In this document: positions 1-64,000 of the stretch, piece after piece
Layout of the letters: each line of letters opens with the position of its first letter
Numbering within the stretch: the first letter of the stretch is position 1
Origin: a virus
Lineage: Duplodnaviria; Heunggongvirae; Uroviricota; Caudoviricetes
Length of the DNA stretch: 64,000 bases
IMG/VR virus record: IMGVR_UViG_3300021140_000485
Strand: one strand, 5' to 3'
The notes under the pieces: generated by a model
Database searches by the model: none
The model's input: only the letters and a program-made list of their open reading frames with translations
What the model was told of the DNA's origin: nothing
Made by a program: the position numbers and the translations under genes

Positions 1-57
1 TAAAGAGTAAACTTTTTAAAAAGTGGAAATTGTGTCATTTATTTTTAAATATGTTAA

Positions 58-582
58 TTATTCAGCAGATTCAGTAACCATTTCTTCAACTACTTCCATC
101 ATCTGAATGTCCATAGATAAAGTAACGTTCTCACTTAGCAATACACCACCTGTTTCCAATGGTGCGTTCCACGTAAGACCGAAATCATTTCTATTGATTG
201 TACCTGTGATTTCCCATCCGTGTTTTGTATTTCCCCACGGGTCAACACTCATACCGTTATACTCAGTGTGAAGCCAAATTTCTTTGGTGATTCCTTTGAT
301 TGTAACACTTCCTGTAATTGTTGTCATATCTTCAATCATCTTACCTGCGAAAGTGATTGTAGGGTACTCCTCTGAGTTAAAGAAGTCCGCCGATTTAAGA
401 TGGTTATCTCTGTCAACATTCCCTGTGTTGATTGTGTTAGTGTTAATAGAGACGAATACACTTCCGTCTTCTTGTACACCACCACCAAAGGTACTGAAAT
501 TACCTTTAACCGTAGAAATCATTAAGTGTTTTACTTTGAACCCAACTTCTGAGTGGGCACTATCAATTGTCATTCTTTTCAT
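58..582 (-). CDS. YceI-like periplasmic (polyisoprenoid-binding) protein. The start is trimmed to the internal MKRM, because the upstream 51 codons of the ORF run through the 62-bp intergenic repeat.
   Basis: The 175-aa product has an N-terminal hydrophobic signal-like segment and a YceI-family beta-barrel composition. ATG at 582. Confidence 0.65.
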   Translation of the reverse strand: MKRMTIDSAHSEVGFKVKHLMISTVKGNFSTFGGGVQEDGSVFVSINTNTINTGNVDRDNHLKSADFFNSEEYPTITFAGKMIEDMTTITGSVTIKGITKEIWLHTEYNGMSVDPWGNTKHGWEITGTINRNDFGLTWNAPLETGGVLLSENVTLSMDIQMMEVVEEMVTESAE

Positions 583-645
583 AATATATTTTGTTTTGTT
601 AAAATATAGATATAATATTGGGTTAGGTAAACCCCCATTTAATAG

Positions 646-707
646 AATATGAAACCTGAGAATGAATGTAGGTGTGGTGTGTGAGGATTTATCCCGAACC
701 TCACCCA
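646..707. repeat. Copy A of a 62-bp intergenic element, 61/62 identical to 3611..3672. It contains the hairpin arms GTGAGG / CCTCAC when read on the minus strand.
   Basis: Direct sequence comparison. It lies 60 nt upstream of the minus-strand YceI-like gene. Confidence 0.85.
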
Positions 708-748
708 CATAGAGTGAGTGAACTGTATTGTCCATTACTCTTTTTTAA

Positions 749-1390
749 TTATACGTTCTCTCTAATTATTTTACATGGGTTACCGTATGCAACCACATTG
801 TCAGGGATATCTTTAGTTACAACTGAACCTGCACCTATAATAGAGTTCTTACCTATTTTAACTCTGTGTAATATGTTTGTCCCCATACCTATTGTTGTAC
901 CTTCCCCTATGGTTACGTTTCCCGCAATGTTGGTGCCAGGATTAATGGAACAATAGTCACCTATGATTGTGTGATGACCAATAGATACGTGTCTGTTGAT
1001 TGATACAAAATCCCCCACTGTGGTATGTGCTGCAATTGAAACCTTTGAGTTAATTAGAACCCCACGTCCGAGTTCACTCATGTGTGATATGTCCAAACCA
1101 TCGTGTATAACATTAATGAACTTATTAATGTCAGGATTTATTGTCTCTATAATCTTTATCTTATGTTGAGGTTGGTATACTCCGAGAACAATCTTATCGT
1201 AGTTGTTTAAATCCACATCATCAAACAATTCTATATTGAAACCATCATGTGTGAATGTATTAATAATCGGTAACCCCAAATTGTTGTATATGTGAATGTC
1301 AGGCATTCTTCTGTTTATTGAATATAAATTATCCAATATCATTGTTATTATACTATCCCCCTTACCGAGAATTAATAATTTTGTTTCCAT
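749..1390 (-). CDS. Hexapeptide-repeat (left-handed beta-helix) sugar N/O-acetyltransferase, NeuD/PglD-like.
   Basis: The C-terminal half is built of [LIV]GxxxxI hexapeptide repeats ('VSIGHHTIIGDYCSINPGTNIAGNVTIGEGTTIGMGTNI') and the N-terminal part is Rossmann-like, as in NeuD. Confidence 0.8.
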   Translation of the reverse strand: METKLLILGKGDSIITMILDNLYSINRRMPDIHIYNNLGLPIINTFTHDGFNIELFDDVDLNNYDKIVLGVYQPQHKIKIIETINPDINKFINVIHDGLDISHMSELGRGVLINSKVSIAAHTTVGDFVSINRHVSIGHHTIIGDYCSINPGTNIAGNVTIGEGTTIGMGTNILHRVKIGKNSIIGAGSVVTKDIPDNVVAYGNPCKIIRENV

Positions 1391-2189
1391 ATCCCTTTTC
1401 TCTTAATTCCGCAGATGTATAATGTTCCATATCAAATTCATCCATCAATCTGTGGGCTCTTTTTAATAACTGCATGTTGGTGGTTTTTTCCTTACCCCTA
1501 TAATATAAATTATCTTCCAAACCTATTCTGATTCCATCAAAATCCAATAACCCATAGGTCATACTCTTTAACTGTTGTGAACCTATTCCACCCAAACACG
1601 TAAATGAGTTCGTTGGTAAGTTATTTTTAATTGTTGATAACGTACCAAATTCACATTGACCATTGTAGATATTTCCCAAAATCATATTGATGTGGTGTGG
1701 AGACTTTAATATGTTCTTTGAAATAAGATAGTTTGTATAGTTTAACATACCCGTATCAAAACATTCTATCTCAGGTTGTACCCCGTATTTGTCCATCTCA
1801 TTAATTAAAGACAATATCATCTCAGGTTGGTTAACCGATGTTCCTGATGGGAAGTTTAATGATGACATTGTTAGTGAACCCATGTCAGGATATAATTGTA
1901 GAACCTCCGCTCTTTGTGATAGTTCAGGGAAATTCCTACCTGTTAATGAAACGCAAATCAATAACTCAGGACAATACTTCTTTATCCCCTCTATTATCTT
2001 CTGATATACTTCCTTCTTGTATGTATTTTCTAACGTAACCTCATCCCTTGCATGAAGATGAACAATGGATATACCAATCTCATTTGCACCTATTACCTCA
2101 TCCACAATCTCACTTGGAGTTAATGGAGCAAACGAATTAATCCTCGTTGTCTGAGTACCTGTTGGAGTAAAATTAATTATTTTCTTCAT
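1362..2189 (-). CDS. BKACE / DUF849 family enzyme (3-keto-5-aminohexanoate cleavage enzyme-like beta-keto acid cleavage).
   Basis: The N-terminal signature 'PTGT....PLTPSEI....A...G.SIVHLHARD' matches the Kce family TIM-barrel. Confidence 0.75.
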   Translation of the reverse strand: MKKIINFTPTGTQTTRINSFAPLTPSEIVDEVIGANEIGISIVHLHARDEVTLENTYKKEVYQKIIEGIKKYCPELLICVSLTGRNFPELSQRAEVLQLYPDMGSLTMSSLNFPSGTSVNQPEMILSLINEMDKYGVQPEIECFDTGMLNYTNYLISKNILKSPHHINMILGNIYNGQCEFGTLSTIKNNLPTNSFTCLGGIGSQQLKSMTYGLLDFDGIRIGLEDNLYYRGKEKTTNMQLLKRAHRLMDEFDMEHYTSAELREKGYGNKIINSR

Positions 2190-3141
2190 AAATTAGGTGA
2201 GATTTTAATTTAAAAATCTCTTTGAAAGTATCATCAAAATGTTTTTCGTATATTATTTTTTCTGAATTATCAATTCTGATGGTTTTTACCTCATCCATAG
2301 GATACAAATTTTCAATATACCAATGGTTAGGTTTTACATTCAAGGTATGCACTTCGGAATTATTTATAATAACAATTACAGTTTCCTCTTCAATTTTTTG
2401 TGAATTGTAGAAAAGTTTGATTTTGTTGTCTTTTTTATCATAAAAAAGAGTATAATGTAAATTTCTTTCGTAAAAATGTTCTCCCTTTTTGAAAAAACCA
2501 TTGAGTTCAGATTCTTTTCTAAACAAAACATTTGTGTGATTTTTGAACTCTGTTTTGGTAATATATTCCAAATTTACATTCTGTCCAAAATCTCTCATCC
2601 TTTTTTCAATCTCATCACGATTATAATCGGTGAACAATCGTGGTAATTTGTCAACCCTTACAGACTTTAAAGACCCAAACATAAACCCATCACTGTCACC
2701 AGTTGTTGTGTAAAGAATTGAGTCATAATTTTCTAATAACTCATTGTGTTGTTTTAAAATTTCTAAATCAAGGACCTCACAATCATACTCAATGTGATGT
2801 ATATTTTTATATCCAAAATTGATTGCAATTTGTGATGCGATTGAAAACATTCTGTAGATTGCAAACCCATAAAAGTTTTTTATGAAAAAAATGGATTTTA
2901 TGATTTTGTCACCAAAAGAAAAAAAGAAACCAGGAGGTAATAAATCTACGTCCTCAGAAGTATCATTCAAATAGTCGTAGAAATAAAAATTACATTTTTT
3001 TTGAATATGAAAAGGAATATGAGTGTGAGATAATAAGGCAATGTGATATCCACTTTTTGAAACAGAATCAATACACCTCTCAAGAGCTCTTTCTTGTTCT
3101 TCCGATGGACAATGAGCCGTTATAAAAATCAAATCTTTCAT
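2173..3141 (-). CDS. Hypothetical protein. It may be a nucleotide-sugar transferase-like protein within the glycan-modification cluster.
   Basis: 322-aa ORF that is Phe/Tyr-rich. There is no firm motif; its context is the acetyltransferase and BKACE genes. Confidence 0.5.
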   Translation of the reverse strand: MKDLIFITAHCPSEEQERALERCIDSVSKSGYHIALLSHTHIPFHIQKKCNFYFYDYLNDTSEDVDLLPPGFFFSFGDKIIKSIFFIKNFYGFAIYRMFSIASQIAINFGYKNIHHIEYDCEVLDLEILKQHNELLENYDSILYTTTGDSDGFMFGSLKSVRVDKLPRLFTDYNRDEIEKRMRDFGQNVNLEYITKTEFKNHTNVLFRKESELNGFFKKGEHFYERNLHYTLFYDKKDNKIKLFYNSQKIEEETVIVIINNSEVHTLNVKPNHWYIENLYPMDEVKTIRIDNSEKIIYEKHFDDTFKEIFKLKSHLIYEENN

Positions 3142-3176
3142 TCAATAAAAAATAACAAAATAACAAATTCTGTAAA

Positions 3177-3212
3177 TAAAAAACCCCCACTTTATGTGAG
3201 GGTCTATTTTAT
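3177..3212 (-). terminator. Intrinsic terminator of the conserved family: 'AAAACCCCCAC-tttat-GTGAGGG' followed by a T-run on the minus strand.
   Basis: GC stem with one conserved C·A mismatch, followed by U-run. It lies at the 3' end of gene 3209..3583. Confidence 0.6.
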
Positions 3213-3583
3213 TGTTTGTTAAACGTGAGTGTTATATCACCACCACTTTCAAATTCATTCCACGCTAAGAGTGTTTCTCCACCGTTTTGTGTCTGAGTCC
3301 ACGTCTTACCGTTTGCGTCCGCAATCATCTCAATAGTTTGGTCATTGTCCGCCATCCATCCACGGTCCACATACACTCCCGCCTCAGGACCAAATGAAAG
3401 GTTACCTTGCATATACCATACATTCTCCTGAACCCAAAATAAAAGACTCTTGGTGTTGTGTACCTCTGTTGATGACCACGACACTTGTGAATTCGGTCCA
3501 ATTGTTTGATTGCCAGGTCCAACACCATCAATAGTTAAATTGTATTCAGTGTTGTTGTTAATTGTAATATTTGCTTGCCACAT
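3209..3583 (-). CDS. Hypothetical small beta-rich (lectin-like?) protein.
   Basis: 124 aa, rich in N/T/G/W. Preceded on the minus strand by copy B of the 62-bp element. Confidence 0.55.
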   Translation of the reverse strand: MWQANITINNNTEYNLTIDGVGPGNQTIGPNSQVSWSSTEVHNTKSLLFWVQENVWYMQGNLSFGPEAGVYVDRGWMADNDQTIEMIADANGKTWTQTQNGGETLLAWNEFESGGDITLTFNKQ

Positions 3584-3610
3584 AATAATTTTTATTTATA
3601 AATAGTTTGG

Positions 3611-3672
3611 AATATGAAACCTGAGAATGAATGTAGGTGTGGTGTGTGAGGGTTTATCCCGAACCTCACCCA
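3611..3672. repeat. Copy B of the 62-bp intergenic element.
   Basis: 61/62 identity to 646..707. It lies 28 nt upstream of the start of gene 3209..3583. Confidence 0.85.
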
Positions 3673-3718
3673 TCGAAATGAATGAGTTGGTTTCATATTT
3701 ATCACATATTTATCACAT

Positions 3719-4090
3719 ATGAAGTATATCATCACCGAAAGTAAATTAAACGAATATATCCTTAGTGTCATTGAAGAAATGTTCCCTGTTGATGATATTA
3801 ATTATACTGAAGCGTATGACGATGATGGGAATCCTGACGATACTGCCTATGTGTTTTATCTTGGGGATTATGAAAATGATGAAGTTATCTTCAGATGGTA
3901 TAGTAAGGATTATTGGGATGGTCCAGACGAAAGTACAGTTGATTATAGGATTAGACAATCCCCACTTTTAGTTTTTGAATCCAATAATACCTTTTATGAA
4001 ATAAATTCTATGTTCCAAAATTTATGGAAACCCGTATTTATTAAATGGTTTTACGAATCATTTTCATTACCAATTAAAACAATACTTTAA
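3719..4090 (+). CDS. Hypothetical protein of the leader family ('MKYIITESKLNEY').
   Basis: Paralogous N-terminus with the adjacent gene. Acidic and aromatic-rich. Confidence 0.6.
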   Translation: MKYIITESKLNEYILSVIEEMFPVDDINYTEAYDDDGNPDDTAYVFYLGDYENDEVIFRWYSKDYWDGPDESTVDYRIRQSPLLVFESNNTFYEINSMFQNLWKPVFIKWFYESFSLPIKTIL

Positions 4091-4091
4091 T

Positions 4092-4451
4092 ATGAATTAC
4101 CTCATCACCGAATCTCAGCTTGAATCTTTGGTAGAACAAAAATCCCCGAACAAAAACTTTGATAGATACAAAAAGATTATTATGAAAATGTTCCCTGAGA
4201 TTACTATGATGTTCTTAGGTGATAGTGTGGAAGGTTGGAGTTCATCTGATAATAAAGCATATCAAAAACAAATTATTAAAGTTGTATTTGACCCACGTAA
4301 AATCACTCAAGGTGAATACTTTGATGGATATTCTTATGACGCATATGAATCGTGTCGAAAAGTCCGTAAATTTATGATGTATGACCTTAATATGGACTTT
4401 GGTCGGCAGTGGGATTTAGATTGTTATCAAATCACTCTTAAAAAACTCTAA
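4092..4451 (+). CDS. Hypothetical protein of the leader family ('MNYLITESQLESL').
   Basis: Tandem paralogue of 3719..4090 with different codons but the same N-terminal peptide. Confidence 0.6.
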   Translation: MNYLITESQLESLVEQKSPNKNFDRYKKIIMKMFPEITMMFLGDSVEGWSSSDNKAYQKQIIKVVFDPRKITQGEYFDGYSYDAYESCRKVRKFMMYDLNMDFGRQWDLDCYQITLKKL

Positions 4452-4661
4452 TCTTTCTGATGCCGGGACCGAATCTTCCCCTACCCCTTCTTTGGTTATA
4501 ATCCCCACAATATCTGATAACCTTACGTTCATCGTTACCTTATTGTCAGTTAATCCTACATATAATTCAGGGTTGCCAGGAACTACATAAAAATCCTTTA
4601 TGGTCCATTCCTTTTCGTTGTAACTAATCTTCTTACTTATGATTGGAAATGCGTCTCTCAT
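4416..4661 (-). CDS. Hypothetical protein.
   Basis: 81-aa ORF that overlaps the 3' end of the plus-strand gene. Weak support. Confidence 0.35.
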   Translation of the reverse strand: MRDAFPIISKKISYNEKEWTIKDFYVVPGNPELYVGLTDNKVTMNVRLSDIVGIITKEGVGEDSVPASERLEFFKSDLITI

Positions 4662-4666
4662 AAAGA

Positions 4667-4822
4667 TTAAATATCTTTCTTGAGTCTAAATGTACACGCA
4701 GGTTTTCCATTAATTAGTGGCATTCCGTGTTCATCGTATGTGATTGACTTAACCACAACCTTTTTGTTCTTAAATCTACCCATAAGAACCGTGTCCCCCA
4801 CTTTGATGTCAATCTTAATCAT
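4667..4822 (-). CDS. Small KOW-like protein (51 aa), not in the ORF track.
   Basis: Manual translation gives 'MIKIDIKVGDTVLMGRFKNKKVVVKSI...', which resembles a KOW motif. Confidence 0.35.
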   Translation of the reverse strand: MIKIDIKVGDTVLMGRFKNKKVVVKSITYDEHGMPLINGKPACTFRLKKDI

Positions 4823-4825
4823 TGA

Positions 4826-5254
4826 TTAAACTGTTGGTCCACATCCAGGATTTTTGTTTGGTGAGGTACATTTAACACCCGTGTAAAAGTCAAACTTCTG
4901 TGGTTGGACTCTTATGTTATCCCACTCACCGAAATACTCTTTAAACTTACCGTTCTTAATCCTCTCCCTTATCTCATCTAATTGTGGTGTGTATTTGTTT
5001 TGTTGTTTGGCACCATACATAACACTCTCTATCTTTGCTTTGAAGAACGCTCCTGTGGGTCCGAGTTCTACAGGTGTTGATTGTGAAGTATCTTTGGTAT
5101 CATAAAACTTACCGTTCTCACCTTTAACATAGTAACCTAAAAGACTATCAATATCTTTTTCTAATCCACTTAAAACAGTTACAGGGTCTTTACCTTGTTC
5201 AGATATTACACCCATAACTTCCTTAATTCTTGATATTTGTTCTTGTAGGTTCAT
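4826..5254 (-). CDS. Hypothetical protein with the leader 'MNLQEQISRIKEVMGVISEQ'.
   Basis: Its first 28 nt are identical to those of the next gene. Confidence 0.65.
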   Translation of the reverse strand: MNLQEQISRIKEVMGVISEQGKDPVTVLSGLEKDIDSLLGYYVKGENGKFYDTKDTSQSTPVELGPTGAFFKAKIESVMYGAKQQNKYTPQLDEIRERIKNGKFKEYFGEWDNIRVQPQKFDFYTGVKCTSPNKNPGCGPTV

Positions 5255-5255
5255 A

Positions 5256-5693
5256 TTAACAATCTCCTATACCATAAAAAATGCAGTCAATAAGTTCTGC
5301 ATCATTTTTATCCCATATGTAAACCATAGAATCATTATCATTCATTCTATCCCTACATAATCTATGGTGTCCATCTATTACAATTAGTTTTCCCTTGTGT
5401 TTGTATAAATGAATATCTTTTTTATCATATGTTTCATCGGACATATCATTTACGTAGTCCATATTAATATCCTTTTGAACACTATAAACTTTCTTTGTTG
5501 GTGACAATCTTTGTTTTTTTGGGTTAAGTGTGTGTATTAATTCATCACTATCATTTACCACCATATCAAAAATGTTTGTGGATTCTAAATCTTTTTTTAA
5601 TTCAGGTTCGTACATAATTCCACAGTCTTTATGACTTTCGGTTATCATCCCCATCATTGATTGTATTCTTGATATTTGTTCTTGTAGGTTCAT
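5256..5693 (-). CDS. ParB/Srx-like nuclease-domain protein with the leader 'MNLQEQISRIQSMMGMITES'.
   Basis: The motif 'LIVIDGHHRL' is the DGHHR signature of ParB-like nuclease domains. Confidence 0.65.
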   Translation of the reverse strand: MNLQEQISRIQSMMGMITESHKDCGIMYEPELKKDLESTNIFDMVVNDSDELIHTLNPKKQRLSPTKKVYSVQKDINMDYVNDMSDETYDKKDIHLYKHKGKLIVIDGHHRLCRDRMNDNDSMVYIWDKNDAELIDCIFYGIGDC

Positions 5694-6478
5694 TACTTTT
5701 TATTCTTAACACAGTTAGGATATCTTTTACCAAACATCGTCTTCATACCTTTTTGAGTATATCCTTTCCAACATCTTTCAGTAATCTCGGTCTCACTTAA
5801 CGAACCTTTTAATTCATCTGCTTGTCGAGCTCGTAATTTCATCAAATACATTCGTTCAATCCACTCATCAGGCTCTTTTTGAAGTTCATCCTTCTTAAAT
5901 AAAGTATTTGGAATAATAAAGTCAATCATTTCGTCTTTGGTAATACCTTCAGGTTTTGTTGGTGGTGGAACACACACACTATTCATTTCTTGGTCTACAG
6001 ATATCTCATCAACATCAATATCATCCCTACCAACTATTTTATTTACCTCATCCAATTGTGTATCTTCAAACCACTGAAGCATCAAGTGAGTCAAATAAGT
6101 CCCTCTAAGTGATAGAATATTTAAAGTTTCTTTGAACTTACCTTTTGGTATAAATAACGTTCCTGATATAAATGCTCGTTCCATCATTTTTCTTGGGTCA
6201 TCCCACACACTTTCATCGTTGTGGAAAAATAATGCCAATTCCATTATAATTTTCCCGTCCTTACACCATTCCAAATCGTATCTTGTCTCATAATGTTTTA
6301 TAAGATATACATTGGAACCCTCAACATACTTATTCAGAATGTTATAAACCACTTTTTCTATATTAGGCGTAGGCTTAGTATATTTGGACCTAATCTGTTC
6401 CATCAATATTTCTTTAACACAATTCGTCAAGTTCATAATAATAAATACTTGGTTAATATTTATATTAACAATAGCCAC
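5693..6478 (-). CDS. Hypothetical protein.
   Basis: 261-aa ORF with a basic Cys-containing C-terminal tail. Confidence 0.55.
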   Translation of the reverse strand: MAIVNININQVFIIMNLTNCVKEILMEQIRSKYTKPTPNIEKVVYNILNKYVEGSNVYLIKHYETRYDLEWCKDGKIIMELALFFHNDESVWDDPRKMMERAFISGTLFIPKGKFKETLNILSLRGTYLTHLMLQWFEDTQLDEVNKIVGRDDIDVDEISVDQEMNSVCVPPPTKPEGITKDEMIDFIIPNTLFKKDELQKEPDEWIERMYLMKLRARQADELKGSLSETEITERCWKGYTQKGMKTMFGKRYPNCVKNKK

Positions 6479-6502
6479 CCTGTTATCAGGGCAATTTAGG
6501 AC

Positions 6503-6549
6503 CGTTACCGTTTCGGTAACAAAAAAAAGGGGAATTCGCTACTCCCCTT
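6503..6549 (-). terminator. Tandem hairpin terminator (GTTACCG-ttt-CGGTAAC and GGGGA-n9-TCCCC), with A/T-runs on both sides.
   Basis: Perfect inverted repeats. Lies at the 3' end of gene 6551..7174. Confidence 0.6.
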
Positions 6550-6550
6550 T

Positions 6551-7174
6551 TTATTTTAAACTCTCAGGTAAATAAAGTAATGTTGGGTTTTTCTTTTGAA
6601 TATCAACATCAGGATATCTTTCCTTGAATTTCATTGTATTGAAGGGTTGTGTGATGATGTGTACCCCACTCCTTGTTTTAATGTATGTCATAAATGTATC
6701 CCTACCATCTTCCTTATGTAACTCATTAATGAATTCTCTCATAGAAGTGTAATAACTGTTATGTGCAAAGTTATCAAGACTTACATTGTCAATATCAATA
6801 ACCCAACGTTTCTCTTGTGTTTTAATTTGACCAACAACAGAATCAAACAGGTGTTGTTGTTTTAGGTTTCCGTCCTGAATTCTTTGAGCAAGGGCGACCA
6901 TCATATTCAATGATACATCTTTGTGGTTTTGCTTTTGAACGTGAATATATGCACGAGCTTTGAACATCTCACAGAGTTGTTTAATCTCTTCATATCGTTT
7001 TTCAAGATACTCAATACTACTAACACAATATGTTTTAATAGTCCTAACCGATTGGTGATTATCTCTTTCACCTTCAGGTTGGTCTTTCTTTCTCTTGAAG
7101 ACATAGAGCATATAAAAATCACCCTCGTTTTCGAAGTTAAGTAGTTGTTTTATTTGTAGTATATTATCTATCAT
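6551..7174 (-). CDS. Hypothetical protein.
   Basis: 207-aa ORF. Confidence 0.55.
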   Translation of the reverse strand: MIDNILQIKQLLNFENEGDFYMLYVFKRKKDQPEGERDNHQSVRTIKTYCVSSIEYLEKRYEEIKQLCEMFKARAYIHVQKQNHKDVSLNMMVALAQRIQDGNLKQQHLFDSVVGQIKTQEKRWVIDIDNVSLDNFAHNSYYTSMREFINELHKEDGRDTFMTYIKTRSGVHIITQPFNTMKFKERYPDVDIQKKNPTLLYLPESLK

Positions 7175-7177
7175 AAA

Positions 7178-7420
7178 TTATTTTATAAATGTATTATAAA
7201 TTGCGGAGTTGGCAATAAAAAATGCACACCAACCTAAAATACTCATAACCACCACATATCCAACATAAAGTTCATCTTTATTGTCGAATTGAAATTTTAA
7301 ATATTCTTTGAATGATTTCATATCAACAAGTTTACTGACGGTCCAATGCATCAACAAAACCTCCAATACACCAACTAAAATTAAAATAAACAATACCATC
7401 ATTTCCATATTTTTTTCCAT
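7178..7420 (-). CDS. Small membrane protein (two predicted TM helices).
   Basis: Hydrophobic segments 'VLFILILVGVLEVLL' and 'VVVMSILGWCAFFIA'. Confidence 0.5.
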   Translation of the reverse strand: MEKNMEMMVLFILILVGVLEVLLMHWTVSKLVDMKSFKEYLKFQFDNKDELYVGYVVVMSILGWCAFFIANSAIYNTFIK

Positions 7421-7680
7421 CGGTTTTTAATTTCATCACCGTAACAAATAACAACCCCCAGTAAAAATATACCAAGAACCGTCCCTATAATTGTGTAAAA
7501 GTGTTCAGGTCTCATAATCTATAATTTAAAAAAGTTTATCGTACAACCATCTGAATACATAATCGACTCCTCTAAAGATAACGTAAACAAGACAATAAAG
7601 TAGGAGGAGGTAGATTAAAATCATACCACAAAGATATAATCTTATTTTGATATAACCAACACGACCACTATTTATTTTTA

Positions 7681-7953
7681 ATGGATAACGCAATCGTCAT
7701 AAAAAAACTACTACTAGCCCTTTTGAGGAGACAGTACCCCGAAATTGTTGATGTCGTAGTTAGTGTTAGAAAGGACCCTATGTTAGAATATCGCACAGAT
7801 TATTTTATCTACATTGGAGTCGCTTATAAGGACTTGTTAAATATCAATGCAAGTAAAATGATGAACGATGCCAGAGAAATTGTTTACGATGTTGCAGGAG
7901 GAAGAAATAGTTTTAATAGCGTTTCAATTCAAACCTATGACCCGAATAATTAA
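7681..7953 (+). CDS. Hypothetical protein.
   Basis: 90-aa ORF on the minority strand. Confidence 0.45.
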   Translation: MDNAIVIKKLLLALLRRQYPEIVDVVVSVRKDPMLEYRTDYFIYIGVAYKDLLNINASKMMNDAREIVYDVAGGRNSFNSVSIQTYDPNN

Positions 7954-8381
7954 GTTGTTGAATTAATCGACTCAGCAATCATCTTTTTAAATTTTGTCGT
8001 ACTCCATCCGTGAGAACGATTTAAATAATGAATGTCAATTGGAAGTTCCTTACCAGTAAAGTCTTTATCTTTGTAATCATCACCCAGGAATCTCACACCA
8101 GGACTTACTTTCAAAATAAGTTCAACCAATTCTTTTTCTGTTGTGTAGGTTGAGACCTCATTAACGTATTTAAGTGATAACAACATTTTGACTCTCTCCT
8201 CAACACTTAGGATTGGTTTTAACTTCTCAGGTCTTTCGATGGTTGGGTCAGTGTGCAACAACACGTGGACCCAATAACAATGTTCTTTCATCTCTTTGAA
8301 CATCTCGATATATCCAGGATGGATAACATCAAAATTACCAGCAATCACACCAATACTATACTTCTCACTATTTGGTTTCAT
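7950..8381 (-). CDS. Cytidylyltransferase-like nucleotidyltransferase (TagD / RfaE-domain-II fold).
   Basis: 'GVIAGNFDVIHPGY' matches the (T/H)xGH nucleotidyltransferase motif, with HPGY as a variant. 143 aa. Confidence 0.65.
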   Translation of the reverse strand: MKPNSEKYSIGVIAGNFDVIHPGYIEMFKEMKEHCYWVHVLLHTDPTIERPEKLKPILSVEERVKMLLSLKYVNEVSTYTTEKELVELILKVSPGVRFLGDDYKDKDFTGKELPIDIHYLNRSHGWSTTKFKKMIAESINSTT

Positions 8382-8390
8382 AAAATAAAA

Positions 8391-8789
8391 TTAAAAATGG
8401 TTCCTATAAAAATAAATTATGTCAGGAAACCTCTCAAATATCTTTGCCGTGACATCACATAACCACAGGTCTAAATTATAATCTATCGAGTAAATTGATG
8501 GTAACACATACCAAGCACCACCAATTTCTTTTTTACCGTCTTTAGTCTTAATCAAAGTGTATGATGCTTTCATTTTCTCATCCGACAAGGTACACTTGAA
8601 CTCACTATCACCTTGAGCAATTAATTCACAGAGATAGTCAGCACCTGATATCATCTCGAGTTCGTCAATATCACCTTCCCATTTGGGAATGTCCACAAAC
8701 CATCTGCTTTCAGGGGTTTTATAAAATCTATATGTTACTTCCATATTCTTGAGATTTGTTTTCTCAGAGGGGTTTTTATAATTATACAT
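8391..8789 (-). CDS. Hypothetical protein.
   Basis: 132-aa ORF. Confidence 0.5.
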   Translation of the reverse strand: MYNYKNPSEKTNLKNMEVTYRFYKTPESRWFVDIPKWEGDIDELEMISGADYLCELIAQGDSEFKCTLSDEKMKASYTLIKTKDGKKEIGGAWYVLPSIYSIDYNLDLWLCDVTAKIFERFPDIIYFYRNHF

Positions 8790-8866
8790 TATTAAAAAAA
8801 AAGTTTCAACTTGTTTGGGTAGATTAAACGGTAAAAACTTATATTTGTGGGTATTTATCTTTAACT

Positions 8867-9760
8867 ATGAGTGATTACAGACAATATATTACGGAATCCG
8901 TAAATTTGCGTGACTATTTAACAGATTCTGATTACGAGATTATATTTTATGATATGTTGAGGGATTTTGCCTTCGAGAGAAATCCAAAGTTATCTCGTAG
9001 AATCAATATGTCATATCTAATGACTAATTTTTTAGATAGTTTTATTAAACACTATAATTTGGATAAGAATAAAACACGTTATAGTCCAAGAGGTATTCCT
9101 GCAATTTATGGTCGTGAACTTTATGACGCAGGTTTATATGAAGTATCAATTTATTCACCTGAGAAAAAATTTACAGACACGTTCAAAAGATATTTAAATT
9201 GGTCAATATCAAAAATGAATATACCTAAAGAAGTTAATTACACCGTAACTGAAGAAATACCTAATAATGTAGAATTCCGTACATTTATAAATTATGAAGA
9301 TATTGTTAAATCAGGCCAAGTAAATCCCGAAATTTTAAAATACACGTCTCGTTCATATTCATCTCCATTTAACAAATTAGTTAGTGACTTGAAGTCTGAG
9401 CTAAACCTAAAGAAGGGTAACCCAACTGAAGGAGGTATACAATTTAACGTATACGAAACAGAATATACTGGCCGTCAGGAGTGGACTCAAAAATTCCTTA
9501 AACAACTTAGAAAATTTGTCAAGTCAAACGAGTTTTTAAAAGACAAGGTTAAAGCAATTAAACTAAAAGAAAACAACTACAGAATGGACCTCGACATAAT
9601 TTTAAATAACCCTGACCAATACACATCTTGGCATAGTCGTAGTGAAAATAGAGAAAAATTACAAAATATTTTCACCGTTATTAAAGATTACATTGAAGGT
9701 GAAGGATATAGTTTATCAGTATTTGAAATAGATTCACCTACTATGAGAAAACACTTTTAA
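8867..9760 (+). CDS. Hypothetical protein. Its N-terminus carries 'YITES'.
   Basis: 297-aa ORF, followed by a bidirectional terminator. Confidence 0.55.
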   Translation: MSDYRQYITESVNLRDYLTDSDYEIIFYDMLRDFAFERNPKLSRRINMSYLMTNFLDSFIKHYNLDKNKTRYSPRGIPAIYGRELYDAGLYEVSIYSPEKKFTDTFKRYLNWSISKMNIPKEVNYTVTEEIPNNVEFRTFINYEDIVKSGQVNPEILKYTSRSYSSPFNKLVSDLKSELNLKKGNPTEGGIQFNVYETEYTGRQEWTQKFLKQLRKFVKSNEFLKDKVKAIKLKENNYRMDLDIILNNPDQYTSWHSRSENREKLQNIFTVIKDYIEGEGYSLSVFEIDSPTMRKHF

Positions 9761-9762
9761 AT

Positions 9763-9795
9763 AAAAACCCCCACTTTAAGTGAGGGTTTTTTGTT
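9763..9795. terminator. Bidirectional intrinsic terminator of the conserved family ('AAAAACCCCCAC-tttaa-GTGAGGGTTTTTT').
   Basis: Lies between convergent genes, with U-runs on both strands. Confidence 0.7.
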
Positions 9796-10017
9796 TTACC
9801 AAGATTCAACATCAGTTAAATCAATTTCAACCTTAGCCAGGTGACTATAAACCACAAGACCATTTCCAATTCCTGTTGGAGTTATTTTCCAAGTGAATGT
9901 ACCATATTCTCCATAAATCGCTTTAATGTGTGATAACCATTCGTCATACATTTCCTGTTGTTTCTCATTAAGTTCCTCGTGAATTACAGTTTTTCTTATT
10001 TTATTCTCTTCCATCAC
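9796..10017 (-). CDS. Hypothetical protein.
   Basis: 73-aa ORF, 4-nt overlap with the RNA ligase gene. Confidence 0.45.
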   Translation of the reverse strand: MMEENKIRKTVIHEELNEKQQEMYDEWLSHIKAIYGEYGTFTWKITPTGIGNGLVVYSHLAKVEIDLTDVESW

Positions 10018-11027
10018 TTCTCGTTTAATAAGAATTTATTACTGATTGCTTTGAAACTTATTTTGGTATCGTAAGACCTAACCACAACACCTTCACGTTC
10101 AGTATTCCTGTTTAATACGGAACTACCTTCAGCATATTTTAACATACCTTCAACAGAATTTGGTAACAAGAAGTCCATCTCCAAGAAAGGAACATAATCA
10201 AAACCACAATTCTCCATAAGGTCAACAAACTTTGGCATAGTATATCTAACACCATTATCAATGTCAAAGGCGTTGAAGAACTTTACCATCTGACCTTTAA
10301 TTTTGTATGGGTTACCCTGAATACCTTCACCAATTAATTCACCTTGTAAACAAACGTTTTTGCCCAATGAACTTAACTTTTCTTCTATGTTCATTTCACG
10401 AGCAACTTTCCAAAAAGTATTACCTTCAGTTTCTAAAAGTTCCAAATTACGAGAACAAACACCAAACTCACCTTTTCTAAAGTAGAATGTTGCAGATGAA
10501 CCATCCAACTTTTCAGTTACGTAAAATTTGTGTTCACTCCTGTAACACATCGCAGAGTATTCAACAGAGATGTTCTGAACCCTTTCCTCATCAGTTTTGT
10601 GTAAGAACGATGGGAACGGACCTTTGACTTTACCAGCAAGTTCTGCGGGGATTGGTGGTTCGTATTTAACGATACCCAATCTCTCGGTAACATCAAGACC
10701 CTCATAAGCTGTCCAACCAAAGTCCCCGAAGACACTCATAGGTAAGATTAAACCTTGTGAAACTTGTCCACGAAGTTTAATGGTTTTTAAACGGAAACCT
10801 TCTTGGTCACCCATTTTTTTGTAAGACGATTTACGCAAGAACTCGAAATCTTCTTTGATTGGTAGGAATGAATCAATCTCACAGTATACACACAAGTCAC
10901 CAGGTTCGTATTCACCTTTCTTGGTAACAACCTTCCAACCTCCTACAACGGCAACTTCAATCGCATCGGCTCCGACGATTTCTTGGATGTCAGTAACTTT
11001 TCTAATAGACGCTAATTTTCTTTCCAT
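10014..11027 (-). CDS. ATP-dependent RNA ligase, DraRnl/Rnl5-like (N-terminal OB-like domain plus nucleotidyltransferase).
   Basis: Adenylation motif I 'TEKLDGSS' (KxDG) and covalent nucleotidyltransferase motifs are present. The N-terminus 'GADAIEVAVVGGWKVVTKKGEY' resembles DraRnl. Confidence 0.75.
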   Translation of the reverse strand: MERKLASIRKVTDIQEIVGADAIEVAVVGGWKVVTKKGEYEPGDLCVYCEIDSFLPIKEDFEFLRKSSYKKMGDQEGFRLKTIKLRGQVSQGLILPMSVFGDFGWTAYEGLDVTERLGIVKYEPPIPAELAGKVKGPFPSFLHKTDEERVQNISVEYSAMCYRSEHKFYVTEKLDGSSATFYFRKGEFGVCSRNLELLETEGNTFWKVAREMNIEEKLSSLGKNVCLQGELIGEGIQGNPYKIKGQMVKFFNAFDIDNGVRYTMPKFVDLMENCGFDYVPFLEMDFLLPNSVEGMLKYAEGSSVLNRNTEREGVVVRSYDTKISFKAISNKFLLNEK

Positions 11028-11053
11028 ATGTTTTTTTTACAAACATACGGATT

Positions 11054-11743
11054 TTATCTGATTTTACCAACACTAAACCCGTCGCTATCTACAACAATCC
11101 CTGTTCTTTTGAAGAAATTTTCATAGAAGTAGTCATTTAATTCATCTTGTATCTCCATACTAACTTCCCATCCAATCTCCTCATCATTAACAACATCTTT
11201 CAAATTTCTAGGTTCATAGTCACCTGTCATAACTAAACTAACAGTACCATCTACGATTGCCCAAAAATCAATTCGTTTTAAATCTTCATTTACGTGGTAG
11301 TTTTTTATTTTGAAGTCAAAGTTGTATCCACCACTTTCTACGTGATGTTTTGATAACAAAAAGTCTAAATTATTTTTAATTATATTATCAAAACCACCCA
11401 ACACATTTCTAATTAAAATATGACGAGCTTTTTCAAGAGTCATCCCATTTTTACCAATAAAAAACTCTTTGAATGTGTCATCCAATAAAGGTCGTTTAGT
11501 TAAAACTCTTTTAACAGTCTCATCGAATGATGTGTCTTCATTGATTGGATTTGGTTGGTTATCGTGCCAACACTTATGACAAATGTATGTGTCATCACCA
11601 CCTTCAGATATCTTCCAAGACCACCCACAATTATCACATATAACCTCACCATTCTCAACTTTTTCGGTAAGTAATGTCATAACTTGTTTTATACGTGAAA
11701 TGTCTTCAGATAGTCTCATATTAATAAATATCCCTATCACCAA
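11054..11743 (-). CDS. Zinc-ribbon protein with the leader 'MRLSEDISRIKQVMTLLTEK'. The likely start is the internal Met at 11719.
   Basis: CxxC...CxxC ('CDNCGW...ICHKCW'). Confidence 0.55.
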   Translation of the reverse strand: MVIGIFINMRLSEDISRIKQVMTLLTEKVENGEVICDNCGWSWKISEGGDDTYICHKCWHDNQPNPINEDTSFDETVKRVLTKRPLLDDTFKEFFIGKNGMTLEKARHILIRNVLGGFDNIIKNNLDFLLSKHHVESGGYNFDFKIKNYHVNEDLKRIDFWAIVDGTVSLVMTGDYEPRNLKDVVNDEEIGWEVSMEIQDELNDYFYENFFKRTGIVVDSDGFSVGKIR

Positions 11744-12456
11744 TAACCAACATCTTTCTTAAAATGCTCAATGTTGTGTCTGTTAAAATAGTTGCTTATT
11801 ACCAATCTAATCATTCCAAAATACCCCATCTTTAGAAATCTACGATTATCTTGCCCAACATAGTGTTTTGATATTTGGAACTTTTTTGGACTGTATTGTT
11901 TACTGAGATGATAATCTTCTGAGTGTTGGAGTGTTTCATCGAACCCATCTGTACTGAAGAACGCACTACGAGTTGTCATAAAATAAGTCCCTAACGCAAA
12001 CGGAACTTTCTTTTTCATAATGTGATTAATCCTGTTGAAAATCTTAAATATCATTTCACATTTAACATCACCATTTATACACCTAACATTACAAGTCAAC
12101 AAATCAAGGTTGTTATCCTCCATTTGTTTTAACGTGTCTTTTATTTGATTTGGGTTTAATAACGTTGAGTCAGCATCAAGGAATAAAATATATGGTGTAG
12201 TACTTCTCATCGCACCTTGATTTCTCCCGTAAGCTACAGGACCACCATTAATCAACTCAATTTTGATTGTTGGCTCATAATAAGTTTTTAAAGACTTAAC
12301 TAAGTCTCTTGTACCATCGGTGCTCTTAGCGTCTGCGACAATAACTTTAGTTCCCCAAATCCCATTTTGTGAAGCGATACTTGTAATTGTAGCATCAATA
12401 TACTTCCATTCATTATAGGATGGTATCACAATTGTTAGTTTATCTTTAATACTCAT
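11737..12456 (-). CDS. Family-2 glycosyltransferase.
   Basis: 'LTIVIPSYNE', 'VIVADAKSTDGT' and 'LFLDADS' (DxD) are GT-A fold motifs. Confidence 0.8.
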   Translation of the reverse strand: MSIKDKLTIVIPSYNEWKYIDATITSIASQNGIWGTKVIVADAKSTDGTRDLVKSLKTYYEPTIKIELINGGPVAYGRNQGAMRSTTPYILFLDADSTLLNPNQIKDTLKQMEDNNLDLLTCNVRCINGDVKCEMIFKIFNRINHIMKKKVPFALGTYFMTTRSAFFSTDGFDETLQHSEDYHLSKQYSPKKFQISKHYVGQDNRRFLKMGYFGMIRLVISNYFNRHNIEHFKKDVGYW

Positions 12457-13135
12457 TCAATTCAAATTTTCCGTTATTATAAATAATGTAGGATTTGTTT
12501 TCAATCCAATCACCACAGTTAAGATAATGAACATCACTCACCATCTTATCAGATGGTTGATGTATGTGTCCACAAATCACTGTATCACATCCTCTTTTTT
12601 TCGCTTGGTAAGCCAATTGTTTCTCAAAGGATGTCATAAATTGTACCGCCTCTTTAACACTGTCTTTAAGGTATTTAGATAATGAAAACTTCATACCCAT
12701 ACCTTTTAGTTTTCTATCGACATAAATTGCTAAGTCATATCCCATTGAACCGATAACACCTAACCATTTCCACTTGACAACACCGTCATATAAATCACCG
12801 TGTGTTACAAAAACATTTTCACCAAACTTATATTCGTTGACGATTTTTATGTTACCGAAATCAATATCATCATACGACCTTAAGAAGTCATCGTGATTAC
12901 CTGATACGTAAATAACCTCAGTCCCATTCTTTGAGTAAGATAATATCTTTCTAATCACGTTTGTGTATGATTGTTTCCAATAAAATCTTTTTTTAAGTAA
13001 CCATCCATCTATAATGTCCCCCACCAAAAAAAGATATTTTGGTTCATACTTTTTAAGGACTTCAATTAGTTCTTCAGCGTTTACTCCTCGAGCACCCAAG
13101 TGAACATCTGAGATAAACAACGCATCAATTTTCAT
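12446..13135 (-). CDS. Calcineurin-like metallophosphoesterase (LpxH-like pyrophosphatase architecture).
   Basis: 'ISDVHLG' and 'LVGDIIDGW', plus later GNHD/GH motifs. Confidence 0.7.
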   Translation of the reverse strand: MKIDALFISDVHLGARGVNAEELIEVLKKYEPKYLFLVGDIIDGWLLKKRFYWKQSYTNVIRKILSYSKNGTEVIYVSGNHDDFLRSYDDIDFGNIKIVNEYKFGENVFVTHGDLYDGVVKWKWLGVIGSMGYDLAIYVDRKLKGMGMKFSLSKYLKDSVKEAVQFMTSFEKQLAYQAKKRGCDTVICGHIHQPSDKMVSDVHYLNCGDWIENKSYIIYNNGKFELNEY

Positions 13136-13352
13136 ATAACATTTTCATATATTTTTGTTTAATACCAATAGCTCTCTTTTTGTCAGAAAAGCTAACTTGG
13201 TTCGTCGATACGATACTTATAAAATCTTCAACATCACTGTCTTCAATATTTTCAAATATGAACGCAAGTTCAGTGTCATTCAGTCCATATGACTTTTTTA
13301 AATATTCATCAACAAGGTCGAAAAAAAACTGACTATCTTCTTGACTAACCAT
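13125..13352 (-). CDS. Hypothetical small acidic protein.
   Basis: 75-aa ORF. Confidence 0.4.
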   Translation of the reverse strand: MVSQEDSQFFFDLVDEYLKKSYGLNDTELAFIFENIEDSDVEDFISIVSTNQVSFSDKKRAIGIKQKYMKMLYEN

Positions 13353-13587
13353 TGAGTAATTCTTTTTCTCGTTTATTCATAATCTCCGACAATTTGTTTT
13401 CATAAACTGTATGAAGTTCAAGGTTACACTGATATTGTAAATCATAATCGACTTTTTTATCTCGACTAAGATTTTTATCGTATAGAGTAATCAGTCTGTT
13501 TGCAGAATGAAGTTGTTTGAAATTTTCACAAGAGTTGATTACTTTAATAACCCAGTTCTTTAAATCTCCGTAGTGATTGCTAATCAT
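13345..13587 (-). CDS. Hypothetical small protein.
   Basis: 80-aa ORF. Confidence 0.4.
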   Translation of the reverse strand: MISNHYGDLKNWVIKVINSCENFKQLHSANRLITLYDKNLSRDKKVDYDLQYQCNLELHTVYENKLSEIMNKREKELLNG

Positions 13588-13677
13588 ATTAGTATAAATA
13601 TTAAAATTGTTAGTGGTTCCAGTAAATTAACGTAAGGGTAATATTGAATCATCTTACCTTCTATATGTCCAATCATA

Positions 13678-13953
13678 TCATAAGTTGTTTAAAACCGCCT
13701 CCAACATTTGGATGGCTTCTTTATCCTTCTTGGTCTTAACTTCTTTACTCTTGAGGTATTCCAAAGACGCAATAACCTCATCCTTCTTACTCATATTGGT
13801 ATTCGCCGGCAGGTTATGAGTGTGTCCCATAACCGAACTGTAGGTGCGTTCAGGTAGGTCACCACCTTCATAAAGAACTTTATAAATTGTTGCAGTCATC
13901 ACAGGGTCCTTGATGATTCTGTTAAGGAAATAAAAGGTAAGTAGTTTCTTCAT
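13678..13953 (-). CDS. Hypothetical small protein.
   Basis: 91-aa ORF. Confidence 0.4.
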   Translation of the reverse strand: MKKLLTFYFLNRIIKDPVMTATIYKVLYEGGDLPERTYSSVMGHTHNLPANTNMSKKDEVIASLEYLKSKEVKTKKDKEAIQMLEAVLNNL

Positions 13954-14154
13954 ATTGCTAAGATAGAAAAAATATTTTGATTAACCAAAATTATTCTTAT
14001 TCCCATCTCCAATTATGTTGGTTCTCCACCAATTGTTAAACTTGGATTTTGGGAATACTCGGGCATTTTTTTCTAACACGACACCCAAAAATGATATCAG
14101 AATAACAAACCCATAAAAAAATAAAATATAAACTAACGCGGTATTATTCATTCA

Positions 14155-14556
14155 TTAAAGTTTAATCTCAAATCTATCTCTCATAGATTGTAATTTATCT
14201 TCAGGAACACCGTGAGCGTTTACTCCACCGTGACGATTTTCTACGATGATTGAAAACACCTTGTAATCCCAATCTTTTGCCATATCAATGTAACTCTGCA
14301 TTTCCCACTCCTGTGTAAATGTATTTGATACAACTATCACATTGTTCAACCCTGCGGTGTGATTTAAAATCATTGCAGTATTAACACTGTGTTGACACCA
14401 CTCGTGGGCGTCTCTCAATTTAGAACCATCGAACTTATATTCACCATTGACCATAAAGTATTGGTCAGTCTCAAAGTGAGTTCCCCCCAAGTTTTTTGCC
14501 AATGTTGATTTACCTGAACCAGGGACACCTCTAACTAAGTATAAAATCTTTTCCAT
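14155..14556 (-). CDS. P-loop NTPase / putative (poly)nucleotide kinase.
   Basis: Walker A 'GVPGSGKST'. 133 aa, AAA_33-like. Confidence 0.65.
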   Translation of the reverse strand: MEKILYLVRGVPGSGKSTLAKNLGGTHFETDQYFMVNGEYKFDGSKLRDAHEWCQHSVNTAMILNHTAGLNNVIVVSNTFTQEWEMQSYIDMAKDWDYKVFSIIVENRHGGVNAHGVPEDKLQSMRDRFEIKL

Positions 14557-14578
14557 AGAACAAATATAATAAAAAAAA

Positions 14579-14608
14579 CCTGAGAAGTCTCAGGTTTTTA
14601 CTTTTTTA
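14579..14608 (-). terminator. Intrinsic terminator (CCTGAGA-ag-TCTCAGG followed by a T-run).
   Basis: Perfect 7-bp stem, immediately 3' of the small ORF at 14598..14714 on the minus strand. Confidence 0.6.
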
Positions 14609-14714
14609 CTAATTTCTTAGCCTCTTCTATCATCGCCTCAGTACTGCTGTACTTACACGGACAAGAAGGTCTACCGTTCTCTTTCAAGATTTGTTTTGCC
14701 TGTTCAAGTGTCAT
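14598..14714 (-). CDS. Small protein (38 aa) 'MTLEQAKQILKENGRPSCPCKYSSTEAMIEEAKKLVKK'.
   Basis: Manual translation. Ends at the terminator. Low support. Confidence 0.3.
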   Translation of the reverse strand: MTLEQAKQILKENGRPSCPCKYSSTEAMIEEAKKLVKK

Positions 14715-14847
14715 AACTGTTTCCTTTTAGTTCTTTTATGTATCGATTAATAATATCGTTGTTATTACTAATTCTGTCAAGGGTTTTTTTAACATTTACC
14801 CTGTTTCTTTTTGGTTTCCCCTCTTTTCTTGCCTTTGCCATACTCAT
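14704..14847 (-). CDS. Small basic protein (47 aa) 'MSMAKARKEGKPKRNRVNVKK...'.
   Basis: Manual translation. It overlaps the following small ORF via an ATGA start/stop-type junction. Confidence 0.3.
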   Translation of the reverse strand: MSMAKARKEGKPKRNRVNVKKTLDRISNNNDIINRYIKELKGNSYDT

Positions 14848-14868
14848 AAATATGTTAAAAACAAAAAA

Positions 14869-14896
14869 CCCCACCGTTAAGTGGGGTTCAAGATTA
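14869..14896 (-). terminator. Intrinsic terminator (CCCCAC-cgttaa-GTGGGG, a perfect stem) with a U-run on the minus strand.
   Basis: Lies at the 3' end of the cyclophilin gene. Confidence 0.65.
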
Positions 14897-15343
14897 AATC
14901 AATTCCATAGAATTGATTTGGTCACCTTGTTGGAGTTGGTCAATGATATCAACACCTTCAACAATCTTCCCAAAACAGGTATGATTACCGTCCAAGTGTT
15001 GGGTGTTCTGTCTATTGTGACAGATAAAGAACTGTGAACCTCCTGTGTTACGACCAGCGTGTGCCATTGAAAGAACACCTTTATCGTGGAATTGTTTTGG
15101 CGCTGTTACTTCACATTGGATTGTGTATCCAGGTCCTCCATTTCCAACACCGTTAGGACAACCACCTTGGGCAACAAATCCAGGAATCACTCTATGGAAA
15201 TTAAGTCCGTCATAGAATTTCTTGTTAATCAAACTCTTAAAGTTTTCTACCGTGATTGGAGTTTCGTTGTCATACAACTCCGCAATCATATCACCTTTTG
15301 CTGTTGAGATTTTTACTTTACTCATATATCTTGTTTTTAACAA
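14894..15343 (-). CDS. Cyclophilin-type peptidyl-prolyl cis-trans isomerase.
   Basis: 'FHRVIPGFVAQGG' and 'GGSQFFIC' are cyclophilin signatures. Confidence 0.85.
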   Translation of the reverse strand: MLKTRYMSKVKISTAKGDMIAELYDNETPITVENFKSLINKKFYDGLNFHRVIPGFVAQGGCPNGVGNGGPGYTIQCEVTAPKQFHDKGVLSMAHAGRNTGGSQFFICHNRQNTQHLDGNHTCFGKIVEGVDIIDQLQQGDQINSMELI

Positions 15344-15359
15344 TGATAACTAAAAAATA

Positions 15360-16202
15360 TTAGTGTATCAAGACCTTCTCGGTTTTACCATTATCATAAA
15401 GATAAATTATAATTTCTTCTTTACGAACATTATAAACAGGTCGACCCATCATGTCATACATCCCAATTACTTTTGGTTCAGGTTTGGTAAATGTAATCAC
15501 ACTTGAAAGATTAGAACGCTTACAAACATCTAATTTCCTAAACATGAATGTGTCCTGACTAACACATTTGTTCCACCATTGAGCAACTACTAATACACGA
15601 CCAGTGTCTTTAAATACAAAGTTAAAAAGCCTTGTATCACCATAACCTAAGAAGTCCGCATCTGGAAAATCATATTCCATTCCAATTTGGTAATCACTAA
15701 GTGAGTCCCACTCACTTTGAGTCATTTTAGCCATCCAAGGTCCTGAGTAGAACATTAAGTAGTAGCTCATACAAGTATCTTTTAATGGGTAACCTTTAAT
15801 AGTGCTCATTTCAAATTTATACTGCTTACAACTATTTGGATACACATTCGAACTTACAGTAGCGCCTGGAAACTTAATAATTTCTAAAGGTCGGTAGATG
15901 GCCGTATCACATTTTGTACACCTGTTCCAAACCTTCAAATACATTTTATATTTACCTTTAACATTAAATTGAACTTGAATCAACCCCCTATTATCTCTAA
16001 TAGTATCAGTCTTTTTGGTTTGGAAGTCGTAAACCATAAACATATAATCAACACAAGTGTCATCAAGTACTTGACCACTCACATACCATTTGTAAAGATT
16101 ACGTTGATTTGATTGTTGGAGTTTTAGTGTGCTCCAATCACATTTTGCGTTCGCTGTTGCTAAGGAGACCAAAAGCATTAAAAGCGTAAATAGTTTTTTC
16201 AT
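15360..16202 (-). CDS. Secreted hypothetical protein (signal peptide 'MKKLFTLLMLLVSLATANA').
   Basis: Sec-type signal. Cys/Trp/Tyr-rich 280-aa mature part. Confidence 0.6.
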   Translation of the reverse strand: MKKLFTLLMLLVSLATANAKCDWSTLKLQQSNQRNLYKWYVSGQVLDDTCVDYMFMVYDFQTKKTDTIRDNRGLIQVQFNVKGKYKMYLKVWNRCTKCDTAIYRPLEIIKFPGATVSSNVYPNSCKQYKFEMSTIKGYPLKDTCMSYYLMFYSGPWMAKMTQSEWDSLSDYQIGMEYDFPDADFLGYGDTRLFNFVFKDTGRVLVVAQWWNKCVSQDTFMFRKLDVCKRSNLSSVITFTKPEPKVIGMYDMMGRPVYNVRKEEIIIYLYDNGKTEKVLIH

Positions 16203-16250
16203 AATTTCAAATATAGAACATATATTTCAGAATATTGTCATCATAAAGTA

Positions 16251-16278
16251 AAAACCCCCACCGATTGGTGAGGGTTTC
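16251..16278 (-). terminator. Conserved-family terminator ('AAAACCCCCAC-cgattg-GTGAGGGTTT').
   Basis: Lies at the 3' end of the SPFH gene, with a minus-strand U-run. Confidence 0.6.
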
Positions 16279-16282
16279 AAAG

Positions 16283-17137
16283 TTACTTAATCCCATACAT
16301 TAGATTGGTTCCATTTCCCAGGACCGTGGACGGTACGTTACCTTTCCACTTCTCAATCCATTGTTGTTGAATCAACATAGGAGTTAGTGTTTGTTGTCGT
16401 AGTCGGTTTGCTTCCGCTTCAGCCTTAGCTCTTGTTAACATCGCCTGAGCGTTACCTTCAGCAGTTGCCACTTTAATCTTAGCCTCAGCCTCAGCTTGTT
16501 TTACTTTGTTCTCAGCCGTTAAAGCCGCTTGGACCGCGTTATTCTTAGCTTCAATTGCTTTCTTGAATGTTTCAGGGTAAACCAAGTTAGATGTAAACTG
16601 ACTTAGAATAAACCCTTCAGGTTCAAGTTGTTTTACCAAAACACTTCTAACCTTCAACTCAAACAATTCACGGTTTGAAATCAATTCATCCGCAGTGTAT
16701 GAGTTAGCAACAACTCGGAAAGCATCATACACAGCCGTCTTTAGAAATCCACCTTCAATATCACCCAACTCAACACGATACTTTGAAAAAATGTAAGGTA
16801 CTTTTTCACGTTTAACTGAGTAGTTCAACAATGGTGATACGTGAAACTCGGAACCGTCTTTTGAGTTAACAACAAACGACTCATCGATTTCATTCTCCCT
16901 GTCCAACTTATATTCTTTGTGTTGAACGTATGTTGGGAACTCAACAATTTTTGTACTGATTGGGTTATAAAATACCCACCCTGTTACCTCAGTAACATCA
17001 TCAACACCTTTACCATCTCCATAGAGATTTACCTTAACACCTACGTGTCCTGCATCAATACGTTCACATCCTGCGAACATAGTGAAAATTAATACCAAAG
17101 CAATTACGCTTCCCAAAATTTTAGTTAGATTGCTCAT
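16283..17137 (-). CDS. SPFH/band-7 (prohibitin/HflC-like) membrane protein.
   Basis: N-terminal TM segment, then an SPFH core, then a C-terminal Ala/Glu/Lys-rich coiled coil 'AEAEAKIKVATAEGNAQAM...'. Confidence 0.75.
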   Translation of the reverse strand: MSNLTKILGSVIALVLIFTMFAGCERIDAGHVGVKVNLYGDGKGVDDVTEVTGWVFYNPISTKIVEFPTYVQHKEYKLDRENEIDESFVVNSKDGSEFHVSPLLNYSVKREKVPYIFSKYRVELGDIEGGFLKTAVYDAFRVVANSYTADELISNRELFELKVRSVLVKQLEPEGFILSQFTSNLVYPETFKKAIEAKNNAVQAALTAENKVKQAEAEAKIKVATAEGNAQAMLTRAKAEAEANRLRQQTLTPMLIQQQWIEKWKGNVPSTVLGNGTNLMYGIK

Positions 17138-17366
17138 CTTCTTTTTTGTTTGTTTTAAATAAATTAATTAATGAATCCGCAACATTTTTAATTACATAAA
17201 CTCCGCCAATAAAGGTTGCTAATAAAAATGCGAAGCCAATTATTACAAGTGCACTGTCAGGTTTATTCATAAAAATAAATGAATAGTCCATAATTTCCCA
17301 CATCACCAATACAGTGATTACGATTAATGCTAAATGGAATAACGTTTTTATAAGGATATTTTTCAT
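17121..17366 (-). CDS. Small membrane protein.
   Basis: Two hydrophobic helices. Confidence 0.5.
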   Translation of the reverse strand: MKNILIKTLFHLALIVITVLVMWEIMDYSFIFMNKPDSALVIIGFAFLLATFIGGVYVIKNVADSLINLFKTNKKEDEQSN

Positions 17367-17380
17367 ACTCGTTTTTTTAA

Positions 17381-17406
17381 AAAACCCCCCACCGAAGTGA
17401 GGGGTT
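17381..17406 (-). terminator. Conserved-family terminator ('AAAACCCCCCAC-cgaa-GTGAGGGG'). It sits about 185 nt 3' of the stop of gene 17591..18025.
   Basis: Stem plus minus-strand U-run. The intervening 185 nt contains no convincing ORF. Confidence 0.5.
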
Positions 17407-17590
17407 AGTGTGTTGGCTAGGTTTTCTTCAATAAAGGTTTTAATGAGTTTTAAGGTTTGACTCTCTCAGTGATTTTTGAACAGGTGAACAATCTAATTTT
17501 TGAATACTTTAACGTCATCAATTATCTAATGGATAGTAGAGTTTTTATGTAACTAAATCTCCAAAAACACCAACCAAACACAACTTTCTT

Positions 17591-18025
17591 TTACAACGTT
17601 TTTGTCGCGTTGTATGTGTCTAACTCGTCCTGAAGAGCGTCAATCTCGTCTTCATAAGACTTAACCATTTTGTCTCGGGTGCTAGCGCTGATAACTACAT
17701 TATAGTTCAACAACATTGATTCACCATAACCTCTACGACTAACGTTACCCTCTTGGGTATCCATTTTCTTCAAGGTCTTAACCAAATTTTTCAATTCAGA
17801 CAAACGGAAAATCTTGTCATAAACTTCATTATTCGCCCTGTGGATTGCAGTCTTCAATTCAATCAATTGGTTAGTTTCTTCCAACAAACTCTGCAATTCT
17901 GTCTGTGGGTCATAACTACGGATGGCTCCTTCGATAACTGAGTTATCTTTTTCAATTCGAACAATTCTCTCATTGATACTTTTCACCAATCGAGCTTTTT
18001 GTTTTAGTGCTTGTTTAATCGTCAT
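17591..18025 (-). CDS. Hypothetical coiled-coil protein.
   Basis: 144-aa ORF. Confidence 0.5.
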   Translation of the reverse strand: MTIKQALKQKARLVKSINERIVRIEKDNSVIEGAIRSYDPQTELQSLLEETNQLIELKTAIHRANNEVYDKIFRLSELKNLVKTLKKMDTQEGNVSRRGYGESMLLNYNVVISASTRDKMVKSYEDEIDALQDELDTYNATKTL

Positions 18026-18064
18026 AATCTTCTATTTAAGTTTTACAAATATAAATGTTTTTTA

Positions 18065-18733
18065 TTAACTGTCAACTTCCGTGGGGTCAATTCTTTTTTC
18101 GTGATGGTCTTTAGGAAGTGTTAACCTTACTTTTGGTCGGTCCTTCAACAAAGAACGAATCTCACTTAAATCATAAGGATATAAGTTGTTACCGTCAACC
18201 CCAACGTCCATTGCTCGTCCATCAGCAATCTTAAGATGTGATGGTAAGTGAACGTGTCCGTGTAAGTGAATTACCCCATCATTCATACCATTCCAAGACG
18301 CTATTGGATAGTGTAGACATACGATAGAAATCTTATCTACAATCTTTCCGTTGGGAATCCTCAAATCTAAATGTAAGTAATCAAAACATCCTTTGAACAC
18401 CCTTTGGATGTCTTCTTTATCTCTACGAATGTGGTGGTCGTGGTTACCAAAAACTAAGTAAACGTTTTTACATAAGATTCTGTTACGAAACTCTTCAATC
18501 TTATCGAATCCACCGAAAGACCAGTCACCTAAGTGAATCAATATATCATTCTCACCAATCATCTCATTGATGTTGTTGACCAAGACATCATTCATATGGT
18601 CAAGGGATTTGAAATCTCGAGTTAGATTTTCAGCGCCAACCCATTTTGTAGTTGCGCTACAAATATTACCGTGACCATAGTGAGTATCACTGGTAAAAAA
18701 TAACCGCTGTCCTTTCTCTAATACAAGTTTCAT
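18065..18733 (-). CDS. Calcineurin-like metallophosphoesterase.
   Basis: 'TSDTHYGHGN', 'LGDWSFGG', 'GNHDHH', 'GHVHL'. Confidence 0.75.
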   Translation of the reverse strand: MKLVLEKGQRLFFTSDTHYGHGNICSATTKWVGAENLTRDFKSLDHMNDVLVNNINEMIGENDILIHLGDWSFGGFDKIEEFRNRILCKNVYLVFGNHDHHIRRDKEDIQRVFKGCFDYLHLDLRIPNGKIVDKISIVCLHYPIASWNGMNDGVIHLHGHVHLPSHLKIADGRAMDVGVDGNNLYPYDLSEIRSLLKDRPKVRLTLPKDHHEKRIDPTEVDS

Positions 18734-18772
18734 AGGACAAAGGTAAAATAAAATATAGATTAAATCAAAAAA

Positions 18773-19567
18773 TTACGCGATTTTTTCAAACTTAGATAAA
18801 GTTTCACTTGCTTTAGAACGTGCCATACCTGATGAACCACCAGCATTCAAGTCAGCAAAATAGTTAGACGCGTCTTTTTCATTATCAAATTTAGGAAGTG
18901 AATTTGGTGATTTACCTTTTAACATAAAGGCAATTGCAACTTTGGCAGCTACTCTTGGGTCATCTAATGAATCAGGATTACCTTCAAGGTTTTCACCAAC
19001 AAGACTACCATATTTTTTGTAGTTCGCTCTACCTGTTAGTCCATTGAACCCTCTACCTCTGTATTTGTATCCATCACCAGGTTCAGTGTTACCCAATCTG
19101 ATACCTGATTTGTACCCATACATATATTCAAAAAAGTCCTTATTACTTTTTTTAAGTCTCGTTAACTGTCTATCACTTAACCTTTGGGCTCTTTTACCAA
19201 AAATACTTCTGATTCTATCGTTACTTGTATTACCGTAACCAATTTCAGAACCCATCTGAAAACCAGATTCTTTGGCCAAAACACTTAATATACCAATTTG
19301 AGTATCAACATCAGTAATACCCATTTTATTCATTTCATCTATCACGATTTCTACGTTTCTGCCGGCTTCACCACTATAACTGTGTTTGATTTTACCATTA
19401 TCGGAAACTTCAAGGTCGTCGGTTTTAACCTCATCACCTTTTGGTTTCTCTTCAGGCGCAAATGCTGAAAGGGTTTTTAAAAAATCGGCAAGTCTCCCAA
19501 TAGCTTGTTCATTTAAACCCATAAGTCTAAACTGCTTATTAACTTCTTTCAAAAGTGGTTTTGACAT
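18773..19567 (-). CDS. GH19 (chitinase-like) peptidoglycan hydrolase / endolysin candidate.
   Basis: 'GDGYKYRGRGFNGLTGRANYKKYG' matches the GH19 catalytic-core signature. Confidence 0.75.
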   Translation of the reverse strand: MSKPLLKEVNKQFRLMGLNEQAIGRLADFLKTLSAFAPEEKPKGDEVKTDDLEVSDNGKIKHSYSGEAGRNVEIVIDEMNKMGITDVDTQIGILSVLAKESGFQMGSEIGYGNTSNDRIRSIFGKRAQRLSDRQLTRLKKSNKDFFEYMYGYKSGIRLGNTEPGDGYKYRGRGFNGLTGRANYKKYGSLVGENLEGNPDSLDDPRVAAKVAIAFMLKGKSPNSLPKFDNEKDASNYFADLNAGGSSGMARSKASETLSKFEKIA

Positions 19568-19626
19568 AGTATTTTTATCTATAAATATACAATTACAAAG
19601 TATTTATCATATATCTTTGATTCATT

Positions 19627-19914
19627 ATGGCCGACAGGAATTTTTATATGAGAAGAGTATTGACCAAAATTGTAAAAAATATGGTTAGTAAAAATCCTGC
19701 ATTCAAAAATATTCGTTCAGTTGAAATACAATTCTTACTTAAATCTCCTGTTAGAAGCGCAATGTGTGATTGGGTTTATGGTCTTACTATCAAGACATAT
19801 AACGATGATGTTAACCAACCTCAAATAATTTCTCAAATAAAAGAAAGAATTGATTCTGTTACATCACAACTAACAAAAGACACTTTCTGTCTCACCGACT
19901 ATTACTTCGAGTAG
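19627..19914 (+). CDS. Hypothetical protein.
   Basis: 95-aa ORF. Confidence 0.4.
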   Translation: MADRNFYMRRVLTKIVKNMVSKNPAFKNIRSVEIQFLLKSPVRSAMCDWVYGLTIKTYNDDVNQPQIISQIKERIDSVTSQLTKDTFCLTDYYFE

Positions 19915-21029
19915 TCGTATTTACGAAAAATCCCATCTACCGTATGTAACGCTTGAGCAACCACTTGGTGCATATCATAATAAGCATAGGTCCCAAGTCT
20001 ACCCCCAAATATGTATTTAGATTCAGACTCTGTCAATGATTTATATTTTTCATAAATCTCAACATTTTTACCGTCTCTGATTGGGTAATATGGTTCGTTC
20101 TCACCAGTATACTCACAAGAGTATTCCTTACTGATATAAGTACCTTTTTGATTCTTAGGGTCAAACCATTTATGTTCTAATATTCGAGTATACTTAGTAT
20201 CAGAATCAGTAAAATTCATTACAGGGTTTCCTTGGAAGTTGTCAACTTCTAATTGGTAATTCTCCCATCTAAGACTACGATATTCCAATCGACCAAATTC
20301 GTAATCGTAAAACTTATCAATTGGTCCTGTGTAAATTATCTTATCAGATAAAGACTCAAGGATATCTCTATTCTCAAAAAAATCAAATTCAGTCAGTACT
20401 TCAATACCTGATAGTAGTTTTTCAAAAATTTGGGTATAACCTCCGTCAGGAATTCCTTGGTACTTGTCATTGAAATAATTGTTATTCCAAGTAAATCTAA
20501 CAGGTAATCTTTTAATAATGGATGGTGGTAGTTCAGAACATTTCTTATCCCATTGTTTCTCAGTATAACCTTTAATCAACTTTTCATATATGTCAGTCCC
20601 TACCATTGAAAGAGCTTGTTCTTCCAAATTAGTGATAGGTCCCTTATATTTTTGTTCATCAATCATATACTGTGCCTTTTCAGGTGTGTTAACACCCCAC
20701 AGTTGATTGAATGTCCACATATTGAAAGGTAATGAGTAAATCTCACCCTTATAGTTAGCCAAAGGTGAATTAACAAACTGATTAAAAGTTGCAAATCTGT
20801 TTACGTAGTTCCAAACTCTTTCATCATTAGTATGGAATATGTGAGCACCATACTTGTGAACGTGTATACCGTCTATATTTTCAGTATAACAGTTTCCACC
20901 GATATGATTTCTTTTTTCAACAACTAATACGTTGAATTTCTTACTTAGTTCGTGGGCGCAGATTGCTCCAAAGAGACCTGCCCCCACGATTACAAAGTCA
21001 TAATGTCTATAGGAAGTCAAAAACGACAC
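19902..21029 (-). CDS. glf: UDP-galactopyranose mutase.
   Basis: N-terminal FAD fold 'YDFVIVGAGLFGAICAHEL....VEKRNHIGGNCYT' and length/sequence colinear with Glf. Confidence 0.85.
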   Translation of the reverse strand: MSFLTSYRHYDFVIVGAGLFGAICAHELSKKFNVLVVEKRNHIGGNCYTENIDGIHVHKYGAHIFHTNDERVWNYVNRFATFNQFVNSPLANYKGEIYSLPFNMWTFNQLWGVNTPEKAQYMIDEQKYKGPITNLEEQALSMVGTDIYEKLIKGYTEKQWDKKCSELPPSIIKRLPVRFTWNNNYFNDKYQGIPDGGYTQIFEKLLSGIEVLTEFDFFENRDILESLSDKIIYTGPIDKFYDYEFGRLEYRSLRWENYQLEVDNFQGNPVMNFTDSDTKYTRILEHKWFDPKNQKGTYISKEYSCEYTGENEPYYPIRDGKNVEIYEKYKSLTESESKYIFGGRLGTYAYYDMHQVVAQALHTVDGIFRKYDYSK

Positions 21030-22164
21030 TGTCAGGAGATAATACAGGTTTATTAATCTTGTTCTCTAATCTTTCTTTGAACTCATACAAGAAGTTAGAT
21101 GAATTAGTATAACATCTATCCTCAATCAAGAAACACAAATTAGGATATGGGTTTTCTCTACCTTCATTAATCATTTGTTCAACAACCTCAAGAGCTTCTT
21201 TGTTCCTTTGTCTTTTCTCATAAAAGAATGCCAAATACATCAAGTGTTCATTTCTTGTTGGAGAGAACGGTCCTGCAGATTTGTAGTGTTCTTCCGCTTT
21301 ATCATACTCCCCTCTAAAGTTATATGCTTCACCCAAAAGTATAAATGTTAGATATGACATCTCATCTAATCTTGCAGGTTTACCAGTATTAAACCAGTTG
21401 TGATTAAGTGCTAAAAACTTATTAAAGTAGAAAATCGCTCTACGAGCATATTCGTCTGAGTGGTCCTTTCCAAATGCAAGTTCATCAGGATTTCCATAAC
21501 AATCAGCATAACTCTTACCAACATACCAAAGATGATACATATCCTCATTGATGGTGTTTCCAACAACTTTGTCAATTTCTAATTCCAAAGCATCTCTCAA
21601 AAACTTTCTTGGTGCAAACCAAGTCTGACCATCATTTGTGATTAAGTGTCTAAATCCAAAAGGTAGAACCATTCTTTGGAAATTTTCACCGACTTCAGGT
21701 AAGTGAATTGTTTCGTGTCTTTTATCGTGTTGAAAAAACCAAGGTCTTTTTGCATTCCATAACCAAGTTCTGTAATACTTTGTACCCATTGCCTGAGCTG
21801 TAATGTTGAATGAATCAATTGAAGTGTCTTCCAATACAGTCCAATCAAAGTCCTCATCAACAATTAGTTGTTCATCAGCATCCATTCTCAGAATCCAATC
21901 ACATCCGTGGTCAGCCTTCAAACATTCCTGTAAGGTATGGTCTCTATTCCATCCTGGATATTGCCATTCAATCTCATACAGGAATCCAGGAATCCCTTTT
22001 TCTTTGAAGTAGTTTCTTATAATGTCTTGTGTTCCGTCAGTAGACCCATTGTCCTGTATAACCCAATAATCAATATATTGGAAACAGGAGTCTAACATTC
22101 TTGTGATAGTTCTGGCCTCATTAGCCACCATCGCGTTTAAGCAAATTTTGGTTTTTTTATTCAT
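21007..22164 (-). CDS. Glycosyltransferase (GT-A-like N-terminal domain) with a C-terminal helical-repeat region.
   Basis: 'YWVIQDNGSTDGT' and 'MDADE'. The C-terminus has TPR-like helices. Confidence 0.65.
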   Translation of the reverse strand: MNKKTKICLNAMVANEARTITRMLDSCFQYIDYWVIQDNGSTDGTQDIIRNYFKEKGIPGFLYEIEWQYPGWNRDHTLQECLKADHGCDWILRMDADEQLIVDEDFDWTVLEDTSIDSFNITAQAMGTKYYRTWLWNAKRPWFFQHDKRHETIHLPEVGENFQRMVLPFGFRHLITNDGQTWFAPRKFLRDALELEIDKVVGNTINEDMYHLWYVGKSYADCYGNPDELAFGKDHSDEYARRAIFYFNKFLALNHNWFNTGKPARLDEMSYLTFILLGEAYNFRGEYDKAEEHYKSAGPFSPTRNEHLMYLAFFYEKRQRNKEALEVVEQMINEGRENPYPNLCFLIEDRCYTNSSNFLYEFKERLENKINKPVLSPDSVVFDFL

Positions 22165-23404
22165 AAATGTAATTCATTACTTGTTCTTGTTTATAGTATT
22201 TTTTGATTGGGACACTGTTTTGGAACTTTTGTGAGTGTTGTGTAATCTCATCCCAATTCCAATCAAAATAACCCATTTCTTCAATTCTGTCGTGTATTCT
22301 TTTATCATAGAAGTCCCTGATTAATCTGGCCCTACGATTAATATCTGTTGCATTATTATCAACTGTTGAGTTGTTATTGTTGTATTGTAGATATAACACC
22401 TTCTTTACGTGAATCATCTTGGTTTCTAAAAATGTACGAATAAGAATCTCCAAGTCATCAGCAACAGGTGTTAATTTATTGTGTCCTGAAATATTATGAT
22501 AAACACTTCTCTCCCACATTCTAGCGTGGTTTGGCATTGTGATATTGAATCTAATTGTGAGTGGGTTTACATCAGGGTACCAATGAGCAAGTCTATCAAC
22601 ACCGTCAACATTTACCCAACTGTGTCCAGCATACCCAAAGTCAAAATAGTTATCGTGACGAGCATACCAATTACCAGTCCAATCGTGGTCATAAAACTTA
22701 GGTTCACCGTCCTCGTATATCTCTGAACAATCAGTATAAAGAAATCCCGCGTCAGGGTATTTTAATATTGCATCATTAGCGGTTTCAAGACAAGTTGTAA
22801 CCAAACAATCATCGTGGTCCAATTCAATCAACCAATCACCATCACCTAACATAGCTGCACGATGTTTAGCCAAACCAATATTACCACCCGATAATGGATA
22901 AATCCTGTGAGGTTTTACCCGATAGTCTTTCTCCGCAATTTCAGTTATCATCTCCCAAGTTTCAGGGTCAGGCGAATCATCAACCACAACCCATTCCCAA
23001 TTATCAAAGGTTTGGTTGTTTAAAGACTCATAAGTCCTATAAATCCTTTCTCCTGTTTTGTAGGTTGGTGTGAAAATTGTAAATCTTGGTCTAAAATATT
23101 CACAGTTTCTAAACACAGTCTGACAAACAATTACGTTCGCCAAAATTGCTTCATCAATCGGTTCATCATAGTGAATGTGAAATCTTTTCAAATGATAGTG
23201 TGGGATGTTTACTTCTTCACCAAAACTTATAATTAAGTCAGGTTTATATTTTGTATAATCACCAACGACATCGTTTGTATATGGTAGATTATAAACAACA
23301 ACATCATCAAACAGATGTTCTTCCCAGTATATTTGTGAGATTAAGGTTGTTTCACCTTCCGTACCTAATCCATACACTATTGCTGACGGTTTTTTTGTCT
23401 TCAT
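22157..23404 (-). CDS. Family-2 glycosyltransferase with an N-terminal extension.
   Basis: 'FTIFTPTYKTGERI', 'WVVVDDSPD' and 'IELDHDD' (DxD). Confidence 0.75.
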   Translation of the reverse strand: MKTKKPSAIVYGLGTEGETTLISQIYWEEHLFDDVVVYNLPYTNDVVGDYTKYKPDLIISFGEEVNIPHYHLKRFHIHYDEPIDEAILANVIVCQTVFRNCEYFRPRFTIFTPTYKTGERIYRTYESLNNQTFDNWEWVVVDDSPDPETWEMITEIAEKDYRVKPHRIYPLSGGNIGLAKHRAAMLGDGDWLIELDHDDCLVTTCLETANDAILKYPDAGFLYTDCSEIYEDGEPKFYDHDWTGNWYARHDNYFDFGYAGHSWVNVDGVDRLAHWYPDVNPLTIRFNITMPNHARMWERSVYHNISGHNKLTPVADDLEILIRTFLETKMIHVKKVLYLQYNNNNSTVDNNATDINRRARLIRDFYDKRIHDRIEEMGYFDWNWDEITQHSQKFQNSVPIKKYYKQEQVMNYIYE

Positions 23405-23491
23405 ACGTTCAAAACATAGTTATTTAAAGTGTTGTTGTAAAGTTCATATAAAAGAAAAGGTCCTCTTTCGAGGACCAATTCACCAACCATC

Positions 23492-24232
23492 TTATACCCA
23501 CTCCATCATAATCTGAGACTTCCCGTTCCATTCTTTGATTTGACGTTTCGGAACCCAAAACTCCATCTCTCCGATTTCCTCAACTCGTTTGAGGTATGCC
23601 TCACGGTAAGCTCCGGCTTCAGAAGAGTTCTTGATGTAAGGGATTCTCATATGCTTTGAACAAATCTTACCCATTCCTGTCAACATTGAGAACTCATCAG
23701 TCAAATCTTTACCACAACACATACAAACCTTCATACGGCTTACGGTCATCTTACCTGAGAACTTAACCGCCTTTGGTGAGATAGCCAAAATCTTAGTGAT
23801 ATCCAAGATTGTTGGGTTGAACTCAAGGTTGTAAGTCTCCTTCATTTGTTGACCGATTTTACGTCCAACCTTGATGGTTTCTCCTACGGTTGGAAGTTTG
23901 AAGTTGATAGTCTTAGACTTGTCTTCTTCCTTCTCGATTTGTTTGAGAGCTGCGTTGATTTGTTTGTTGGTCAACGTTCCCCACTTTTGAAGTTTAAGAG
24001 AGATGTCTTTCACGAAGGTGCTCTCACCGTTGTATTCAACGATTTTCTTCAACTCGGGACGTTCCTCAACGTTCAAAGTGGTTACAGGTGCATTGAGACA
24101 TTTCTCAGCGGCTTCGACTTGCTTGGGAGTCAAACGACCCCACTGGTTAAGAGATTCTTTCATTTTAAGGATGAAGCTGTTGTTACCTTGGTAGTTACGA
24201 ACTTTTTCTTGGGTAGTGATGGTGGTTGTCAT
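23492..24232 (-). CDS. Hypothetical protein with two 'WG(R/T)LTxKQ' repeats and a C-terminal Zn-ribbon. The start is set to the internal 'MTTTITTQEK'.
   Basis: Codon usage here is GC-richer and C-ending than in the rest of the window. The upstream 44 codons of the ORF lack coding character. Confidence 0.55.
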   Translation of the reverse strand: MTTTITTQEKVRNYQGNNSFILKMKESLNQWGRLTPKQVEAAEKCLNAPVTTLNVEERPELKKIVEYNGESTFVKDISLKLQKWGTLTNKQINAALKQIEKEEDKSKTINFKLPTVGETIKVGRKIGQQMKETYNLEFNPTILDITKILAISPKAVKFSGKMTVSRMKVCMCCGKDLTDEFSMLTGMGKICSKHMRIPYIKNSSEAGAYREAYLKRVEEIGEMEFWVPKRQIKEWNGKSQIMMEWV

Positions 24233-24333
24233 ATTGGTTGGTTTTAAATTCAATACAAAGATAAGGAAAGTTTTGGTTCCCACAACACAATTCAAAAAAA
24301 AATCCCCTCTTTTTTTAGAGGGGATTGTCACTC

Positions 24334-24798
24334 TTAGTTTTGAGTGAAGGCTTGGTCTGCCCAAGTCTTAGCTCCGAAGAATTCCCAAATCTTCATATCA
24401 CACATATCGGGGAAAGACTCTCTCATTGTACCTACAGTCAACACGTCCAAGAATCCTTTGTCGATACTGTTCCACTTGTTTCCTTTGGTGGTCAATACGT
24501 TCATCCAGTTACCGTATTCGTCCTTCACTTGAACGTTAACAAGTGTGTTCTTCTTGTATCCACTGATAACTCGCTTGGGAGTTCCTTTGGTGTCGTGGAT
24601 ACTGATGAACCCTGCTCGACACTTACCAGCGATACGGAACTCATACTCTTTGTTCTCGTCTTTAAGGTGGTTAGAAACCGATACAGTGTGACGTTTGCTC
24701 TTTACAATGGTTTCGAAACTTCCGTAGAATACGTCTCCTGCCATTACGCCTTCAGTAACTTTGATGATAGATTTTGGGGTGGTGGTTGTGGTTGTCAT
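24334..24798 (-). CDS. Hypothetical protein (N-terminus 'MTTTTTTPKS').
   Basis: 154-aa ORF with the same GC-rich codon usage. Confidence 0.55.
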   Translation of the reverse strand: MTTTTTTPKSIIKVTEGVMAGDVFYGSFETIVKSKRHTVSVSNHLKDENKEYEFRIAGKCRAGFISIHDTKGTPKRVISGYKKNTLVNVQVKDEYGNWMNVLTTKGNKWNSIDKGFLDVLTVGTMRESFPDMCDMKIWEFFGAKTWADQAFTQN

Positions 24799-24863
24799 AT
24801 GTGTGTGTATTTGTTTTTAACACTACAAAGATAGTGATATTATCCAAACTGCCAAAACTTTTT

Positions 24864-25169
24864 TTAAGAATTTCTACAACTTCCGTCACAACCTTGTCCG
24901 GCACCTTCGTAGTAGTTGGTCCTGAAGTCAACGTGGGTTCCTGTTGGTACGTTTGTTTTTCTACCACATTGGATACAAACTTCAAACCCATCGATACTGT
25001 TACCTAAACTTGTAACCATACCGTTCTCGTCTATCTGTAACGTAACGTGTTCATCTCGGTTAGATTTCATTAACTCAATCTCATTCCAATATTTTTGACG
25101 AACATATTCACCGAGAGAATAATCGTTTGGGTGGGAGAGTATTTCTTTTGATGTGATTTTTATTTCCAT
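24864..25169 (-). CDS. Hypothetical Cys-rich small protein (start trimmed to 'MEIKITSKEI').
   Basis: 'CIQCGRK...GCDGSC'. Confidence 0.5.
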   Translation of the reverse strand: MEIKITSKEILSHPNDYSLGEYVRQKYWNEIELMKSNRDEHVTLQIDENGMVTSLGNSIDGFEVCIQCGRKTNVPTGTHVDFRTNYYEGAGQGCDGSCRNS

Positions 25170-25257
25170 AGTTTTTTTTGTAAAAATAGTTTTAAGTTGT
25201 TTGTATGTAAACAAGATACCAGTCTTGTGGTATTTATTAAATATCTTGAGGTAAAAT

Positions 25258-25782
25258 ATGAAATTAGATGACGTTTTAAGAATTTTCAAACATTCAGGTG
25301 GTTACCCAAACCCAAAAGCAACAGATATTTTGGATTTTATGAATCTGAACAAAATCAAGTTCGCCCAAATGGTTGCAGATAGATTTGGTGAATCAGGGGC
25401 CGATAAGTTCTTCGACACCTCAGTAAAACGTTTATCTCAAAAAGATGGTGTATTTAAAATTTACCCATATGCTCAATGGGGACAGGATAACCCAAGTTAT
25501 CTTGATTTGGATTTTAGTAATTCAAATACGGTTTTAGAAGAAGTTGGTAACCCTTACATTGGTATTTTGATTGAAGATTGGCAATTAAAAGATTCTTTAG
25601 TCGAGTTTATGGATGATGAAGGTAATACTCAAACATATACATTAGACGAACTTTTTGAAGTGATATCTGATGAAGAACCTTACCAACTTGATGATGCAAT
25701 AGAAGATTGGATGTCTGTCATACAAAGGTCAATTTCAAATTACTTAGGAGTTCCGGTAGTTTTAGGAAATAGGAAAAAATAA
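25258..25782 (+). CDS. Hypothetical acidic protein.
   Basis: 174-aa ORF with its own perfect terminator. Confidence 0.55.
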   Translation: MKLDDVLRIFKHSGGYPNPKATDILDFMNLNKIKFAQMVADRFGESGADKFFDTSVKRLSQKDGVFKIYPYAQWGQDNPSYLDLDFSNSNTVLEEVGNPYIGILIEDWQLKDSLVEFMDDEGNTQTYTLDELFEVISDEEPYQLDDAIEDWMSVIQRSISNYLGVPVVLGNRKK

Positions 25783-25786
25783 AAAA

Positions 25787-25814
25787 GGTCAGATGATATC
25801 TGACCTTTTCTTTT
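25787..25814 (+). terminator. Intrinsic terminator (GGTCAGAT-gat-ATCTGACC followed by a T-run).
   Basis: Perfect 8-bp stem 4 nt after the stop codon. Confidence 0.75.
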
Positions 25815-25863
25815 GGGACTGACAGGATTTGTCAATCGACTCCACCACCTGGACTACCAGGAT

Positions 25864-26184
25864 TTACTTGGTAACCAAAGCTTCCACTTTGGATTTCATA
25901 TGTTCTGACAATGATACCTCACCAACCGTGGGTGTAATCAATGAAGTCAAAACAATTGAATCAACCAAATATTTGTACGGAATGTGAACCAAGAAGTCGG
26001 TACCATTGAAGAAATCCAAATCTCCTTTGAGTTCCAAACAACCGTGAACCATTTTCAAAAACAACTTAAACTGAATACCGTCAACAAAGGTTTCATTCAA
26101 GAGGGTCCCGAACTTCTCGTTCTCAATCCTAATATTGTATGTAAAATTGATTTTCATACCACAAATATAGAAATAACTTTTCAT
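25864..26184 (-). CDS. Hypothetical protein (start trimmed to 'MKSYF', downstream of the terminator hairpin).
   Basis: The ORF's longer N-terminal extension would run through the 26190..26219 hairpin. Confidence 0.45.
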   Translation of the reverse strand: MKSYFYICGMKINFTYNIRIENEKFGTLLNETFVDGIQFKLFLKMVHGCLELKGDLDFFNGTDFLVHIPYKYLVDSIVLTSLITPTVGEVSLSEHMKSKVEALVTK

Positions 26185-26189
26185 ATAAA

Positions 26190-26219
26190 CAAAAAAACCC
26201 GAAGATTTTTTTCTTCGGG
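26190..26219 (-). terminator. Intrinsic terminator on the minus strand (CCCGAAGA-a7-TCTTCGGG followed by TTTTTTT).
   Basis: Perfect 8-bp stem. It closes the tRNA plus noncoding transcription unit. Confidence 0.7.
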
Positions 26220-27170
26220 TTCTGGCACTTAGGTTGAGAATACACCTTCGATTAAGAATCTTTAGGGACATTATTGTTTCTTCCCGTTTCCACTACCTTT
26301 TGAGTAGTAATTCTTAGTGACGGTTCCTTAGGGGTACCATTCCTTGAGTCGTGCGGTTACTCTCTTTGTACTTGTTACTCTCCGAGGTTGCCACCCCAGT
26401 GAATCCTTGCGGGATTAGAGAACTTTCTCAAGAATCATTTGGGTCTTGGGAACCCATAATGGCAATGAACATCTCATTACTATGTAGTCACCTTTCGCCT
26501 ACGACTGACAGACACTTTTCCTTCGTCTTTTAGTATTTGCATACTTCAAAATGCAAAGTTGTTGGTCTGTGGATGGTGAAAGTAGCGGTCTGCCAACCAG
26601 ACAAGCCATCTTTTGAACGACTCGATACTGAACTACTCTCTGAGATATCCCTACCTCGATACTTCAAGAAATCTTCATAATTAAAATCTTGGTAGATTCT
26701 AACTAAGGTTACCAACAGCACCACCTGTACGATAACATGACTTTCGTCTTTAAGACACCTCTGATATTGAATCCCGTGATTGTAAAGTTGGATGACTTTA
26801 CTTCTCACAACAATTCTACGAGTTATTCTTATTGTTCTTCCGAACTCAACTCAACGACCCACATCGCTGAGTCATCATTCCATTTTGTCTACAGTGTCAC
26901 CCTCGACTACTCAGGAACAATGATATCCCGCTTGCCTACTCGAGCTCTAAGAACCGAAGTTCAAAGAACCGCAGTCTCCGTTAACCTTCGGAGACCACTT
27001 TATCCCACTTTCGTGGTTTATTTATTGACCATAGGCGGCCAATTATCTTATTTACTAACCTGTTGGTTAGAAGGATAATCAAATATGTAAAAGAACGTGT
27101 TTCGTTAATTGTTTCACAAAGTTAAGAAGATTATTTTAATCTGTCAAGCACTTTGTAAAAGTTTTTTTTG
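26220..27170 (-). ncRNA. Candidate structured noncoding RNA or 3' trailer co-transcribed with tRNA-Met. About 950 nt, elevated GC, no ORF longer than 113 aa in any frame.
   Basis: Bounded by the tRNA (5' side on the minus strand) and a strong terminator (3' side). The frame-track ORFs here are short and non-protein-like. Identity unknown. Confidence 0.3.
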
Positions 27171-27244
27171 TTGCGGGAGTCGGACTCGAACCGACGGCCT
27201 CAAGGTTATGAGCCTTGCGAGCTACCAACTGCTACCACCCCGCG
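27171..27244 (-). tRNA. tRNA-Met (anticodon CAU), initiator-like.
   Basis: Reverse complement reads 'CGCGGGGTGGTAGCAGTTGGTAGCTCGCAAGGCTCATAACCTTGAGGCCGTCGGTTCGAGTCCGACTCCCGCAA'. It shows a cloverleaf, a C1·A72 mismatch, a GTCGG/CCGAC T-stem and TTCGAGT T-loop, the anticodon loop CTCATAA, and no encoded CCA. Confidence 0.85.
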
Positions 27245-27474
27245 ATATATTTTAAAGAACGTGATTCGAAAAAAAATCCCAAAACTTATATCCTCTCGAA
27301 CACTCATTTTGGGATTTGGGGTTTGAGGATTCTACTCCTCTTCTTCCGAGTGTCTCACAAACTTACGAACAAATTTTGGACTTGTCAAATTGTTTATGAA
27401 ACTTTTTTTGGGGGTATTATCTACCTTTCGGTAGAGTTTTATAAATATATGCTAAAATTGGAAAAAACCAAGTC

Positions 27475-27894
27475 TTACAGTATATTCATTAACAATTTAT
27501 TTAATTTTTCTCCTGTTTCAAGGTTTTTTACTTGTTTTTTGGTAAAATAACCACATTCGGTGTGTTCCTCACCGTCTTTGGCACTCTCCAAATCAGGTAT
27601 AAGTTCCGTATCGCTATTGTATTCATATAGATACATTAGTCCCTTGAAGTGTTTACCATCACGCGTAAATCTTGGTAACATACCAGTGAACTTTAAGTTA
27701 TCAGGATTCAAATCTAAATCAGTTTCTTCTTTAAATTCTCTAACAGCTGCCACCCTTGTCTCTTCCCCCTCTTCAATTTTTCCCGCAGGAACAGACCACA
27801 TACCAGGGAAACTACCCTTCTTATTTCTCTTACATAGTAAGCATTTGTCACCAACTTTGACTAGTACACCGACGTATCTTTTGTAATCATTCAT
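27475..27894 (-). CDS. Nudix hydrolase.
   Basis: Nudix box 'GKIEEGEETRVAAVREFKEETDL'. Confidence 0.8.
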   Translation of the reverse strand: MNDYKRYVGVLVKVGDKCLLCKRNKKGSFPGMWSVPAGKIEEGEETRVAAVREFKEETDLDLNPDNLKFTGMLPRFTRDGKHFKGLMYLYEYNSDTELIPDLESAKDGEEHTECGYFTKKQVKNLETGEKLNKLLMNIL

Positions 27895-27908
27895 ATTTAT
27901 AGATATCT

Positions 27909-28259
27909 ATGAGAGTAAAAATAGGTGAAAATATATTCAATGTGAAGATTAGACACGACAATAAAGGTCGTGCTATGGGTATGATGGGTCGTAAATTTAC
28001 TGACGAGTATAACGGTATGTTATTCTTTATGGATGAAGACTCAAGTTGTTTTTGGATGAAGAACTGCGTCATTCCTCTTGATATCATATTCATTGATAAT
28101 AGAGTAATAACTAAGATACACCACGACTGTCCTCCTTGTAAAGAAGATGACTGTCCAAGTTATTGTGGAAAGGGTGGAATGATTTTAGAAATTATGGGTG
28201 GTTCTGCAAAAGAACTCGATATCAAAAAAGGTGATGAGATTAAGATTCTTGTTGACTAG
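27909..28259 (+). CDS. DUF192-family protein.
   Basis: 'GMMGRKF....GMLFFMDEDSSCFWMKNCVIPLDIIFID' follows the DUF192/COG1430 pattern. Confidence 0.6.
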   Translation: MRVKIGENIFNVKIRHDNKGRAMGMMGRKFTDEYNGMLFFMDEDSSCFWMKNCVIPLDIIFIDNRVITKIHHDCPPCKEDDCPSYCGKGGMILEIMGGSAKELDIKKGDEIKILVD

Positions 28260-29658
28260 CATCAATCTTCTCTTGTAACTTTCTCAAAAATTCCTCACCA
28301 ATCATTTTAACAAACTTAATGTAAGGAGCGTCCTCTCTTTCAGGGTCGTATCTGTATGAACCTCTTGGTGGTCTTGTACTTCTTCCAAGATAGTTAAGTC
28401 CTGATATGTTGGTAATACATTTGTGTCCACCTGAGTTAGCTTGAATCAAGTCCCAAGCGTTGATACCAATCTTATCTAACATTTGCATTTCTTCTTCAGA
28501 TAGTTGGTCGTATGGTTTTTCCATCATATCCTTAATTTTATCAAGGATTTTTTCACCACCATCCATCATCATCAACTTACCACCATAAATTGCATCGAAG
28601 TCTTTGAATGTAAATCCTACTGATTCAGGTCCAACTGATGATTCACTCACATACTTTATCGTTGATAATGGGATTGTTCTATCTTTAAGTTGTCCCTCCC
28701 ATTTGGCCAGAACCTCTTGTGCAATCTCACCGAGATTAACACCTTTGAGTTCTCTATCTTTTTTGAATGGATTACAAGATGCCTGTACTAACCCTAACGG
28801 CCACATAATAATTAAGAAGTCAGCTTCAGGATTGTTTCTAAAAGGAGTGTATCGGTCATATGACCCAGTACCTTTTAAACTACCCATACCATACTGAACG
28901 ATGATATTACCAATCTTCCTAACATTTGGATGACCTTTCATTGAGTCCATATAGGTCTCAGCGTTTCTTTGAAGGTCCTCAGGTTTTTCTCTTGTATTGG
29001 AACCCATCCAAGATTTGATGTTGTTTAATATTGAAAGTAAGGATGGTTCCGAATCATTAACCAAGTATTCAAGGAACCCTTTCTTGTTTTTGAACGCCAA
29101 CAATAGTTTGTTTGTAACAAATCCTAACAACATTTTGTTACTAGCCAAATCTTTTTCTTTGTTAAGTCTAAACAAATAATTGATTACATCCTTGGTTGTT
29201 AAACCATATTTGGCAAAGTCTGCTGAGTCGACAGTTGATATTAATCTAATGTCATCAGCAGGAAATAATTCTTTTGGTGAGATAATTTGTGAAATGGTTT
29301 CAACGTTTGACCTTGCCTGTCTAAAAGACTTTGAAGCGTCTTTCTCAGCACCGACTTGTTTGTCGTGGTGGTCAGTGTGAATAACAAACATTGGTTTACC
29401 GTGAGCAAAATCAACTAAGACTGGCATTACATCACCAGATGCATCAGGTTTTTTAACTGAGAATTCTTTATCTCCATACTGTATAACCTCACTATCAACA
29501 ACTTTAATACCATTATCTTCAAGGTATTTTTTCATTGCAATTGCAGTTGTTACACCATCCAAATCTTGGTGGAAATATATTTTAGCCTTTGGGTATCTTT
29601 GTGCCAAAGCCTTAATGTCTCTTAAACCTGATTCCTTAATTATTTTTTTCATACACAC
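28240..29658 (-). CDS. DHH-family phosphoesterase (NrnA/RecJ-like DHH plus a C-terminal domain).
   Basis: 'FHQDLDGVTT' (DxD) and 'VIHTDHHDK' (DHH) motifs. 472 aa. Confidence 0.7.
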   Translation of the reverse strand: MCMKKIIKESGLRDIKALAQRYPKAKIYFHQDLDGVTTAIAMKKYLEDNGIKVVDSEVIQYGDKEFSVKKPDASGDVMPVLVDFAHGKPMFVIHTDHHDKQVGAEKDASKSFRQARSNVETISQIISPKELFPADDIRLISTVDSADFAKYGLTTKDVINYLFRLNKEKDLASNKMLLGFVTNKLLLAFKNKKGFLEYLVNDSEPSLLSILNNIKSWMGSNTREKPEDLQRNAETYMDSMKGHPNVRKIGNIIVQYGMGSLKGTGSYDRYTPFRNNPEADFLIIMWPLGLVQASCNPFKKDRELKGVNLGEIAQEVLAKWEGQLKDRTIPLSTIKYVSESSVGPESVGFTFKDFDAIYGGKLMMMDGGEKILDKIKDMMEKPYDQLSEEEMQMLDKIGINAWDLIQANSGGHKCITNISGLNYLGRSTRPPRGSYRYDPEREDAPYIKFVKMIGEEFLRKLQEKIDASQQES

Positions 29659-29661
29659 TAA

Positions 29662-30033
29662 TTACATTGATGGTAACATACTCATAAGAACCACATCGTT
29701 AGCTCTTAACCCATTTTTAGCCTTTAAATTACACAAATGATTGAATTTATACATATGGTTCGCTTGCATCGTCATATCTTCTAATTTACTCAAACTATCA
29801 CCAGGTTTGATTTTATACAACATTATGTTTTGCACACCTTCGTTTTTAATATCTTTAACTAAATCTTCTTTAGTGAAACAATATTTTGCACCGGCTTCAG
29901 TTGGTTTAGGACCTTTTTTAAGAATCTCTTCCGCTTTTTTAACGTAAAAAGATTCAGGTTGTGTCTGTTCACTAACAACCTTACGAATTAAGTTAGTTAA
30001 TTCTGACTCTGTTAATCTAATAACTTTTTTCAT
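29662..30033 (-). CDS. Hypothetical protein. Its N-terminus 'MKKVIRLTESELTNLIRKVVSEQ' belongs to the leader family.
   Basis: 123-aa ORF. Confidence 0.5.
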   Translation of the reverse strand: MKKVIRLTESELTNLIRKVVSEQTQPESFYVKKAEEILKKGPKPTEAGAKYCFTKEDLVKDIKNEGVQNIMLYKIKPGDSLSKLEDMTMQANHMYKFNHLCNLKAKNGLRANDVVLMSMLPSM

Positions 30034-30404
30034 TAGTATTTAAGTGTTAATAGGTATTTTAATTTGTTTATTAATAGTAACATCTCATCTCTCAAGTTGA
30101 GTAAGTCGCTATCAACTTTAGGGTCTAATCTGTCAGTAAGTGAAATTAAAAATTCACACGTACCATCAATAAAGCTTTGTAATGACATTGATTCTAAGTC
30201 TTGAAACATAATTGAGAATGATTCTGTAAATTCAGGTCTACCATATTTACCCATCATACCTTCAACAAAGTCATCAATGAATCCCCCCATTTTATCGTAT
30301 ACTTTACCGTATGCTCTGTGTTTTGCGTCATACATAGTTTGCCAATGTATAAATCTAAATTGGTTTTGTATTTGTACTAATTTTAATATTACTTCTTCTT
30401 TCAT
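30033..30404 (-). CDS. Hypothetical protein.
   Basis: 123-aa ORF. Confidence 0.5.
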   Translation of the reverse strand: MKEEVILKLVQIQNQFRFIHWQTMYDAKHRAYGKVYDKMGGFIDDFVEGMMGKYGRPEFTESFSIMFQDLESMSLQSFIDGTCEFLISLTDRLDPKVDSDLLNLRDEMLLLINKLKYLLTLKY

Positions 30405-30405
30405 T

Positions 30406-31461
30406 TTAAGCCGTCATTGGTCCTTTTATTAATGTATTCATAAACATACCCATTATATCCATTTTTTGTGAACCTAAAGACATTTCGTTACCACCATCTT
30501 TAACTTCATCTGATACTTTTGGGAAATCCTCTTGTAAATATGTTTGTGCTTCAGGAGTTTTTTCATACTTCTCCATCTTGGCTAATAATTCGTCTTCCCC
30601 TCCAACTATTTTTTCAAGTTCATCTGGTCCAACAAAATTTGCAACACCTAAATAATCTAAGAATCCTAAATAGAATTTGGTTTTACCCATCAAAACTCTA
30701 ATCTTCATATTACCTTTTCTCCATAGGTCCGAAACTCTTCCAGCACCTAATCCACCACCATAAAAAAATCTTTGTAAAAAATTTGGTTTGTTTAAAATTG
30801 TGGGGTCCAAGAATTTTTCTCTCTTAACTAACGACTCAAGTCCTTGAATTAGTTCTTGTTGTTGTTTAGCAGATTTAGTAGGTAATCTTTTCGCTAAAGA
30901 AGCCGCCTCAGTTCCAACACCTCTAAAAAGTCTTACCCATTCTTTGATGGTGTTTTTAAATCCTCTTGTGATGGCTCCACCAGGTATACGGTCAATGAAT
31001 TCATCAACTTTTGGTGCCCATTCTCTACCTTTTCTTGCGAAAGTACCAAGAGCACCTTCACTTTTAGCAATTTGATTTAGATATTTTTGCGCTTTAACAG
31101 TATCACCAGCATCAACTGCTTTAGATACCGCTCTCATTAATTGAGGTGTTTTACCCCCAACTTTCATCGCTCCCATAACAGATTTACCTAAAGCATCACC
31201 AATGTAAGGGACAACAGAAATTAACGATAAAAAGGCATAAAGGTTATCGCCTTGTCTGTAATAAGATATTGCGTTTATTAAATCAGCAATTCCTGTTGGG
31301 TCTACAATCCCAACCAAACTTAACACATCATTTTTCCAATTGTCCTCGTTAAGAGTTTTAGTATCAGAAGTTTTTTCCAATACCATAACACTCTTAATGA
31401 TTTCAAGTTGGGATTCCGTTAATATTACTTGAGGCATAAATTCTTTTACAATAAATACCAA
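30406..31461 (-). CDS. Hypothetical protein. It carries 'MPQVILTESQLEIIKSV' near its N-terminus, so the start may be the internal Met at 31437.
   Basis: 351-aa ORF, Gly/Ala/Lys-rich. Confidence 0.55.
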   Translation of the reverse strand: MVFIVKEFMPQVILTESQLEIIKSVMVLEKTSDTKTLNEDNWKNDVLSLVGIVDPTGIADLINAISYYRQGDNLYAFLSLISVVPYIGDALGKSVMGAMKVGGKTPQLMRAVSKAVDAGDTVKAQKYLNQIAKSEGALGTFARKGREWAPKVDEFIDRIPGGAITRGFKNTIKEWVRLFRGVGTEAASLAKRLPTKSAKQQQELIQGLESLVKREKFLDPTILNKPNFLQRFFYGGGLGAGRVSDLWRKGNMKIRVLMGKTKFYLGFLDYLGVANFVGPDELEKIVGGEDELLAKMEKYEKTPEAQTYLQEDFPKVSDEVKDGGNEMSLGSQKMDIMGMFMNTLIKGPMTA

Positions 31462-31465
31462 GAAG

Positions 31466-31492
31466 TTAAAAAGAAAACCCCCACTTTTTTAG
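31466..31492 (-). terminator. Conserved-family terminator ('AAAACCCCCAC-tttttta-GTGAGGGTT').
   Basis: Overlaps the stop of the methyltransferase gene, with a minus-strand U-run. Confidence 0.6.
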
Positions 31493-32358
31493 TGAGGGTT
31501 CTGATTGTTGAAATCGATGACTTGTTGTCTTCGTTGTTCTACGAATAACCCGACTCTGTCTCGAGCCACTTTAGAATAGTTTGGACTCAGTTCAATACCA
31601 ATCCATCTTCTGTCAAGTGTCTCAGCGGCGACCAAACTTGTACCTGAACCTGCGAATGGGTCAAGAACAATGTCATTCTTATACGTAAGAATTTTGATTG
31701 CCTTGGTTGGAATATCCATTGAGAACGTGGCTTTAGTTAGACTTCGTGTGTCAGCAAAGTATTTCCACTGTCCGAAAACCAAATCGATGAACTCACGTTT
31801 TTGTTGTTCCGTATACATCATCTTTGGTCTCATATTACCATCCTTACCTTCTACTTCTCCCATTTCGCCAGTCCATTCAGGTTGACCTTTTACTTTCTTA
31901 ATGTGTTTGTTTTTGTATGCCAAAATAACACATTCTTTTGGGTTATAGATGTAAGGGGCTGAAGGGCTCATCCAAGACCCCCAAGCCGTGGTACGACTTC
32001 TATGTGGTGATTCTTCTTCAAGGTCAACAACTCCGAAGAATTTGTAACCAATCTGTTTCATAATCTGCCACACTTCACTGACCATAAAGATTCTACCTCC
32101 TTTATCCTGACGGTTGATTTCGTATGGGATGTTAAGAGCAATCCTACCATCATCTTTCAATACACGGTATGCTTGTTCCATCCACGAATATGTAAATTTT
32201 ACATATTCCTCCCAAACCATATCATCTTCGTGAACATCATAATCGATACCAACACCATAAGGTGGTGATGTAACAATCAGGTCCACTGAACCTTCAGGCA
32301 TCGAAGCCATCACTTCAATACAATCTCCATTAATTACTCTTCCAATTAAATCTTCCAT
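31489..32358 (-). CDS. DNA methyltransferase (N6-adenine/N4-cytosine, beta-class motif order).
   Basis: Motif IV 'DLIVTSPPYG' near the N-terminus and motif I 'LDPFAGSGTS' near the C-terminus. Confidence 0.8.
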   Translation of the reverse strand: MEDLIGRVINGDCIEVMASMPEGSVDLIVTSPPYGVGIDYDVHEDDMVWEEYVKFTYSWMEQAYRVLKDDGRIALNIPYEINRQDKGGRIFMVSEVWQIMKQIGYKFFGVVDLEEESPHRSRTTAWGSWMSPSAPYIYNPKECVILAYKNKHIKKVKGQPEWTGEMGEVEGKDGNMRPKMMYTEQQKREFIDLVFGQWKYFADTRSLTKATFSMDIPTKAIKILTYKNDIVLDPFAGSGTSLVAAETLDRRWIGIELSPNYSKVARDRVGLFVEQRRQQVIDFNNQNPH

Positions 32359-32359
32359 A

Positions 32360-33529
32360 TTATAATCCTAAAATTTCAAGGGTTTTATTCACTCTACTTT
32401 GTGGTGACAAGTTTCTTTCATAATACTCCCTTGCGTTTTTAGAAATATAACTTAAAAATTCGTGGTCATCAACAACCTCTTTGAATCTTTCCTCAATCAT
32501 TTTTACGTGGTGAGGTCCTGATAGTCGGTCACTGGCAACTCCATTGTGTCTTGGCATATCATCAGGATATGGAACAGAAATGTAATGTACGTTTGGAATT
32601 AACTTTTCGTGCATTTCAACTTGGAACTCAAATCTAATCAATGGCATTCCAATCGCCATACATTCAATGTCTCTATAACAAAGTTCTCCCACTCCTGCCA
32701 TAGACAACGACACTTGGTAATCTATCATATCATTGAAGTATGCTTCAGGGGTTGTTGGTGTTTCGGGACAATACAACAACTCATCCGAGAAATGTTTTAA
32801 AGCGGGTCTTTGTGAAACATTACCTCTGAAATACATTAAAGGTACTTTGTTTTGAACGTGTTTTCTTTTGTGATAAAACTGTTCCAAGTCAATCAAACCA
32901 GATGGGAAATAAATCCAAGGTGAGTATTTGTCATAGTTATTATCAACGTGGTGTTTAATCTTGTAATCAATGAACTGTGAAATCAAAACCTTCTTACATA
33001 AAGGATTGTGTTTCTCATTCATAGTTGCGTAACCCAAGTCATCAGAGACACTCATAATCCAAAACTCACCAGAGTCAGCATCTTCAATAACATATTCACA
33101 CTCCAACAATAAGAATTCTTTGGCAAGACCTTTTTTTAATTTAATTTCTTGTCTGTCAAAGTGAGCATTCTCAAAATGCCTGTTCTCAATAACCTCATAT
33201 CGTTCTGATAGTTCTTGGGTTAACTCATCCCAAAATAAATTGTAATTACGATAGTATCGAGTTTTGTCATTTGTTGGGTTATGGATTATCAGTCTACGAT
33301 GAGGTTTATCACCATTTCCACTTTTATTCTGAACCTCACGGTTGAGATACCATAGAGCTTTATTCAAATCTTGAAGTTCCTTGTCAGTCCCCTTTTTACC
33401 TGCCCTTGAAATATATTTTACAGTATTCCCAAGATTAAATCCTAAGTCCCAAGCTTCAATAACTTTTATTGCTTCATATGGATTATTCTTTCCCCCATAA
33501 TGTTGAGGGTGATTTACTTGTTCACTCAT
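32360..33529 (-). CDS. DUF3310-domain protein with a C-terminal domain of roughly 300 aa and unknown (possibly transferase-like) function.
   Basis: 'HPQHYGGKNNPYEAIKVIEAW.....GNTVKYISRAGKK....AL...WYL' fits the DUF3310 pattern. Confidence 0.65.
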   Translation of the reverse strand: MSEQVNHPQHYGGKNNPYEAIKVIEAWDLGFNLGNTVKYISRAGKKGTDKELQDLNKALWYLNREVQNKSGNGDKPHRRLIIHNPTNDKTRYYRNYNLFWDELTQELSERYEVIENRHFENAHFDRQEIKLKKGLAKEFLLLECEYVIEDADSGEFWIMSVSDDLGYATMNEKHNPLCKKVLISQFIDYKIKHHVDNNYDKYSPWIYFPSGLIDLEQFYHKRKHVQNKVPLMYFRGNVSQRPALKHFSDELLYCPETPTTPEAYFNDMIDYQVSLSMAGVGELCYRDIECMAIGMPLIRFEFQVEMHEKLIPNVHYISVPYPDDMPRHNGVASDRLSGPHHVKMIEERFKEVVDDHEFLSYISKNAREYYERNLSPQSRVNKTLEILGL

Positions 33530-33532
33530 ATA

Positions 33533-34696
33533 TTAATCGTTATAAATTGAACCACTTTTATTTTCAGACTCTTCGAATTGATGTTGTTCCATAATATCTT
33601 TAAGTGGTGATTTTTGAGTATCAACTTTAGTATTCATATTATGAATAATCTTATCAAGAGTTAATGCAAAGTCCAGAGTTTCGGATATGATACCAACAAT
33701 TTTATATGGGTCACCATTTGATGCCGGTCTACGGTCTTCAACATAACCCTTCCATTCTTTTGATGTAGACAATGGAACTCTGATTGATGCACCTCGGTCA
33801 GCAACCCCCCAACTAAACTTGTCAATAGATTGGGTTTCGTGTTTACCAGTCAAACGAAGATTGTTATCAGAACCGTAATTGTTAATGTGTAACTGATGAC
33901 GTGAATCAAAGGCGTTAAAGATGTTTTTGAAGTATTCATCACCACCTTCATTTCTCATCTTGTCATTTGAGAAGTTACAGTGTAATCCTGAACCATTCCA
34001 ATCACCCATCACAGGTTTAGGGTGGAATTCAATCTTAAAACCATAGTCCTCAGACATTTGTTGTAAAATGTATCTCGACATCCACAAATCATCACCGGCC
34101 TTTAATTTACCTTTGGAGAATACCTGGTACTCCCACTGACCCAATAAGACCTCGGCGTTTGTACCTGTAATTTCAATACCTGCCAAGATACAATTTTCCA
34201 TATGAGTATCCACAAATTTTCTACCGTTAACTTGTCCGTTACCTACACCACAATAGTATTTTCCTTGTGGTTCAGGATATCCATTCTCAGGGAAACCCAA
34301 AGGTCTACCATCTTTCATAATGGTATACTCTTGTTCAAAACCAAACCAAAGGTCCTCTTCTTCTTCCCCAACAAGACTTCTTGTATTTGATACGTGTGGA
34401 GTCCCATCGGGATTCATAACCTCACACAACACCAAGAAAGACCATAGACCACCTTCGTTAAGTGAGTTGTGATAAACTCTAACAGGTTTCAAAATACAAT
34501 CAGAAAAATGTCCGTCAGCTTGTTGTGTTGATGAACCATCAAAACTCCACTCAGGGCAATCCTTCAGTGTTATAATATCCCCATATGGAATATTCTGAAG
34601 ACCAGTCTCTTCTTTTTCAATCACCTTAACCTTACTTCTAAGATTAGGTTCTGGCTGATACCCATCCAACCACACATATTCTAATTTAACTTTCAT
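33533..34696 (-). CDS. Glutamine synthetase type-II-like protein.
   Basis: 'LEYVWLDG', 'FDGSSTQQADG..SD..L.PV', 'LVLCEV', 'GVADRGASIRVP' and 'NGDPY' are colinear with the GSII beta-grasp and catalytic domains. Confidence 0.75.
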   Translation of the reverse strand: MKVKLEYVWLDGYQPEPNLRSKVKVIEKEETGLQNIPYGDIITLKDCPEWSFDGSSTQQADGHFSDCILKPVRVYHNSLNEGGLWSFLVLCEVMNPDGTPHVSNTRSLVGEEEEDLWFGFEQEYTIMKDGRPLGFPENGYPEPQGKYYCGVGNGQVNGRKFVDTHMENCILAGIEITGTNAEVLLGQWEYQVFSKGKLKAGDDLWMSRYILQQMSEDYGFKIEFHPKPVMGDWNGSGLHCNFSNDKMRNEGGDEYFKNIFNAFDSRHQLHINNYGSDNNLRLTGKHETQSIDKFSWGVADRGASIRVPLSTSKEWKGYVEDRRPASNGDPYKIVGIISETLDFALTLDKIIHNMNTKVDTQKSPLKDIMEQHQFEESENKSGSIYND

Positions 34697-34701
34697 ATTA
34701 T

Positions 34702-34893
34702 TTAATTTTCTTTTTTTACAACGTAGTAACCTTTGGAATAACTAGACTCCTCAATCAATCCTTCATCCATTAGTTTATTTAATTTAACTTCAGTTTCATT
34801 TTCAGTCTCTTTCAAAATGTATTTTGAAATGTAACTGATGTGAATTGGTTGTCTCAACTTAGAAAGTAGTGTCTTGAGCGTCTTGTCTTCCAT
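34702..34893 (-). CDS. Hypothetical small protein.
   Basis: 63-aa ORF. Confidence 0.4.
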   Translation of the reverse strand: MEDKTLKTLLSKLRQPIHISYISKYILKETENETEVKLNKLMDEGLIEESSYSKGYYVVKKEN

Positions 34894-34895
34894 AA

Positions 34896-35123
34896 TTAAT
34901 AATCTAAAAATTTATCATTGTCTTCCAAAAATTCTAAAAATGGGTGGTCATAATCCATATCAACCCATTTTCCTTTATTTCCATCCCATATCAAATATTC
35001 ATCTGAGATATTTGTTCGGGTATATTTAAGTTCAAAAGTTTTACCCTTATCATCCTTGACCTTATATTGAGTTGTATAAGAGAATGATAGTTCTTCTGGT
35101 GGACCTACAATTGAGTATTTCAT
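34896..35123 (-). CDS. Hypothetical small protein.
   Basis: 75-aa ORF. Confidence 0.4.
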   Translation of the reverse strand: MKYSIVGPPEELSFSYTTQYKVKDDKGKTFELKYTRTNISDEYLIWDGNKGKWVDMDYDHPFLEFLEDNDKFLDY

Positions 35124-35344
35124 TTCTTTTTCTTTTTGTACTTTTTCTCAACACCCTCCGTTTTTTCTTTTTTCTTAACTTCGGTAATGATTGGAGCAAC
35201 TCGTCCATCTTCTTTCCATTCGTTCTTTGGAATGAACTTCCAATAACCCGTTGAAACTCGTTGGTCCGCAACCTTGTCTTCAACGCGCATAATTCGTCCC
35301 ACCTCGTACTGAGATGTTTCTTTGATAGCTTTAATGCATTTCAT
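35120..35344 (-). CDS. Hypothetical small protein with a poly-Lys tail.
   Basis: 74 aa. Preferred over the overlapping ORF 35062..35283. Confidence 0.4.
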   Translation of the reverse strand: MKCIKAIKETSQYEVGRIMRVEDKVADQRVSTGYWKFIPKNEWKEDGRVAPIITEVKKKEKTEGVEKKYKKKKK

Positions 35345-35546
35345 TTTTAGTAGTATTAGATTTTAAGTTAAATGTAGTAATGATTTCTTGTTCTGACAAA
35401 TTCTTCTCATAAAGTTTATAAACTTTGCTTGAAAACTCATCCATAAAGATGATTGCGTCAGCCTTACCATAGAGACCGTCCAAATTGTATTTGTATAAGT
35501 AATGTAAGGTTGTTTGTTCTGAAATGTATCGTCTGTGAAAACCCAT
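35331..35546 (-). CDS. Hypothetical small protein.
   Basis: 71 aa. Preferred over the overlapping ORF 35363..35566. Confidence 0.35.
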   Translation of the reverse strand: MGFHRRYISEQTTLHYLYKYNLDGLYGKADAIIFMDEFSSKVYKLYEKNLSEQEIITTFNLKSNTTKNEMH

Positions 35547-35555
35547 ATCACAAAA

Positions 35556-36341
35556 TTACGAAACAATTTTTAAATTATCAAAATTTTCTAACTTTTCTTT
35601 TGGGACACTTTGAAGAATATATGAAAGAAGTTTTCTTTTCGCCATTGGGATAAGCGTCTCTTCAAAAGGGAAATGTTGTCTTGATTGAAACTCAAACACA
35701 GGTAATTTACTTTGGTACACGTCTTGTTTCCAATTTGTAGATTCATTAATTATTTGATTAACTGTTCTACCATCAGTAACTCCTGAAAAAATAGACTCAA
35801 GATGTAATTTAGAGTCTTTTGACTTTTTTATCTTTCTTATTGAGTACTCCCAAATGTATAACTCTTTTTCAGGTTTACGAGTATAAACTAAGTACCCATA
35901 ACCTTTGTGTAAGTAGTTCTTATTTTTTTTATGTTGTATATCTGTAGATTCGTAAACAATAGACCATATGGATTTACCAATACTGAAAACATCCATAAGT
36001 TTTGAGTTTGAGTAATATAAAGTTTTCTTTAATTCTAAACTTTGGTCTTCATTTAGATTAGGTAATTTTTTTGGGTATAATTCTTTCAATAGAATTTCAT
36101 CATCACAAGTTTCGAATTTTTTATTCGTAAGTAATAATGTATTTTCTCGATTAATTGATTGGACATTAGCTAAATGAAGTGAAATCTCGACAAAATCAGG
36201 GTATATCTTATAATCGTCAAAACTACTCTCACATTTTTGTATGTAATCTAATAGCGTATATTTGTTATACTCAAAATCTATTGGTTCCTGAAACATCCAT
36301 TCAGGACTCAACTTAAATTGTGTTTTTCTCTTTCTTCCCAT
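35556..36341 (-). CDS. Hypothetical protein.
   Basis: 261-aa ORF. Confidence 0.5.
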   Translation of the reverse strand: MGRKRKTQFKLSPEWMFQEPIDFEYNKYTLLDYIQKCESSFDDYKIYPDFVEISLHLANVQSINRENTLLLTNKKFETCDDEILLKELYPKKLPNLNEDQSLELKKTLYYSNSKLMDVFSIGKSIWSIVYESTDIQHKKNKNYLHKGYGYLVYTRKPEKELYIWEYSIRKIKKSKDSKLHLESIFSGVTDGRTVNQIINESTNWKQDVYQSKLPVFEFQSRQHFPFEETLIPMAKRKLLSYILQSVPKEKLENFDNLKIVS

Positions 36342-36371
36342 TTACTAAATGATAATTAAAAAGAAAATTTA

Positions 36372-38123
36372 TTAAAGTTTTATAATGTAATAAGTCTCTC
36401 CTTGGACGGTCTCTTCGTGAACCGCCCCATCATTGTGTGACATCATATCATAACTCTCATTATCGATAACAGTATCTATAAATTTTTCCTTATCAATAAA
36501 ATCATCTAATTCTAATCCGTAATCCTCCGCGTATCCAGTTGGGTTGTATCTAACTTCATCCAACTTACTTTCAATCATATTTTCAATATCATCGTCTGAA
36601 AAATCACCTTCAGGATTTTCTTCTATTTCTTCTTTTTGTTCTTCTAATTCAGTAATATAGTCTTCCAATTGACTAATTCTATCGTCAATTTTATCAACCT
36701 TATCTTCATCATCAATCCCATATTTAATTTTTTCAAGTCTTTCTATCTCCCTTTGTGTTTGTAAAACTCTAGCGTCAATAATTTTAATAGTTTCAACTTG
36801 TTTTGAATCTAATTGTCTTTGGGAATCGTCTAAATAAGCATCAGGCTCTTGGTAAACGTCCTGATTGAAATAATCATCAAACCAATTAAGTATTTCATCC
36901 TCATTAACCGCATTATCCTTAACCCAACTAGCAAACCCATCATACCCTTCAGTATCAACCATATCCTCAACATACTCTCTCAACGCATCATCCATCTCCG
37001 TCTCGGTACCCACAGTATATTCATCACCATATAGTTCAGTTGCAAATTTTTGCATTCCATAGTGTTGGGATTCCAAAGGTATTAAATCGTAAACGTCTTT
37101 ATATTCTTTAAACTCATCTAACTCTTCTTCTAATTGTTCAATCTGAGATAATAAATCATACCTTACAGTATCAGAATTTTCATATTCTTCTTGAAGTTCA
37201 CTTATTCTTTCTAAAATATCCGTTCTTCTTTCTTCATCATCTTCACTCATAGATTCGATTTCTCCCTCTGAAACCAAATAATCAAAAAGTGCGTGTGCCA
37301 TCAATCCTATAGTTGGGCAATCAGGACCTAACTCCCACTCTTTATCAATTCTTCGTTCATTTGCTTCTTCCATAGACAATCTTTTTTCTTGAGCAATCCT
37401 TTTTTCTTGTTCTTTTTTATCAATATCAGTCTTTGTTATGTAGTAATCTAAATTACTCATTTTGTCTTCATATTTTCTCTCAAGAAAACTAATAATAAAC
37501 GAATACACAACATTAAAGTTTGGTATAGAATTTAAAACATCCTCCATACCAACTCTCACATTTTTAACATAAAAATAAGGTTTGGAGTTTCTAACAAAAA
37601 CAATTGTTATTTTTTCCTCAGGATTATTTTTATTAATTAAATAGACAATTTTTTTGTCCCCATATTCCCCATATGTTATGTTAAACGAGTTTTCACTACT
37701 AACGTCGACACATCCTACAGAATCTTTACCATAATAACAAGCGCCTGATTGGGTAGATGGTGAAACAATCAATAATTTATCATCTTCAAATATTATGGAC
37801 TTGTTATTGGTAGTGGTCATATTGTTTAGATATTGACCGGTAAAACTATCTATTTGGTTTTTTAAATCTTCATATGAACCAAACTTATTAATGTCAGTTG
37901 TTTGTAAAACACCTTTAAGTCTTTCAAATTTCTGTGTCAAATCAATAATATTAATTAAGTTAATATTATCCCCTTCTTCAGGGAATTTGTTTGCAACCCA
38001 ATCCCAATACTCAGGTTGGATGTATTTTACTATTGACGATAAGAGTGGTAAACTCAGTTTGTCCTTATATTTTGTTGTAAAATCAGACTTACTTTGTTCT
38101 TTTAATAACTTACGGATTGACAT
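36372..38123 (-). CDS. Large acidic hypothetical protein (Asp/Glu-rich C-terminal half).
   Basis: 583-aa ORF. Confidence 0.6.
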   Translation of the reverse strand: MSIRKLLKEQSKSDFTTKYKDKLSLPLLSSIVKYIQPEYWDWVANKFPEEGDNINLINIIDLTQKFERLKGVLQTTDINKFGSYEDLKNQIDSFTGQYLNNMTTTNNKSIIFEDDKLLIVSPSTQSGACYYGKDSVGCVDVSSENSFNITYGEYGDKKIVYLINKNNPEEKITIVFVRNSKPYFYVKNVRVGMEDVLNSIPNFNVVYSFIISFLERKYEDKMSNLDYYITKTDIDKKEQEKRIAQEKRLSMEEANERRIDKEWELGPDCPTIGLMAHALFDYLVSEGEIESMSEDDEERRTDILERISELQEEYENSDTVRYDLLSQIEQLEEELDEFKEYKDVYDLIPLESQHYGMQKFATELYGDEYTVGTETEMDDALREYVEDMVDTEGYDGFASWVKDNAVNEDEILNWFDDYFNQDVYQEPDAYLDDSQRQLDSKQVETIKIIDARVLQTQREIERLEKIKYGIDDEDKVDKIDDRISQLEDYITELEEQKEEIEENPEGDFSDDDIENMIESKLDEVRYNPTGYAEDYGLELDDFIDKEKFIDTVIDNESYDMMSHNDGAVHEETVQGETYYIIKL

Positions 38124-38210
38124 TATTTTTTATTTGATAAATACTTTGATTGATTTATATTTCTACAAGTTTACTATTTATATGTAATAAAACTCCAATA
38201 CTACAAAATT

Positions 38211-38363
38211 ATGGGATGTGGTTGTAAAAACAAAGCAAACAACAGTACTAACACTCAATCAAGTCAACAACAGACTCAAGCAACCGCTCAAAGAGCTCAG
38301 TATGTTCAAGAGACTGTTAAAGATGCCATTAAGAAAACAGTTGAGAAATATTACAAACGTTAA
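38211..38363 (+). CDS. Small protein (50 aa) 'MGCGCKNKANNSTNTQ...', with its own terminator.
   Basis: Manual translation. A perfect hairpin plus T-run follows the stop after 27 nt. Confidence 0.4.
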   Translation: MGCGCKNKANNSTNTQSSQQQTQATAQRAQYVQETVKDAIKKTVEKYYKR

Positions 38364-38389
38364 GTTGTAATATGTTAGTAAAATTAAAA

Positions 38390-38414
38390 GGGTGAAGAAA
38401 TTCACCCTTTTTTT
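38390..38414 (+). terminator. Intrinsic terminator (GGGTGAA-gaaa-TTCACCC followed by a T-run).
   Basis: Perfect 7-bp stem. Confidence 0.7.
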
Positions 38415-38424
38415 ATATTTATAA

Positions 38425-39447
38425 GTGATGACAGGGAAATTACAAAGATTAATCGACGATGTTAATAATGGTAAATTTGATATTATCAAAGATTTTTTTG
38501 GTGATATGGAAACTTTTTTGGACTATCTTGGTAAAAAAGGTTTGATACACGAATTAGACCTTATTAACAACGAAGAAGAATTCGAATATGAAGTTAACAA
38601 AATAGCCCTCGCAATTAAAGAACATAATCCCGAAAAATTTAGAGAATATGTTTTATCTTCATTAAGTGATGTTACTTATGAAAATGGTGAATACTATGTG
38701 ACTTTGAATGATAAAAGTAGACTCGCGTATCTTTTTTGTGATGATAGAAGAAATGGTATGTCTCAATCAACAATATCAGAGATACTAGATGGTGAATGGG
38801 ATTTTGATTTTTGGGATACTACCGATAATGTTTATAGGGATGTTATTCAAGAACTAAATAAGGATAATCTTACTTATTTATCAAAAAAAATAAGTAACGA
38901 ATTATCTGACGTTAAGGTAGAACCTGAAACAGAATTGTTAGAAGAAATTGCCGAGGAACAAGGTCATCCTGAATATGTAACCTTAACCCCCGAGTTGATT
39001 CACGACAGAATATTCAATGATGAGGATTCAACAGAAAGTATTTTGAATGAAACCGAAAACATTAAATCAGATTTACACTCATTACATAACAGAGCATATG
39101 CAAATGCTTATGAAGATGAGGTGTATAGTGGTATAATGGATGAACTTGAAACATTTTTTGATATGCGCCATTCTGATTGGATAACAGTTCCAAGTAGTGT
39201 AAACCCAAACAAATCTTATACCTATTTCAAAGTTAAAATAAATAATTTTGATTCAGAGATTTCCGATTACCTTAATAACGCGAAGAATCATAATGAACCA
39301 TTAAGTAATTATGGTGACTATCTTAGTATTTTGAGTGAAAATATTAGTTATGGTAGTGCCAATTGTTTGGTATATTACACGCCTGATTATGCGGATTGGC
39401 CAAAAACAAAAGAAAATATTAACGAACTTTTTGGTGACTATTTTTAA
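38425..39447 (+). CDS. Acidic hypothetical protein.
   Basis: 340-aa ORF. Confidence 0.55.
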
Positions 39448-42400
39448 ATAATCCCCTTTAGTTTAGCTTTATCCAAAACTTTTTTAGCTCTCTCTTCAAG
39501 AGATGTTATTCTAACCTCTTGTTCTTTTAACGCTTCAATGTTAACGGCAATCATTTCTTTATAATTCATTGTTAACACTTTACCTTCAGTATAAATAACT
39601 TCAGGAACATAAGGCAAAACTTCTTGAGCAATAAATCCAATAGCTTTTTTGTCATTAGAACTATATTCTTTACCTCTCCATTTAAATGTGACACCTCTAA
39701 TACTTAATATCTTATTTAGAGCATCACCGATAGGTTTAACATCTTTTTTCAGTCTTTCATCTGAAGGACCTGTTGGTCCTTGTGGACCTTGAGCTCCTTG
39801 TGCTCCGAATGTTGAACTAGCACCTCCTTGAGCCCCTGGTGCTCCTTGTGCCCCTGTTGGACCTGGTGTTGCAGAACCTTGAGCACCTGTTGGTCCTTTA
39901 AGACCTGTAGGTCCTTGTGCACCGACGGCTCCCTCAAAACCTTGTGAACCTTGAGCTCCTTGAGCCCCTGTTGCACCTTGTGCACCTTGTGGTCCATTAG
40001 GAGACGTTGGCCCTTGAGCCCCTTGAGCTCCTTGAGCTCCAATAGCACCTGAATTTCCTTGAGCGCCTTGAGCACCTTGAGCGCCGGCTGTACCTGAACC
40101 TTGAGCACCTTGAGGTCCTGTTGGTCCTGTTGCACCTTGAGGTCCTGTTGGTCCTGTTGCACCTTGAGCACCTTGAAATCCTTGACCCCCTGTAGGTCCT
40201 ACGGCTCCTTGTGAACCTTGAGCCCCTTGAGGTCCTGTTGGTCCTGTTGCACCTTGAGCTCCTTGAGCTCCAACAGGTCCTTGAGCACCTGTGGCTCCTT
40301 GGAATCCCTGCTGACCATTAGGTCCTATTCCACCTACGTCCCCTTGAGCACCTTGCGCTCCTTGGAATCCTTGTCCTCCTGTTGCTCCTTGAGACCCTTG
40401 AGCACCTGTTCCTCCTTGAGCTCCCTGAAAACCTTGTCCTCCTTGCGCCCCTTGTGGACCTTGAGCTCCTGTGGCACCTTGAGCACCTTGAGCTCCCTGC
40501 CCACCTTGCGCTCCTTGTGGACCTATTGCTCCTTGGAAACCTTGTGCTCCTTGAAAACCTTGTCCTCCTTGAGCCCCTTGAGTTCCTGTTGCTCCTTGAG
40601 CACCTTGAGCCCCTTGTGCTCCCTGTCCTCCTGTTGCGCCTTGAGCTCCTTGTGCTCCTTGTCCTCCTGTTGCTCCTTGGACTCCTTGTCCACCTGTTGC
40701 TCCTTGCGCACCTTGGTTACCAACAGCACCTTGAGCTCCTTGGAAACCTTGAGCCCCCTGACCTCCTTGTGCACCTTGTACTCCAACAGCACCTTGAGCC
40801 CCTTGTGCTCCTTGGAAACCTTGTCCTCCTTGAGCACCTTGAGTACCTGATATACCTACAGAACCTTGAGAACCTTGAGCCCCTTGTCCTCCTTGAGCAC
40901 CTTGAGTTCCTGATACACCTTGAGCTCCTTGAGCCCCTTGGAAACCTTGACCTCCTTGAGCACCTTGAGTTCCTGTTGTACCTTGAGCCCCTTGAGCTCC
41001 TTGAAAACCTTGTCCTCCTTGAGCTCCTTGGGTTCCTGTTGCTCCTTGAGCTCCTTGAGCTCCTTGAGCTCCTTGGAAACCTTGAGCACCTTGGGTTCCT
41101 GTTGCACCTTGAGCCCCTTGAGCTCCTTGGAAACCTTGACCTCCTTGAGCCCCTTGGGTTCCTGTCGCTCCTTGTGCACCTTGAGCTCCTTGTGCTCCCT
41201 GTCCACCCTGAGCACCCTGAGTTGCTGTCGCTCCTTGCGCTCCTTGAGCTCCTTGAGCTCCTTGACCACCTTGAGCACCTTGGTTACCAACTGCCCCTTG
41301 TGAACCTTGAGCCCCTTGTGCTCCTTGTCCACCTTGGGCTCCCTGATTACCTTTAGCCCCTTGAGCTCCTTGCGCCCCTTGGGCTCCTTGACCACCTTGA
41401 GCACCTTGGTTACCAACTGCCCCTTGTGAACCTTGAGCCCCTTGCGCTCCTTGTCCACCTTGCGCTCCTTGTCCACCTTGAGCACCTTGAGCCCCTTGTG
41501 CTCCTTGAGCACCTTGTCCTCCTTGAGCACCTTGTGTTCCCGTTGCACCTTGAGCACCTTGAGCTCCTTGGAAACCTTGTCCACCTTGAGCACCCTGTGT
41601 TCCTGTTGCTCCTTGAGCCCCTTGTGCTCCTTGGGCTCCTTGTCCACCTTGAGCACCCTGTGTTCCTGTTGCACCTTGAGCACCTTGTGCTCCTTGGGCT
41701 CCTTGTCCACCTTGGGCACCTTGGTTACCCTTTCCACCTTGAGCACCTTGTGCTCCTTGGGCCCCTTGTCCACCTTGAGCACCCTGATTACCTGTCGCAC
41801 CCTGAGCCCCTTGAGCTCCTTGAGCTCCCTGTCCACCTTGTGCACCTTGGTTACCAACCGCTCCTTGTGAACCTTGAGCTCCTTGAGCTCCTTGTCCTCC
41901 TTGGGCGCCTTGGTTACCAACCGCTCCTTGTGAACCTTGAGCTCCTTGAGCACCTTGTCCACCTTGAGCACCTTGATTACCTTTTCCACCTTGAGCGCCT
42001 TGAGCTCCTTGAGCTCCTTGTCCTCCTTGGGCACCTTGGTTACCAACCGCTCCTTGTGAACCTTGAGCTCCTTGAGCTCCTTGTCCACCTTGAGCGCCTT
42101 GATTACCTTTTCCACCTTGGGCGCCTTGAGCACCTTGAGCACCTTGTCCTCCTTGAGCCCCTTGGTTACCTGTTGCCCCTTGAGCTCCTTGTGCGCCTTG
42201 TGAACCTTGCCCTCCTGTTGCTCCTTGGGAACCTTGAGCTCCTTGGGCTCCTTGACTACCAACCGCTCCTTGAGCACCTTGGTTACCAGTATTACCCTGA
42301 GCACCTTGTCCTCCTTGGGCACCTTGATTACCTTGAGCGCCTTGTGGTCCAGCATTTACATTACCTTTCCATCCGGTAGAGTCTATTATTAATCCGTAAT

Positions 42401-42602
42401 TGTTTGTAACTGTATTAGCACTTAAATTTGTATTTTGTACTTGGAATATAGGTGCTGTCTTGGCAATTTTTAGATATGTTGTTGTTTGATTTACAACATA
42501 ATTCAATGTAGAACTAGAATATACCAAATCACTTCGAGTATTCCCCGAATCATAAAATTGTATTGTTATACTTGCAGGTACTATTATTATATTCTCAGCC
42601 AC
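39444..42602 (-). CDS. Collagen-like (Gly-X-Gln triplet) fibre protein with a C-terminal intramolecular-chaperone / peptidase S74 domain. Candidate tail fibre.
   Basis: About 290 uninterrupted G-x-Q triplets. The C-terminus '[12 protein letters not shown]....FKWR......GFIAQEV' matches the SDxRLK auto-cleaving chaperone signature. The N-terminal roughly 90 aa is non-repetitive. Confidence 0.85.
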
Positions 42603-45600
42603 GTAATTTTTCTTCTAATTCAGTTAATGATGTTTTAAGGACATCCATTCTTTTTTGATTTTCTTTTACAAAAGATACTCCAAGAGTAACAAGTAGTTCA
42701 TACTGTAAAGATTTATAACCAAACTTATCTTCCCAAACAATTTCAGGAAAATATTTTTCAACTTGTTGGGCGATAAAACCTATACTTCGTTTTTTAAGTA
42801 AATACTTTTCATTGTCTTTATACAATGAAAGTTGTGGTATATTTTCAACCCAATCAAAAGATACACCATTCATATTAACAACATCAATAGCTCTATCAAA
42901 TTTCTTGATGTTTTCTTTCAATCTTCTATCTGAAGGTGGCCCTTGAGGTCCTTGAGCACCTTGTGCTCCTTGTGGTCCCGTTTTACCAGCATTACCTTGA
43001 GCACCTTGAGCACCTTGTGGTCCTGTAACACTAGCACCTTGAGCTCCTTGAGAACCAGTACCTCCTGCAGGTCCTGTTGCACCTTGAGCTCCTTGGACTC
43101 CTTGTGGACCTGTCCCACCTGTAACAGCTCCTTGAGCGCCTTGTGCTCCTTGTGCCCCTGCAGCTCCTTTTCCTCCTTGAGCACCTTGTGCTCCTGTGGA
43201 ACCCTGAGTTCCGGCCTTTCCTGTTGCACCTGTAGCACCTTTTGGTCCCGATGGTCCTTGAGCTCCTGTTGGTCCTTGAGGTCCTCTTGACCCTTGTACA
43301 CCTTGTCCTCCTGTCTGACCTGCAGCACCTTGAGCCCCCTGTGTCGCACCCGCAGGTCCTTTTGTTCCTCCCGCACCTTGAGCACCTGTAGGACCTGGAC
43401 CTCCTGTAGGACCTGTCGCTCCTTGAGACCCTTGAGAACCTTGAGCTCCAGCGGGTCCTTGAGCACCTTGTGTAACACTCGGATTCCCTTGTGGTCCTTG
43501 TGAACCTGTTGCTCCTGTGGCACCCTGAGCTCCTTGGGTACCTCCTTGAGCACCTGTGGCTCCTTGTGGGCCTTGAGGTCCTTTTGCTCCTTGAGCTCCT
43601 TGAGGACCTCCTTGAGCCCCTATCGGACCTTGGGCTCCTTGAGCTCCTGTAGCACCTGTTGCACCTTGAGTACCTCCTGTAGCACCTTGGAATCCCTGAG
43701 GTCCTGTAGCACCTGTAGCACCCTGAGCCCCTTGAGGTCCTCCTTGTGCACCAACAGGTCCTTGAGCACCTGTAGCACCTGTAGCACCTGGAGCCCCTTG
43801 CGGAGTACCTTGTGGTCCTTGAGCACCTTGAGCTCCTGTTGGTCCTGTAGAGCCTGTTGCTCCTTGGACCGCTCCTTGAGCACCTTGATTACCAACAGCA
43901 CCTGTTTGTCCAGTCGCACCTTGTGCCCCTTGAGCACCTTGAGGTCCTCCTGGATTTCCCTGAGCACCTTGGGCTCCTTGTCCACCTTGAGCACCCTGTG
44001 CACCTGTTGGTCCTCCCTGTGCACCTGTTGGTCCTTGAGCACCTTGGGCTCCTTGAGCACCTTGTCCTCCTTGTACACCTCCTTGAGAACCTGTTGGTCC
44101 TTGAGCTCCTGTCGCACCTGTGGCACCTGTCGCTCCTTGCGTTCCTCCTTGAGCACCTGTTGGTCCTTGAGCCCCTGTTGCACCTGTGGCTCCTGTAGCC
44201 CCTTGAGGTCCTCCTTGTGCACCAACAGGTCCTTGAGCTCCTGTAGCTCCTGTGGCTCCCGTCGCACCCTGAACTCCACCTTGAGCACCTGTTGGTCCTT
44301 GAGCTCCTGTAGCTCCTGTGGCCCCTGTTGCACCCTGAACTCCACCTTGAGCACCTGTAGGTCCTTGTGCACCTGTTGTTCCATTAGCACCCGTTGCCCC
44401 CTGAACTCCACCTTGAGCACCTGTTGGCCCTTGTGCACCTGTTGTTCCATTAGCACCTTGAGCCCCTTGAGGTCCTCCTTGTGCACCTGTTGGTCCTTGG
44501 GCACCTGTTGTACCTTGAGCACCTTGAGCTCCTTGAGAAGCTCCTTGTGCTCCTTGTGAACCAACGGCTCCTTGAGCACCTTGTGCTCCCTGATTTCCCT
44601 GAACTCCACCTTGTGCTCCTGTAGGTCCTTGGGCACCTGTTGTACCTTGAGCACCTTGAGCCCCTTGAGAAGCCCCTTGAGCTCCTTGTGAACCAACGGC
44701 TCCTTGTGCACCCTGTGCTCCCTGATTTCCCTGAACTCCACCTTGTGCTCCTGTAGGTCCTTGTGCACCTGTTGTACCAGCGGCACCTGTTGCCCCCTGA
44801 ACTCCACCTTGAGCACCTGTAGGTCCTTGTGCTCCTGTGGCACCTGTCGCACCTGTTGCCCCTTGGACACCTCCTTGAGCTCCCGTACTACCTTGAGCTC
44901 CTTGAGCACCTGTCGTACCCTGAGCACCCTGAGAAGCACCTTGTGCACCTTGTGAACCAACGGCTCCTTGAGCACCTTGTGCTCCCTGATTTCCTTGGAC
45001 ACCACCTTGAGCTCCCGTAGGTCCTTGGGCACCTGTCGTACCTTGAGCACCTTGAGCACCTTGTGATGCACCTTGAGCTCCTTGTGAACCAACGGCTCCT
45101 TGAGCACCTTGTGCTCCCTGATTTCCTTGGACACCACCTTGAGCACCTGTTGTCCCTTGAGCACCTTGAGCTCCTGTCGCCCCTGTCGCTCCTTGCGTTC
45201 CTCCTTGAGCGCCCGTACTACCTTGGGCACCTTGGGCACCTGTGGCTCCTGTCGCTCCTTGTGTTCCTCCTTGAGCACCTGTACTACCTTGAGCACCTTG
45301 TGCCCCTGTCGTACCTTGAGCACCTTGTGAACCTCCTTGAGCACCTTGTGAACCAACGGCTCCCTGAGCACCTTGGGCTCCTTGTCCTCCTTGTGTCCCA
45401 CCTTGAGCACCTGTACTACCTTGAGCACCTTGAGCACCTGTCGTACCTTGAGCACCTTGTGAACCTCCTTGAGCTCCTTGTGAACCAACGGCTCCTTGAG
45501 CACCTTGTGCTCCCTGATTTCCTTGGACACCACCTTGAGCACCTGCAATACCTTGAGCACCTTGTGCCCCTGTTGTTCCTTGCGCCCCTTGAGACGCTCC

Positions 45601-46017
45601 TTGAGCACCTTGTGCTCCTACTGCTCCTTGAGCACCAGTACTACCTTGTGCTCCTTGAGCTCCTGTACTACCACCCCCACCTTGAGCTCCCGTTGTTCCT
45701 TGTGCCCCAACATTTCCTTGAGCTCCTTGAGCACCTTTAATAGTTGTTTGTGGTCCAATCCATACACCGGCATTATTAATCATATTTTGACCACCAACCC
45801 ATAAACCTGATGGTGAACTTGATATTGTAACACCTGTAGTTGTTATGTCATTATTACTGAAAACTACTAATGATGGACTTGTTGTTGCAGAAAATTTGAC
45901 ATCACCCGGTGCAACCATATTAATTTGGATACTATCCGCAGCAGACGCCCCCTCGTATACTATATGAGGCGATGAGTTTCCTGTAGTTCCACTTGGATAT
46001 ATTATTACGTCTGCCAT
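42595..46017 (-). CDS. Collagen-like fibre protein paralogue 2 with a C-terminal S74 chaperone domain.
   Basis: Gly-X-Y repeats with periodic one-residue insertions ([12 protein letters not shown]). The C-terminus is '[12 protein letters not shown]...VSFDW...GFIAQQV'. Confidence 0.85.
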
Positions 46018-46020
46018 ATA

Positions 46021-49000
46021 TTAATTTCTTTCAACCTTTTCTTCTAAATTTGTTAATAGAGAATCCAAGTCATCAATAAATACTTGTTGCTCTTTTATGG
46101 CTTCTACTAAATAAGCGTTAAGTGAGGTATAGTTTAAACTATAATAACCGCCACCCCTTAATTCAATTATATCTGGTATTACACTTCTAACTTCTTGTGC
46201 AATAAAACCAAACGAGTGTAGTTTACCATCTCGTTTCATTGCCTCATAGTTGGGGTCTAATTCGTTCCAATCAAATTCAACAGGATTTAATTGTAAAACA
46301 CTTTCTAACGAGTTTTCAATAGTAGTAATTTCTTGTTTTAAACTAATATCTGAAGGACAAGTATTAGGAACACCAATAATTAAACAACCTCCTGTGTCTA
46401 GGTCGTAATAAAGTGATGATAAGTCATACCATACGGGAGCAGGTAAAGGAGTTACACAACTAAGATTTGCACAGTCAGTCGCATTTTCAAACACAGATGT
46501 GTTGTTAGTCCAAGTAGTAATATCGTCTGGCGAGTATATGTCCCCATAAAATCCGCGGTTTAATGAACAAGCACTACCCGGGTCACCCGCATAATAACCT
46601 GAATATTGAAAACAAGATGCTGATGGTGGTCCTGCCGGTCCTGGCGCTCCAGGAGCACCCTGAGCACCTTGTGGTCCCGTATCACCTTGAGCTCCCGTAG
46701 CACCTGTTAGTCCGTCGGCACCTGCAGGTCCTGGTGCTCCTTGAGCACCTTGTGTTAACCCTTGTGCACCTTGTGGTCCTTGAGCGCCTTGTGCACCTTG
46801 TGGTCCTTTTGCACCTGTAGGTCCTGGTGCTCCTTGTGCACCTAATGGACCGGCACCTCTAAGTTCCCCTATTCCCCCTTGAGCCCCCTGAGCACCTGAT
46901 GGTACAATTGGTGTAGGTCCTTGAGCACCTTGTGCACCTTGTCCTCCACCTGCTCCTTGAGCTCCTTGGAATCCAAGAGGTCCTTGAGCACCTTGAGTAG
47001 CACCTGTTGGTCCTTGAGCCCCTGTAGCACCTTGTGGTCCAGGAAGTCCAGCAATTCCTTGTGTTCCAACATTTCCTTGAGCACCTGTAGGTCCGGGAGA
47101 ACCTTGAGCACCTGTTGCACCGATATTTCCAATAGGACCAGGACCTGTTCCTTGAGCTCCTTGTGGTCCTTGAACACCAGGAAATCCTGTGTTTCCTTGT
47201 GCACCTGTGGCACCTGTTGCACCTGTTGGTCCAACATCTCCTTGTGAACCTTGAAATCCAAAAGTACCGGTACCACCACCAGCACCTGTATTTCCAACAT
47301 CACCTTGTGCACCTGAAAAACCTGTGGCACCTTGAGCTCCTTGAGAACCTGTAGGCCCAACCGGACCTGTTGCTCCACCCGCTCCTTGAGAACCTTGAGC
47401 TCCTGTAGCACCAGTATTTCCAACATTACCTTGTGAACCTTGAGCTCCTTGAGCCCCTTGTGGTCCTCCTCCTCCCACAGGACCCGCAAAACCTGGAAAT
47501 CCTGTAGAACCTTGAGAACCTTGAGCTCCTTGAGCCCCTTGTGGTCCAACGGCCCCTTGAGAACCCTGAGCTCCTTGAGCTCCTTGAGCACCTATTGTAC
47601 CTGAATTACCTGTTGGCCCAAAGACTCCTACCGTTCCTTGAGCTCCTTGTGCTCCTTGTGGTCCTCCTGAACCTTGTGGACCTCGAGCCCCTTGTGAACC
47701 CTGAGCACCTTGTGCTCCTTGTGCACCCACATTACCTGTAGGTCCAACGGCTCCTTGTGAACCCTGAGCACCTTGTGCTCCTTGTGCACCTTGGTTACCT
47801 GTAGGTCCAACGGCTCCTTGTGAACCTGTATTACCTTGAGCTCCTTGGTTACCGGTATTTCCTTGGGCTCCTGTATGTCCTGTTGAACCTTGTGCTCCTT
47901 GAGCTCCTGTTGCACCTCCATTACCTGTTGGTCCAACCGCTCCTTGGAAACCTGTGTTACCTTGTGCTCCTTGATTACCTGTGTTTCCTTGTGCACCTGT
48001 ATGTCCTGTTGAGCCCTGAGCACCTTGTGCACCTGTTGCCCCACCATTACCTGTAGGCCCTACATTACCTTGTGAACCTTGAGCCCCTTGTGCCCCTTGA
48101 GCCCCTTGAGCCCCTTGTGGTCCTACATTACCTTGTGAACCTTGTGCTCCTTGTGCTCCTTGTGGTCCTGTTGAACCTGTTGGTCCGACATTACCCTGAG
48201 CTCCCTGATTACCTTGAGCACCTGTTGGCCCCACGTTTCCTTGTGCACCTGTGTGTCCTGTTGAACCCTGAGCACCTTGTGCTCCTGTAGCTCCCGCATT
48301 ACCTGTTGGTCCTACGTTACCCTGAGAACCTTGATTTCCTTGTGCACCTGTATTACCAGTATTACCTTGAGCACCTGTATGTCCTGTTGAACCCTGAGCG
48401 CCTTGTGCTCCTGTCGCACCTCCGTTACCTGTTGGTCCGACATTACCCTGAGCGCCCTGATTACCTTGTGAACCTTGTGACCCTGTTGCACCTGTTGGTC
48501 CGACATTACCTTGTGCTCCCTGATTACCTTGTGAACCTTGTGACCCTGTCGCTCCTGTTGGTCCGACATTACCCTGAGCACCTTGATTACCTTGAGAACC
48601 TTGAGCTCCCACATTACCTTGTGCACCAGGATGTCCTGTTGAACCCTGAGCTCCTTGAGCACCTGTCGCACCTCCGTTACCTGTTGGTCCGACATTACCC
48701 TGAGCACCTTGATTACCTTGAGAACCTTGAGCTCCCACATTACCTTGTGCGCCAGGATGTCCTGTTGAACCCTGAGCTCCTTGTGCACCTGTCGCTCCTC
48801 CGTTACCTGTTGGTCCGACATTACCCTGAGCGCCCTGATTACCCTGAGCACCTGTTGGTCCCACGTTTCCTTGTGCACCAGGATGTCCTTGAGAACCTTG
48901 AGCATTTGCTGAACCTTGAGCTCCTTGATTACCCTTTCCACCTTGTGAACCTTGTGAACCCTGAGCACCCGTATTTCCAATGGCTCCTTGAGCTCCTTGA

Positions 49001-49284
49001 TTACCTTGGAATCCTGTTATATTTGTTCCAGGTCCTAACCAAGCACCTGTACCATTTAATACTTGAATTCCTCCAATAGTTAGATTATTAATGATATTAA
49101 TATCATCATACGCTTGGATACCACCCGATGACATTAATAATGTAGAACCCCACTTTATAGAAGTACCAGCACCATAAGGTCTGACCTCTAACCTCAAAGT
49201 TCCCGTATTTTCAAAATCAATATAGGGAATCCTTCCGGGATTCGGGACTAAATTACCAGGTACAATTGTTATATTTTTTGCCAT
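46021..49284 (-). CDS. Collagen-like fibre protein paralogue 3 with a Cys-rich linker and a C-terminal S74 chaperone domain.
   Basis: G-N-x / G-A-Q triplets. The C-terminus is '[13 protein letters not shown]...VEFDWNE...FGFIAQEV'. Confidence 0.85.
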
Positions 49285-49345
49285 CAGGGATTTTTCTACT
49301 CTCTATAAATACAATTCTTATGCTTTTTAGATAAACAAAAAACAA

Positions 49346-49627
49346 TTAAATAATATGTTTTTTGATTATATCAACAGCTTCAGTTAATTCATTATAGTCC
49401 CTATCAGGAGTATACATATGAGGAATGGTTTTTTCTTTAGTTTCTTCAATAATGAGTAATGCTGGTACAAAATCATTTTCTGTTAATTGTGAAAAGATAT
49501 CATACTCTTCTTCATACTCATCAATGTCTCTATCAACGAAGTCAATGTTCTCTTTGACTAACATCTCTTTGAAGTCAGTACAATGAGGACAGCCTTTCAT
49601 TGTATAAACAATAATTGTTTTACTCAT
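49346..49627 (-). CDS. Glutaredoxin/NrdH-like small redoxin (CPHC).
   Basis: 'VYTMKGCPHCTDFKEML'. 93 aa. Confidence 0.65.
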   Translation of the reverse strand: MSKTIIVYTMKGCPHCTDFKEMLVKENIDFVDRDIDEYEEEYDIFSQLTENDFVPALLIIEETKEKTIPHMYTPDRDYNELTEAVDIIKKHII

Positions 49628-49935
49628 TAGTTCATTAGTATTTCAGTTAATTCAGGTGTCGGCACAACTCCTGTTCTTGTCATATCAACTACACCATTTT
49701 TGAAGAGTTTTAAAGTCGGTACCGCTCTGATTCCCATCTCTGTTCTTACGAAGTCGTGGTCTGTGTCAATATCGTATTTGTATACAGGTATTTTTGTTTC
49801 ATTCTCAGATGTGATTTTCTCAAGTGATGATAACAATACTTTACAAGGCCCACACCAAGTTGCGTATAAATCTAAGAGGAAACTTTCCTTGTTATTTATT
49901 TTTTCTTTCAATTGTTCTGTCGTTAACTGTTCCAT
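49627..49935 (-). CDS. trx: Thioredoxin.
   Basis: 'LLDLYATWCGPCKVL'. Confidence 0.85.
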   Translation of the reverse strand: MEQLTTEQLKEKINNKESFLLDLYATWCGPCKVLLSSLEKITSENETKIPVYKYDIDTDHDFVRTEMGIRAVPTLKLFKNGVVDMTRTGVVPTPELTEILMN

Positions 49936-49944
49936 ATTCTATAA

Positions 49945-50253
49945 TTAGTTTTTTTTATTTAAAAGTGACCTTAAATATATTTCCACAACGTTCATTTTTT
50001 CAGGTAAGAAATAACACACAATACTAAATCGTGTATTACTATCCCATTCCTGTACGTGTAGATATATTTGTTCTTTTTTATTCGCCGAGTAAATCATCTC
50101 TCTAAGATTATTTGTAGGGTAACTATCCTTTACGTATACCAATTCAAGCTTGTTGAATTTTTTACCGTCAATATCAACGTTCCCTAAATTAAACTCTGAA
50201 AATATAACCCCCTCTTTTTGTTCAATACTTTCAATATACCTCGGTCTTTCCAT
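49945..50253 (-). CDS. Hypothetical protein.
   Basis: 102-aa ORF. Confidence 0.45.
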   Translation of the reverse strand: MERPRYIESIEQKEGVIFSEFNLGNVDIDGKKFNKLELVYVKDSYPTNNLREMIYSANKKEQIYLHVQEWDSNTRFSIVCYFLPEKMNVVEIYLRSLLNKKN

Positions 50254-50305
50254 AATATTATTTTACTACAAAATATATGAAAATAAAAAAGGGAGTAAAC
50301 CTCCC

Positions 50306-50593
50306 TTAATTTAAAAATATCTTACCGAAAGCATTTTCAATAAATTGTATTTGTTCTCTGTGTTTTTCTTTGTTCTTCTTAGGTCCACCATTCAACTTCA
50401 AACATATATCAATATATTGTGATTGTGTTAAAGTTATTTCTTCACCACTATCAAAGTTTTGTTGTGCAACCTTTTCGATTTCTTTGTAAAACTCTTCTTT
50501 CTTTTCTAAGGGAACAAGACTTTTTAAATCATCTTCATTAGAATTGAAAAACTTCTTAACTCCTGCAATGTAAATTTTTACATCAACACTCAT
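50306..50593 (-). CDS. Hypothetical protein.
   Basis: 95-aa ORF. Confidence 0.45.
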   Translation of the reverse strand: MSVDVKIYIAGVKKFFNSNEDDLKSLVPLEKKEEFYKEIEKVAQQNFDSGEEITLTQSQYIDICLKLNGGPKKNKEKHREQIQFIENAFGKIFLN

Positions 50594-50611
50594 AACAATA
50601 AAATTTAATAA

Positions 50612-51946
50612 TTATCTTCTTCCTTCTAACTCTGTGAAGTCATATAGACCTGGACCAACCTCGAATGCCACATCAGTGATTTCCTTAGGTAATACTATAT
50701 TATTTGAACCCATAATATTCATAATCATAATCTCAGGTAAAGTGGCAACACACGCAGGTATTGACTTAACCTCAGGACAATTTAGAACTGCAAAATATGC
50801 TAATTTTTTAAGTTCACATATCGCATCAGGAACACTAGTTATACACCCATCAAATGTAAGCCTATCTAAGTTTGTGAATCTTGAAATTGTATCAGGAATT
50901 CTAAATGTAATTGGTGTTCTAGTGTTTCTAGTTGAGATATTAATTTTGTGTATGTCGTCAGGTAATGAATCAAATAACTCATCCAAACCATACAACCCAA
51001 TAAACTTACCTACAGAACCAGACTCAAAGTTATCAATAACCAATTCTTTACCTTGGTGTGTTAAACCTTTAGCAAATTCAGGTTTGAAGTAATCTTTAAG
51101 TTCTGCCATAGGACCGTTCAAATACTCAATTAAATTAACACTACGGTCATCCTTATCCATAAACTGATTTGATTGGAAATGGAATTGGTATCTTTCTTTT
51201 GGTAATCCTGTTGTTGGAGATACATTAGTATCATTTGGATTATAGATAACATACAAAGGTCCGTCTTTAATGTATCTATCGAAGTAACTTAAACCAGGTG
51301 CTGAAGTACACCAACGAGTCTCTTGTTGATTACCACCGTAAAAACAAGCGGCTTCTTTACCTCTTTCTCCTTTATCAGATATCTTAATAACTCTCCAATT
51401 TTTACCCTCAAATCCAGATTCAGCACCAGGGTGTACTGGCGCAGCCTTTCTTTCGGCTTTAGTTGTTGTCGCCATAGTTAAGTCAAAGTCCTTAACAGCA
51501 TCGTATAAAGCTTCAGGTGTTAGTTTATTGATATCCCTCATTTCAAGAGGTAACTTACCTTTAAACCTTTTAAACTTGGTCAAATCCTCAGTCACTTTGT
51601 AAAGGTCTTCCATAAACCTTTCTCTCATAACTTTAACTTCTCTCTCGTGACCTTGTTCACCTCTTGGGATTTCAGTCTTAACGTTCATATAACTCTTAAT
51701 TAACCAAGGAGTGTATTCACCAACTTTAACTCGAGATAATTCCTCTTTTGATGCTCTTTCCAAATCAACATCATTTAAACGAGATGTTGGGTCGGCTTGG
51801 ATTAATTCGAAGAACTCTTGTTTGCTCAATGGAGCCTTTAAAGGTTTACCTTCTTTATCTTTTTTAGGTAATACAAACTTATCCATCAAAACTTCAAGTC
51901 TTGATTGTTCCAATATGATTTTCTTAAGTACGTTTGCGAACTTCAT
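50612..51946 (-). CDS. Hypothetical protein with a C-terminal leucine-rich-repeat-like region.
   Basis: The C-terminal roughly 120 aa has an 'L..L.L..C..I..IP..I..L' periodicity. The middle contains 'ETRWCTSAPGLSYFDRY'. Confidence 0.55.
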   Translation of the reverse strand: MKFANVLKKIILEQSRLEVLMDKFVLPKKDKEGKPLKAPLSKQEFFELIQADPTSRLNDVDLERASKEELSRVKVGEYTPWLIKSYMNVKTEIPRGEQGHEREVKVMRERFMEDLYKVTEDLTKFKRFKGKLPLEMRDINKLTPEALYDAVKDFDLTMATTTKAERKAAPVHPGAESGFEGKNWRVIKISDKGERGKEAACFYGGNQQETRWCTSAPGLSYFDRYIKDGPLYVIYNPNDTNVSPTTGLPKERYQFHFQSNQFMDKDDRSVNLIEYLNGPMAELKDYFKPEFAKGLTHQGKELVIDNFESGSVGKFIGLYGLDELFDSLPDDIHKINISTRNTRTPITFRIPDTISRFTNLDRLTFDGCITSVPDAICELKKLAYFAVLNCPEVKSIPACVATLPEIMIMNIMGSNNIVLPKEITDVAFEVGPGLYDFTELEGRR

Positions 51947-51992
51947 TATCTTACAAATTTAATAATAAATATACAATTAACCACAAATTATT

Positions 51993-52877
51993 CTAATAAT
52001 TCATTATAAGAATCTCTTCCCCCATATTTTGAGTTTTACCTTTGGTTGCCGCAGCTGCCTTGGCAAAAAGTTTTTTCTCCCATCGATACTTGTCTTCAGG
52101 GAACCAAGTATGTAGTAATTCAAAATCATAATAGGATAAACTGAATTTACCCTTAACCTCATCTAATACATTTGCCAACCTTTCGTGGTCGTCTCTATCA
52201 AAATCGTGATTTGAGTAGTAGTTCTCAGTTTTCCAATATGGTGGGTCCAAATAAATGTATGTAGTTGGTGAATCATACTTAGCAATTACTTCAGCAAAAT
52301 CCATATTTTCGACCACACTAATTTTCAAGAAATGTTCCACCCACTCAGGCTTAGATAACTTATCCCTAAATGTTAGATACTTTGACTTGTATTTACCTTT
52401 CAAATCAATGAACGAACTTGTTTCTGGTCTACTCCCACTAAACACTTGTGTTAGAACATATGCATATTTTGCCGCAATATTATAATCAGGATTATTAATC
52501 TCTAACCCGTCCGAAAATAATTCTCTCTGGAACTCCACAAATTGTTCTTTATAGATTGTAGGAGTTGTCTCCTCTCCAAGTTGTTGACAAGGAATTGAAT
52601 TAACAGCCTTGAGTAGTTCTTTTGGATTCTTAAGACAAGAAAATAAATTGTGATTCAATGGATTAAAGTCGTTGTAAACAACAGTTTTTAAATTAGGGAA
52701 TTTTTTTAAATCCATATTATAAAAACACCAAAACATTCCTCCGAATGTTTCAACATACGTTTCCATATCTGTTGGATAGAAATCAACTATCCATTTACCA
52801 ATCTTACTTTTACCTCCAATATAACTGAGCATAGAATTCTTTTTTACAAAGATAAGAATTAGATTCTTAAAAAGCAA
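51993..52877 (-). CDS. dam: Dam-family (D12 class) DNA N6-adenine methyltransferase. The likely true start is the internal 'MLSYIGGKS' at 52832.
   Basis: 'SYIGGKSKI' (motif I region) and 'YLDPPYW' (motif IV, DPPY). Confidence 0.8.
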   Translation of the reverse strand: MLFKNLILIFVKKNSMLSYIGGKSKIGKWIVDFYPTDMETYVETFGGMFWCFYNMDLKKFPNLKTVVYNDFNPLNHNLFSCLKNPKELLKAVNSIPCQQLGEETTPTIYKEQFVEFQRELFSDGLEINNPDYNIAAKYAYVLTQVFSGSRPETSSFIDLKGKYKSKYLTFRDKLSKPEWVEHFLKISVVENMDFAEVIAKYDSPTTYIYLDPPYWKTENYYSNHDFDRDDHERLANVLDEVKGKFSLSYYDFELLHTWFPEDKYRWEKKLFAKAAAATKGKTQNMGEEILIMNY

Positions 52878-52909
52878 CCCCCAATGTTAAGTTTTTTCAA
52901 GATATTGAT

Positions 52910-52954
52910 ATATGTTAACACAACCTTATACTTATGTTAAGAGAGTGTTAACAC
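52910..52954. promoter_or_regulatory. Two copies of the palindrome-containing motif TGTTAACAC, 24 bp apart, in the divergent promoter region between the dam gene and gene 52985.
   Basis: Direct reading: 'ataTGTTAACACaacc' and 'gagTGTTAACACtttt'. Confidence 0.4.
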
Positions 52955-52984
52955 TTTTCATAAACCAAAATAAATTAAAATAAA

Positions 52985-53227
52985 ATGAAAAAGTTTTTAT
53001 TGGTTTTAATGATGGGTTTATTATTCACACCATCATTCGCTCAAGGCGGAAAAGGAAAGAAGAAACACAAGACACAACAAAATACAGAAGTTGTGTCAGA
53101 AGTGCGACCAATTCATAGACAACGTTGGGTTGAAAGGGATGGTGAGTATTATGTCATCGTTTCAAGAACCACAATAAGTAAAGAAGATTATCTAAGACTT
53201 AGAGAGCTTCAGAGAAACAATCACTGA
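52985..53227 (+). CDS. Small secreted protein (signal peptide 'MKKFLLVLMMGLLFTPSFAQ').
   Basis: 80 aa, basic. Confidence 0.55.
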   Translation: MKKFLLVLMMGLLFTPSFAQGGKGKKKHKTQQNTEVVSEVRPIHRQRWVERDGEYYVIVSRTTISKEDYLRLRELQRNNH

Positions 53228-53264
53228 TAACAGTTTTTGTATGGGCGACAAGACGCTTTTTGAG

Positions 53265-53296
53265 AAAACCCCATCTTGCTACACGGGGTTTTTTTA
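53265..53296 (+). terminator. Intrinsic terminator (AAAACCCC-n12-GGGGTTTT followed by a T-run).
   Basis: Lies downstream of gene 52985..53227. Confidence 0.5.
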
Positions 53297-53522
53297 CAAT
53301 ATGATTGACTCCACTTACGAGGTTTTTTGAAATTAGATTTACTTGCCTCGTTTGTTTGAATATATTCTTTAATAATTGATTTAATTAAATCTCTCATAAT
53401 AATAAATACTATGGCTTGTCAAGATTGTAAAAAAGGTTCACCAATAAGATTAACTAAAAATCAGTGGTTGTCATTGATTGCCGGAGCATATATGGTTAGT
53501 GCTACGATATACACCACTTATG

Positions 53523-54458
53523 TTATTTTTCGTTGGCTTCTAAAGTAGCCTTATCGAACTTAACACTTAATTTAACATACATATACGCCCCGTTGAATCC
53601 TTTACCTTTTAATCTCAACGGTACGTTACTATCAAACACTTTAGGTGCGGCAACTTTCAATTCACCATCGGGATGTGGGATAGTATAATAATCCTCAGTT
53701 AAATCTTTATAATCCAATACGAGATTATAAATCAAATCATCCCCCATTTTTTGAAATCCTTCTGATTCAACAATTTCTATTTTTAAGATTAAATCTCCAT
53801 ACATACCTTGTTGGAAGTCACCCTTTTGGTCCATCTTGAAGAACTGACCTTCATCAACCCCTTTAGGTAAGTTTACACTTATACTTTCAAATTTCTTTGT
53901 TGTACCAACACCAGAACAATTACTACAGAATCTGGCTAAATTATACCCTTTACCCTGACATTGTGGACAAGCACTTCTAACTTGTTGTTGGAAGAATCCT
54001 GAACCAAGGATTTGAGTGATAGCACCTGTGCCACCACATCCATTACAACCAACTCTATCACCACCAGAACCTGAACAACTATTACAAGCAACATCTCTTT
54101 GGTAACTTAAGTTTTTAGTAACCCCCTTATAAGATTCTAAAACACTGACATCAACCTTTAAAACTTTATCAGGAACTTTTCTATGTCTTGGATTACCTCT
54201 CCCCCCATTTTGAAACATCTCTCTAAAAAAGTCCTCAAATTGAGAACCTGCAAAGGGATTGTTTTGTGAGTTAAGATATGATTCTTTTTTAGACGGATTT
54301 GATAATATATCATACGCCTCGGCGATTTCTTTAAACTTTTCAGCACCTTCAGGGTTTACATCTGGGTGATATTGTTTACTTAATTTCCTATACGCTTTTT
54401 TGATTTCATCGTCAGACGCGTTTTCAGAAACACCTAAAATTTCGAAATAATTTTTCAT
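53523..54458 (-). CDS. DnaJ/Hsp40-like co-chaperone (J domain plus four CxxCxGxG zinc-finger repeats plus a C-terminal domain).
   Basis: 'YHPDVNP' HPD motif. 'CNSCSGSG', 'CNGCGGTG', 'CPQCQGKG', 'CSNCSGVG'. Confidence 0.85.
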   Translation of the reverse strand: MKNYFEILGVSENASDDEIKKAYRKLSKQYHPDVNPEGAEKFKEIAEAYDILSNPSKKESYLNSQNNPFAGSQFEDFFREMFQNGGRGNPRHRKVPDKVLKVDVSVLESYKGVTKNLSYQRDVACNSCSGSGGDRVGCNGCGGTGAITQILGSGFFQQQVRSACPQCQGKGYNLARFCSNCSGVGTTKKFESISVNLPKGVDEGQFFKMDQKGDFQQGMYGDLILKIEIVESEGFQKMGDDLIYNLVLDYKDLTEDYYTIPHPDGELKVAAPKVFDSNVPLRLKGKGFNGAYMYVKLSVKFDKATLEANEK

Positions 54459-54469
54459 TCAGCTATTAT

Positions 54470-55111
54470 ATGAACTTCTATATTGTATTGTTTAAGGATA
54501 AGACTAAGAAAAAGATAATAAAGAAATTTTCTAATTCAAAAAAAGCCGAGGATTTTTATAACGAAATGTTAAAAGAAAATAAAAGTGTTATTTTTGAAAA
54601 GTTATTTGATAACGGGAAACCCTCAAAATACGACATTGGTTTATTGTCAGATAAAAAACCAAAATCAAATCAAATCTATATTCAAGATGAGATTGGTAGA
54701 AATATTAAAGTAACATTTGAGGATGATTCTTTTACCGCAATAAAAATATCACCATACAAAGTTGAAGAAACTATATTCGATATTTCCAATAATAAAAAAA
54801 TATCAATAACCGATTTTGTTTCCTTATTAAAAAAGGACGATAGTTTAAAAGTTATCTATCCTCTTAACAACAAAATTATATTGCAAAATGATGATAACTT
54901 AAAACTATTCTCATTAAAAAGTGAGAGTGAATGTATGAGGTTCATTGAGTGTTTATCTGAACATATCTACACTCAAAAAAGAAAAGATTGTATGTTTGTG
55001 AATGATACTTCCAAACCTCAAAAGAAATATCTAATTAAATTACTTTCAGAATATGGGTTTGATAAAAAAATGTTATACCGTAAACACACTACTTATCCTC
55101 GGTCAACATAA
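54470..55111 (+). CDS. Hypothetical protein.
   Basis: 213-aa ORF. Confidence 0.5.
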   Translation: MNFYIVLFKDKTKKKIIKKFSNSKKAEDFYNEMLKENKSVIFEKLFDNGKPSKYDIGLLSDKKPKSNQIYIQDEIGRNIKVTFEDDSFTAIKISPYKVEETIFDISNNKKISITDFVSLLKKDDSLKVIYPLNNKIILQNDDNLKLFSLKSESECMRFIECLSEHIYTQKRKDCMFVNDTSKPQKKYLIKLLSEYGFDKKMLYRKHTTYPRST

Positions 55112-55319
55112 AATGAAAATCAACCCCTGATATTTCAACAGTAAACTGGTTGTGATGTCTGTCAATTTCCCTGAATTTTCCAATCATTTTACTATAGTCT
55201 TCTTTATTTAATTCAAAAACAACTATTGTGTCACCTTCAGGAAAAAGGTCAACCAAATAATCAGACAGTAATGCCATCTTTCCTAATTCGTCCAGAGAAT
55301 TCTCTTTATCTTGCTCCAT
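55089..55319 (-). CDS. Hypothetical small protein.
   Basis: 76-aa ORF. Confidence 0.4.
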   Translation of the reverse strand: MEQDKENSLDELGKMALLSDYLVDLFPEGDTIVVFELNKEDYSKMIGKFREIDRHHNQFTVEISGVDFHFMLTEDK

Positions 55320-55465
55320 AATGTTTCTTTTGGTTTGACGAATAATTCATCTTTTTTTAGTTTTTTAAGTTCTTCAGCGAACTTAGTCTTTTCGTTGTTT
55401 AACTCGGCTTGGTCTTTATCAATTTCCTTCTTCAGCCAGTTCAACATTTTCTCCTCGTGGCTCAT
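55283..55465 (-). CDS. Hypothetical small protein.
   Basis: 60-aa ORF. Confidence 0.35.
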   Translation of the reverse strand: MSHEEKMLNWLKKEIDKDQAELNNEKTKFAEELKKLKKDELFVKPKETLWSKIKRILWTN

Positions 55466-55856
55466 CTATAATATCAAGTAATTGTGGTTTATCTCCAAAC
55501 TCAAATTGTAAGGTCTTTAAAGTGTCTAAATCTCTCTTAGCAAAAGTTTCTTTAAGTTGTTGTACCGCAAGATTGAATAATTCATCTTTCATTTCACGTT
55601 CCTTATTCAATCTAATAACTTTATTGATACCTGTAATTGTTTTCTCAAAAGATATTTCACTCATTTCACAGACAAAACTAATTCCTTTCATATTTTCCAC
55701 GCCAGAATCAAATGGAACAATACTACAAATCTCTTGAATTGATTTTGGTAATCCCCAATTTGAGGGGAAGGCTAAGTCTATAGACATATAAGTCTCAAGT
55801 TTTCTCATTGAGACAAAGTAACTCCCGAAGGATTCTATGTGTTGGTATAAGTTCAT
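55419..55856 (-). CDS. Hypothetical protein.
   Basis: 145-aa ORF. Confidence 0.5.
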   Translation of the reverse strand: MNLYQHIESFGSYFVSMRKLETYMSIDLAFPSNWGLPKSIQEICSIVPFDSGVENMKGISFVCEMSEISFEKTITGINKVIRLNKEREMKDELFNLAVQQLKETFAKRDLDTLKTLQFEFGDKPQLLDIIDEPRGENVELAEEGN

Positions 55857-55892
55857 ACTTGTAAAATATAGGTTAAAATATAACTAATAGAA

Positions 55893-55947
55893 AGCCCAAA
55901 AAACAATAAGTCCCTGTTAGATAACTTAAGTTCGTTTCCTAACAGGG
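55893..55947 (-). terminator. Intrinsic terminator (CCCTGTTAG-n18-CTAACAGGG, then a T-rich run on the minus strand).
   Basis: Perfect 9-bp stem, 3' of the Hc1-like gene. Confidence 0.55.
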
Positions 55948-56035
55948 CCCCTATTAATCTTACGAGGTTCCTTAAACTAACCAATATTGAAAATATAAAC
56001 ACAAATAAAAAAATAGTGTTAATATTCAACATAAC

Positions 56036-56209
56036 TTAGTCTTTTTTACTCTCATCCAAAATCTCTACGCGAAGTTGTTGTAACAAAGCTTTCAATTCTT
56101 GACAAGTCTTTCTAGCTCTTGTACCGGCACTTTTATTACCTTTGTAGAACTTCTCCGTGTCAAACGATAGAGTTTCGGTTAAATCTTTAATTTGCTTCAA
56201 AGTTTCCAT
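56036..56209 (-). CDS. Histone H1-like nucleoid protein (Hc1-domain), 57 aa, not in the ORF track.
   Basis: Manual translation gives 'METLKQIKDLTETLSFDTEKFYKGNKSAGTRARKTCQELKALLQQLRVEILDESKKD'. The 'KGNKxAGTRxRK..QELKA' core is typical of Bacteroidetes Hc1/histone-H1-like proteins. Confidence 0.6.
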   Translation of the reverse strand: METLKQIKDLTETLSFDTEKFYKGNKSAGTRARKTCQELKALLQQLRVEILDESKKD

Positions 56210-56280
56210 TTTCAATTAAAAATAAAATCTGTTTATTTGTTGGTTTAATTATAATATAGATTAAACCATAATCAACCCAA

Positions 56281-56745
56281 TTATAAATGAATTACAGAAC
56301 GATTAAATAGTTTATAAACCTCTGTTAATATATCCAGGTCAGATTTAACAAAAGTTTTGTCTAAGTCAAATAAGTCTTTTACAAATAAGTTGATTGATTT
56401 TCTGATGTTCTCATCTTTTTGATTATAAAAGCTGTCGTTCATAAACACCTTCATATAATCTTTATGTTCACCATCAGAATCTATGAGAATATTTTCCTTT
56501 TGGAAGTTTTCTAATATTTTGTTCCAACACCAATTAAAGTGATTTGTTATATCTTCTTCAGAAAATTTAATTTTAGTTTCTAATGTGTCGTCACCAAGAT
56601 ATGTTGTTACCACTAATGTGGTTAAAGATTCAACAATATCATTAAATAACTCAACCCTTTCAGGTATCATATTATGGATATTAAACCATATCTCAACGTC
56701 TTCCTTTGGCACAGGTTGGGTTATCCAATTATAAAAATTCTCCAT
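56281..56745 (-). CDS. Hypothetical protein.
   Basis: 154-aa ORF. Confidence 0.5.
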   Translation of the reverse strand: MENFYNWITQPVPKEDVEIWFNIHNMIPERVELFNDIVESLTTLVVTTYLGDDTLETKIKFSEEDITNHFNWCWNKILENFQKENILIDSDGEHKDYMKVFMNDSFYNQKDENIRKSINLFVKDLFDLDKTFVKSDLDILTEVYKLFNRSVIHL

Positions 56746-56791
56746 AGTTTCCTATGGAGAATCATAAAATCAAATTATATTAATTGTAGTG

Positions 56792-58531
56792 TTATTGAGT
56801 TTTTTTGTTATAATCAACAAGACTTTTCATTTTTTGAATCTCTTCAGAAATTAATTTCTCTTGTTTATTTTCTTTACTCTCACCTAATTTTTTGAAGATG
56901 TCTTGTGATTTTTTAGCACCTTTCTTAAGTTTCAAATCACCTTGTTCTGTTGACTCACCAGCTTGGTCCACAGGTTGTGGATATCTCTTATAAGACGCGT
57001 TCATTTGTTCTGCACCATAAACATTATCCTCAAAGTTTTTATACATCTTTTCACCAAGTTCTGATGGAACAACATTACCTAAAGCATTCCCATCTTTGTC
57101 AACTTGAGCATTACCCGTTTTAGATGAACCTTTTAAGTTAGCCTCAATCCACTCATCATTTGGTTTAATCTCGTCATAAACCAAATTAGTCATACCAGGA
57201 TATGCAAAATCGTCAATGTATTCCTCAACAGCATCTGAAGCTTTATAAGCTTTCTTAGGTGTTTCTTTCATTTCACCGTTACCCCTTGGGAATTTCTTAG
57301 GTTCCATATCATATTCACCTTCAGAAGCATCTTTTAAATACTCTTTCATCTTCTTAACAGTGTCTTTGATGTGTTTGTCATTAACCTCTTTGTTTTTCTT
57401 TTCAACCTTATTGAAATCGGGTTCAACTGAAGAACTTTTTTTACTAATATTTGATTGTTCCATTACAATTCTTTCAATTAAATCAATTATTTCATTTTCA
57501 GTCAATTTAACACTTTCATTAACTTTAGCTTTACCTTTACCAGGCCAATCTTTTTTAGCTCTTTTTGCAAAGTATAATTGACTCATTTTTGTCTTATCAG
57601 TATGTGGTACTTTCTTACCATCATCTTTTAATTTCTGAGTCTTGTCTTTCAATTTTTTGATTGCCTTATCTAAATCATCAATTGTCATATCAGAATATTG
57701 ACCAGTTTGTTTAACATCAACATTTCCTTTCCACTTTTCAGTAACTTCATATTTTTTACCGTCAACAGTAAAACTATCTTTACCTTCTTTCTTAGCCTTT
57801 GCTAAAGCCCCTGAGAATGCATTACCTTCTTCAGTCTCTCCTTGTTCACCCATTCTTTGTTTTTTTATATCCGAGTAAACACCAATAACTTTAGATGGTC
57901 TACCATCAAACTCATCTCTATCTTCTTCACCAATATCCATTCTTTTTTTACGTAATTTCAATGGTCCCCATTTGTCACGATATGTGTTAAATATTCTTCT
58001 ACCACTATCACTTTGGTCTCCACTTTGAAACCACCTTTGATTGCCAGCCTTTTCAGTAAATGAATCATAATCATCAAACTCTTCCTCGTCATAATCAAAA
58101 TCAAAACCACCAGTGTACTCTCTATCCCTTTCATCAGTCCAATACTCTTTATCACCTCTGTTTTGACCTAAAAATTTACTTTCATTGAATTCTTTAGCAA
58201 CTTTCTTTTCGTAATTGTATCCTACATTTTTAACCTTGCCTACTTTTTTAGGACTATCAGTTTCAAAATCACCGTAAGGTTTAACCCCTTCAATGTCATC
58301 ATCACCCATAGTGTATTCTTTCATAGGTTTTTTCTTACGTAGAAGTTTGAAGTCCCCAGCATCTATTTTATTATTCTTGTTCTTGTCTAACTCACTTTGT
58401 CTACCGTGTAGTTTTTCAGTGGTTTCAACTTTTTTGGCAATTTCAGAAACAATTTGGTCAGCCTTAGCCTCCAAAGCTTCATTTAATGCTTTTTCAACGA
58501 TGTTGTCAATATATTTTGAAAAATTGTCCAT
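56792..58531 (-). CDS. Large Lys/Glu/Asp-rich hypothetical protein.
   Basis: 579-aa ORF with a highly charged, low-complexity composition. Confidence 0.6.
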   Translation of the reverse strand: MDNFSKYIDNIVEKALNEALEAKADQIVSEIAKKVETTEKLHGRQSELDKNKNNKIDAGDFKLLRKKKPMKEYTMGDDDIEGVKPYGDFETDSPKKVGKVKNVGYNYEKKVAKEFNESKFLGQNRGDKEYWTDERDREYTGGFDFDYDEEEFDDYDSFTEKAGNQRWFQSGDQSDSGRRIFNTYRDKWGPLKLRKKRMDIGEEDRDEFDGRPSKVIGVYSDIKKQRMGEQGETEEGNAFSGALAKAKKEGKDSFTVDGKKYEVTEKWKGNVDVKQTGQYSDMTIDDLDKAIKKLKDKTQKLKDDGKKVPHTDKTKMSQLYFAKRAKKDWPGKGKAKVNESVKLTENEIIDLIERIVMEQSNISKKSSSVEPDFNKVEKKNKEVNDKHIKDTVKKMKEYLKDASEGEYDMEPKKFPRGNGEMKETPKKAYKASDAVEEYIDDFAYPGMTNLVYDEIKPNDEWIEANLKGSSKTGNAQVDKDGNALGNVVPSELGEKMYKNFEDNVYGAEQMNASYKRYPQPVDQAGESTEQGDLKLKKGAKKSQDIFKKLGESKENKQEKLISEEIQKMKSLVDYNKKTQ

Positions 58532-58571
58532 ACGATTTTTAATTATAAATATCCACGATTATGTAATCGTT

Positions 58572-59543
58572 TTATTTTTTGTTTTTAGTTTTTAGATTGT
58601 AATAAAGTATCTTTTTGATTATTTGTTCATCAACACCCAATTTTTGACTAGCCGAATTAATTGCTTCTTTAACTGAACCATTTTCAAAAATTTTAACTGC
58701 ACCTGCCCCTTGATTACAATAGGGAAAGGTCAAACATTTCTTTTTGACCTTAACAAACTTTCCTCCTTTATAAATTGGTTTCTTACCCCCTCTCCAGTTT
58801 TTCTTATTTTTAGCAATAAATGCCGGTGTTGAGTAAGCTCCTACTGAGGCTGACGTAGTTGCTTCTGTTGCTTCAACCTTTTCTATATCACCTTCTTTAC
58901 TCTCAATCTTAGATAATTTTGTATAGTAATGTGGGTCTTCATATAAATGGTCTTTTGCAATCTCCATTGCAATTTTAATACTATCGGTATGTTCTAATTC
59001 AGTTTTAACACCCTTAACAAGTTCTTTCTTTAAGGTTTTAAACACATCTTCAATTTCACCCTTCATTTTACCTTTAGAGTGCATTTTAGCAATATCCTTA
59101 AGTGTTTTACCTTTGGCTAAACCACCAGGTATCTTTTCAGTTTCATTTGTTTCCTCTTTAGTAAATAATGGTGCTGAAAATGGACCTGCAGATGATGCAC
59201 CTGTTGCCTCATCAGCCTCTATTTTATTAACCCTACCATATTTTTTCTTTTTTACAAATGGGTCATTAGACGCCGCATTTGGAACACCGTAACTGTATTG
59301 GTCACCAGTGTCTTTATCGTGTTTTCTAGATTTTTTCTTAAACTCAACAAAATCAGAATCTAATTTCAAATCTTCTTTGAATTTATTTTTAGCATCTTCG
59401 TATTCAGATTCTTTTGTCTCACCCTCCATATTCATAGAATATTTCAAAGCATCCCCAATAGTGTCAGAATTTAATTTGACATTCGGCTGTGATGTATAAG
59501 CCGCCATAATACCTTTTTTAAATAAATCTGAACTACTTCTCAT
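58572..59543 (-). CDS. Lys-rich hypothetical protein.
   Basis: 323-aa ORF. Confidence 0.55.
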   Translation of the reverse strand: MRSSSDLFKKGIMAAYTSQPNVKLNSDTIGDALKYSMNMEGETKESEYEDAKNKFKEDLKLDSDFVEFKKKSRKHDKDTGDQYSYGVPNAASNDPFVKKKKYGRVNKIEADEATGASSAGPFSAPLFTKEETNETEKIPGGLAKGKTLKDIAKMHSKGKMKGEIEDVFKTLKKELVKGVKTELEHTDSIKIAMEIAKDHLYEDPHYYTKLSKIESKEGDIEKVEATEATTSASVGAYSTPAFIAKNKKNWRGGKKPIYKGGKFVKVKKKCLTFPYCNQGAGAVKIFENGSVKEAINSASQKLGVDEQIIKKILYYNLKTKNKK

Positions 59544-59544
59544 C

Positions 59545-59790
59545 TTATGCGTTTCTTAATCTTGGTTCCCAATATGAACGGTTCATCCACATAAATTGGT
59601 AGAACTCTCTAAACATTCTTAAAGTAATATCTTTAATGTCTCCTTGAAGTTTACCTCTTTTTATTTCTTTGGCAATCGTGTCCATCATTTTGTCTTCGAA
59701 TTGCTTAATAGTATTAGTATTCATAAAGCTCTTTATTTCTTTACGAATTAATACCTCTATTTCTTTTACGTCTGAACTTGTTAGTGCCAT
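59545..59790 (-). CDS. Hypothetical small protein.
   Basis: 81-aa ORF. Confidence 0.45.
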   Translation of the reverse strand: MALTSSDVKEIEVLIRKEIKSFMNTNTIKQFEDKMMDTIAKEIKRGKLQGDIKDITLRMFREFYQFMWMNRSYWEPRLRNA

Positions 59791-60218
59791 TACTTTGTTA
59801 TGTATAAATAACTCAAAGTCAGAATTATTGCTCCTGAAATTATCTGAGAAAAAGTTTTTTTTGTTTTAACTTTTCTTAATTCTTTTTGAGTGGTTTTTAT
59901 CTCATCGTTTAAGATTTCATTTTTTCTTTTTTCACTTTCAACTAAGGTAATGTAATTATCCTCTTTTGACTTTAGTTTTTGTATTACTGAATCTTGATAA
60001 GTAACTTTTAATTCTAATTGTGTGATTTGAATATTAGCCAAAGATAATTGAGCAATCGCCGAATCACCCCTCATCAAATCTTTAACAACCTCTCTAGCAA
60101 CTTTAACAGGTAAAACTACTACCTGGCTATCTTTACTTTGAGTAACGGTCTGTGAAAAACTTGGTAAGCTCAGTGTCAGTAAAATTACTAACAGAATTAA
60201 TCTTTTTACCATATTCAT
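59790..60218 (-). CDS. Secreted coiled-coil protein (signal peptide 'MNMVKRLILLVILLTLSLPSFSQ'). Spanin-like partner candidate; no lipobox Cys.
   Basis: Its start lies 86 nt inside the preceding TM/coiled-coil gene, in another frame. Confidence 0.5.
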   Translation of the reverse strand: MNMVKRLILLVILLTLSLPSFSQTVTQSKDSQVVVLPVKVAREVVKDLMRGDSAIAQLSLANIQITQLELKVTYQDSVIQKLKSKEDNYITLVESEKRKNEILNDEIKTTQKELRKVKTKKTFSQIISGAIILTLSYLYITK

Positions 60219-60501
60219 TCCCTACTTTAATTCTAATCTCTTTTATTTGTTGTATACTGTTGTTTGTCTCTTCAATTTTAACTTCATACTTTTCAATCTC
60301 AGTTTGTAGTTTCTCTTGTTTTTTTTCGATATTTTCAATCTTATTATTTAACTCTCTAATTTCAAAACGAGCTTCTTCACTCATCTTACTTAAAGGTGTT
60401 AAAACAAAAATCATCCAATACAATATAAAAAGACACACAACAAATATTAATATAGATTTGTAGTTGTTCTTAATATATGATATGATTAGATTACTCTTCA
60501 T
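60133..60501 (-). CDS. N-terminal TM anchor plus coiled-coil protein (i-spanin-like topology).
   Basis: 'ILIFVVCLFILYWMIFVL' TM segment, then a heptad-rich region. Confidence 0.5.
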   Translation of the reverse strand: MKSNLIISYIKNNYKSILIFVVCLFILYWMIFVLTPLSKMSEEARFEIRELNNKIENIEKKQEKLQTEIEKYEVKIEETNNSIQQIKEIRIKVGNEYGKKINSVSNFTDTELTKFFTDRYSK

Positions 60502-61066
60502 CTTGTGTTGTTTGTTTTCTTGAAGCTAAAACCCTCGACCACTTAACTTTAAATTTATCGTAAAAACTTTTTAACTTATTAATTGTTTCTAAAGTCTCAT
60601 CATCAACTTTCAACATATTCCCGTTGATGTAAGTACCACTACTTTCACCAATAGTATAAATAAAATCAATATCTTTATCGATAATTTTACCTGACCATTC
60701 AACAGTAGTTGGGTATAGGTTTAATTGATTAAAATCTGAAAGGTCTGAAACCTCTTCAGAGAAGTCATCCATAGTCTCTTGGAAAGCAACTTTATCGTCA
60801 GTTGTAATGTCTGTATCAGATTTTTCTTTTCCGTGAATGGCTAGTATCCCACCTGATATTCTATATTTTTGGACATACTCATCGTCAGCCTCTTTTTCTT
60901 TACCATTCTCAGCAGTATCGTATTCATCCTGTTCGATTTCATCTTCGATACTCTTACCAATATTCATTGGTCCAAGTTTTTCGGCGTTTAATTGTTCCAT
61001 CACCAATCTTGATGTCTTTAACAAGTCTTTAATTTCGTCGTACCTATTGTTCGCTAAGTTGTTCAT
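60491..61066 (-). CDS. Acidic hypothetical protein.
   Basis: 191-aa ORF. Confidence 0.5.
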   Translation of the reverse strand: MNNLANNRYDEIKDLLKTSRLVMEQLNAEKLGPMNIGKSIEDEIEQDEYDTAENGKEKEADDEYVQKYRISGGILAIHGKEKSDTDITTDDKVAFQETMDDFSEEVSDLSDFNQLNLYPTTVEWSGKIIDKDIDFIYTIGESSGTYINGNMLKVDDETLETINKLKSFYDKFKVKWSRVLASRKQTTQDEE

Positions 61067-61655
61067 CTTCTATTTGTTTTTTGAATGATGTGAAAGGAAA
61101 TGCAGGACTTAAATCTGTAAATCTTTGGTCATAATTACTTCTTGAAACTATTCCCTTGAAGTTTTCGATGCCATCGAATTTTGTATTATGCCCTACGAAT
61201 TTATTTGGTATTGAAAATTTCTCACACAACATTTTACAAAGTTCAACAGATTTCTCGATTTGAACATCCGTGTATGGTTGCCAAAAGAAATAGTCTCTCC
61301 ACTTCTTTTCATATACATTATCTTTATAAATATTACCAATCCAATTCAAGTAGTGTTCAGAAAGAGGTTTTTTATTTAACCATCCATAGTTTTCAAAACA
61401 AACAATTATATGATTTTTTTTAATCCTATCATTAATTAAAAAATCACTAGTGTAATTCGGTGATAATATCTCTAATACTCTACCTTCTCGAGTTATTAGA
61501 TAGTGAGGTAACTTAGTATAGTTACCCCCCATTCTAAACTTAAGGGAGGTCAAGTATTCACTTGCCTCCCTTGATGTATGACAGAGCACAATCTGTCTTT
61601 TTTCTTTAAGTTTTTTTTGTGTCTTAAATTTACCGTAAACGATTACTTCATCCAT
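61044..61655 (-). CDS. N-acetylmuramoyl-L-alanine amidase-like (Amidase_2/PGRP fold) protein.
   Basis: 'IVLCHTS' plus 'HYLITREGRV' fit the Zn-binding His / substrate region of type-2 amidases. Moderate support. Confidence 0.5.
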   Translation of the reverse strand: MDEVIVYGKFKTQKKLKEKRQIVLCHTSREASEYLTSLKFRMGGNYTKLPHYLITREGRVLEILSPNYTSDFLINDRIKKNHIIVCFENYGWLNKKPLSEHYLNWIGNIYKDNVYEKKWRDYFFWQPYTDVQIEKSVELCKMLCEKFSIPNKFVGHNTKFDGIENFKGIVSRSNYDQRFTDLSPAFPFTSFKKQIEDEQLSEQ

Positions 61656-62328
61656 TTCGTCCTGTATAGGATAGTCGGTTTATATTGTTTTGTTCTTCGG
61701 ATAAATTTTCAAACTTTTTCCTGTTCATTTCATCAAGAAGTTTTTGTAGTCTTTCAATCTCTTCTTGTGACGCTTTTAACCTTTCATTCTCATCTCTTTC
61801 GAATTCTTTCTTAGCAACTTCTTTCGATATTTCGTCAATGTCAACGTCAGGTGGTAAAGTTTTCTTATCCTGTTCCTCAAATTTAACTAACATATGTAAA
61901 AACGAAAGAGAAATTAGTGGTAACATACCACCAGCAAAGAACGCTAAGAATCTTTTATGTGACACAAGGTTACCAGATTCAACTCCAATATATGAAACGA
62001 GAGGGTCTGTCATTTCAACCCAACTCTTGAACATATCTCCATTCATATCAATATACTGATAAGCAAAAAATATGTTACCAATAAATTGTATTAATGTTAC
62101 AATACCAAATGGTAAATAAACTTTTCTACCCATTTGTGCTGATATTGCAGCAAGTGCTGACAACGCAGCAATTTCAATACCTACTGATAGATAGATTGCC
62201 CAAGTAACAGGATTACTTATTCCATACCAAGTAGTAACGTGAGATATTGAAACAAATGCAACTGTTAGAATTGGAATCAAAAATGCAAAGTAGATGATTT
62301 TTTTAAAATTCCTTTGTATCCAATTCAT
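61648..62328 (-). CDS. Multi-pass membrane protein with a C-terminal coiled coil (holin-like or infection-related).
   Basis: 4-5 hydrophobic helices followed by 'EEIERLQKLLDEM'. Confidence 0.55.
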   Translation of the reverse strand: MNWIQRNFKKIIYFAFLIPILTVAFVSISHVTTWYGISNPVTWAIYLSVGIEIAALSALAAISAQMGRKVYLPFGIVTLIQFIGNIFFAYQYIDMNGDMFKSWVEMTDPLVSYIGVESGNLVSHKRFLAFFAGGMLPLISLSFLHMLVKFEEQDKKTLPPDVDIDEISKEVAKKEFERDENERLKASQEEIERLQKLLDEMNRKKFENLSEEQNNINRLSYTGRNG

Positions 62329-62330
62329 AG

Positions 62331-62618
62331 TTATTTCATTTTAGCTTCTAATGACGAAATTTCATTGTCAATTTGAGTTTGTCTATTAACATCTAAAATT
62401 TTTCTATCAGTTGATTGAATCATTCTTTTTTCGGATTTCAACCCTTCAATCTGAAGTCTTAAATTCAATTCTTCTTTAGTGTATGTGGAGTCTTTGATTA
62501 CACCAATCTCTTTTCTAATTTTTGACAACTCACGAGTGTCTCCACAACTTTTGAAGAAACTCAACACCGCAATTACCAAAACAATCACAGTGAAATTCTT
62601 TTTAATAAATTCTTTCAT
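62331..62618 (-). CDS. Small signal-anchored coiled-coil protein.
   Basis: 'FTVIVLVIAVLSFF' TM segment. 95 aa. Confidence 0.5.
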   Translation of the reverse strand: MKEFIKKNFTVIVLVIAVLSFFKSCGDTRELSKIRKEIGVIKDSTYTKEELNLRLQIEGLKSEKRMIQSTDRKILDVNRQTQIDNEISSLEAKMK

Positions 62619-62650
62619 AGTTTTTTTTTATAAATAAATATCCAAAAATC

Positions 62651-63460
62651 TTATAGATAATCAAAAAGTTCACTAGACTCATTACGCAACTTACGTAAAG
62701 CCTTCTCTTTAATTTGTCTAACACGTTCCTTAGTTAATTGGAAGTCATTACCAATATCTTCAAGTGTACGGGTATTTCCTGACAATCCGTAGTAATCTTC
62801 AATGATAATTTTTTCACGGTCATCTAAAACTTCTAAGATACCTTTCAACTTGTCTTTAAGGATGTCTTTTGTATGAAATCCGGAGTCAGGTGCCAAAGCA
62901 TCAGGATTACTCAAAACATCCAACAAAGTATCACCATCTTCATTGAGGGGATTATCATAATTAACCGTATAAGGAAGGGTTACAAACTTTTCGGGTAACT
63001 CAACCCCACTCTTCTCAAGTTCTTTTTTAGCCTTTTGAAGTTCTTGAACAACATTCACAGGAAGACGAATAGTTCTCGCATTCTCGTTAAGTGATTGTAG
63101 GATTGATTGTCTTACCCACCAAACCGCATATGAAATAAACCTTAGCTGTTTGGACCAATCGAAATTTTCAACAGCTTTAAGTAATCCAAGATTACCTTCA
63201 GCAATTAGGTCACAAAGTTCTAATCCTTGATTTTGGTATTGTTTGGCAACAGTAATTACAAATCGGAGATTACCTGTTAACAATTCTTGTTCAATTTGAC
63301 GTTTCTCTGTTAACGTCAAATCATCCGATAACATTCTCTGAGCGAGTTGTTTTTCTCTATCAGGTGTCATAACTTTTATCTTACGAATATCTTTAAGATA
63401 AGTTGCAATCTCTTCTTGATTAATAGGGATACTTAAATTTTTGTCTTTCATATGTCTCAC
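62651..63460 (-). CDS. Sigma-70 family RNA polymerase sigma factor.
   Basis: Region 2 'FISYAVWWVRQSI' and 'LIAEGNLGLLKAVENFD'. Region 4 HTH 'RTLEDIGNDFQLTKERVRQIKEKALRKLR'. Confidence 0.85.
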   Translation of the reverse strand: MRHMKDKNLSIPINQEEIATYLKDIRKIKVMTPDREKQLAQRMLSDDLTLTEKRQIEQELLTGNLRFVITVAKQYQNQGLELCDLIAEGNLGLLKAVENFDWSKQLRFISYAVWWVRQSILQSLNENARTIRLPVNVVQELQKAKKELEKSGVELPEKFVTLPYTVNYDNPLNEDGDTLLDVLSNPDALAPDSGFHTKDILKDKLKGILEVLDDREKIIIEDYYGLSGNTRTLEDIGNDFQLTKERVRQIKEKALRKLRNESSELFDYL

Positions 63461-63999
63461 TTAATGTAGGTTTTTAAAATTTGTTGTTCTTCTTCTGTTA
63501 GTGTTTCAAGTCCTTGGTCGTATATTTTTTCTAAAAGGTCGTCTAATGTAGGTATCTTGATTTTGTTTTTTGAGCGACGAATGATATCAATAATGTCGTC
63601 TTCATCATCATCGTCATCTTCATTTTCAAGAAATTCTAATATTGAAAACCCTTCCGTTCCATTCTTAACATTCGTCATATTAACAGATGACAAATTTAGT
63701 TCCGAATTTGGATTATCGATGTTAAAAAACCACTTTTCGTCATCATCAGGTAAAAAGACTGACATATTGTCAGTTTCACTGACAAAAATTCCATATATGT
63801 TACCGTAAAAAGCATCGTGAACATATGATTTAATCTCATCTTTAGTCATTTCACTCTTGAAATGAAAAAAAAACAAACCTGAATTGTAAAGATAAGAAAA
63901 ATTTTCAGACCCAACGACTGGTGATACCACCATAATAATATCGTTTTTGTGTTTGTCGTTAAAGTCCTTAAAAGAGATAATTAAGTTGTACTTTGTCAT
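63457..63999 (-). CDS. Acidic hypothetical protein with a poly-Asp/Glu stretch.
   Basis: 180-aa ORF with 'EDDDDDEDD'. It may be truncated at the window edge (its start at 63999 is inside the window). Confidence 0.5.
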   Translation of the reverse strand: MTKYNLIISFKDFNDKHKNDIIMVVSPVVGSENFSYLYNSGLFFFHFKSEMTKDEIKSYVHDAFYGNIYGIFVSETDNMSVFLPDDDEKWFFNIDNPNSELNLSSVNMTNVKNGTEGFSILEFLENEDDDDDEDDIIDIIRRSKNKIKIPTLDDLLEKIYDQGLETLTEEEQQILKTYIK

Positions 64000-64000
64000 A

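Follow-up and report, generated by a model that had tools for sequence, protein, structure and literature searches.

A probably functional, bacterial-branch type II glutamine synthetase encoded by a large freshwater phage

The stretch of viral DNA analyzed here (64,000 nt, hereafter the window) encodes a type II glutamine synthetase (GSII; the window gene and protein are called GS below). Judged from its sequence, GS is probably a catalytically competent enzyme of the bacterial GSII branch that belongs to a large phage of Bacteroidota and serves to keep up the glutamine pool. Phage GS genes were already reported in 2025, so the existence of this one is no surprise and its interest is modest.

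The window gene encodes a protein of the GSII family

The 387-aa product proposed by the sequence-only reading corresponds exactly to an ATG-initiated ORF (Table 1), and the GSII motifs pointed out there were all located (EYVWLDG, aa 6-12; FDGSSTQQA, aa 52-60; RGASIRVP, aa 301-308). A Pfam search detected both GS domains (Gln-synt_N, 4.8e-10; Gln-synt_C, 9.5e-16), and the protein has the two-domain GSII architecture of a beta-grasp N-terminal and a catalytic C-terminal domain with a core of ~330-370 aa. The NCBIfam GlnII model (NF041605) matched at 388.7 bits (2.1e-116), aligning aa 1-342 with model positions 1-329 of 333. PDB sequence matches included yeast Gln1 (3fky) at 3.9e-101 and the S. 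coelicolor enzyme (4bax) at 4e-96; in the same search solved GSII structures matched at 1e-85 to 1e-101 and GSI structures at ~1e-11, while the NCBIfam models of GSI and GSIII scored 50.9 bits (cut-off 429) and 28.6 bits (cut-off 469.6), respectively. By these sequence comparisons, the window protein sides with GSII, and GSI and GSIII are both more distant. The GlnII score missed the equivalog cut-off of that model (500 bits), and chromosomal GSII proteins used as a control missed it too (Flavobacterium faecale, 367; Bradyrhizobium, 369; Leeuwenhoekiella, 393; Stieleria, 422; range 363-426). The missed cut-off was therefore dropped as an argument against GSII membership, since 500 bits cannot split true GSII from non-GSII here.

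The AF2 monomer model of GS (pTM 0.77) has the GSII fold: its top Foldseek match was 4bax (TM 0.73/0.81), and the top 50 PDB matches were all GSII (E 4e-32 to 1e-27). Because the active-site loops at aa 56-61, 140-154, 228-235 and 278-302 have pLDDT <50, as expected for interface loops, this model alone is no proof of an intact site. The label "eukaryote-like" initially given to the protein is misleading, as GS has more in common with the bacterial enzymes (51-60% identity among the GTDB matches listed) than with human GS (44%), and identity to solved eukaryotic GSII is 44-50%. Nor is GSII unusual in bacteria, as had been supposed, given that at least 599 GTDB species-representative stretches encode GS relatives and that the type is widespread among Bacteroidota and PVC bacteria.

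Table 1. Features of the GS locus and of the GS coding sequence, in window coordinates
Feature	Position	Strand	Basis or remark
Terminator-like hairpin, 12-bp stem + T run, at methylase gene end	31474..31502	-	consensus scan only
N6/N4 DNA methyltransferase, final gene of run	31489..32358	-	Pfam N6_N4_Mtase 1.2e-33; PHROG 67
DUF3310 (SaV-like) + GT-B-like glycosyltransferase fusion	32360..33529	-	3 nt after GS stop; Pfam DUF3310 aa 5-63
GSII-type glutamine synthetase gene (GS), 387 aa + stop	33533..34696	-	ATG-start ORF, Pfam, NCBIfam, PDB matches, Foldseek
GS C-terminal extension specific to viral clade, aa 343-387	33536..33670	-	alignments, AF2
GS catalytic domain, aa 105-342	33671..34384	-	Pfam PF00120; residues mapped onto human GS
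GS N-terminal beta-grasp domain, aa 5-96	34409..34684	-	Pfam PF03951; carries D53, S56
GS variable N-domain loop insertion, aa 27-45	34562..34618	-	pairwise alignment, ~11 aa longer than human GS
Four small ORFs (63, 75, 74, 71 aa) directly upstream of GS	34702..35546	-	no family match
Bacteroidota-type promoter-like motif TTTG-N-TAnnTTTG, upstream of small ORFs + GS	35551..35582	-	motif scan
Two genes, 261 aa + 583 aa, without functional assignment	35556..38123	-	ORFs
Second Bacteroidota-type promoter-like motif, ~80 nt before 583-aa gene	38204..38234	-	motif scan
Bidirectional terminator-like hairpin closing preceding unit	38386..38411	.	consensus scan

The active site is conserved throughout the viral family

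Residues were mapped onto human GS, the reference sequence being verified as identical to PDB 8dnu_A. The metal ligands of the window GS are E121, E123, E182, E189, H239 and E320; its catalytic domain further holds the arginines R281, R301, R306 and R322, together with Y148 and the flap residue E287, and D53 and S56, the equivalents of Asp50′ and Ser53′ that reach into the adjoining subunit's active site, are invariant in 120 of 120 relatives. The residues of the metal, ATP, glutamate and ammonium sites, N241 and S243 among them, make up the complete set of human GS and do not vary across the 120 relatives. Counted over functional positions, 24 of 26 are the same as in human GS, in the window protein as in all 120 relatives; the two departures are N246D, where D is the residue in 99% of cellular GSII, and K333W, at a position that varies between the human, yeast and Streptomyces enzymes. 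The Mn/Mg-binding Glu and His residues and the Asp50′ and Tyr residues that the sequence-only reading had singled out for inspection are all intact in the alignment, and the loss of multiple catalytic residues, which it had raised as a sign of an inactive homologue, was seen neither in the window protein nor in any of the 120 relatives.

The viral clade retains 115 of the 139 positions that are ≥90% conserved in cellular GSII and swaps near-invariant cellular residues in D77N, R80N and R213Q. The family core is 73-94% conserved, with drift in the tail and in the N-domain loop (family identity only 0.31, 27% gaps, pLDDT low to moderate). Comparison of orthologous sequences indicates that GS is under purifying selection (pN 0.18-0.30 vs pS 0.70-0.77). 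This is expressed as pN far smaller than pS and not as dN/dS, because the four assemblies with the exact protein are identical in their DNA and the next orthologues are saturated at synonymous sites.

GS lies in a tight run of phage genes

Collagen-like tail fibers lie to one side of GS and DNA methylases to the other, and the closely packed run of genes that holds it has terminator-like hairpins at both ends (Table 1). In the fusion protein encoded directly downstream, the C-terminal domain of ~310 aa is widespread on its own and sometimes joined to GLF or methyltransferases; an AF2 model (pLDDT 87) gave top Foldseek matches that were all GT-B glycosyltransferases. Directly upstream, the final small ORF stops 5 nt before the GS start codon, the same small genes were called in independent assemblies, and two of the four had no Pfam match. 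The 261-aa and 583-aa genes had no match in Pfam or PHROG and keep their position in relatives (syntenic genes in L005/L006 and L091/L092). The GC3 of GS (0.31) is similar to that of its neighbors, so GS was not recently imported.

The Bacteroidota promoter motif was found 11 times in the motif scan against 5.1 ± 2.4 expected, and none of 100 shuffles reached 11, while a scan for sigma-70 consensus promoters gave 37 against 38.4 expected from shuffles, that is, no enrichment. The Bacteroidota motif is also correctly placed. The copy before the 583-aa gene may mark the start of the transcription unit and the hairpin at the methylase gene its 3′ end, with the motif upstream of the small ORFs as a putative internal promoter. 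Around GS, Rfam revealed neither a glutamine riboswitch nor any other regulatory RNA.

The surroundings of GS bear on an alternative put forward together with the metabolic reading, namely that GS is a GS-like ligase for DNA or glycan modification. As a gamma-glutamyl-amine ligase it would glutamylate a polyamine, amino sugar or base, in concert with the adjacent glycosyltransferase fusion and methylase. Both partner genes do follow GS directly, the window also encodes glf and several GT2 genes (besides DnaJ, a sigma factor and an amidase), and the clade-specific substitutions and the novel tail could be accommodated by such a role. However, the GT domain adjoins GS only in the window's own sub-lineage, relatives having a methyltransferase-like gene or a short DUF3310 gene alone in its place. 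The known amine ligases of the GS superfamily are all GSI-like and none is a GSII. In GlnA3/PauA7 the ammonium site is changed from D50 to G, Y179 to A and E327 to W in GSI numbering (PMC5403932), and the residues that characterized ligases replace are kept in GS as D53, Y148 and E287, in 120 of 120 relatives. As this Asp/Tyr/Glu-flap trio is retained, GS is read as a working glutamine synthetase and not as a modification ligase. Placement within a non-GS amide-ligase family is likewise not what was found, the PuuA model (NF045547) scoring 30.9 bits against a cut-off of 650, and we consider a ligase role very unlikely.

A C-terminal extension is specific to the viral clade

In PDB and GTDB alignments cellular GSII stops near query aa 342-346, and the viral proteins continue into tails of 35-90 aa, along which family identity drops from 0.52 to 0.02; the first helix is conserved and the remainder is variable and acidic. 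AF2 predicts two helices, aa 330-355 and aa 365-379, and its confidence is low toward the terminus. Given an extension that occurs throughout the viral clade and is absent from cellular GSII, GS might be mainly a binding or regulatory protein, a decoy or sensor acting through its tail on host nitrogen signaling or defense, with catalysis secondary. The DUF3310 (SaV-like) gene that adjoins GS in 50 of 78 viral loci would fit such a role, SaV being an early phage protein that is toxic to L. lactis and E. coli and mediates sensitivity to AbiV abortive infection (PMC8306868), and GS moonlighting has precedent, in that the GS enzymes of some bacteria also have a regulatory function, as they do with GlnR/TnrA (PMC9249791). 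Yet over most of the tail both conservation and prediction confidence are low, the partner is only hypothetical, and the catalytic residues are all conserved across the 57-100% identity range of the clade, which is hard to explain other than by selection for catalysis. A mainly regulatory GS therefore appears quite improbable.

More speculatively, the tail, the substitutions D77N, R80N and R213Q and the persistent link to DUF3310/SaV-like genes raise the idea that the virus-only GSII may have escaped host feedback, its tail being re-wired to a phage or host partner in takeover or in a nitrogen- or nucleotide-linked counter-defense. We regard this as a long shot; if true, it would represent a coupling of catalysis to signaling of a kind not described for any GS.

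GS belongs to the phage and to a virus-only clade

Identical DNA around GS was present in four independent freshwater assemblies, and the exact same GS protein was encoded on 17 contigs (60 collection blocks read). Gene order around GS was kept in relatives at 77% and at 63% GS identity. At least 596 IMG/VR viral contigs, up to 304 kb among the matches listed, carry GS relatives, and phage GS has been reported elsewhere (PMC12619734; bioRxiv 10.1101/2025.02.27.640493), at odds with the earlier view that such genes are rare in phages. The NJ tree placed 96 sequences in a viral GS clade (bootstrap 89) with zero GSII from cellular genomes, so by sequence the viral GS genes form one clade of viral or metagenomic members only. 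The phylogeny that had been suggested for finding the donor lineage thus yielded a virus-only clade and did not resolve the donor, the sister-group bootstrap being ≤37. Among the GTDB matches listed, the closest cellular GSII were mostly from Bacteroidota and the highest identity of a representative to the window GS was ≤60%.

Since Bacteroidota and PVC genomes commonly carry GSII, a cellular gene mis-assembled or mis-binned into a viral contig as host DNA had to be weighed. This reading is effectively refuted by the identical flanks in independent assemblies, by synteny conserved in hundreds of viral contigs, by a clade that is exclusively viral or metagenomic, with no species-representative genome above 60% identity among the matches listed, and by a composition that matches the adjoining phage genes. 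On this sequence evidence, GS is a cellular-type metabolic gene that forms part of a genuine phage genome and is passed on with it.

Lake metagenomes contain the phage population of the window in abundance. Neither megablast with the 24 kb surrounding GS against 50,697 phage records nor tblastn of the 579-aa ORF against the phage records gave a match, so that record collection contains no close relative of the phage; only the 472-aa ORF and GS match the four huge-phage records. The longest contig of the window's own phage among the matches listed is 93 kb. The 304-kb IMG/VR contig was considered as a complete genome with a terminal repeat and dropped, as the 3.3 kb common to both ends are no more than 81% identical, which is not a clean repeat. 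We regard the carrier as a large, probably jumbo, freshwater phage. Its host is most likely a member of Bacteroidota, to which the promoter motifs, DnaJ, the sigma factor and the glycosyltransferases of the phage point, and a CHU_C/T9SS domain in a relative was counted toward the same host, as was the mainly Bacteroidota origin of the closest cellular GSII among the matches listed.

Proposed role of GS during infection

Because the catalytic, metal and ammonium-site residues are all intact, the sequence-only reading of GS as an auxiliary metabolic gene is the best one. By analogy with solved GSII, the subunits would form pentameric rings stacked as a decamer, each active site being built where the catalytic domain of a subunit meets the beta-grasp domain of the neighboring one. 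At the two-metal site (E121, E123, E182, E189, H239 and E320), ATP would phosphorylate the gamma-carboxylate of glutamate; ammonium would be bound and deprotonated by D53 of the neighbor with S56, Y148 and the flap E287, and the resulting ammonia would attack the acyl phosphate to give glutamine. GS would be co-transcribed with the adjoining phage genes from phage promoters, at a time in infection that we can only infer, and such transcription would place it outside host nitrogen control.

The enzyme likely serves to keep the glutamine pool at its level or to increase it during infection, with a presumed benefit for the phage. Purines, CTP, GMP, carbamoyl phosphate and amino sugars are all made with glutamine as amide donor, and the demand may come from building a ~200-300 kb genome and from a heavily glycosylating phage program. 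Among the ~60 ORFs scanned in the window there was no glutamine-amidotransferase or nucleotide-biosynthesis gene, and the tie to nucleotide and amino-sugar synthesis is therefore something we infer.

GS is the high-affinity route of ammonium assimilation, and the benefit of a true GS could instead lie in scavenging or detoxifying ammonium, or in re-assimilating nitrogen from degraded host macromolecules. The biochemistry would be the same as for glutamine supply, and published speculation on GS concerns nitrogen-limited aquatic habitats; the sequence, however, fits scavenging and supply alike, and we judge scavenging unlikely to be the main benefit. Should the GS be active, an abundant freshwater jumbo-phage lineage would provide its own ammonium-assimilating step to infected Bacteroidota, and a viral enzyme not subject to host regulation would carry part of the lake nitrogen flux in infected cells. 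The clade of viral GS is large (hundreds of contigs) and, at 57-100% identity, old.

Comparison with known systems

Bacterial GSII (S. coelicolor 4BAX, Bradyrhizobium GlnII and the chromosomal enzymes of Bacteroidota and PVC bacteria) shares with the window protein the two domains, a core of ~330-340 aa and the catalytic residues, and GlnII-model scores lie in one range (389 for the window, 363-426 for chromosomal proteins). In contrast, the viral protein has the C-terminal extension of 35-90 aa and the variable N-domain loop, and the viral gene stands in a phage transcription unit, falls into a separate virus-only clade and carries D77N, R80N and R213Q. Eukaryotic GSII (yeast Gln1 3FKY, human GLUL 8DNU/2OJW, maize GS1a 2D3A) shares fold and active site and is more distant than bacterial GSII; GS lacks the eukaryotic N-terminal extension, has its own C-terminal one, and in the comparison with eukaryotic and bacterial GSII gave no sign of a eukaryotic donor. 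The gamma-glutamyl-amine ligases (PuuA, GlnA2/3/4, PauA7, GmaS) have in common with GS the superfamily and the ATP-dependent acyl-phosphate chemistry, but they are GSI-like and without D50, Y179 and E327 (PMC5403932), all three of which have their equivalents in GS; glutamylation or amine ligation for DNA or glycan modification is accordingly the disfavored one of the two roles first proposed.

Among phages, 248 GS genes were reported from huge phages (bioRxiv 10.1101/2025.02.27.640493) and glnA from jumbo phages (PMC13037316). The GS of the 735-kb phage LR756501 lies outside the viral clade of the window, with 70% identity to Cytophagales GSII, as do those of the 642-kb LR756502 and the 635-kb LR745206, which form a distinct pair; from their sequences, the GS of LR756501 and that of LR756502/LR745206 look like separate acquisitions. 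The moraphages are aquatic jumbo phages of 200-307 kb with Bacteroidota hosts, 9 of 25 of which carry GS (PMC12619734). Freshwater habitat and predicted host (Bacteroidota) agree with those of the window phage, and DnaJ, a sigma factor, several glycosyltransferases and GS are all encoded in the window; DnaK/HSP70 and glutaredoxin were found in a relative, and related viral contigs reach 304 kb among the matches listed. The window phage thus resembles moraphages, the likeness being drawn from gene content and published description and not from sequence. Phage GS has been read as a nitrogen auxiliary gene (PMC12619734; bioRxiv 10.1101/2025.02.27.640493), and whereas the moraphage and huge-phage papers list GS without its type, residues, phylogeny or extension, these are given here for the GS of the window.

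Identification and phage linkage of the glutamine synthetase gene

The ORF list of the window contains an ATG-started gene for a 387-aa type II glutamine synthetase (GSII), which confirms the observation of the sequence-only reading; the three GSII motifs quoted there are all found in the translation. Pfam placed both glutamine synthetase domains in the protein (Gln-synt_N at aa 5-96, and Gln-synt_C), and the NCBIfam GlnII model aligned aa 1-342 to its positions 1-329 of 333 with 388.7 bits (E = 2e-116), compared to just 29-51 bits for the GSI, GSIII and gamma-glutamylputrescine synthetase models. This score lies below the GlnII equivalog cut-off of 500 bits, a miss that is uninformative because chromosomal GSII from Flavobacterium faecale, Bradyrhizobium, Stieleria, Leeuwenhoekiella, an Akkermansiaceae MAG and others, used as controls, scored 363-426 bits. 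In a search of solved structures, 16/16 best matches were GSII, led by the yeast (3fky, 3.9e-101) and S. coelicolor (4bax, 4e-96) enzymes and followed by plant, insect and mammalian ones, with the first GSI structures at ~1e-11. The AlphaFold2 monomer model (pTM 0.77) likewise retrieved only GSII among its top 50 PDB matches (best, S. coelicolor GSII, TM 0.73/0.81), and its low-confidence segments are active-site and interface loops, as expected since a monomer was modelled.

The exact protein is indexed in 60 assembly-collection blocks, and the 17 contigs read, all ≤93 kb, came from JGI and ENA metagenomes. Four independent assemblies carried identical gene DNA with the same flanking genes, and relatives with 77% and 63% GS identity retained the gene order of the window, together with Peptidase_S74 tail-fibre parts, HSP70, ClpP, thioredoxin and glutaredoxin. 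In IMG/VR, a GS relative is encoded on at least 596 viral contigs, some of 170-304 kb; among the matches listed from 185,579 species-representative genomes no copy exceeded 60% identity to the window GS. The window is AT-rich (GC 0.30-0.38) with nearly all long ORFs on the minus strand, and the GS gene has a GC3 of 0.31, similar to its neighbours. Contamination or mis-assembly was dismissed given the identical flanks in independent assemblies, the kept synteny, the number of viral contigs and the like GC3. The gene is thus real, intact and phage-encoded, and the main interpretation of the sequence-only reading was right. Separately, the 304,365-bp contig IMGVR_UViG_3300031857_000005 has a GS copy near either end; over 3.3 kb the ends match each other with just 81% identity, which is not a clean terminal repeat, and the contig may join two related strains end to end or contain a diverged duplication.

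Active site and proposed role

To inspect the metal-binding, Asp50' and Tyr residues, as had been proposed, we aligned the window protein, along with 120 relatives from metagenomes, to human GS, whose sequence was verified as 100% identical to PDB 8dnu_A (residues 1-373); residue numbering and roles follow the mammalian, maize and Salmonella GS structures. All catalytic residues checked were kept, in the window protein and in 120/120 relatives alike: the metal ligands E121, E123, E182, E189, H239 and E320 (human E134, E136, E196, E203, H253 and E338), the substrate arginines R281, R301, R306 and R322 with N241 and S243, all as in human GS, and the ammonium site D53, S56 and Y148 with the flap residue E287, the equivalents of D50', S53', Y179 and E327 of GSI. 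The sole differences from human GS among the functional positions checked were N246D and K333W; D occupies the former position in 99% of cellular GSII, and the latter varies between the human, yeast and Streptomyces enzymes. Across 83 cellular GSII, 139 positions were ≥90% conserved, 115 of which hold the same residue in ≥90% of the viral clade; the true replacements in that clade are T23V, D77N, R80N, R213Q, L319V and T340S, none of which is known to be catalytic. Characterised glutamyl-amine ligases of GS type replace D50, Y179 and E327 (PMC5403932), and the window protein retains the equivalents of all three, which disfavours the glutamylation or amine-ligase function raised earlier as an alternative. 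A regulatory or moonlighting role exerted through the clade-specific C-terminal tail is unlikely and would leave the full conservation of catalytic residues unexplained, and we consider it very improbable that the viral GSII has been re-wired to bind a partner through its tail.

The evidence best fits a functional GSII, which would make glutamine from glutamate, ATP and ammonium. Transcription from phage promoters would place the enzyme outside host nitrogen control, and it may sustain the supply of amide nitrogen for nucleotides and amino sugars while a very large genome replicates, a purpose that is inferred. No amidotransferase partner for GS was found in the 64-kb window.

Evolution of the viral enzyme

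A neighbour-joining tree was built from 305 sequences, comprising the window protein, 12 metagenomic family members, 80 IMG/VR and 80 GTDB copies, 50%-identity representatives, three huge-phage copies and the human, yeast and Streptomyces enzymes. The window, its family and all IMG/VR copies formed one clade of 96 sequences (bootstrap 89) with no GSII taken from cellular genomes inside it; its sister group had bootstrap ≤37, the candidates being a marine gammaproteobacterial cluster and Bacteroidota. The GSII of huge phages LR756501, LR756502 and LR745206 fell outside this clade: that of LR756501 is 70% identical to a Cytophagales GSII, and those of LR756502 and LR745206 paired together. Large phages have therefore acquired GSII on more than one occasion. 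Between GS orthologues pN was 0.18-0.30 and pS, which is saturated, 0.70-0.77; family conservation was 73-94% in the core, 31% in the aa 21-40 stretch, where the variable loop of the N-domain lies, and 2-13% towards the end of the tail. These values point to purifying selection on the enzyme core.

Gene unit around GS and other elements of the window

GS starts 5 nt past the stop of a 63-aa ORF and stops 3 nt before the next gene, within a ~7-kb unit ordered as genes for 583 aa and 261 aa, four small ORFs, GS, a DUF3310 fusion and an N6/N4 methylase. The flanking hairpins and the promoters are consensus matches, so the operon around GS is a putative one. The second domain of the fusion (~310 aa) is common as a standalone protein, and at times fused to UDP-galactopyranose mutase or methyltransferases; its predicted structure (pLDDT 87) is that of a GT-B glycosyltransferase, similar to MshA, BshA and chlorovirus A075L. 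This domain adjoins GS solely in the window's sub-lineage; 50/78 viral loci have a short DUF3310 gene no more than 3 kb downstream of GS. DUF3310 is a domain of SaV, a lactococcal phage early protein toxic to L. lactis and E. coli (PMC8306868).

Elsewhere, GC jumps from ~33% to 48-56% with strong AT skew at 40-50 kb because of the collagen-like tail-fibre genes. The GOLLD RNA lies ~530 nt downstream of tRNA-Met on the same strand. The window UDP-galactopyranose mutase is 58% identical to glf annotated in Streptococcus suis phage records. The ligase, two phosphoesterases and kinase-like protein possibly form an RNA-repair set; the RNA ligase and AAA_33 genes are also close together in one relative. 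The metabolic-looking cargo at the left window end is unusual. An amidase and a NUDIX protein are also encoded.

Features of the window by position
Feature	Position	Strand	Remark
YceI-like protein, hexapeptide-repeat acyltransferase, BKACE (beta-keto acid cleavage enzyme)	58-2189	-	BKACE, 8.6e-61
Cytidylyltransferase	7950-8381		
T4 Rnl1-type RNA ligase, calcineurin-like phosphoesterase, AAA_33 kinase-like protein	10014-14556	-	RNA-repair-like genes
Third GT2 glycosyltransferase	11737-12456	-	8 kb from other two
Cyclophilin-type peptidyl-prolyl isomerase	14894-15343	-	
SPFH/Band-7 protein	16283-17137	-	
Second calcineurin-like phosphoesterase	18065-18733		
UDP-galactopyranose mutase, then two GT2 glycosyltransferases (one with TPR repeats)	19902-23404	-	Glycan-synthesis set
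GOLLD RNA, full-length	26231-26640	-	Rfam RF02032, 307.5 bits (gathering 150), E 4e-87, positions 1-416 of 416
tRNA-Met	27170-27244	-	
Bacteroidota-type promoter motif	27358-27389		Upstream of tRNA-Met
Terminator-like hairpins	31474-31502, 38386-38411		Flank the GS unit
DUF3310 (SaV-like) + ~310-aa domain fusion	32360-33529	-	Second domain without Pfam match
GSII	33533-34696	-	387 aa
Bacteroidota-type promoter motifs	35551-35582, 38204-38234	-	GS unit
Further examples of the motif	18738-18769, 24826-24856, 51954-51987	-	
Further example of the motif	8814-8847	+	
Collagen-like (Gly-X-Y) tail-fibre genes	39444-49284	-	3 consecutive, 1052/1140/1087 aa
Second DNA methyltransferase	51993-52877	-	Two in window
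Three-domain DnaJ homologue, full	53523-54458	-	Stressed for moraphages (PMC12619734)
RNA polymerase sigma factor	62651-63460	-	Stressed for moraphages (PMC12619734)

Host and comparison with known phages

Phage-collection records matching the window's 472-aa ORF or GS were only LR745206, LR756502 and LR756501/3, uncultured huge phages of 635-735 kb. The Bacteroidota promoter consensus TTTG-N17-23-TAnnTTTG was seen 11 times in the window versus 5.1 ± 2.4 expected (0/100 shuffles reached 11), mostly directly upstream of gene starts in matching orientation, and no enrichment of the sigma-70 consensus was detected in the window. Together with a CHU_C (type IX secretion) domain protein in one relative and the nearest cellular GSII, mostly from Bacteroidota among the matches listed, this suggests a Bacteroidota host. 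The 2025 moraphage report describes freshwater phages of Bacteroidota with a sigma factor, DnaJ/DnaK, glutaredoxin, several glycosyltransferases and GS (PMC12619734), a profile that the window and its relatives fit, with related contigs of up to ~300 kb. The window phage may plausibly be a moraphage, likened by gene content and probable host rather than by sequence.

GSII had been called unusual in bacteria and rare in phages, and neither claim holds. A scan of GTDB species representatives gave at least 599 confirmed GSII stretches, mainly from Bacteroidota and PVC among the matches listed. For phages, several reports describe GS in 9/25 moraphages (PMC12619734), 248 GS genes spread over 247 huge phages, of which 215 are freshwater or marine (bioRxiv 10.1101/2025.02.27.640493), and glnA in jumbo phages (PMC13037316). 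Phage GS is therefore already known, and the window adds one well-characterised case; relative to the portions consulted of the published reports, what is added here is the GSII type, the residue-level check, the virus-only clade, the C-terminal extension and the DUF3310 linkage.

Follow-up and report, generated by a model that had tools for sequence, protein, structure and literature searches.

A conserved trio of tandem collagen-like phage genes with C-terminal S74 domains and stalks of matched length

Why does a phage carry, side by side, three genes for collagen-like proteins of more than 1000 residues, each ending in a chaperone domain of the S74 type, and do their products form three fibres or one? 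We examined this question in a 64,000-nt stretch of phage DNA (the window) and in its relatives, about 25 metagenomic phages on contigs of up to 326 kb. The source is an uncultured freshwater phage, probably of jumbo type, since related contigs reach about 320 kb. The combination of collagen and S74 is a known design of phage and virus fibres, and taken by itself the architecture is ordinary. No conserved trio of such chains, with repeat number held equal over a three-fold range, is known.

Three collagen-like chains in one operon

The three genes, which we call P1, P2 and P3 in the order of transcription, lie in tandem on the minus strand exactly where an initial annotation had placed them (Table 1). 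Pfam detects Collagen (PF01391) in all three, with bit scores of 325.6 (P1), 239.5 (P2) and 294.7 (P3) against a gathering cut-off of 27.2 bits, and with E-values between 1e-72 and 2e-99, the latter being that of P1. As had been suggested, they make up a single tightly coupled operon: P1 and P2 are separated by 3 nt (TAA-TAT-ATG), while P2 and P3 overlap by 8 nt (GTGGCTGA), the GTG start of P3 lying over the stop of P2. The resulting 'VAENIIIxP' start of P3 is kept in its orthologues. GC content is raised in the trio (48–56%) with a GC3 of just 14–15%, indicating that the rise is due to amino-acid composition. Genes of this type are often missed by gene callers, so that their abundance in databases is underestimated.

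Table 1 Positions of the three genes and of their domains in the window.
Feature	Position	Strand	Details	Domain layout
Gene P1	49284..46021	-	ATG, 1087 aa, transcribed first	N-domain, collagen stalk, Cys-rich knob (candidate), S74
P1 N-domain	49015..49284	-	aa 1-90; 'MAKNIxIVP...NWxGP' family	
P1 collagen stalk	46624..49014	-	aa 91-887; 261 triplets; 63/126/378-nt tandem repeats	
P1 Cys-rich distal domain	46354..46623	-	aa 888-977; six Cys	
P1 Peptidase_S74	46024..46353	-	aa 978-1087; Ser978, Lys983; Pfam E 7.5e-13	
Gene P2	46017..42595	-	ATG, 1140 aa	N-domain, periodically interrupted collagen stalk, S74
P2 N-domain	45736..46017	-	aa 1-94; 'MA(D/N)(V/I)IIYP' subtype of the P1 N-domain family	
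P2 collagen stalk	42934..45735	-	aa 95-1028; 298 triplets; 66/132/396-nt tandem repeats	
P2 Peptidase_S74	42598..42933	-	aa 1029-1140; Ser1029, Lys1034	
Gene P3	42602..39444	-	GTG, 1052 aa	N-domain, collagen stalk, S74
P3 N-domain	42351..42602	-	aa 1-84; 'VAENIIIxP...DFYD' subtype	
P3 collagen stalk	39765..42350	-	aa 85-946; 283 triplets; 63/126/189-nt tandem repeats	
P3 Peptidase_S74	39447..39764	-	aa 947-1052; Ser947, Lys952; Pfam E 1.2e-15	

The Gly-X-Y stretch spans 797–934 residues per chain, and Gln occupies Y in 49% (P1), 50% (P2) and 77% (P3) of the triplets. Such triplets had been called atypical, which is true in comparison with animal collagen, whereas Gln and Thr at Y are normal in prokaryotic and viral collagen-like proteins (PMC8968730). 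The description of the stalks as Pro-free was wrong: Pro occurs 54, 46 and 23 times and is densest in the C-terminal fifth (counts per fifth from N to C: 7, 7, 7, 11, 22 in P1; 0, 4, 9, 15, 18 in P2; 1, 0, 0, 3, 19 in P3). The P1 stalk is rich in Asn, Thr and Pro, and that of P3 is built on a 21-aa unit ending GxQ-GAx-GNQ, with a single Gly-to-Ala break at residue 460. The periodic one-residue insertions noticed earlier in the middle gene are real. P2 contains 30 runs of exactly seven triplets, with a single additional residue after each (in the form GGxQ or GASQ, a G3G interruption), giving a period of 22 aa that corresponds to the 66-nt tandem repeat, and one extra residue per about seven triplets is also present in the P2 orthologues of about 15 genomes. 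Charged residues number just 7–9 per 800–930, and neither KGE nor KGD motifs occur in the three window stalks. These near-uncharged stalks are thus an exception to the proposal that salt bridges are a general folding aid for collagens (PMC11923368).

At the extreme C-terminus of all three chains we find Peptidase_S74 (PF13884), with E-values of 1e-11 to 1e-15 and bit scores (49.0, 45.2 and 57.9 for P1, P2 and P3) above the gathering cut-off of 22 bits. Alignment agrees with Pfam on the auto-cleaving type that the initial annotation had assigned. The catalytic dyad is defined as a Ser and the Lys five residues on, S911/K916 in endoNF and S587/K592 in MyRF (PMC8326128); the corresponding residues of the S-D-x-x-L-K motif are invariant in alignments of paralogues and orthologues, and those of the trio align with the dyads of the S16 gp37, 8jov and MyRF chaperone domains. 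Structure matches are to PDB 6f45, 8jov and 7dc3 (P3 to 6f45, E 8e-5). MyRF is cut at P586|S587, and its cleavage needs trimerisation (PMC8326128). In the trio, too, Pro immediately precedes the catalytic Ser, and the S74 domain of P2 directly adjoins the collagen stalk (…GPQGPP|SDRRLK; the P3 junction reads …GPTGP|SDERLK). We infer auto-cleavage of these domains, which in P1 is predicted, by analogy with MyRF, to fall between Pro977 and Ser978.

The N-termini had been described as mutually similar. By sequence they do form one family, with invariant M1, I7, P9, W82 and G84, although the resemblance is weak (26–31% identity). In a set of 1.84 billion representatives the P1 N-domain has only 15 matches at E<=1e-3, all of them at protein N-termini and followed by collagen wherever the sequence continues. 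It has no match in Pfam, PHROG, PDB or INPHARED, and neither these databases nor the 1.84 billion representatives revealed homology to any known adaptor of fibres or baseplates. AF2 monomer models were uninformative (pLDDT of 44 for the P1 N-domain). We presume that the N-domain anchors the chain to the virion. The Cys-rich segment reported before one chaperone domain belongs to P1, where six Cys fall within residues 891–976; L022, L023, L041, L058 and others have a Cys-rich segment at the matching place in their P1 orthologues. This domain, an orphan in PHROG and homology searches, is a candidate binding knob that would be left at the fibre tip after the predicted S74 cleavage.

Stalk lengths in related phages

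The trio is kept one-to-one in relatives, as exactly three genes with overlapping or abutting starts and stops. Gene order is also conserved at the loci examined, apart from L135 and L123, which are rearranged. P1 orthologues are 49–52% identical in L022, with further one-to-one orthologues in many IMG/VR loci, and P2 orthologues are 37–43% identical in L022 and L023.

A comparison of repeat length among relatives, which the initial annotation had proposed, shows that triplet number varies three-fold between genomes and is near-identical (about ±1) for P1, P2 and P3 within a genome. The matched triplet-equivalents are 98/98/98, 118/118/117, 128/128/127, 153/154/152, 157/157/156, 161/161/160, 167/167/166, 195/195/194, 214/216/215, 222/221/219, 269/269/270, 289/290/289 and 304/302/304; the strain L006, near-identical to the window phage, has 299/299/~300. 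Pairwise correlations of length are 0.98–0.999, and none of 100000 permutations was as tight, in a test that ignores relatedness between genomes. The match is retained when length changes by steps that are not multiples of seven (153, 157, 161, 167, 174), and where globular domains interrupt P1, its segments together still add up to a matching number (142 vs 140; 222 vs 221).

Could equal lengths arise without a function, through shared descent, occasional homogenisation of the paralogue arrays or metagenome assembly of repeats? The genomes are mutually related, every length was taken from a short-read assembly, and in the distant charged lineage L180/L181 the paralogous arrays have a common higher-order pattern of interruptions, as recent homogenisation would produce. 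In the window's lineage, however, each paralogue has a stalk composition and period of its own, kept from genome to genome: the nearest stalk by composition is the same paralogue of another genome in 28 of 36 cases and a paralogue of the same genome in only two of the 36. Gene conversion does not, therefore, explain the equal lengths. There are also at least 12 distinct length classes, each of them matched, and assembly errors would break matches and not make them; independent assemblies of one type agree. We consider an origin without function improbable.

The three chains are also distinct in kind. In nearly every genome one chain carries an insertion per about seven triplets and one carries a Cys-rich distal knob, and this holds even in L135, where the N-domain types are permuted relative to the C-domain types. 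Moreover, the phase of the P2 insertions follows that of the P3 GGx triplets; in 9 of 11 genomes the deviation is one triplet at most (binomial p = 0.010, permutation p = 0.022, relatedness between genomes again ignored), and in the window this tracking holds from both ends.

The window trio itself is mismatched, at 264/299/286 triplet-equivalents, as are L008 (278/292), L064/L170 (131/160/145), L078 (157/170), L174 (142/141/134) and L103 (316-338/345/274), and the mismatches are roughly multiples of seven triplets in size. Exact internal DNA repeats reach at most 79 nt, so that collapse during assembly is not forced and the mismatches may be real variants; the window's own is due either to true variation or to misassembly.

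Virion role and possible assembly

The neighbours of the trio encode thioredoxin, glutaredoxin, methyltransferases, DnaJ, a sigma factor, RNA ligase and glycosyltransferases. No capsid or tail gene is present among the ORFs annotated in the window or in about 10 kb fetched past each end, and across this span the trio stands outside any tail or baseplate module; its location in the virion is for this reason presumed. Such a non-structural neighbourhood, together with an N-domain that has no known tail-attachment homologue, would suit proteins that work inside infected cells or at the cell surface, or else a capsid decoration such as SPP1 gp12, a collagen-like capsid binder (PMC7602432). We regard these roles as very unlikely. 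Matches of S74 are nearly confined to families of tail-fibre, tail-spike and baseplate proteins, each time at the C-terminus, and the PHROG profiles that it matches are tail-fibre and baseplate families, solely at their extreme C-terminal ends. In pelagimyophages, T4-like phages on SAR11, tail-fibre genes likewise sit amid glycosyltransferases and other genes without relation to tails, the whole forming a hypervariable cluster for host recognition (PMC7029224), and a 444-aa protein adjoining the trio is weakly similar to a protein of phage PA5oct annotated as structural. A fibre role is the best reading given the PHROG matches and the annotated cyanophage tail fibres that combine collagen with S74, and the trio very probably encodes S74-assisted collagen fibres.

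The earlier proposal of a modular fibre array stands as far as the fibre role is concerned, but independent fibres do not account for the length matching. Such an arrangement would consist of three homotrimeric fibres, each chain self-trimerising via its own S74, with distinct S74 and N-domain types that prevent mixing and dock the fibres at three different sites; equal length would be selected because the fibres stand side by side, for example in an even hair layer or over a collar-to-baseplate span. It agrees with the fact that structures of S74/ICA domains have so far all shown homotrimers (PMC8326128) and that each orthologous group has its own distinct, strongly conserved S74 sequence. 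Interruptions would align automatically in homotrimers, which suits P2 and the heavily interrupted chains of L180/L181, whose patterns are offset between the three paralogues by about 40–50 residues and out of register, and mismatched trios exist, that of the window included. Separate fibres nevertheless give no mechanical account of lengths that agree to about one triplet over a three-fold range, they would leave P2 and P3 without any distal domain after cleavage, and they do not explain why each genome has one knob chain and one insertion chain, even after domain shuffling. We see three homotrimers as a serious possibility, held at clearly less than even confidence.

The equality of three genes over a three-fold range points instead to co-assembly, and we lean towards a physical association of the three chains. 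The arrangement that we propose, at close to even confidence, is a P1:P2:P3 heterotrimer forming a single triple helix in the manner of C1q. The chains would be translated from one coupled operon, and their C-terminal S74 domains would trimerise and fix the chain register. The Pro-enriched C-terminal triplets could then start the triple helix, which would zip toward the N-terminus, after which each S74 would cleave itself off before its own Ser (Pro|Ser-Asp-x-x-Leu-Lys). The orphan N-domains would attach the fibre to the particle, P1 would contribute the sole distal Cys-rich knob, and P2 a looped-out residue per about seven triplets, producing periodic hinges or bends. An extra residue per seven triplets would come about once per superhelical turn of a 7/2 collagen helix, which would place all the bulges on a single face, where they could make the fibre curl or hinge. 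The three genes would jointly determine the stalk length of about 84 to 260 nm.

A single mixed helix would have costs. Up to about 40 unpaired one-residue bulges in one chain would destabilise it, as would non-aligned interruptions near the C-terminal ends, and the homotrimeric state of solved S74/ICA domains, the offset patterns of L180/L181 and the mismatched trios also speak against it. We give even chances to the overall explanation, namely very long collagen-like virion fibres whose chains co-assemble. Its most specific version, in which a heterotrimeric fibre combines a mixed, self-removing S74 register module, a single knob, P2 bulges and lock-step tuning of length, is tentative, and we place it slightly below that.

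The trio constitutes a natural experiment in collagen length, one that would show chain selection, register and length control in a collagen that has neither hydroxyproline nor Hsp47 and is nearly devoid of charge, and it points to flexible fibres of 0.1–0.25 µm on abundant uncultured freshwater phages. If the chains do combine, theirs would be the first heterotrimeric fibre described for a virus. The sequences also suggest a possible design rule for long recombinant heterotrimeric collagens with a removable registration tag.

Comparison with known systems

Among annotated phage proteins, the S-CAM9 tail fibre of a Synechococcus phage (YP_009322462, 1830 aa) resembles the trio in having a Gly-X-Y segment and then a C-terminal S74 (SDRRLK...GFIAQE), 36% identical to the window's domain. 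It differs in being a single gene, with a protein that is mainly non-collagen and contains only 59 triplets, these being rich in Lys, Glu and Pro, and with a large globular domain between collagen and S74 and an unrelated N-terminus; it has neither a paralogue trio nor length matching. Fibre proteins of polinton-like viruses and collagen-like tail proteins of E. coli O157 prophages join collagen to a C-terminal endosialidase chaperone and have been read as trimeric attachment fibres (PMC12220804). These have one or two short collagen domains and other N-modules, e.g. the adenovirus fibre domain, and no trio is reported for them. Gp12 of Bacillus phage SPP1, compared here by its description, is a trimeric collagen-like capsid decoration that binds capsid hexamers; it is short and encoded by a single gene, and the review mentions no S74 (PMC7602432). 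The S74 domains of the trio share Pfam family, dyad spacing, C-terminal site and a helix-rich tail with the ICA/CIMCD domains of endoNF, S16 gp37 and MyRF, and with MyRF also the Pro before Ser. Those known domains belong to homotrimers with triple beta-helices or beta-structured fibres, whereas in P2 and P3 the S74 abuts a collagen helix directly and the mixed trimer is putative.

The closest analogies in function lie outside phages. The procollagen C-propeptide trimerises, registers the chains and nucleates a C-to-N zipper beside the triplets of highest stability, before it is removed. The S74 of the trio would similarly be a registration domain beside Pro-rich triplets that is later lost, although its fold is unrelated, it would cleave itself where procollagen needs a separate proteinase, and hydroxyproline is absent. 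C1q is built from three homologous chains encoded by tandem genes, each with an N-terminal region, a collagen stalk and a C-terminal trimerising domain. In C1q and heterotrimeric collagens the stalks are equal in length, and a one-residue insertion in only some chains makes a bend. The trio has three tandem paralogous genes and the same chain layout, with equal stalks in most relatives and in L006, though not in the window or in five other loci. According to Pfam it lacks the gC1q (TNF-like) domain and ends in Peptidase_S74, so that, unlike in C1q, the C-terminal domain is predicted to be removed and not kept; its stalks are 3 to 10 times longer, and its insertions are periodic.

Three collagen-like genes ending in a chaperone domain

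Three tandem minus-strand ORFs, named P1, P2 and P3 in transcription order, occupy the array that the initial annotation assigned to large collagen-like genes. The junctions are as tight as it proposed, with a gap of 3 nt between P1 and P2 and an overlap of 8 nt between P2 and P3, and each chain combines a Pfam Collagen match (E 1e-72 to 2e-99) with a Peptidase_S74 domain (S74 domain; E 1e-11 to 1e-15).

Positions of the features discussed (L-numbers are loci of related metagenomic phages)
Feature	Sequence	Position	Strand	Remark
Collagen and S74 array	window	39444-49284	minus	P1 to P3
P1	window	49284..46021	minus	ORF, 1087 aa
P2	window	46017..42595	minus	ORF, 1140 aa
P3	window	42602..39444	minus	ORF, 1052 aa, GTG start
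P3 residue 460	window	41224-41226		Gly-to-Ala
Hexapeptide acyltransferase	window	749-1390		
Family-2 glycosyltransferases (three)	window	11737-12456, 21007-22164, 22157-23404		
UDP-galactopyranose mutase	window	19902-21029		58% identical to Streptococcus suis phage glf
Glycan-related gene set	window	749-23404		
tRNA-Met	window	27170-27244		
DUF3310 protein	window	32360-33529		
Glutamine-synthetase-like	window	33533-34696		
Terminator-like hairpin	window	38386-38411		11-bp stem
Glutaredoxin and thioredoxin	window	49346-49935		
Conserved 444-aa protein	window	50612-51946		
Sigma-70-type factor	window	62651-63460		phage-encoded
Trio	L180	9995-20298		
Trio	L181	5548-15847		
Trio	L123	6443-19333		

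The collagen parts, or stalks, comprise 261 (P1), 298 (P2) and 283 (P3) Gly-X-Y triplets, and Gln predominates at Y as described earlier (49%, 50% and 77% of triplets). Prokaryotic collagens commonly have Gln and Thr in this position (PMC8968730). The stalks are not Pro-free as had been stated: they contain 54, 46 and 23 Pro, increasing toward the C-terminal end and the S74 domain, a gradient that would fit C-terminal nucleation and zipper folding from C to N. They are nearly uncharged (7-9 D/E/K/R per 797-934 residues) and hold no KGE or KGD motif; salt-bridge triplets of this type are anomalously frequent in viral collagens according to a recent survey (PMC11923368). The paralogue with one-residue insertions is P2, where 30 runs of exactly seven triplets are each followed by an extra residue (GGxQ or GASQ), giving a period of 22 aa or 66 nt; the P1 and P3 stalks are composed of 63-nt (7-triplet) units. 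A lone Gly-to-Ala change (GAT-ATQ) in the otherwise perfect repeat of P3 leaves two runs of exactly 125 triplets each. The high GC of the array (48-56% vs 32%) reflects amino-acid composition, given a GC3 of just 14-15%, which also rules out horizontal transfer as its source.

As judged from alignment, the C-terminal domains of all three chains are standard intramolecular chaperones, alignable to phage S16 gp37 (6f45), a tail fibre (8jov) and MyRF (7dc3). The Ser-Lys dyad, whose absence the initial annotation named as refuting, is present: Ser and the Lys five residues on are invariant in S74 alignments, and a Pro directly precedes the Ser, matching the MyRF cleavage site between P586 and S587 (PMC8326128). 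PHROG hits are to tail-fibre and baseplate families and cover just their final ~100 positions.

The ~90-aa N-terminal domains (N-domains; consensus 'MAKNIxIVPSN...VGGxQVLNGTxNWxGPTTxIxGAQG') clearly form one family, although the mutual similarity claimed for them amounts to just 26-31% identity. The N-domain is an orphan, with only 15 matches among 1.84 billion representatives, all of them N-terminal and followed by collagen wherever the sequence goes on. No match was obtained in Pfam, PHROGs, PDB (profile), INPHARED (tblastn) or GTDB genomes, and the P2 N-domain had no useful match in IMG/VR. The Cys-rich segment reported before one chaperone domain belongs to P1 alone, where 90 aa with six Cys (the knob) lie between stalk and S74 domain; it is likewise an orphan in PHROGs and homology searches, although the P1 orthologues examined have a Cys-rich segment in the same place. 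A word-index homology search with N-domain and knob returned near-identical fragments only, and AF2 monomer models were uninformative (pLDDT 44 for the N-domain, 37 for knob plus S74).

The collagen frame frequently goes unrecognised in public gene calls, as in the window array and in L022 (231-10255). One JGI record of the locus has genes called at 1192, 1140 and 1094 aa; a record whose DNA is identical in this region (L006 vs L007) instead has small S74 fragments and a string of short alternative-frame ORFs, 218, 244, 240, 662 and 211 aa long. Database S74 homologues are mostly 85-209-aa 'proteins' on long contigs, including an 85-aa call whose true ORF is 1064 aa. Database counts of such fibres are therefore underestimated.

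Length matching and a proposed joint assembly of the three chains

Distant phages retain all three genes in clear one-to-one orthology (terminal-domain identity 37-54% between orthologues, 22-39% between paralogues), in constant order across the examined loci except for the rearranged L135 and L123. Almost every genome has a single chain with one additional residue per roughly seven triplets, two chains with hardly any interruption, and a knob on just one of the three; this one-chain rule for insertion and knob persists despite shuffled N- and C-domain types, for example in L135.

We compared stalk lengths as triplet-equivalents, with interruptions counted in, over about 25 loci. Stalks range from 98 to ~345 triplets, and the three genes of one genome are near-equal: P1/P2/P3 measure 98/98/98, 118/118/117, 128/128/127, 153/154/152, 157/157/156, 161/161/160, 167/167/166, 174/174/177, 195/195/194, 214/216/215, 222/221/219, 269/269/270, 289/290/289, 304/302/304 and, in strain L006, a close relative of the window, 299/299/~300. 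Pairwise length correlations lie between 0.98 and 0.999, and a match as tight never arose in 100000 permutations. When inserted globular domains interrupt P1, its collagen segments still add up to the partner's length. Between near-identical strains (flanks 96-100%, terminal domains 99-100% identical) stalk lengths differ by multiples of seven triplets.

Gene conversion or homogenisation as the cause of equal lengths is rejected for the window's lineage by the paralogue-specific composition of its stalks. Composition and period are conserved by paralogue between genomes: the nearest neighbour in composition is the same paralogue elsewhere in 28 of 36 cases and a paralogue of the same genome in two.

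A match this close, to about one triplet or 0.9 nm over 84-260 nm, is difficult to account for without physical pairing of the chains lengthwise. It is improbable that the lengths lack functional coupling or that the proteins have a non-fibre role, the two taken together. The simplest form of pairing would be a single heterotrimeric P1:P2:P3 triple helix, set in register by a mixed module of S74 domains, a reading to which we give almost an even chance. It would account for exactly three coupled genes, for a distal domain on one chain only and for two chains that, once cleaved, would otherwise be bare rods. The phase of the P2 insertions tracks the Gly-Gly-X phase of P3 within one triplet in the window and in 9 of 11 genomes, with the absolute phase taking all seven values across genomes (binomial p 0.010, permutation p 0.022, both ignoring the relatedness of genomes).

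Several observations count against the heterotrimer. The S74 domains solved so far are all homotrimers (PMC8326128), up to ~40 single-chain bulges would be costly, and the C-terminal interruptions of P1, P2 and P3 are out of line. A search for commensurate interruptions in the distant, charged lineage of L180/L181 showed patterns shifted by ~40-50 residues between paralogues, which gives no support for an in-register heterotrimer in that lineage. Finally, about one fifth of loci are mismatched, the window included (264/299/286), with differences of roughly multiples of seven triplets. A forced assembly collapse in the window is unsupported, the longest exact repeat in the array being 79 nt; mismatched trios may therefore be real variants, or else mis-assemblies of strain mixtures. 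Three equal-length homotrimeric fibres, one per gene, are the main rival and rather less likely than the heterotrimer.

In the distant trios of L180, L181 and L123, N-domain and S74 types are unchanged; the stalks abound in Lys, Glu and Asp and are densely interrupted (~50 interruptions per chain, in patterns shifted between paralogues), and total triplet-equivalents are still matched (358/357 and 317/314). Another collagen and S74 trio, with a short different N-terminus ('KNGLIVG...'), is found in L162/L164 (IMG/VR contigs of 24 and 79 kb) at equal lengths of 128/128/127. Length-matched trios may thus occur beyond the main clade.

Occurrence and gene neighbourhood

Megablast of array and flank against INPHARED gave no matching phage and no close match among deposited phages. 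Many freshwater metagenomes contain the locus, Lake Mendota among them (exact-protein matches; contigs up to 93-107 kb). IMG/VR relatives, with a neighbouring gene at 55-64% identity, have contigs reaching 309-326 kb, so the clade is probably one of jumbo phages; the tRNA-Met and sigma-70-type factor fit a large, transcriptionally autonomous phage. The conserved 444-aa protein encoded a short way upstream of the array, with 55-64% identity across most of 62 IMG/VR loci, weakly resembles a 'structural protein' of the Pseudomonas jumbo phage PA5oct (27-30% over about 40-55% of length).

The neighbourhood is non-structural, with glutaredoxin, thioredoxin, DnaJ, two DNA methyltransferases, a sigma-70 factor, RNA ligase, a glutamine-synthetase-like protein, three family-2 glycosyltransferases, UDP-galactopyranose mutase and tRNA-Met. 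Structural genes sought along source contigs beyond the window were absent from the stretches viewed, which held non-structural genes alone, and the RNA ligase and mutase genes gave no informative placement of the phage. The mixture is comparable to that of SAR11 T4-like phages (pelagimyophages), where tail-fibre genes and glycosyltransferases share a hypervariable host-recognition cluster (PMC7029224). Modification of the host surface or glycosylation of the Thr-rich stalks is a possible role of the window's glycan genes; at the corresponding position L018 has a cytidylyltransferase-like gene call.

The glutaredoxin and thioredoxin genes lie directly upstream of Cys-rich P1, also in distant L021 and L022, and with one reverse-strand gene between in L023; they might assist folding of the knob by redox chemistry, which is speculation. 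The glutamine-synthetase-like gene adjoins that of the DUF3310 protein, in which the DUF3310 portion hits PHROG families carrying the label nucleotide kinase. In L021/L022 the two are separated by a guanidinoacetate-N-methyltransferase-like gene, and the set may serve to modify nucleotides or DNA. Between the gene of a 583-aa acidic protein and a convergent 340-aa gene, which overlaps the P3 stop by 4 nt, lies a strong bidirectional terminator-like hairpin.

Relation to known collagen fibres

Literature searches did not find a conserved collagen and S74 trio, lock-step length variation of such a trio, paralogue-specific periodic G3G insertions, an 800-930-residue, nearly charge-free stalk fused directly to a chaperone domain, or the orphan N-domain. 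Under the heterotrimer reading, the P2 insertions would parallel those of C1q, in which a one-residue insertion in some chains only bends the stalk. Knowledge of collagen-like tail proteins dates back to 1998. Collagen with S74 also occurs in annotated cyanophage tail fibres, in fibres of polinton-like viruses (PMC12220804) and among catalogued fibres of extracellular contractile injection systems (PMC12923769). The fibre design is thus already documented, and the trio is a variant of it with a testable, potentially surprising assembly mode.

Follow-up and report, generated by a model that had tools for sequence, protein, structure and literature searches.

The minus-strand gene at 56036..56209 of the window (the whole 64,000-nt stretch of phage DNA analysed here) encodes a 57-aa protein, METLKQIKDLTETLSFDTEKFYKGNKSAGTRARKTCQELKALLQQLRVEILDESKKD, which belongs to the Hc1 family (Pfam PF07432) and, judging from its sequence, corresponds to the N-terminal two-helix domain only, without a Lys-rich DNA-binding tail. 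The occurrence of an Hc1 gene in jumbo phages of this kind has already been published (PMC12619734), and the only new element is a clade-specific module composed of the Hc1 gene, an adjoining miniprotein gene and an RNA hairpin.

The open reading frame (ORF) extends from an ATG at 56209-56207 to a TAA at 56038-56036, exactly where the initial annotation had placed it, and the gene is present as a single copy in the 64,000-nt window. A scan of IMG/VR yielded 146 viral Hc1 loci, 80 of which were retrieved on contigs of up to ~326 kb and were combined with the window to form a set of 81 phage orthologues. An in-frame TTG is found at 56215, two codons 5' of the ATG; it is not the start of Hc1, because the orthologues (81 of 81) begin with M-E/D-T at the aligned ATG. 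The proposed family membership was confirmed by a Pfam HMM search, in which Hc1 (PF07432) was matched with an E-value of 4.7e-20 and 71.6 bits (gathering cut-off 23.5) and residues 1-56 were aligned with profile positions 1-57 of 57, i.e., over the full length of the profile. Protein searches of a 5.8-billion-protein collection revealed 321 homologues; the best 120 of them are 72-98% identical to the query, PF07432 is present in every one, and most are 56-60 aa long. The gene had been described as unannotated, which is true only insofar as it falls under a 60-aa ORF cut-off: public assemblies contain the exact 57-aa protein in 310 indexed blocks, where it is already called as a PF07432 gene, and it recurs in hundreds of metagenome assemblies. 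PHROGs v4 contains no family for Hc1, PADLOC returned only weak, compositional matches for Hc1 and its neighbours, and an exact-octapeptide scan of genome contigs for Hc1 gave no match.

For so short a frame in a genome of ~31% GC, where many ORFs of such length arise by chance, the possibility that this is a random ORF and not a gene has to be weighed. The Pfam match, the intact ORF with the same start in all 81 loci, a dN/dS of ~0.11 (Nei-Gojobori, 741 pairs) and a third-position bias (32, 21 and 52 of 53 sites variable at the first, second and third codon positions, respectively) speak against this reading, which was rejected and to which we assign practically no probability. The frame is thus kept in relatives, and the substitution pattern indicates that the gene is under purifying selection.

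All 81 phage orthologues are 55-60 aa in length, none has a Lys/Ala-rich extension, and GNKSAGTRARK is invariant among them; within the phage clade, identity to the Hc1 protein of the window ranges over 71-98%. Twenty window proteins around Hc1 are colinear with nearly all of the 80 related loci. Median identities across these loci amount to 75% for Hc1, 77% for Dam and 75% for p81, and to 40-57% for most neighbours; apart from Dam and p81, no neighbour has a higher value than Hc1, which places Hc1 among the most conserved members of the colinear block. A megablast of window positions 50000-64000 against a phage collection gave no match, and no close sequenced relative is present in that collection.

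The structure predicted by AlphaFold2 from a 37-sequence alignment is a two-helix hairpin (helices 2-22 and 26-56; pLDDT 96.8) in which the helices are joined at K23-G24-N25. The turn between them (residues 23-34, KGNKSAGTRARK) corresponds to the motif KGNK[SA/T]AGTR[AV]RK, which is common to cellular members of the family. In an alignment of the diverse family, R33 is invariant, and conservation reaches 90% or more at K20, N25, A28, R31, Q37, K40 and R47. Their i+3/i+4 spacing would bring R33, Q37, K40, Q44 and R47 onto one face of helix 2. The window protein contains 12 K+R and 10 D+E residues, with a pI of 8.8 and a net charge of about +2. A sequence search of the PDB found no solved relative of the Hc1 family, and Foldseek found no significant fold match in the PDB (best E 0.49); the nearest, non-significant shapes are generic dimerising helical hairpins, and ribosomal helical-hairpin proteins also occur among the weak matches.

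Chlamydial Hc1 (HctA) is the experimental point of reference for the family. It compacts DNA and represses transcription and translation (PMC2848022, PMC12619734), and its N-terminus mediates dimerisation while its Lys-rich C-terminus binds DNA (Pedersen 1996 and Remacha 1996, via PMC2848022). The phage protein shares the homologous N-terminal domain with HctA, as indicated by Pfam Hc1 and by the NCBIfam HctA equivalog NF051889, which is matched over model positions 5-43 of 121 only and with 21.4 bits against a cut-off of 100. However, HctA is ~125 aa long and carries a Lys-rich, H1-like C-terminal tail, whereas the phage protein ends at residue 57 without it. Eukaryotic and giant-virus linker histones H1 have the name alone in common with phage Hc1: linker histone H1/H5 is a winged helix, whereas the phage protein is predicted to be a two-helix hairpin, and a linker-histone domain was absent from the Pfam scan even at E-values of up to 10. 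Of the earlier description of the gene as encoding a histone-H1-like small nucleoid protein, the assignment to the family and to its short, Bacteroidota-type form is correct; the DNA-condensing role, however, is extrapolated from chlamydial Hc1, and the label 'histone H1' oversells the phage protein, because the H1 resemblance of chlamydial Hc1 sits in the missing Lys-rich tail.

The explanation that we favour, at about even odds, is that the protein is a dimeric alpha-hairpin nucleoid-associated protein, which contacts nucleic acid through its basic turn and helix-2 stripe and is made in excess over the products of downstream genes. Two alpha-hairpins would pair into a dimeric four-helix bundle, a proposal based on the dimerising role ascribed to the N-terminal domain of chlamydial Hc1 (PMC2848022). 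A basic surface formed by the turn (K20-K23-N25-K26-R31) and the helix-2 stripe (R33-Q37-K40-Q44-R47) would then contact nucleic acid, and the protein would act as a small nucleoid protein during infection, organising or silencing phage DNA, host DNA or both. The conserved polar stripe could equally be a protein-protein interface. Moreover, the only experimentally studied relative binds DNA through the Lys-rich tail that is missing here, and the basic residues of the phage protein barely outnumber the acidic ones; all DNA-centred readings are weakened, because the sole experimental precedent maps DNA binding to the absent part.

Short proteins of the same kind are common in Bacteroidota and their relatives. 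The core 'KGNKSAGTRARK..QELKAL', which the initial annotation had likened to small Bacteroidetes proteins, indeed matches short Bacteroidota/FCB proteins, e.g., 'KGNKTAGTRARKTLQELKKL' in Balneolales metagenome-assembled genomes (MAGs). A scan of one cellular genome per species with the pattern GNK[ST]AGTR[AV], which misses GNKAAG forms and thereby biases the list of taxa, detected 541 loci. The best 80 of these share 45-63% identity with the phage protein (65% over partial segments) and belong to Balneolales, Chitinophagales, Fibrobacterota, Ignavibacteriae, unclassified Bacteroidota MAGs and one Ectothiorhodospiraceae MAG; most of the encoded proteins have a length of 56-60 aa, and their median pI is 9.2. 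These FCB-group Hc1-only proteins, often annotated as 'histone H1', resemble the phage protein in their ~56-60-aa architecture, in the KGNK[ST]AGTR[AV]RK turn and in pI, and the phage protein is therefore a typical representative of this short, Hc1-only subfamily. They differ from it in sequence and in that no gene for a miniprotein with two transmembrane segments (two-TM) lies next to them. Within reach of the GNK[ST]AGTR[AV] pattern, the phage clade is distinct from every sequenced cellular relative. A literature search found no characterised short Hc1-only protein, the Bacteroidota forms included.

This relationship raises the question of whether the phage protein acts on its cellular counterparts, forming mixed dimers with short Hc1 proteins of the host and so disabling or redirecting host chromatin or regulation with no DNA action of its own. 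The domain retained by the phage is the one to which dimerisation is assigned in chlamydial Hc1 (PMC2848022), FCB bacteria encode potential partners of the same size, and the tightness and separateness of the phage clade (at least 71% identity to the window protein among its members, at most 63% for cellular proteins) fit a specialised role. However, phage and cellular proteins do not differ in architecture, and the phage protein is not a truncated, dominant-negative form of the latter; it also retains all of the basic residues that are conserved in the cellular proteins, which suggests the same biochemical activity. We regard such a partner or mimic of host Hc1 as unlikely.

Short stand-alone Hc1-domain ORFs are also found in other large phages, namely Synechococcus phage S-SRM01 (Kyanoviridae), where a 62-aa product is annotated as 'histone H1', and the huge uncultured phages LR756500 (57 aa), LR756502 and LR745206. 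In contrast to the orthologues described above, these copies are only 39-54% identical to the window protein, occupy different genomic contexts and have no two-TM partner; the low identity and different context suggest independent acquisitions. The paper describing S-SRM01 does not discuss its 'histone H1' gene.

The window encodes an RNA ligase (10014-11027), tRNA-Met (27170-27244), a glutamine-synthetase (GS)-like protein (33533-34696), glutaredoxin (49346-49627), the Dam methylase (51993-52877) and a full-length DnaJ (53523-54458), all of them auxiliary genes typical of jumbo phages. Together with a sigma factor, an Amidase_2 endolysin and collagen/S74 fibres, this gene content implies that the window is part of a large phage genome. 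Shine-Dalgarno motifs (AGGA, GGAG or GAGG at positions -20 to -4) precede 6 of 83 genes, which is below the 11% background, and the regions 5' of genes are A-rich; Shine-Dalgarno-independent initiation is characteristic of Bacteroidota. Moraphages are aquatic jumbo phages of 200-307 kb that encode GS and DnaJ/DnaK and have predicted Bacteroidota/Flavobacteriia hosts (Perez-Hernandez et al., Arch Virol 2025, PMC12619734). The window shares with them the GS-like gene, DnaJ, Hc1, the scarcity of Shine-Dalgarno sites and syntenic relatives on contigs of up to ~326 kb, and from this gene content it looks like a moraphage-type jumbo phage. PF07432 histone H1-like genes were reported in moraphages, where genome compaction or host shut-off was speculated (PMC12619734). 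That study treats the protein as a linker-histone homologue, without noting that the N-terminal domain alone is present, and makes no mention of a coupled miniprotein, a promoter or an RNA hairpin.

A Bacteroidota host, which the initial annotation had derived from the Hc1 gene, is plausible in view of the Shine-Dalgarno count and of the host prediction in PMC12619734. The Hc1 gene itself is weak evidence for it, given that Hc1 is likewise encoded by a Synechococcus phage and by MAGs of Fibrobacterota and Gammaproteobacteria. An identical Hc1 protein with the same neighbours is encoded on the 45-kb contig JBFDLO010000116.1, filed in the NCBI assembly GCA_043534635.1, possibly a MAG bin; its placement there may be either a binning artefact or a host clue.

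Several other loci of the window were recognised in the course of this analysis, all on the minus strand. Three tandem genes at 39444-49284, encoding proteins of 1052, 1140 and 1087 aa, combine collagen triple-helix repeats with a C-terminal Peptidase_S74 chaperone domain and are probably fibre genes; their GC content is 43-56%, compared with ~32% in the rest of the window. A probable lysis cassette at 59790-61655 consists of the Amidase_2 endolysin gene (61044-61655) followed by membrane/coiled-coil ORFs at 60133-60501 and 59790-60218, both with a weak similarity to Rz-like spanins. A sigma-70-family factor with regions 1.2, 2 and 4 (phrog_351, E 4e-53) is encoded at 62651-63460 and is ~74% conserved in 70 of the 80 related loci. 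The moraphage study describes no genes for RNA polymerase and makes no reference to a sigma factor (PMC12619734).

Two Lys/Glu-rich genes, 56792..58531 (579 aa; 17% K, 20% D+E) and 58572..59543 (323 aa; 18% K), had been placed downstream of Hc1 and proposed as further DNA-packaging or internal proteins. As they share the minus strand with Hc1, they are in fact upstream of it, and no finding ties them to packaging. Comparisons with PHROG, PDB and PADLOC gave no match for either protein, and the only domain found, DUF5661 in the 323-aa protein, is uninformative. They are poorly conserved, with ~40-45% identity over ~55-60% of their length in related loci. At 56736-56763 (minus strand), between the 579-aa gene and a 154-aa gene, a hairpin with a perfect 12-bp stem and a T-rich stretch behind it overlaps the start codon of the 154-aa gene; it is the sole match of the terminator scan near Hc1.

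The genomic surroundings bear on whether Hc1 is a DNA-condensing protein that is made late and packed into the virion with the ~300-kb genome, an idea also raised in the moraphage paper. The family name and the chlamydial precedent of DNA compaction (PMC12619734, PMC2848022) are in its favour, as is the position of Hc1 ~5 kb downstream of the endolysin and the two spanin-like ORFs on the same strand, since such genes are usually late. Nevertheless, a net charge of about +2 is poorly suited to charge neutralisation, the near neighbours (the sigma factor, DnaJ, Dam and unassigned genes) are not recognisable structural genes, and the flanking Lys/Glu-rich proteins have no informative match. Virion packaging thus appears quite improbable to us.

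Hc1 is separated from the upstream gene, whose stop lies at 56281, by a gap of 71 nt, which contains a promoter-like TTGATT-16 nt-TATAAT element at 56248..56275 on the minus strand (10 of 12 positions matched). Taken alone, this match in an AT-rich window is not above chance, with 78 such sites in the window compared with 65.9 +/- 7.6 in shuffled sequences. At the same place in 59 of the 80 related loci, with a median distance of 65 nt to the ATG, TTTAC(A/T)-16/17 nt-TAnnnT is found, an element that seldom precedes other genes of the block. This positional conservation suggests that Hc1 has a sigma-70-type promoter of its own. Of the 91 window genes, 13 have sigma-70-like sites in front of them, with no functional pattern, and the phage sigma factor could read these sites. 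The leader also carries an AATAAAC motif (56231..56237, minus strand), 28 nt before the ATG; (A)ATAAAC occurs ~20-35 nt before the Hc1 ATG in most related loci, and within the window AATAAAC is found 5' of only 4 of 91 genes.

The second gene of the module, p59tm (55853..56032, minus strand), encodes a 59-aa miniprotein with two hydrophobic segments and a GRAVY of +1.28. It is not called by public gene callers, has no Pfam or PHROG family, and gave only a weak compositional match to KwaA in PADLOC. Its ATG is located 3 nt 3' of the Hc1 stop in the window and overlaps that stop by 8 nt in most relatives; translation of p59tm is probably coupled to that of Hc1. Each of the 81 loci (45 unique sequences) has p59tm as an intact, ATG-initiated ORF of 59-68 aa. 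Serine codons have switched between families (AGT to TCT/TCA) while the motif ...LSISYIITY was kept; the intact ORFs and these motif-preserving switches show that p59tm is a real miniprotein. The Hc1-p59tm pair was not found in S-SRM01, in LR756500 or in the 80 cellular loci, and is therefore clade-specific.

An RNA hairpin is embedded in p59tm at 55905..55955 (minus strand), between the two hydrophobic segments. It comprises an outer stem (AAUAGG/CUUAUU) and a main stem (CCCUGUUAGG/UCUAACAGGG), has a dG of -24 to -25 kcal/mol (z -3.6), and is unique within the window rather than a repeated element; it has no Rfam family. Its pairing is maintained across 43 unique loci, with 78% of cells paired compared with 32-45% when the partners are slid, and with 92 double-change cells compared with 26 in shuffles, none of 500 shuffles reaching 92. 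RNAalifold independently recovers the main stem. The excess of G:U over A:C in the main stem (38 versus 5) marks it as a structure of the sense RNA as opposed to a DNA palindrome. The stem is kept, with covariation, in 40 of the 43 unique loci, the other three having no hairpin.

A U6 tract (55898..55903, minus strand) begins 2 nt after the stem, giving a terminator-like geometry. Hairpin and tract together lie 81-138 nt 3' of the Hc1 stop, inside the p59tm coding sequence. A terminator of its own had been claimed for Hc1. This claim probably reflects the strong hairpin followed by U6, which is a real element but lies inside a conserved gene: there is no intergenic terminator, because p59tm starts directly after Hc1, and a consensus terminator scan found none between the Hc1 stop and p59tm. 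Relatives keep the U tract less well than the stem, with a T-run of at least 4 after the hairpin in only 18 of the 43 unique relatives. Most likely the hairpin would attenuate or stabilise the transcript; as the tract is not kept in most relatives, it may be a processing, stability or translation element and not a terminator.

Hc1 is flanked by a leader motif and an RNA hairpin that are both conserved, which raises the possibility of a protein that binds RNA and regulates translation, with its own leader or the p59tm hairpin as a conceivable target. Chlamydial Hc1 binds RNA as well and represses translation in vitro (PMC12619734 ref. 57; PMC2848022), and ribosomal helical-hairpin proteins are among the weak fold matches. 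Nevertheless, none of those matches is significant, the RNA binding of Hc1 has been attributed to the basic tail, and cellular homologues lack a downstream hairpin context. An RNA-directed role therefore seems very improbable to us.

In the favoured explanation of a dimeric nucleoid-associated protein, the flanking elements would set its dose: with its own promoter, with coupling to p59tm, and with a hairpin that ends or stabilises a share of the transcripts, more Hc1 would be made than downstream products. A further, doubtful proposal is that Hc1 is no stand-alone 'histone' in this phage clade but forms, with the coupled p59tm, a fixed two-gene module in which the embedded hairpin sets the product ratio, and which could link DNA or nucleoid handling to the membrane.

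Phage-encoded nucleoid proteins are one route to the takeover or protection of DNA, and the strong conservation of Hc1 across more than 140 viral contigs suggests that the Hc1 domain does something important on its own. If the two-gene proposal were true, the module could anchor DNA at the membrane, or exclude it from there, during takeover or packaging, and would be the first handle on the role of the tail-less Hc1 proteins that are widespread in Bacteroidota.

Follow-up and report, generated by a model that had tools for sequence, protein, structure and literature searches.

Gene content of the candidate lysis region

A region (59790-62618) of the 64,000-nt window, that is, the whole stretch of phage DNA analysed here, had been predicted to contain lysis genes, among which two genes overlapping out of frame, here called A and B, that recall the Rz/Rz1 spanin pair. 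This raises two questions, namely whether A and B can act as a spanin pair when the second protein carries no lipid anchor, and whether the genes around them form a lysis cassette. The pair is composed as follows:

Gene A (60133..60501, minus strand): 122 aa; bitopic membrane protein with an i-spanin-like topology, based on the open reading frame (ORF), hydropathy, flanking charge, heptad score, and family alignment
Gene B (59790..60218, minus strand): 142 aa; signal peptide of the signal peptidase I (SPase-I) type, helical periplasmic region, and C-terminal hydrophobic segment
Dual-coding overlap (60133..60218, minus strand): 86 nt, read directly from the sequence; C-terminal tip of A (frame 0) and signal peptide of B (frame +1)

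Both ORFs were retrieved as predicted, with positions 60133-60218 shared and B read in frame +1 with respect to A; the overlap shortens to 80 nt if B begins at its second ATG. Gene A encodes a single strongly hydrophobic segment (residues 13-38) with a net charge of +2 before and -1 after it, indicating an N-in/C-out orientation. The helix of A had a heptad score of 0.82, compared with a 95th percentile of 0.58 for shuffled sequences (crude heptad test). Both the transmembrane (TM) segment and the heptad-rich helix were kept across 21 aligned homologues, and the C-terminal tip displayed a conserved motif, (E/D)L-x-x-FF-x-DRY, of which F116 is invariant and L112, R119, and Y120 are conserved at 90% or more in the family alignment. 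The N-terminal TM segment and largely helical or coiled-coil C-terminal periplasmic domain that characterise an i-spanin, and that had been proposed for A, were hence both found.

The B protein possesses an N-terminal hydrophobic stretch with a predicted SPase-I site (…LPSFS↓QT), in agreement with the Sec signal proposed, whereas the coiled coil proposed along with it was borderline (0.62 versus 0.64 in the crude test). The helical periplasmic region bears a conserved motif, KDL(L/M)xGDxA. In addition, the original prediction had missed a second hydrophobic segment (residues 126-140), which is preceded by a polybasic stretch (net charge of +5) and followed, one residue further, by the stop codon. 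Database searches yielded 784 homologues of B, none of them with an annotation. Among the 202 distinct sequences, all had an SPase-I-like site, (F/Y)S↓Q, none had a lipobox-like motif among residues 1-32, and 148 had the C-terminal hydrophobic segment (strict threshold). Cysteine is absent from B itself and altogether from 110 of these 202 homologues, and the proposed lack of a lipobox cysteine applies to the whole family. The label of outer membrane partner given to B is not established, since its conserved polybasic and hydrophobic tail would, following standard Sec logic, retain B in the inner membrane.

Conservation and genomic context of the A/B module

The overlap, the conservation of which is essential to the pair as predicted, was present in more than 70 distinct A/B pairs, with a length of 74-128 nt and always in the +1 frame. 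Identity by codon position was 0.70/0.81/0.74 inside the overlap versus 0.62/0.77/0.43 just upstream, indicating that the third (wobble) positions lose their freedom and that the overlap is under dual-coding constraint.

The A/B module was found in three phage backgrounds, namely freshwater jumbo phages like the one of the window, immuto-like Flavobacterium myophages, and phages with a T4-like terminase gene downstream; A and B were always adjacent. In the jumbo phages, both genes co-occurred in 52/52 loci bearing the module, either next to the amidase gene or upstream of a sigma factor gene. Their surroundings look regulatory or early, unlike a late lysis block, with a sigma factor (confirmed) and ClpP and SbcC-like genes (recognised by eye), and the genes called there in relatives include DnaJ and Hc1. 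In the third background, A/B directly preceded the T4-like TerL and portal genes. The spanin genes 18.5/18.7 of phage T7 also adjoin the terminase gene.

In the immuto-like phages, the module lies in a lysis context. A and B are homologous to gp187 (E 2e-7) and gp186 (E 1e-11) of Flavobacterium phage vB_FspM_immuto_2-6A (NC_055915), both annotated as hypothetical, which overlap in the same way, share the features of A/B, and follow a GH19 endolysin (phrog_181, E 3e-63) and a holin (PF05105, above the cut-off) in an annotated lysis cassette. The deposited start of gp186 (locus position 5992) probably truncates its signal peptide, as an upstream ATG at position 5950 restores MKKLILL…. The order GH19 endolysin, holin, A, B was retrieved in 37/40 distinct immuto-like cassettes, with the first 8-14 nt of A overlapping the 3' end of the holin gene. 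Similarly, an independent sampling anchored on the holin gene found the start of A inside its end in 44/62 loci. These dozens of contigs uphold the core of the original prediction, an overlapped Rz/Rz1-like envelope pair with a non-lipoprotein partner in a lysis context. A/B were not adjacent to the holin gene in 17/62 of these loci, and 11 jumbo loci contained no A/B within the 12 kb fetched, indicating that the pair is dispensable, replaced, or located elsewhere in those genomes. A canonical lipobox ORF occurred within 1 kb in only 4/40 immuto-like cassettes. In three cassettes, a small Pro-rich canonical lipoprotein directly follows B; this could be the true o-spanin, in which case B would have another role there.

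Comparison with known lysis proteins

A first group of proteins with which A/B can be compared are the overlapped two-component spanins, as defined by Kongari et al. (2018; PMC6139136). Two-component spanin genes can be embedded, overlapped, or separated, and A/B, as in P2 LysB/LysC, in T5, and, as the prototype, in lambda Rz/Rz1, have the second export signal encoded within the 3' end of the upstream gene, in a different frame. Furthermore, A is N-in/C-out bitopic with a helical periplasmic domain, the pair directly follows the endolysin and holin genes in relatives, and both genes are inherited and moved as a unit. In contrast, B has an SPase-I signal instead of the lipobox cysteine that defines an o-spanin lipoprotein, its mature part is long (about 120 residues versus about 40 for Rz1), making it about as long as A, it is apparently helical whereas Rz1-type second proteins are Pro-rich, it ends in a polybasic and hydrophobic tail, and neither protein has a periplasmic cysteine for disulfide links. 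Neither protein showed significant sequence homology to a known spanin family. In the comparison with spanin families that had been suggested, the Rz-like PHROGs phrog_739, phrog_89, and phrog_214 were weakly but recurrently matched by 6, 3, and 2 of 21 members of the A family (best E 1.5e-5), amid many coiled-coil matches, and these hits would not exceed the level of coiled-coil noise. B had no match among the PHROGs, and neither A nor B had a match above the cut-off in Pfam or NCBIfam.

A second group are the u-spanins, the only spanins that Bacteroidetes phages have been reported to use (PMC12596118). Like T1 gp11, B combines an N-terminal export signal with a C-terminal hydrophobic anchor (residues 126-140). 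It differs from gp11 in lacking an N-terminal lipoylation signal, in always occurring with its partner A, and in its apparently helical periplasmic part, that of gp11 being described as strand-rich (PMC6139136).

Thirdly, the tail of B, being cationic as well as hydrophobic, resembles a disruptin and could attack the membrane from the periplasm without a lipid anchor. The disruptin of phage phiKT, gp28, is a cationic membrane-active lysis peptide. It is short and not exported, whereas B is an exported protein of 142 aa with a partner and without sequence similarity to it.

Genes neighbouring A/B in the window

Contrary to immuto gp187/gp186, which belong to a classical GH19 endolysin/holin cassette, the A/B genes of the window lie beside an Amidase_2 and sigma factor cluster. 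The genes concerned, together with a distant wall hydrolase candidate, are the following:

95-aa protein (62331..62618, minus strand): N-terminal hydrophobic segment, invariant (K/R)(S/G/A/T)C, and helical domain; its end lies 2 nt before the 4-TM gene
4-TM protein (61648..62328, minus strand): 226 aa; four TM helices, conserved membrane domain, and hypervariable cytoplasmic tail
Amidase_2 protein (61044..61655, minus strand): 203 aa, no signal sequence; PGRP/T7-lysozyme fold, candidate cytoplasmic endolysin
Acidic protein (60491..61066, minus strand): 191 aa, net charge of -19, no TM segment; between the amidase and A
81-aa soluble protein (59545..59790, minus strand): conserved member of the cluster; its start overlaps the stop of B by 1 nt
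GH19-like protein (18773..19567, minus strand): 264 aa, candidate second wall hydrolase; outside the cluster, among metabolic-type genes

In the order 95-aa TM protein, 4-TM protein, Amidase_2, acidic protein, A, B, and 81-aa protein, the genes from 62618 to 59545 are closely packed with overlapping ends, as in an operon. Contrary to the original prediction, the amidase gene was not directly adjacent to the pair but about 540 nt upstream of it, with the gene for the 191-aa acidic protein in between; the ends of the latter gene overlap both neighbours and it was conserved in 64/65 loci. The identification of the Amidase_2 protein itself stood (Pfam PF01510, E 1.4e-9, 38.8 bits, cut-off 26). The AF2 model (pLDDT 71) had phage and bacterial amidases, AmiA/AmiE, PGRPs, AmpD, and T7 lysozyme as top Foldseek matches in the PDB (probability 1.00). 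The presumed zinc ligands and catalytic residues, as assigned by motif comparison rather than structural superposition, are H26, E88, H156, and D181, which were invariant in the 22 sequences of the amidase subclade of the window. The protein hence resembles Amidase_2 endolysins, PGRPs, and T7 lysozyme in Pfam domain, fold, and, within this subclade, H/H/D and E positions, and holin-dependent endolysins in having no signal peptide, although it differs from the Amidase_2 family in that a long insertion separates the second His from the Asp. A cell-wall-binding domain was not detected by Pfam. This protein, the H/H/D triad of which appears intact in its subclade, is the probable endolysin of the operon of the window.

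The 226-aa protein had been described as a holin-like or membrane-remodelling candidate with four to five TM segments and a coiled-coil tail. Four hydrophobic segments were found, which were folded as helices, along with a helical tail, in a low-confidence model; the tail is charged, and a coiled coil gained no support from the crude heptad test. The stop of its gene overlaps the start of the amidase gene by 8 nt. Across the clade, the membrane domain showed 80% mean column identity and many invariant polar residues, compared with about 35% identity for distant amidases and about 50% for distant sigma factors. Such conservation, together with a length of 226 aa or more, is atypical for holins, and the protein had no match to any holin family, no match in Pfam, PHROG, NCBIfam, or PADLOC, and no similarity to the immuto holin or immuto gp185. 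A profile search returned 829 cluster representatives; among ten that were scanned, nine had no Pfam domain and the remaining one matched TacA1 marginally in its tail. The holin-like label was therefore weakened, and the 4-TM protein may be holin-like or another membrane component. Pfam, PHROG, and a comparison with the immuto holin revealed no recognised holin in the window, and the only canonical lipobox ORF in the 64 kb encoded a Band_7 protein. The 95-aa protein, the gene of which lies within the predicted interval and had been left undescribed, was found in 63/65 related loci, with the cysteine motif in 38/38 distinct sequences; K/R at position -2 makes its lipobox non-canonical. Finally, the GH19 enzyme predicted at 18773 gained support from the endolysin family phrog_181 (E 3.4e-26), although its score for Pfam GH19 (23.1 bits) was under the cut-off of 25.5.

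These neighbours allow an alternative explanation, namely that the region 59790-62618 is not a lysis cassette, that the Amidase_2, 4-TM, and 95-aa proteins have a different role (such as cell-wall remodelling, peptidoglycan sensing in infection, or transcription regulation as by T7 lysozyme), that the GH19-like protein at 18773, with its endolysin PHROG match, is the true endolysin, and that A/B simply landed alongside in this subclade. We consider this somewhat improbable, yet a serious possibility. The cluster always follows a sigma-70-like gene, and A/B lie on the opposite side of that gene in most of the jumbo clade, although never more than about 3 kb away in any member. The predicted zinc ligands are lost from the more distant half of the amidase clade (H26 replaced by D, H156 by S or Q), while the gene is retained in 64/65 loci, so that the entire cluster cannot securely be called a lysis cassette; the strong conservation of the 4-TM membrane domain without a holin family match points the same way. 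For the window itself, the residues invariant in its subclade, the fold shared with amidase endolysins, and the tight packing of the genes argue against this explanation, as does the absence of an export signal from the amidase, which could then get to the wall only through a membrane lesion.

Proposed function of the A/B module

Based on gene context, it is fairly likely that A/B constitute a mobile two-gene envelope module of phages of Flavobacteriia (Bacteroidota), with disruption of the outer membrane as the most likely function, equivalent to that of a two-component spanin. As A/B occupy the position of spanins in related Flavobacterium phages and B carries no lipid anchor, the pair probably represents a previously undescribed route to the completion of lysis in Bacteroidota. 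In the mechanism proposed, for which we infer the localisation of B, its interaction with A, and the lysis function itself, the N-terminal TM segment of A would hold the protein in the inner membrane, from which a helical rod of about 85 residues would extend into the periplasm. B would be exported by Sec and cleaved by signal peptidase I, leaving an N-terminal Gln typical of Bacteroidota, and would form a second helical rod. Two arrangements may be envisaged. Firstly, the tail of B may function as a stop-transfer anchor for the inner membrane, placing A and B side by side, with their conserved tips, being the C-terminus of A and the N-terminal KDLLxGD region of B, reaching the outer membrane. 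Secondly, the tail may be fully exported and enter the outer membrane from within the periplasm, in which case A and B would meet tip to tip, like Rz and Rz1. In either arrangement, triggering of the holin would be followed by removal of the peptidoglycan mesh by the endolysin, after which the A/B complex would be free to act on the outer membrane.

Alternatively, instead of disrupting the outer membrane, A/B may control when lysis occurs, for instance as an antiholin, as an accessory to the holin, or, by analogy with T4 RI, as a sensor for lysis inhibition; anchored in the inner membrane, the two would form a periplasmic sensor pair that modulates the holin. An inner membrane anchor is indeed the simplest prediction for both proteins, translation of A is coupled to that of the holin gene, the separate small lipoprotein after B in three cassettes fits such a role, and the position of A/B away from the holin gene in some relatives would be expected of an accessory function. 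Regulators do occur within lysis cassettes, P2 LysA being an example. Another one is phiKZ gp143 (preprint 10.1101/2025.11.11.687635). This explanation is nevertheless unlikely, given that the module is also found well away from any holin gene (before the terminase gene, beside the amidase gene, or beside the sigma factor gene), that an overlapped TM-plus-signal architecture is characteristic of spanins, that most known antiholins are either paralogues of holins or single proteins, and that most cassettes displayed no other candidate for disruption of the outer membrane.

Replacement of A/B by the U protein

In two of the three phage backgrounds, A/B are replaced or accompanied in the same slot by an unrelated protein of about 210 aa, here called U. 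The jumbo slot contained A/B only, A/B and U, or U only, with U exactly in the A/B slot in 11 loci. Similarly, U occupied the A/B slot of one immuto-like cassette, with an identical 14-nt overlap with the holin gene. All 63 jumbo loci with coverage of the slot contained A/B, U, or both (63/63), indicating a required rather than an optional function. In-situ replacement of this kind is common among lysis genes. U may consist of an N-terminal inner membrane anchor and a strand-rich periplasmic domain, and would then be an inverted u-spanin. Tentatively, as a possibility that we rate below even, phages of Flavobacteriia may thus possess two unrecognised, lipid-independent classes of outer membrane disruptors, A/B and U, interchangeable in the post-holin slot, with B sitting on the outer membrane by its polybasic and hydrophobic tail, tip to tip with A. 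If so, both classes would be invisible to current spanin-finding pipelines, as these require a lipobox. That A/B and U are instead accessory envelope proteins in a variable 'moron' slot, involved in superinfection exclusion or envelope modification and not in lysis, is quite improbable, since, even though the slot varies among close relatives, lies among regulatory-type genes in the jumbo phages, and encodes membrane or periplasmic products without an enzymatic domain, a PADLOC search gave no match, the slot is always occupied in the jumbo loci covered, and A/B, and likewise U, are tightly coupled to the holin gene, as seen for A/B in 37/40 cassettes.

The overlapped gene pair and its cluster

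Genes A and B of the window, an overlapped pair, are judged with moderate confidence to constitute a spanin-equivalent lysis module that lacks the lipoprotein feature. The window has a low GC content (about 32%) and nearly all of its genes lie on the minus strand. The pair belongs to a cluster of seven genes between 62618 and 59545, each of which overlaps or abuts the next.

Genes of the cluster and the gene just upstream of it
62651-63460, sigma-70-like gene, just upstream of the cluster (Pfam regions 2 and 4; phrog_351, E 4e-53)
62331-62618, minus strand, 95-aa protein with an N-terminal hydrophobic segment
61648-62328, minus strand, 226-aa protein with four hydrophobic segments (4-TM protein)
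61044-61655, minus strand, Amidase_2 protein of 203 aa (Pfam)
60491-61066, minus strand, acidic protein of 191 aa
60133-60501, minus strand, gene A (122 aa)
59790-60218, minus strand, gene B (142 aa)
59545-59790, minus strand, 81-aa protein

The overlap described in the original prediction was correct and far beyond chance. A and B have 86 nt in common, with B in the +1 frame, and these bases encode both the C-terminus of A (…TELTKFFTDRYSK and stop) and the N-terminus of B (MNMVKRLILLVILLTLSLPSFSQ…); both genes were also called by independent gene callers. The A protein possesses a single strongly hydrophobic segment with positive charge N-terminal to it, and its heptad signal was well above that of shuffled sequences. 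The B protein contains a signal-like segment at its N-terminus and no cysteines. The coiled coil ascribed to B was borderline only in a crude heptad test, and a second hydrophobic segment, omitted from the earlier description, was found by hydropathy at residues 126-140, with a net charge of +5 before it and only one lysine after it.

Family alignment revealed that the N-terminal TM segment and a helical part are common to A homologues, which also carry at the C-terminal tip the motif (E/D)L-x-x-FF-x-DRY around an invariant Phe. The B homologues have in common a signal peptide that ends in (F/Y)S↓Q and, some 25 residues after the start of the mature protein, the motif KDLLxGDxA; they also share a helical part, a stretch rich in K/R, and a hydrophobic segment at the very end. 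The (F/Y)SQ site was present in 202/202 distinct B sequences and a lipobox-like motif in 0/202, while 110 of these 202 sequences contained no cysteine whatever. Secreted proteins of Bacteroidota are peculiar in having Gln as the first residue beyond the SPase-I site. A profile search retrieved 784 B homologues from public data, none of which carried a Pfam domain or an informative name, and the B family was absent from PHROGs, NCBIfam, and PADLOC. The A protein matched Rz-like spanin PHROGs weakly (6, 3 and 2 of 21 members; best E 1.5e-5), amid generic coiled-coil matches, and yielded just coiled-coil noise, far below the cut-offs, in NCBIfam and PADLOC. The other cluster proteins, as well as the U protein described below, matched no NCBIfam or PADLOC family.

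Lysis cassettes of Flavobacterium phage vB_FspM_immuto and its relatives

When B was compared with GenBank phages by tblastn, it matched Flavobacterium phage vB_FspM_immuto (NC_055915), a 160-kb phage cultured on Flavobacterium sp. LMO8. Its proteins gp187 and gp186 are the homologues of A and B, respectively (BLASTP E 2e-7 and 1e-11), and are likewise encoded by an overlapped pair. This pair is located within the annotated lysis cassette, in the order GH19 endolysin (phrog_181, E 3e-63; PF00182), holin (PF05105, above cut-off), YneF-like protein, low-complexity protein, gp187, and gp186. The deposited start of gp186 (locus position 5992; L066:5950-6351, NC_055915) appears to be 14 codons too far downstream and drops the signal peptide MKKLILLIPILLLS… that is found in all homologues; an upstream ATG restores MKKLILL…, and the overlap then becomes 89 nt.

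With B of immuto as query, 80 further viral loci were fetched. In 37 of 40 distinct cassettes with holin, A, and B, the start of A lies inside the end of the holin gene by 14 nt (34 cassettes) or 8 nt (three cassettes). In a second sampling, anchored on the holin, A/B was found in 45 of 62 loci, 44 of which had the same 14-nt overlap. This placement of A and its coupling to the holin are as would be expected of spanin genes. It is the leading hypothesis that the pair works like a spanin, the main alternatives being that A/B acts as a regulator of lysis timing or as an accessory envelope factor. In the 17 holin-anchored loci without A/B beside the holin, the pair may be located elsewhere in the genome; in that position, nine of them have deazaguanine-pathway-like genes (by eye) and six a multi-TM and helical protein. 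In a third phage group, the pair immediately precedes a T4-like large terminase gene (PF03237) and a portal gene (PF07230).

Other proteins were associated with these cassettes as well. Six cassettes without A/B contain a multi-TM and coiled-coil protein of 350-415 aa, of the immuto gp185 family, directly after the holin (L162:3967-5193, L163, L165-L167, and L222); in immuto (gp185, L066:6413-7558) and three other loci, the member of this family comes after B. The gp185 family adds another membrane protein to those associated with the lysis cassette. Furthermore, three of the 40 immuto-like cassettes encode a Pro-rich canonical lipoprotein of 63-72 aa right after B (L090:5533-5751, L106:4152-4346, and L109:1756-1947, with signals …LLTSC, …LVTSC, and …FFTAC, respectively). 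This small protein looks like a classical o-spanin, and it might be the real partner of A in those three cassettes.

Conservation and mobility of the pair in jumbo phages

With the 4-TM protein as a handle, 65 related loci were fetched from viral contigs of up to 333 kb, representing jumbo phages from environmental metagenomes. A backbone of sigma factor, 95-aa protein, 4-TM protein, amidase, acidic protein, 81-aa protein, and DUF5661 protein was present in almost all of them. A and B occurred in 52 loci, never apart, with an overlap of 74-128 nt that was always in the +1 frame; the overlapping ORF, on whose conservation the original prediction had let its lysis reading depend, is conserved in these 52 loci. 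In close relatives of the window, the pair lies between the gene of the acidic protein and that of the 81-aa protein; in the remaining loci it is located about 0.9 kb upstream of the sigma gene. It therefore moves as a unit. Just before the overlap, identity at the three codon positions of A was 0.62/0.77/0.43, with the usual relaxed third position, versus 0.70/0.81/0.74 in the final 72 nt of A, within the overlap, where all three positions are constrained (18 ungapped pairs in both cases). This third-position constraint is a signature of two reading frames under selection.

An unrelated protein of about 210 aa, here called U, replaces or accompanies the pair. Its N-terminus is a hydrophobic anchor, a further domain appears by eye to be rich in strands, and the sequence closes with a conserved …YWKI(K/R)LKK; U matched no Pfam, PHROG, or other database family (examples are L008:4181-4810, L018:7888-8529, and L182:3919-4557; 25 other loci encode it too). 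In 11 jumbo loci, U occupies the slot in place of A/B, and in 17 loci it directly follows B; only two loci had neither A/B nor U, both on truncated contigs not covering the slot. U is missing from the window. In one immuto-like cassette (L182), it is U that follows the holin, exactly where A/B would be and likewise overlapping by 14 nt; this protein is 46% identical to a U protein of a jumbo phage (E 6e-58). The replacement of A/B by U in two unrelated genomic settings suggests that they perform the same function. U is a second candidate for a lipid-free disruptor of the outer membrane. Several U proteins carry [KR]-x-C after the anchor.

A proposed spanin-like function without a lipoprotein signal

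The lipoprotein signal is what defines o-spanins and u-spanins (PMC6139136), and B lacks it. Since this defining feature was tested and found absent, filing A/B under the two-component spanin family is not justified. Catalogues of spanins filter out candidates without a lipobox (PMC6139136; PMC12596118). In phages of Bacteroidota, only unimolecular spanins have been reported (PMC12596118), and many of these phages have no recognisable outer-membrane disruptor. As to topology, the tail of B would ordinarily act as an anchor that stops transfer and holds the protein in the inner membrane. Anchors of this kind seldom carry so much positive charge on the periplasmic side, however, which leaves room for full export of B followed by insertion into the outer membrane.

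A conserved and widespread pair without lipobox occupies the spanin slot in both freshwater jumbo phages and a cultured Flavobacterium phage. If A/B does work like a spanin, it would explain how phages of Bacteroidota breach the outer membrane, and coupling of two membranes would be possible without lipoylation. The gp187/gp186 pair of immuto on Flavobacterium sp. LMO8 offers a directly testable system, and A/B provides annotators with a rule to recognise lysis modules in genomes of Bacteroidota phages; U, which can take the place of A/B, offers another lead of this sort.

Neighbouring membrane proteins and wall hydrolases

The 226-aa protein has four TM helices, and its membrane domain shows 80% mean column identity across the clade, being far better conserved than the adjacent sigma factor or amidase. 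Invariant polar residues are S27, S29, H30, T32, E52, Q81, N85, H124, K125, R126, and H145. Its cytoplasmic tail is hypervariable, with a helical segment in the window and long Pro/Glu/Val/Ile repeats elsewhere (L019:5995-7104); the coiled coil formerly proposed for this tail gained no support from the crude heptad test. With its conserved membrane domain and hypervariable tail, the protein looks more like an enzyme, channel, or scaffold than like a typical holin, and it resembles no holin family. A profile search retrieved 829 cluster representatives; among ten that were scanned, none had a Pfam match in the membrane region, nine being without any domain and one showing a marginal TacA1 match in the tail. 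The sole match among GenBank phages was an unannotated 462-kb uncultured phage. The predicted structure is of low confidence (pLDDT 64), and Foldseek against viral structures retrieved only uncharacterised phage homologues. Homology with immuto gp185, to which the 4-TM protein is similar by eye, was ruled out by BLASTP, hhalign, and an HMM of 136 diverse representatives.

In the 95-aa protein, [FL][FLV][KR][SGAT]C follows the hydrophobic segment directly and without exception (38/38 distinct homologues), and a coiled coil was unsupported by the crude heptad test. The motif resembles a lipobox apart from K/R at position -2, which departs from the canonical form; the protein is therefore no canonical lipoprotein and would at most be a non-canonical candidate for the missing lipoprotein partner.

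The Amidase_2 domain of the 203-aa protein exceeds the Pfam cut-off, and its AF2 model (pLDDT 71) matches amidase endolysins, AmiA/AmiE, PGRPs, AmpD, and T7 lysozyme; the amidase profile matched nothing among PDB sequences. An export signal is absent. The amidase and the 4-TM protein beside the pair are candidates for the endolysin and holin of this phage. Residues H26, E88, H156, and D181 are invariant in the subclade of the window, which fits a zinc amidase. In the distant half of the clade, H26 is replaced by Asp and H156 by Ser or Gln, with the Pfam cut-off still passed, and catalysis may not be the function conserved clade-wide. The predicted zinc ligands are intact only in the subclade with A/B right behind the amidase cluster, an association confounded by phylogeny, and are replaced in the subclade with A/B upstream of the sigma gene (e.g., L019:7219-7824). 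A GH19-like protein (18773-19567) matches an endolysin PHROG (E 3.4e-26), so that the phage may have two wall hydrolases, as had been proposed. Its gene lies among unrelated genes, adjoining a metallophosphoesterase gene and near that of a Band_7 protein. At 1.4 kb from it lies the gene of an 81-aa protein (17121-17366, minus strand) in which two hydrophobic segments and a C-terminal tail with charged residues can be discerned by eye, a layout like that of class-II holins; Pfam gave no match. This gene overlaps the beginning of the one for a Band_7/SPFH lipoprotein (16283-17137).

Host and genomic surroundings

A scan of bacterial genomes revealed no prophage copies; two MAG contigs matched, one of which, with a 57%-identical copy, was binned as uncultured Flavobacterium, which is weak host evidence. 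Taken together, the low GC content, the (F/Y)S↓Q sites, the homologues in a cultured Flavobacterium phage, and this 57%-identical copy indicate a host among the Flavobacteriia/Bacteroidota. A comparison of 7.5 kb of window DNA with GenBank phages gave no match, and tblastn against the same phages left the amidase and the 95-aa protein unmatched. In a promoter and terminator scan, which is uninformative for this host type, promoters were at chance level.

Downstream of the cluster (56792-59543) are genes for two conserved Lys/Glu-rich proteins of 323 aa (DUF5661) and 579 aa, followed in relatives (L068-L071) by an Hc1 histone-like gene and DnaJ. Such surroundings suggest regulation or host takeover rather than late structural genes. 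Further away (39444-49284, minus strand), three giant ORFs of 1052, 1140, and 1087 aa follow in succession. The middle one, the only one translated, has collagen-like G-X-Y repeats and an end (…DRRLKENI…) that by eye resembles an intramolecular-chaperone-type C-terminus. The three ORFs probably encode collagen-like tail fibres, and the G-X-Y repeats would account for a local GC of 0.43-0.56 in a 0.32 genome.
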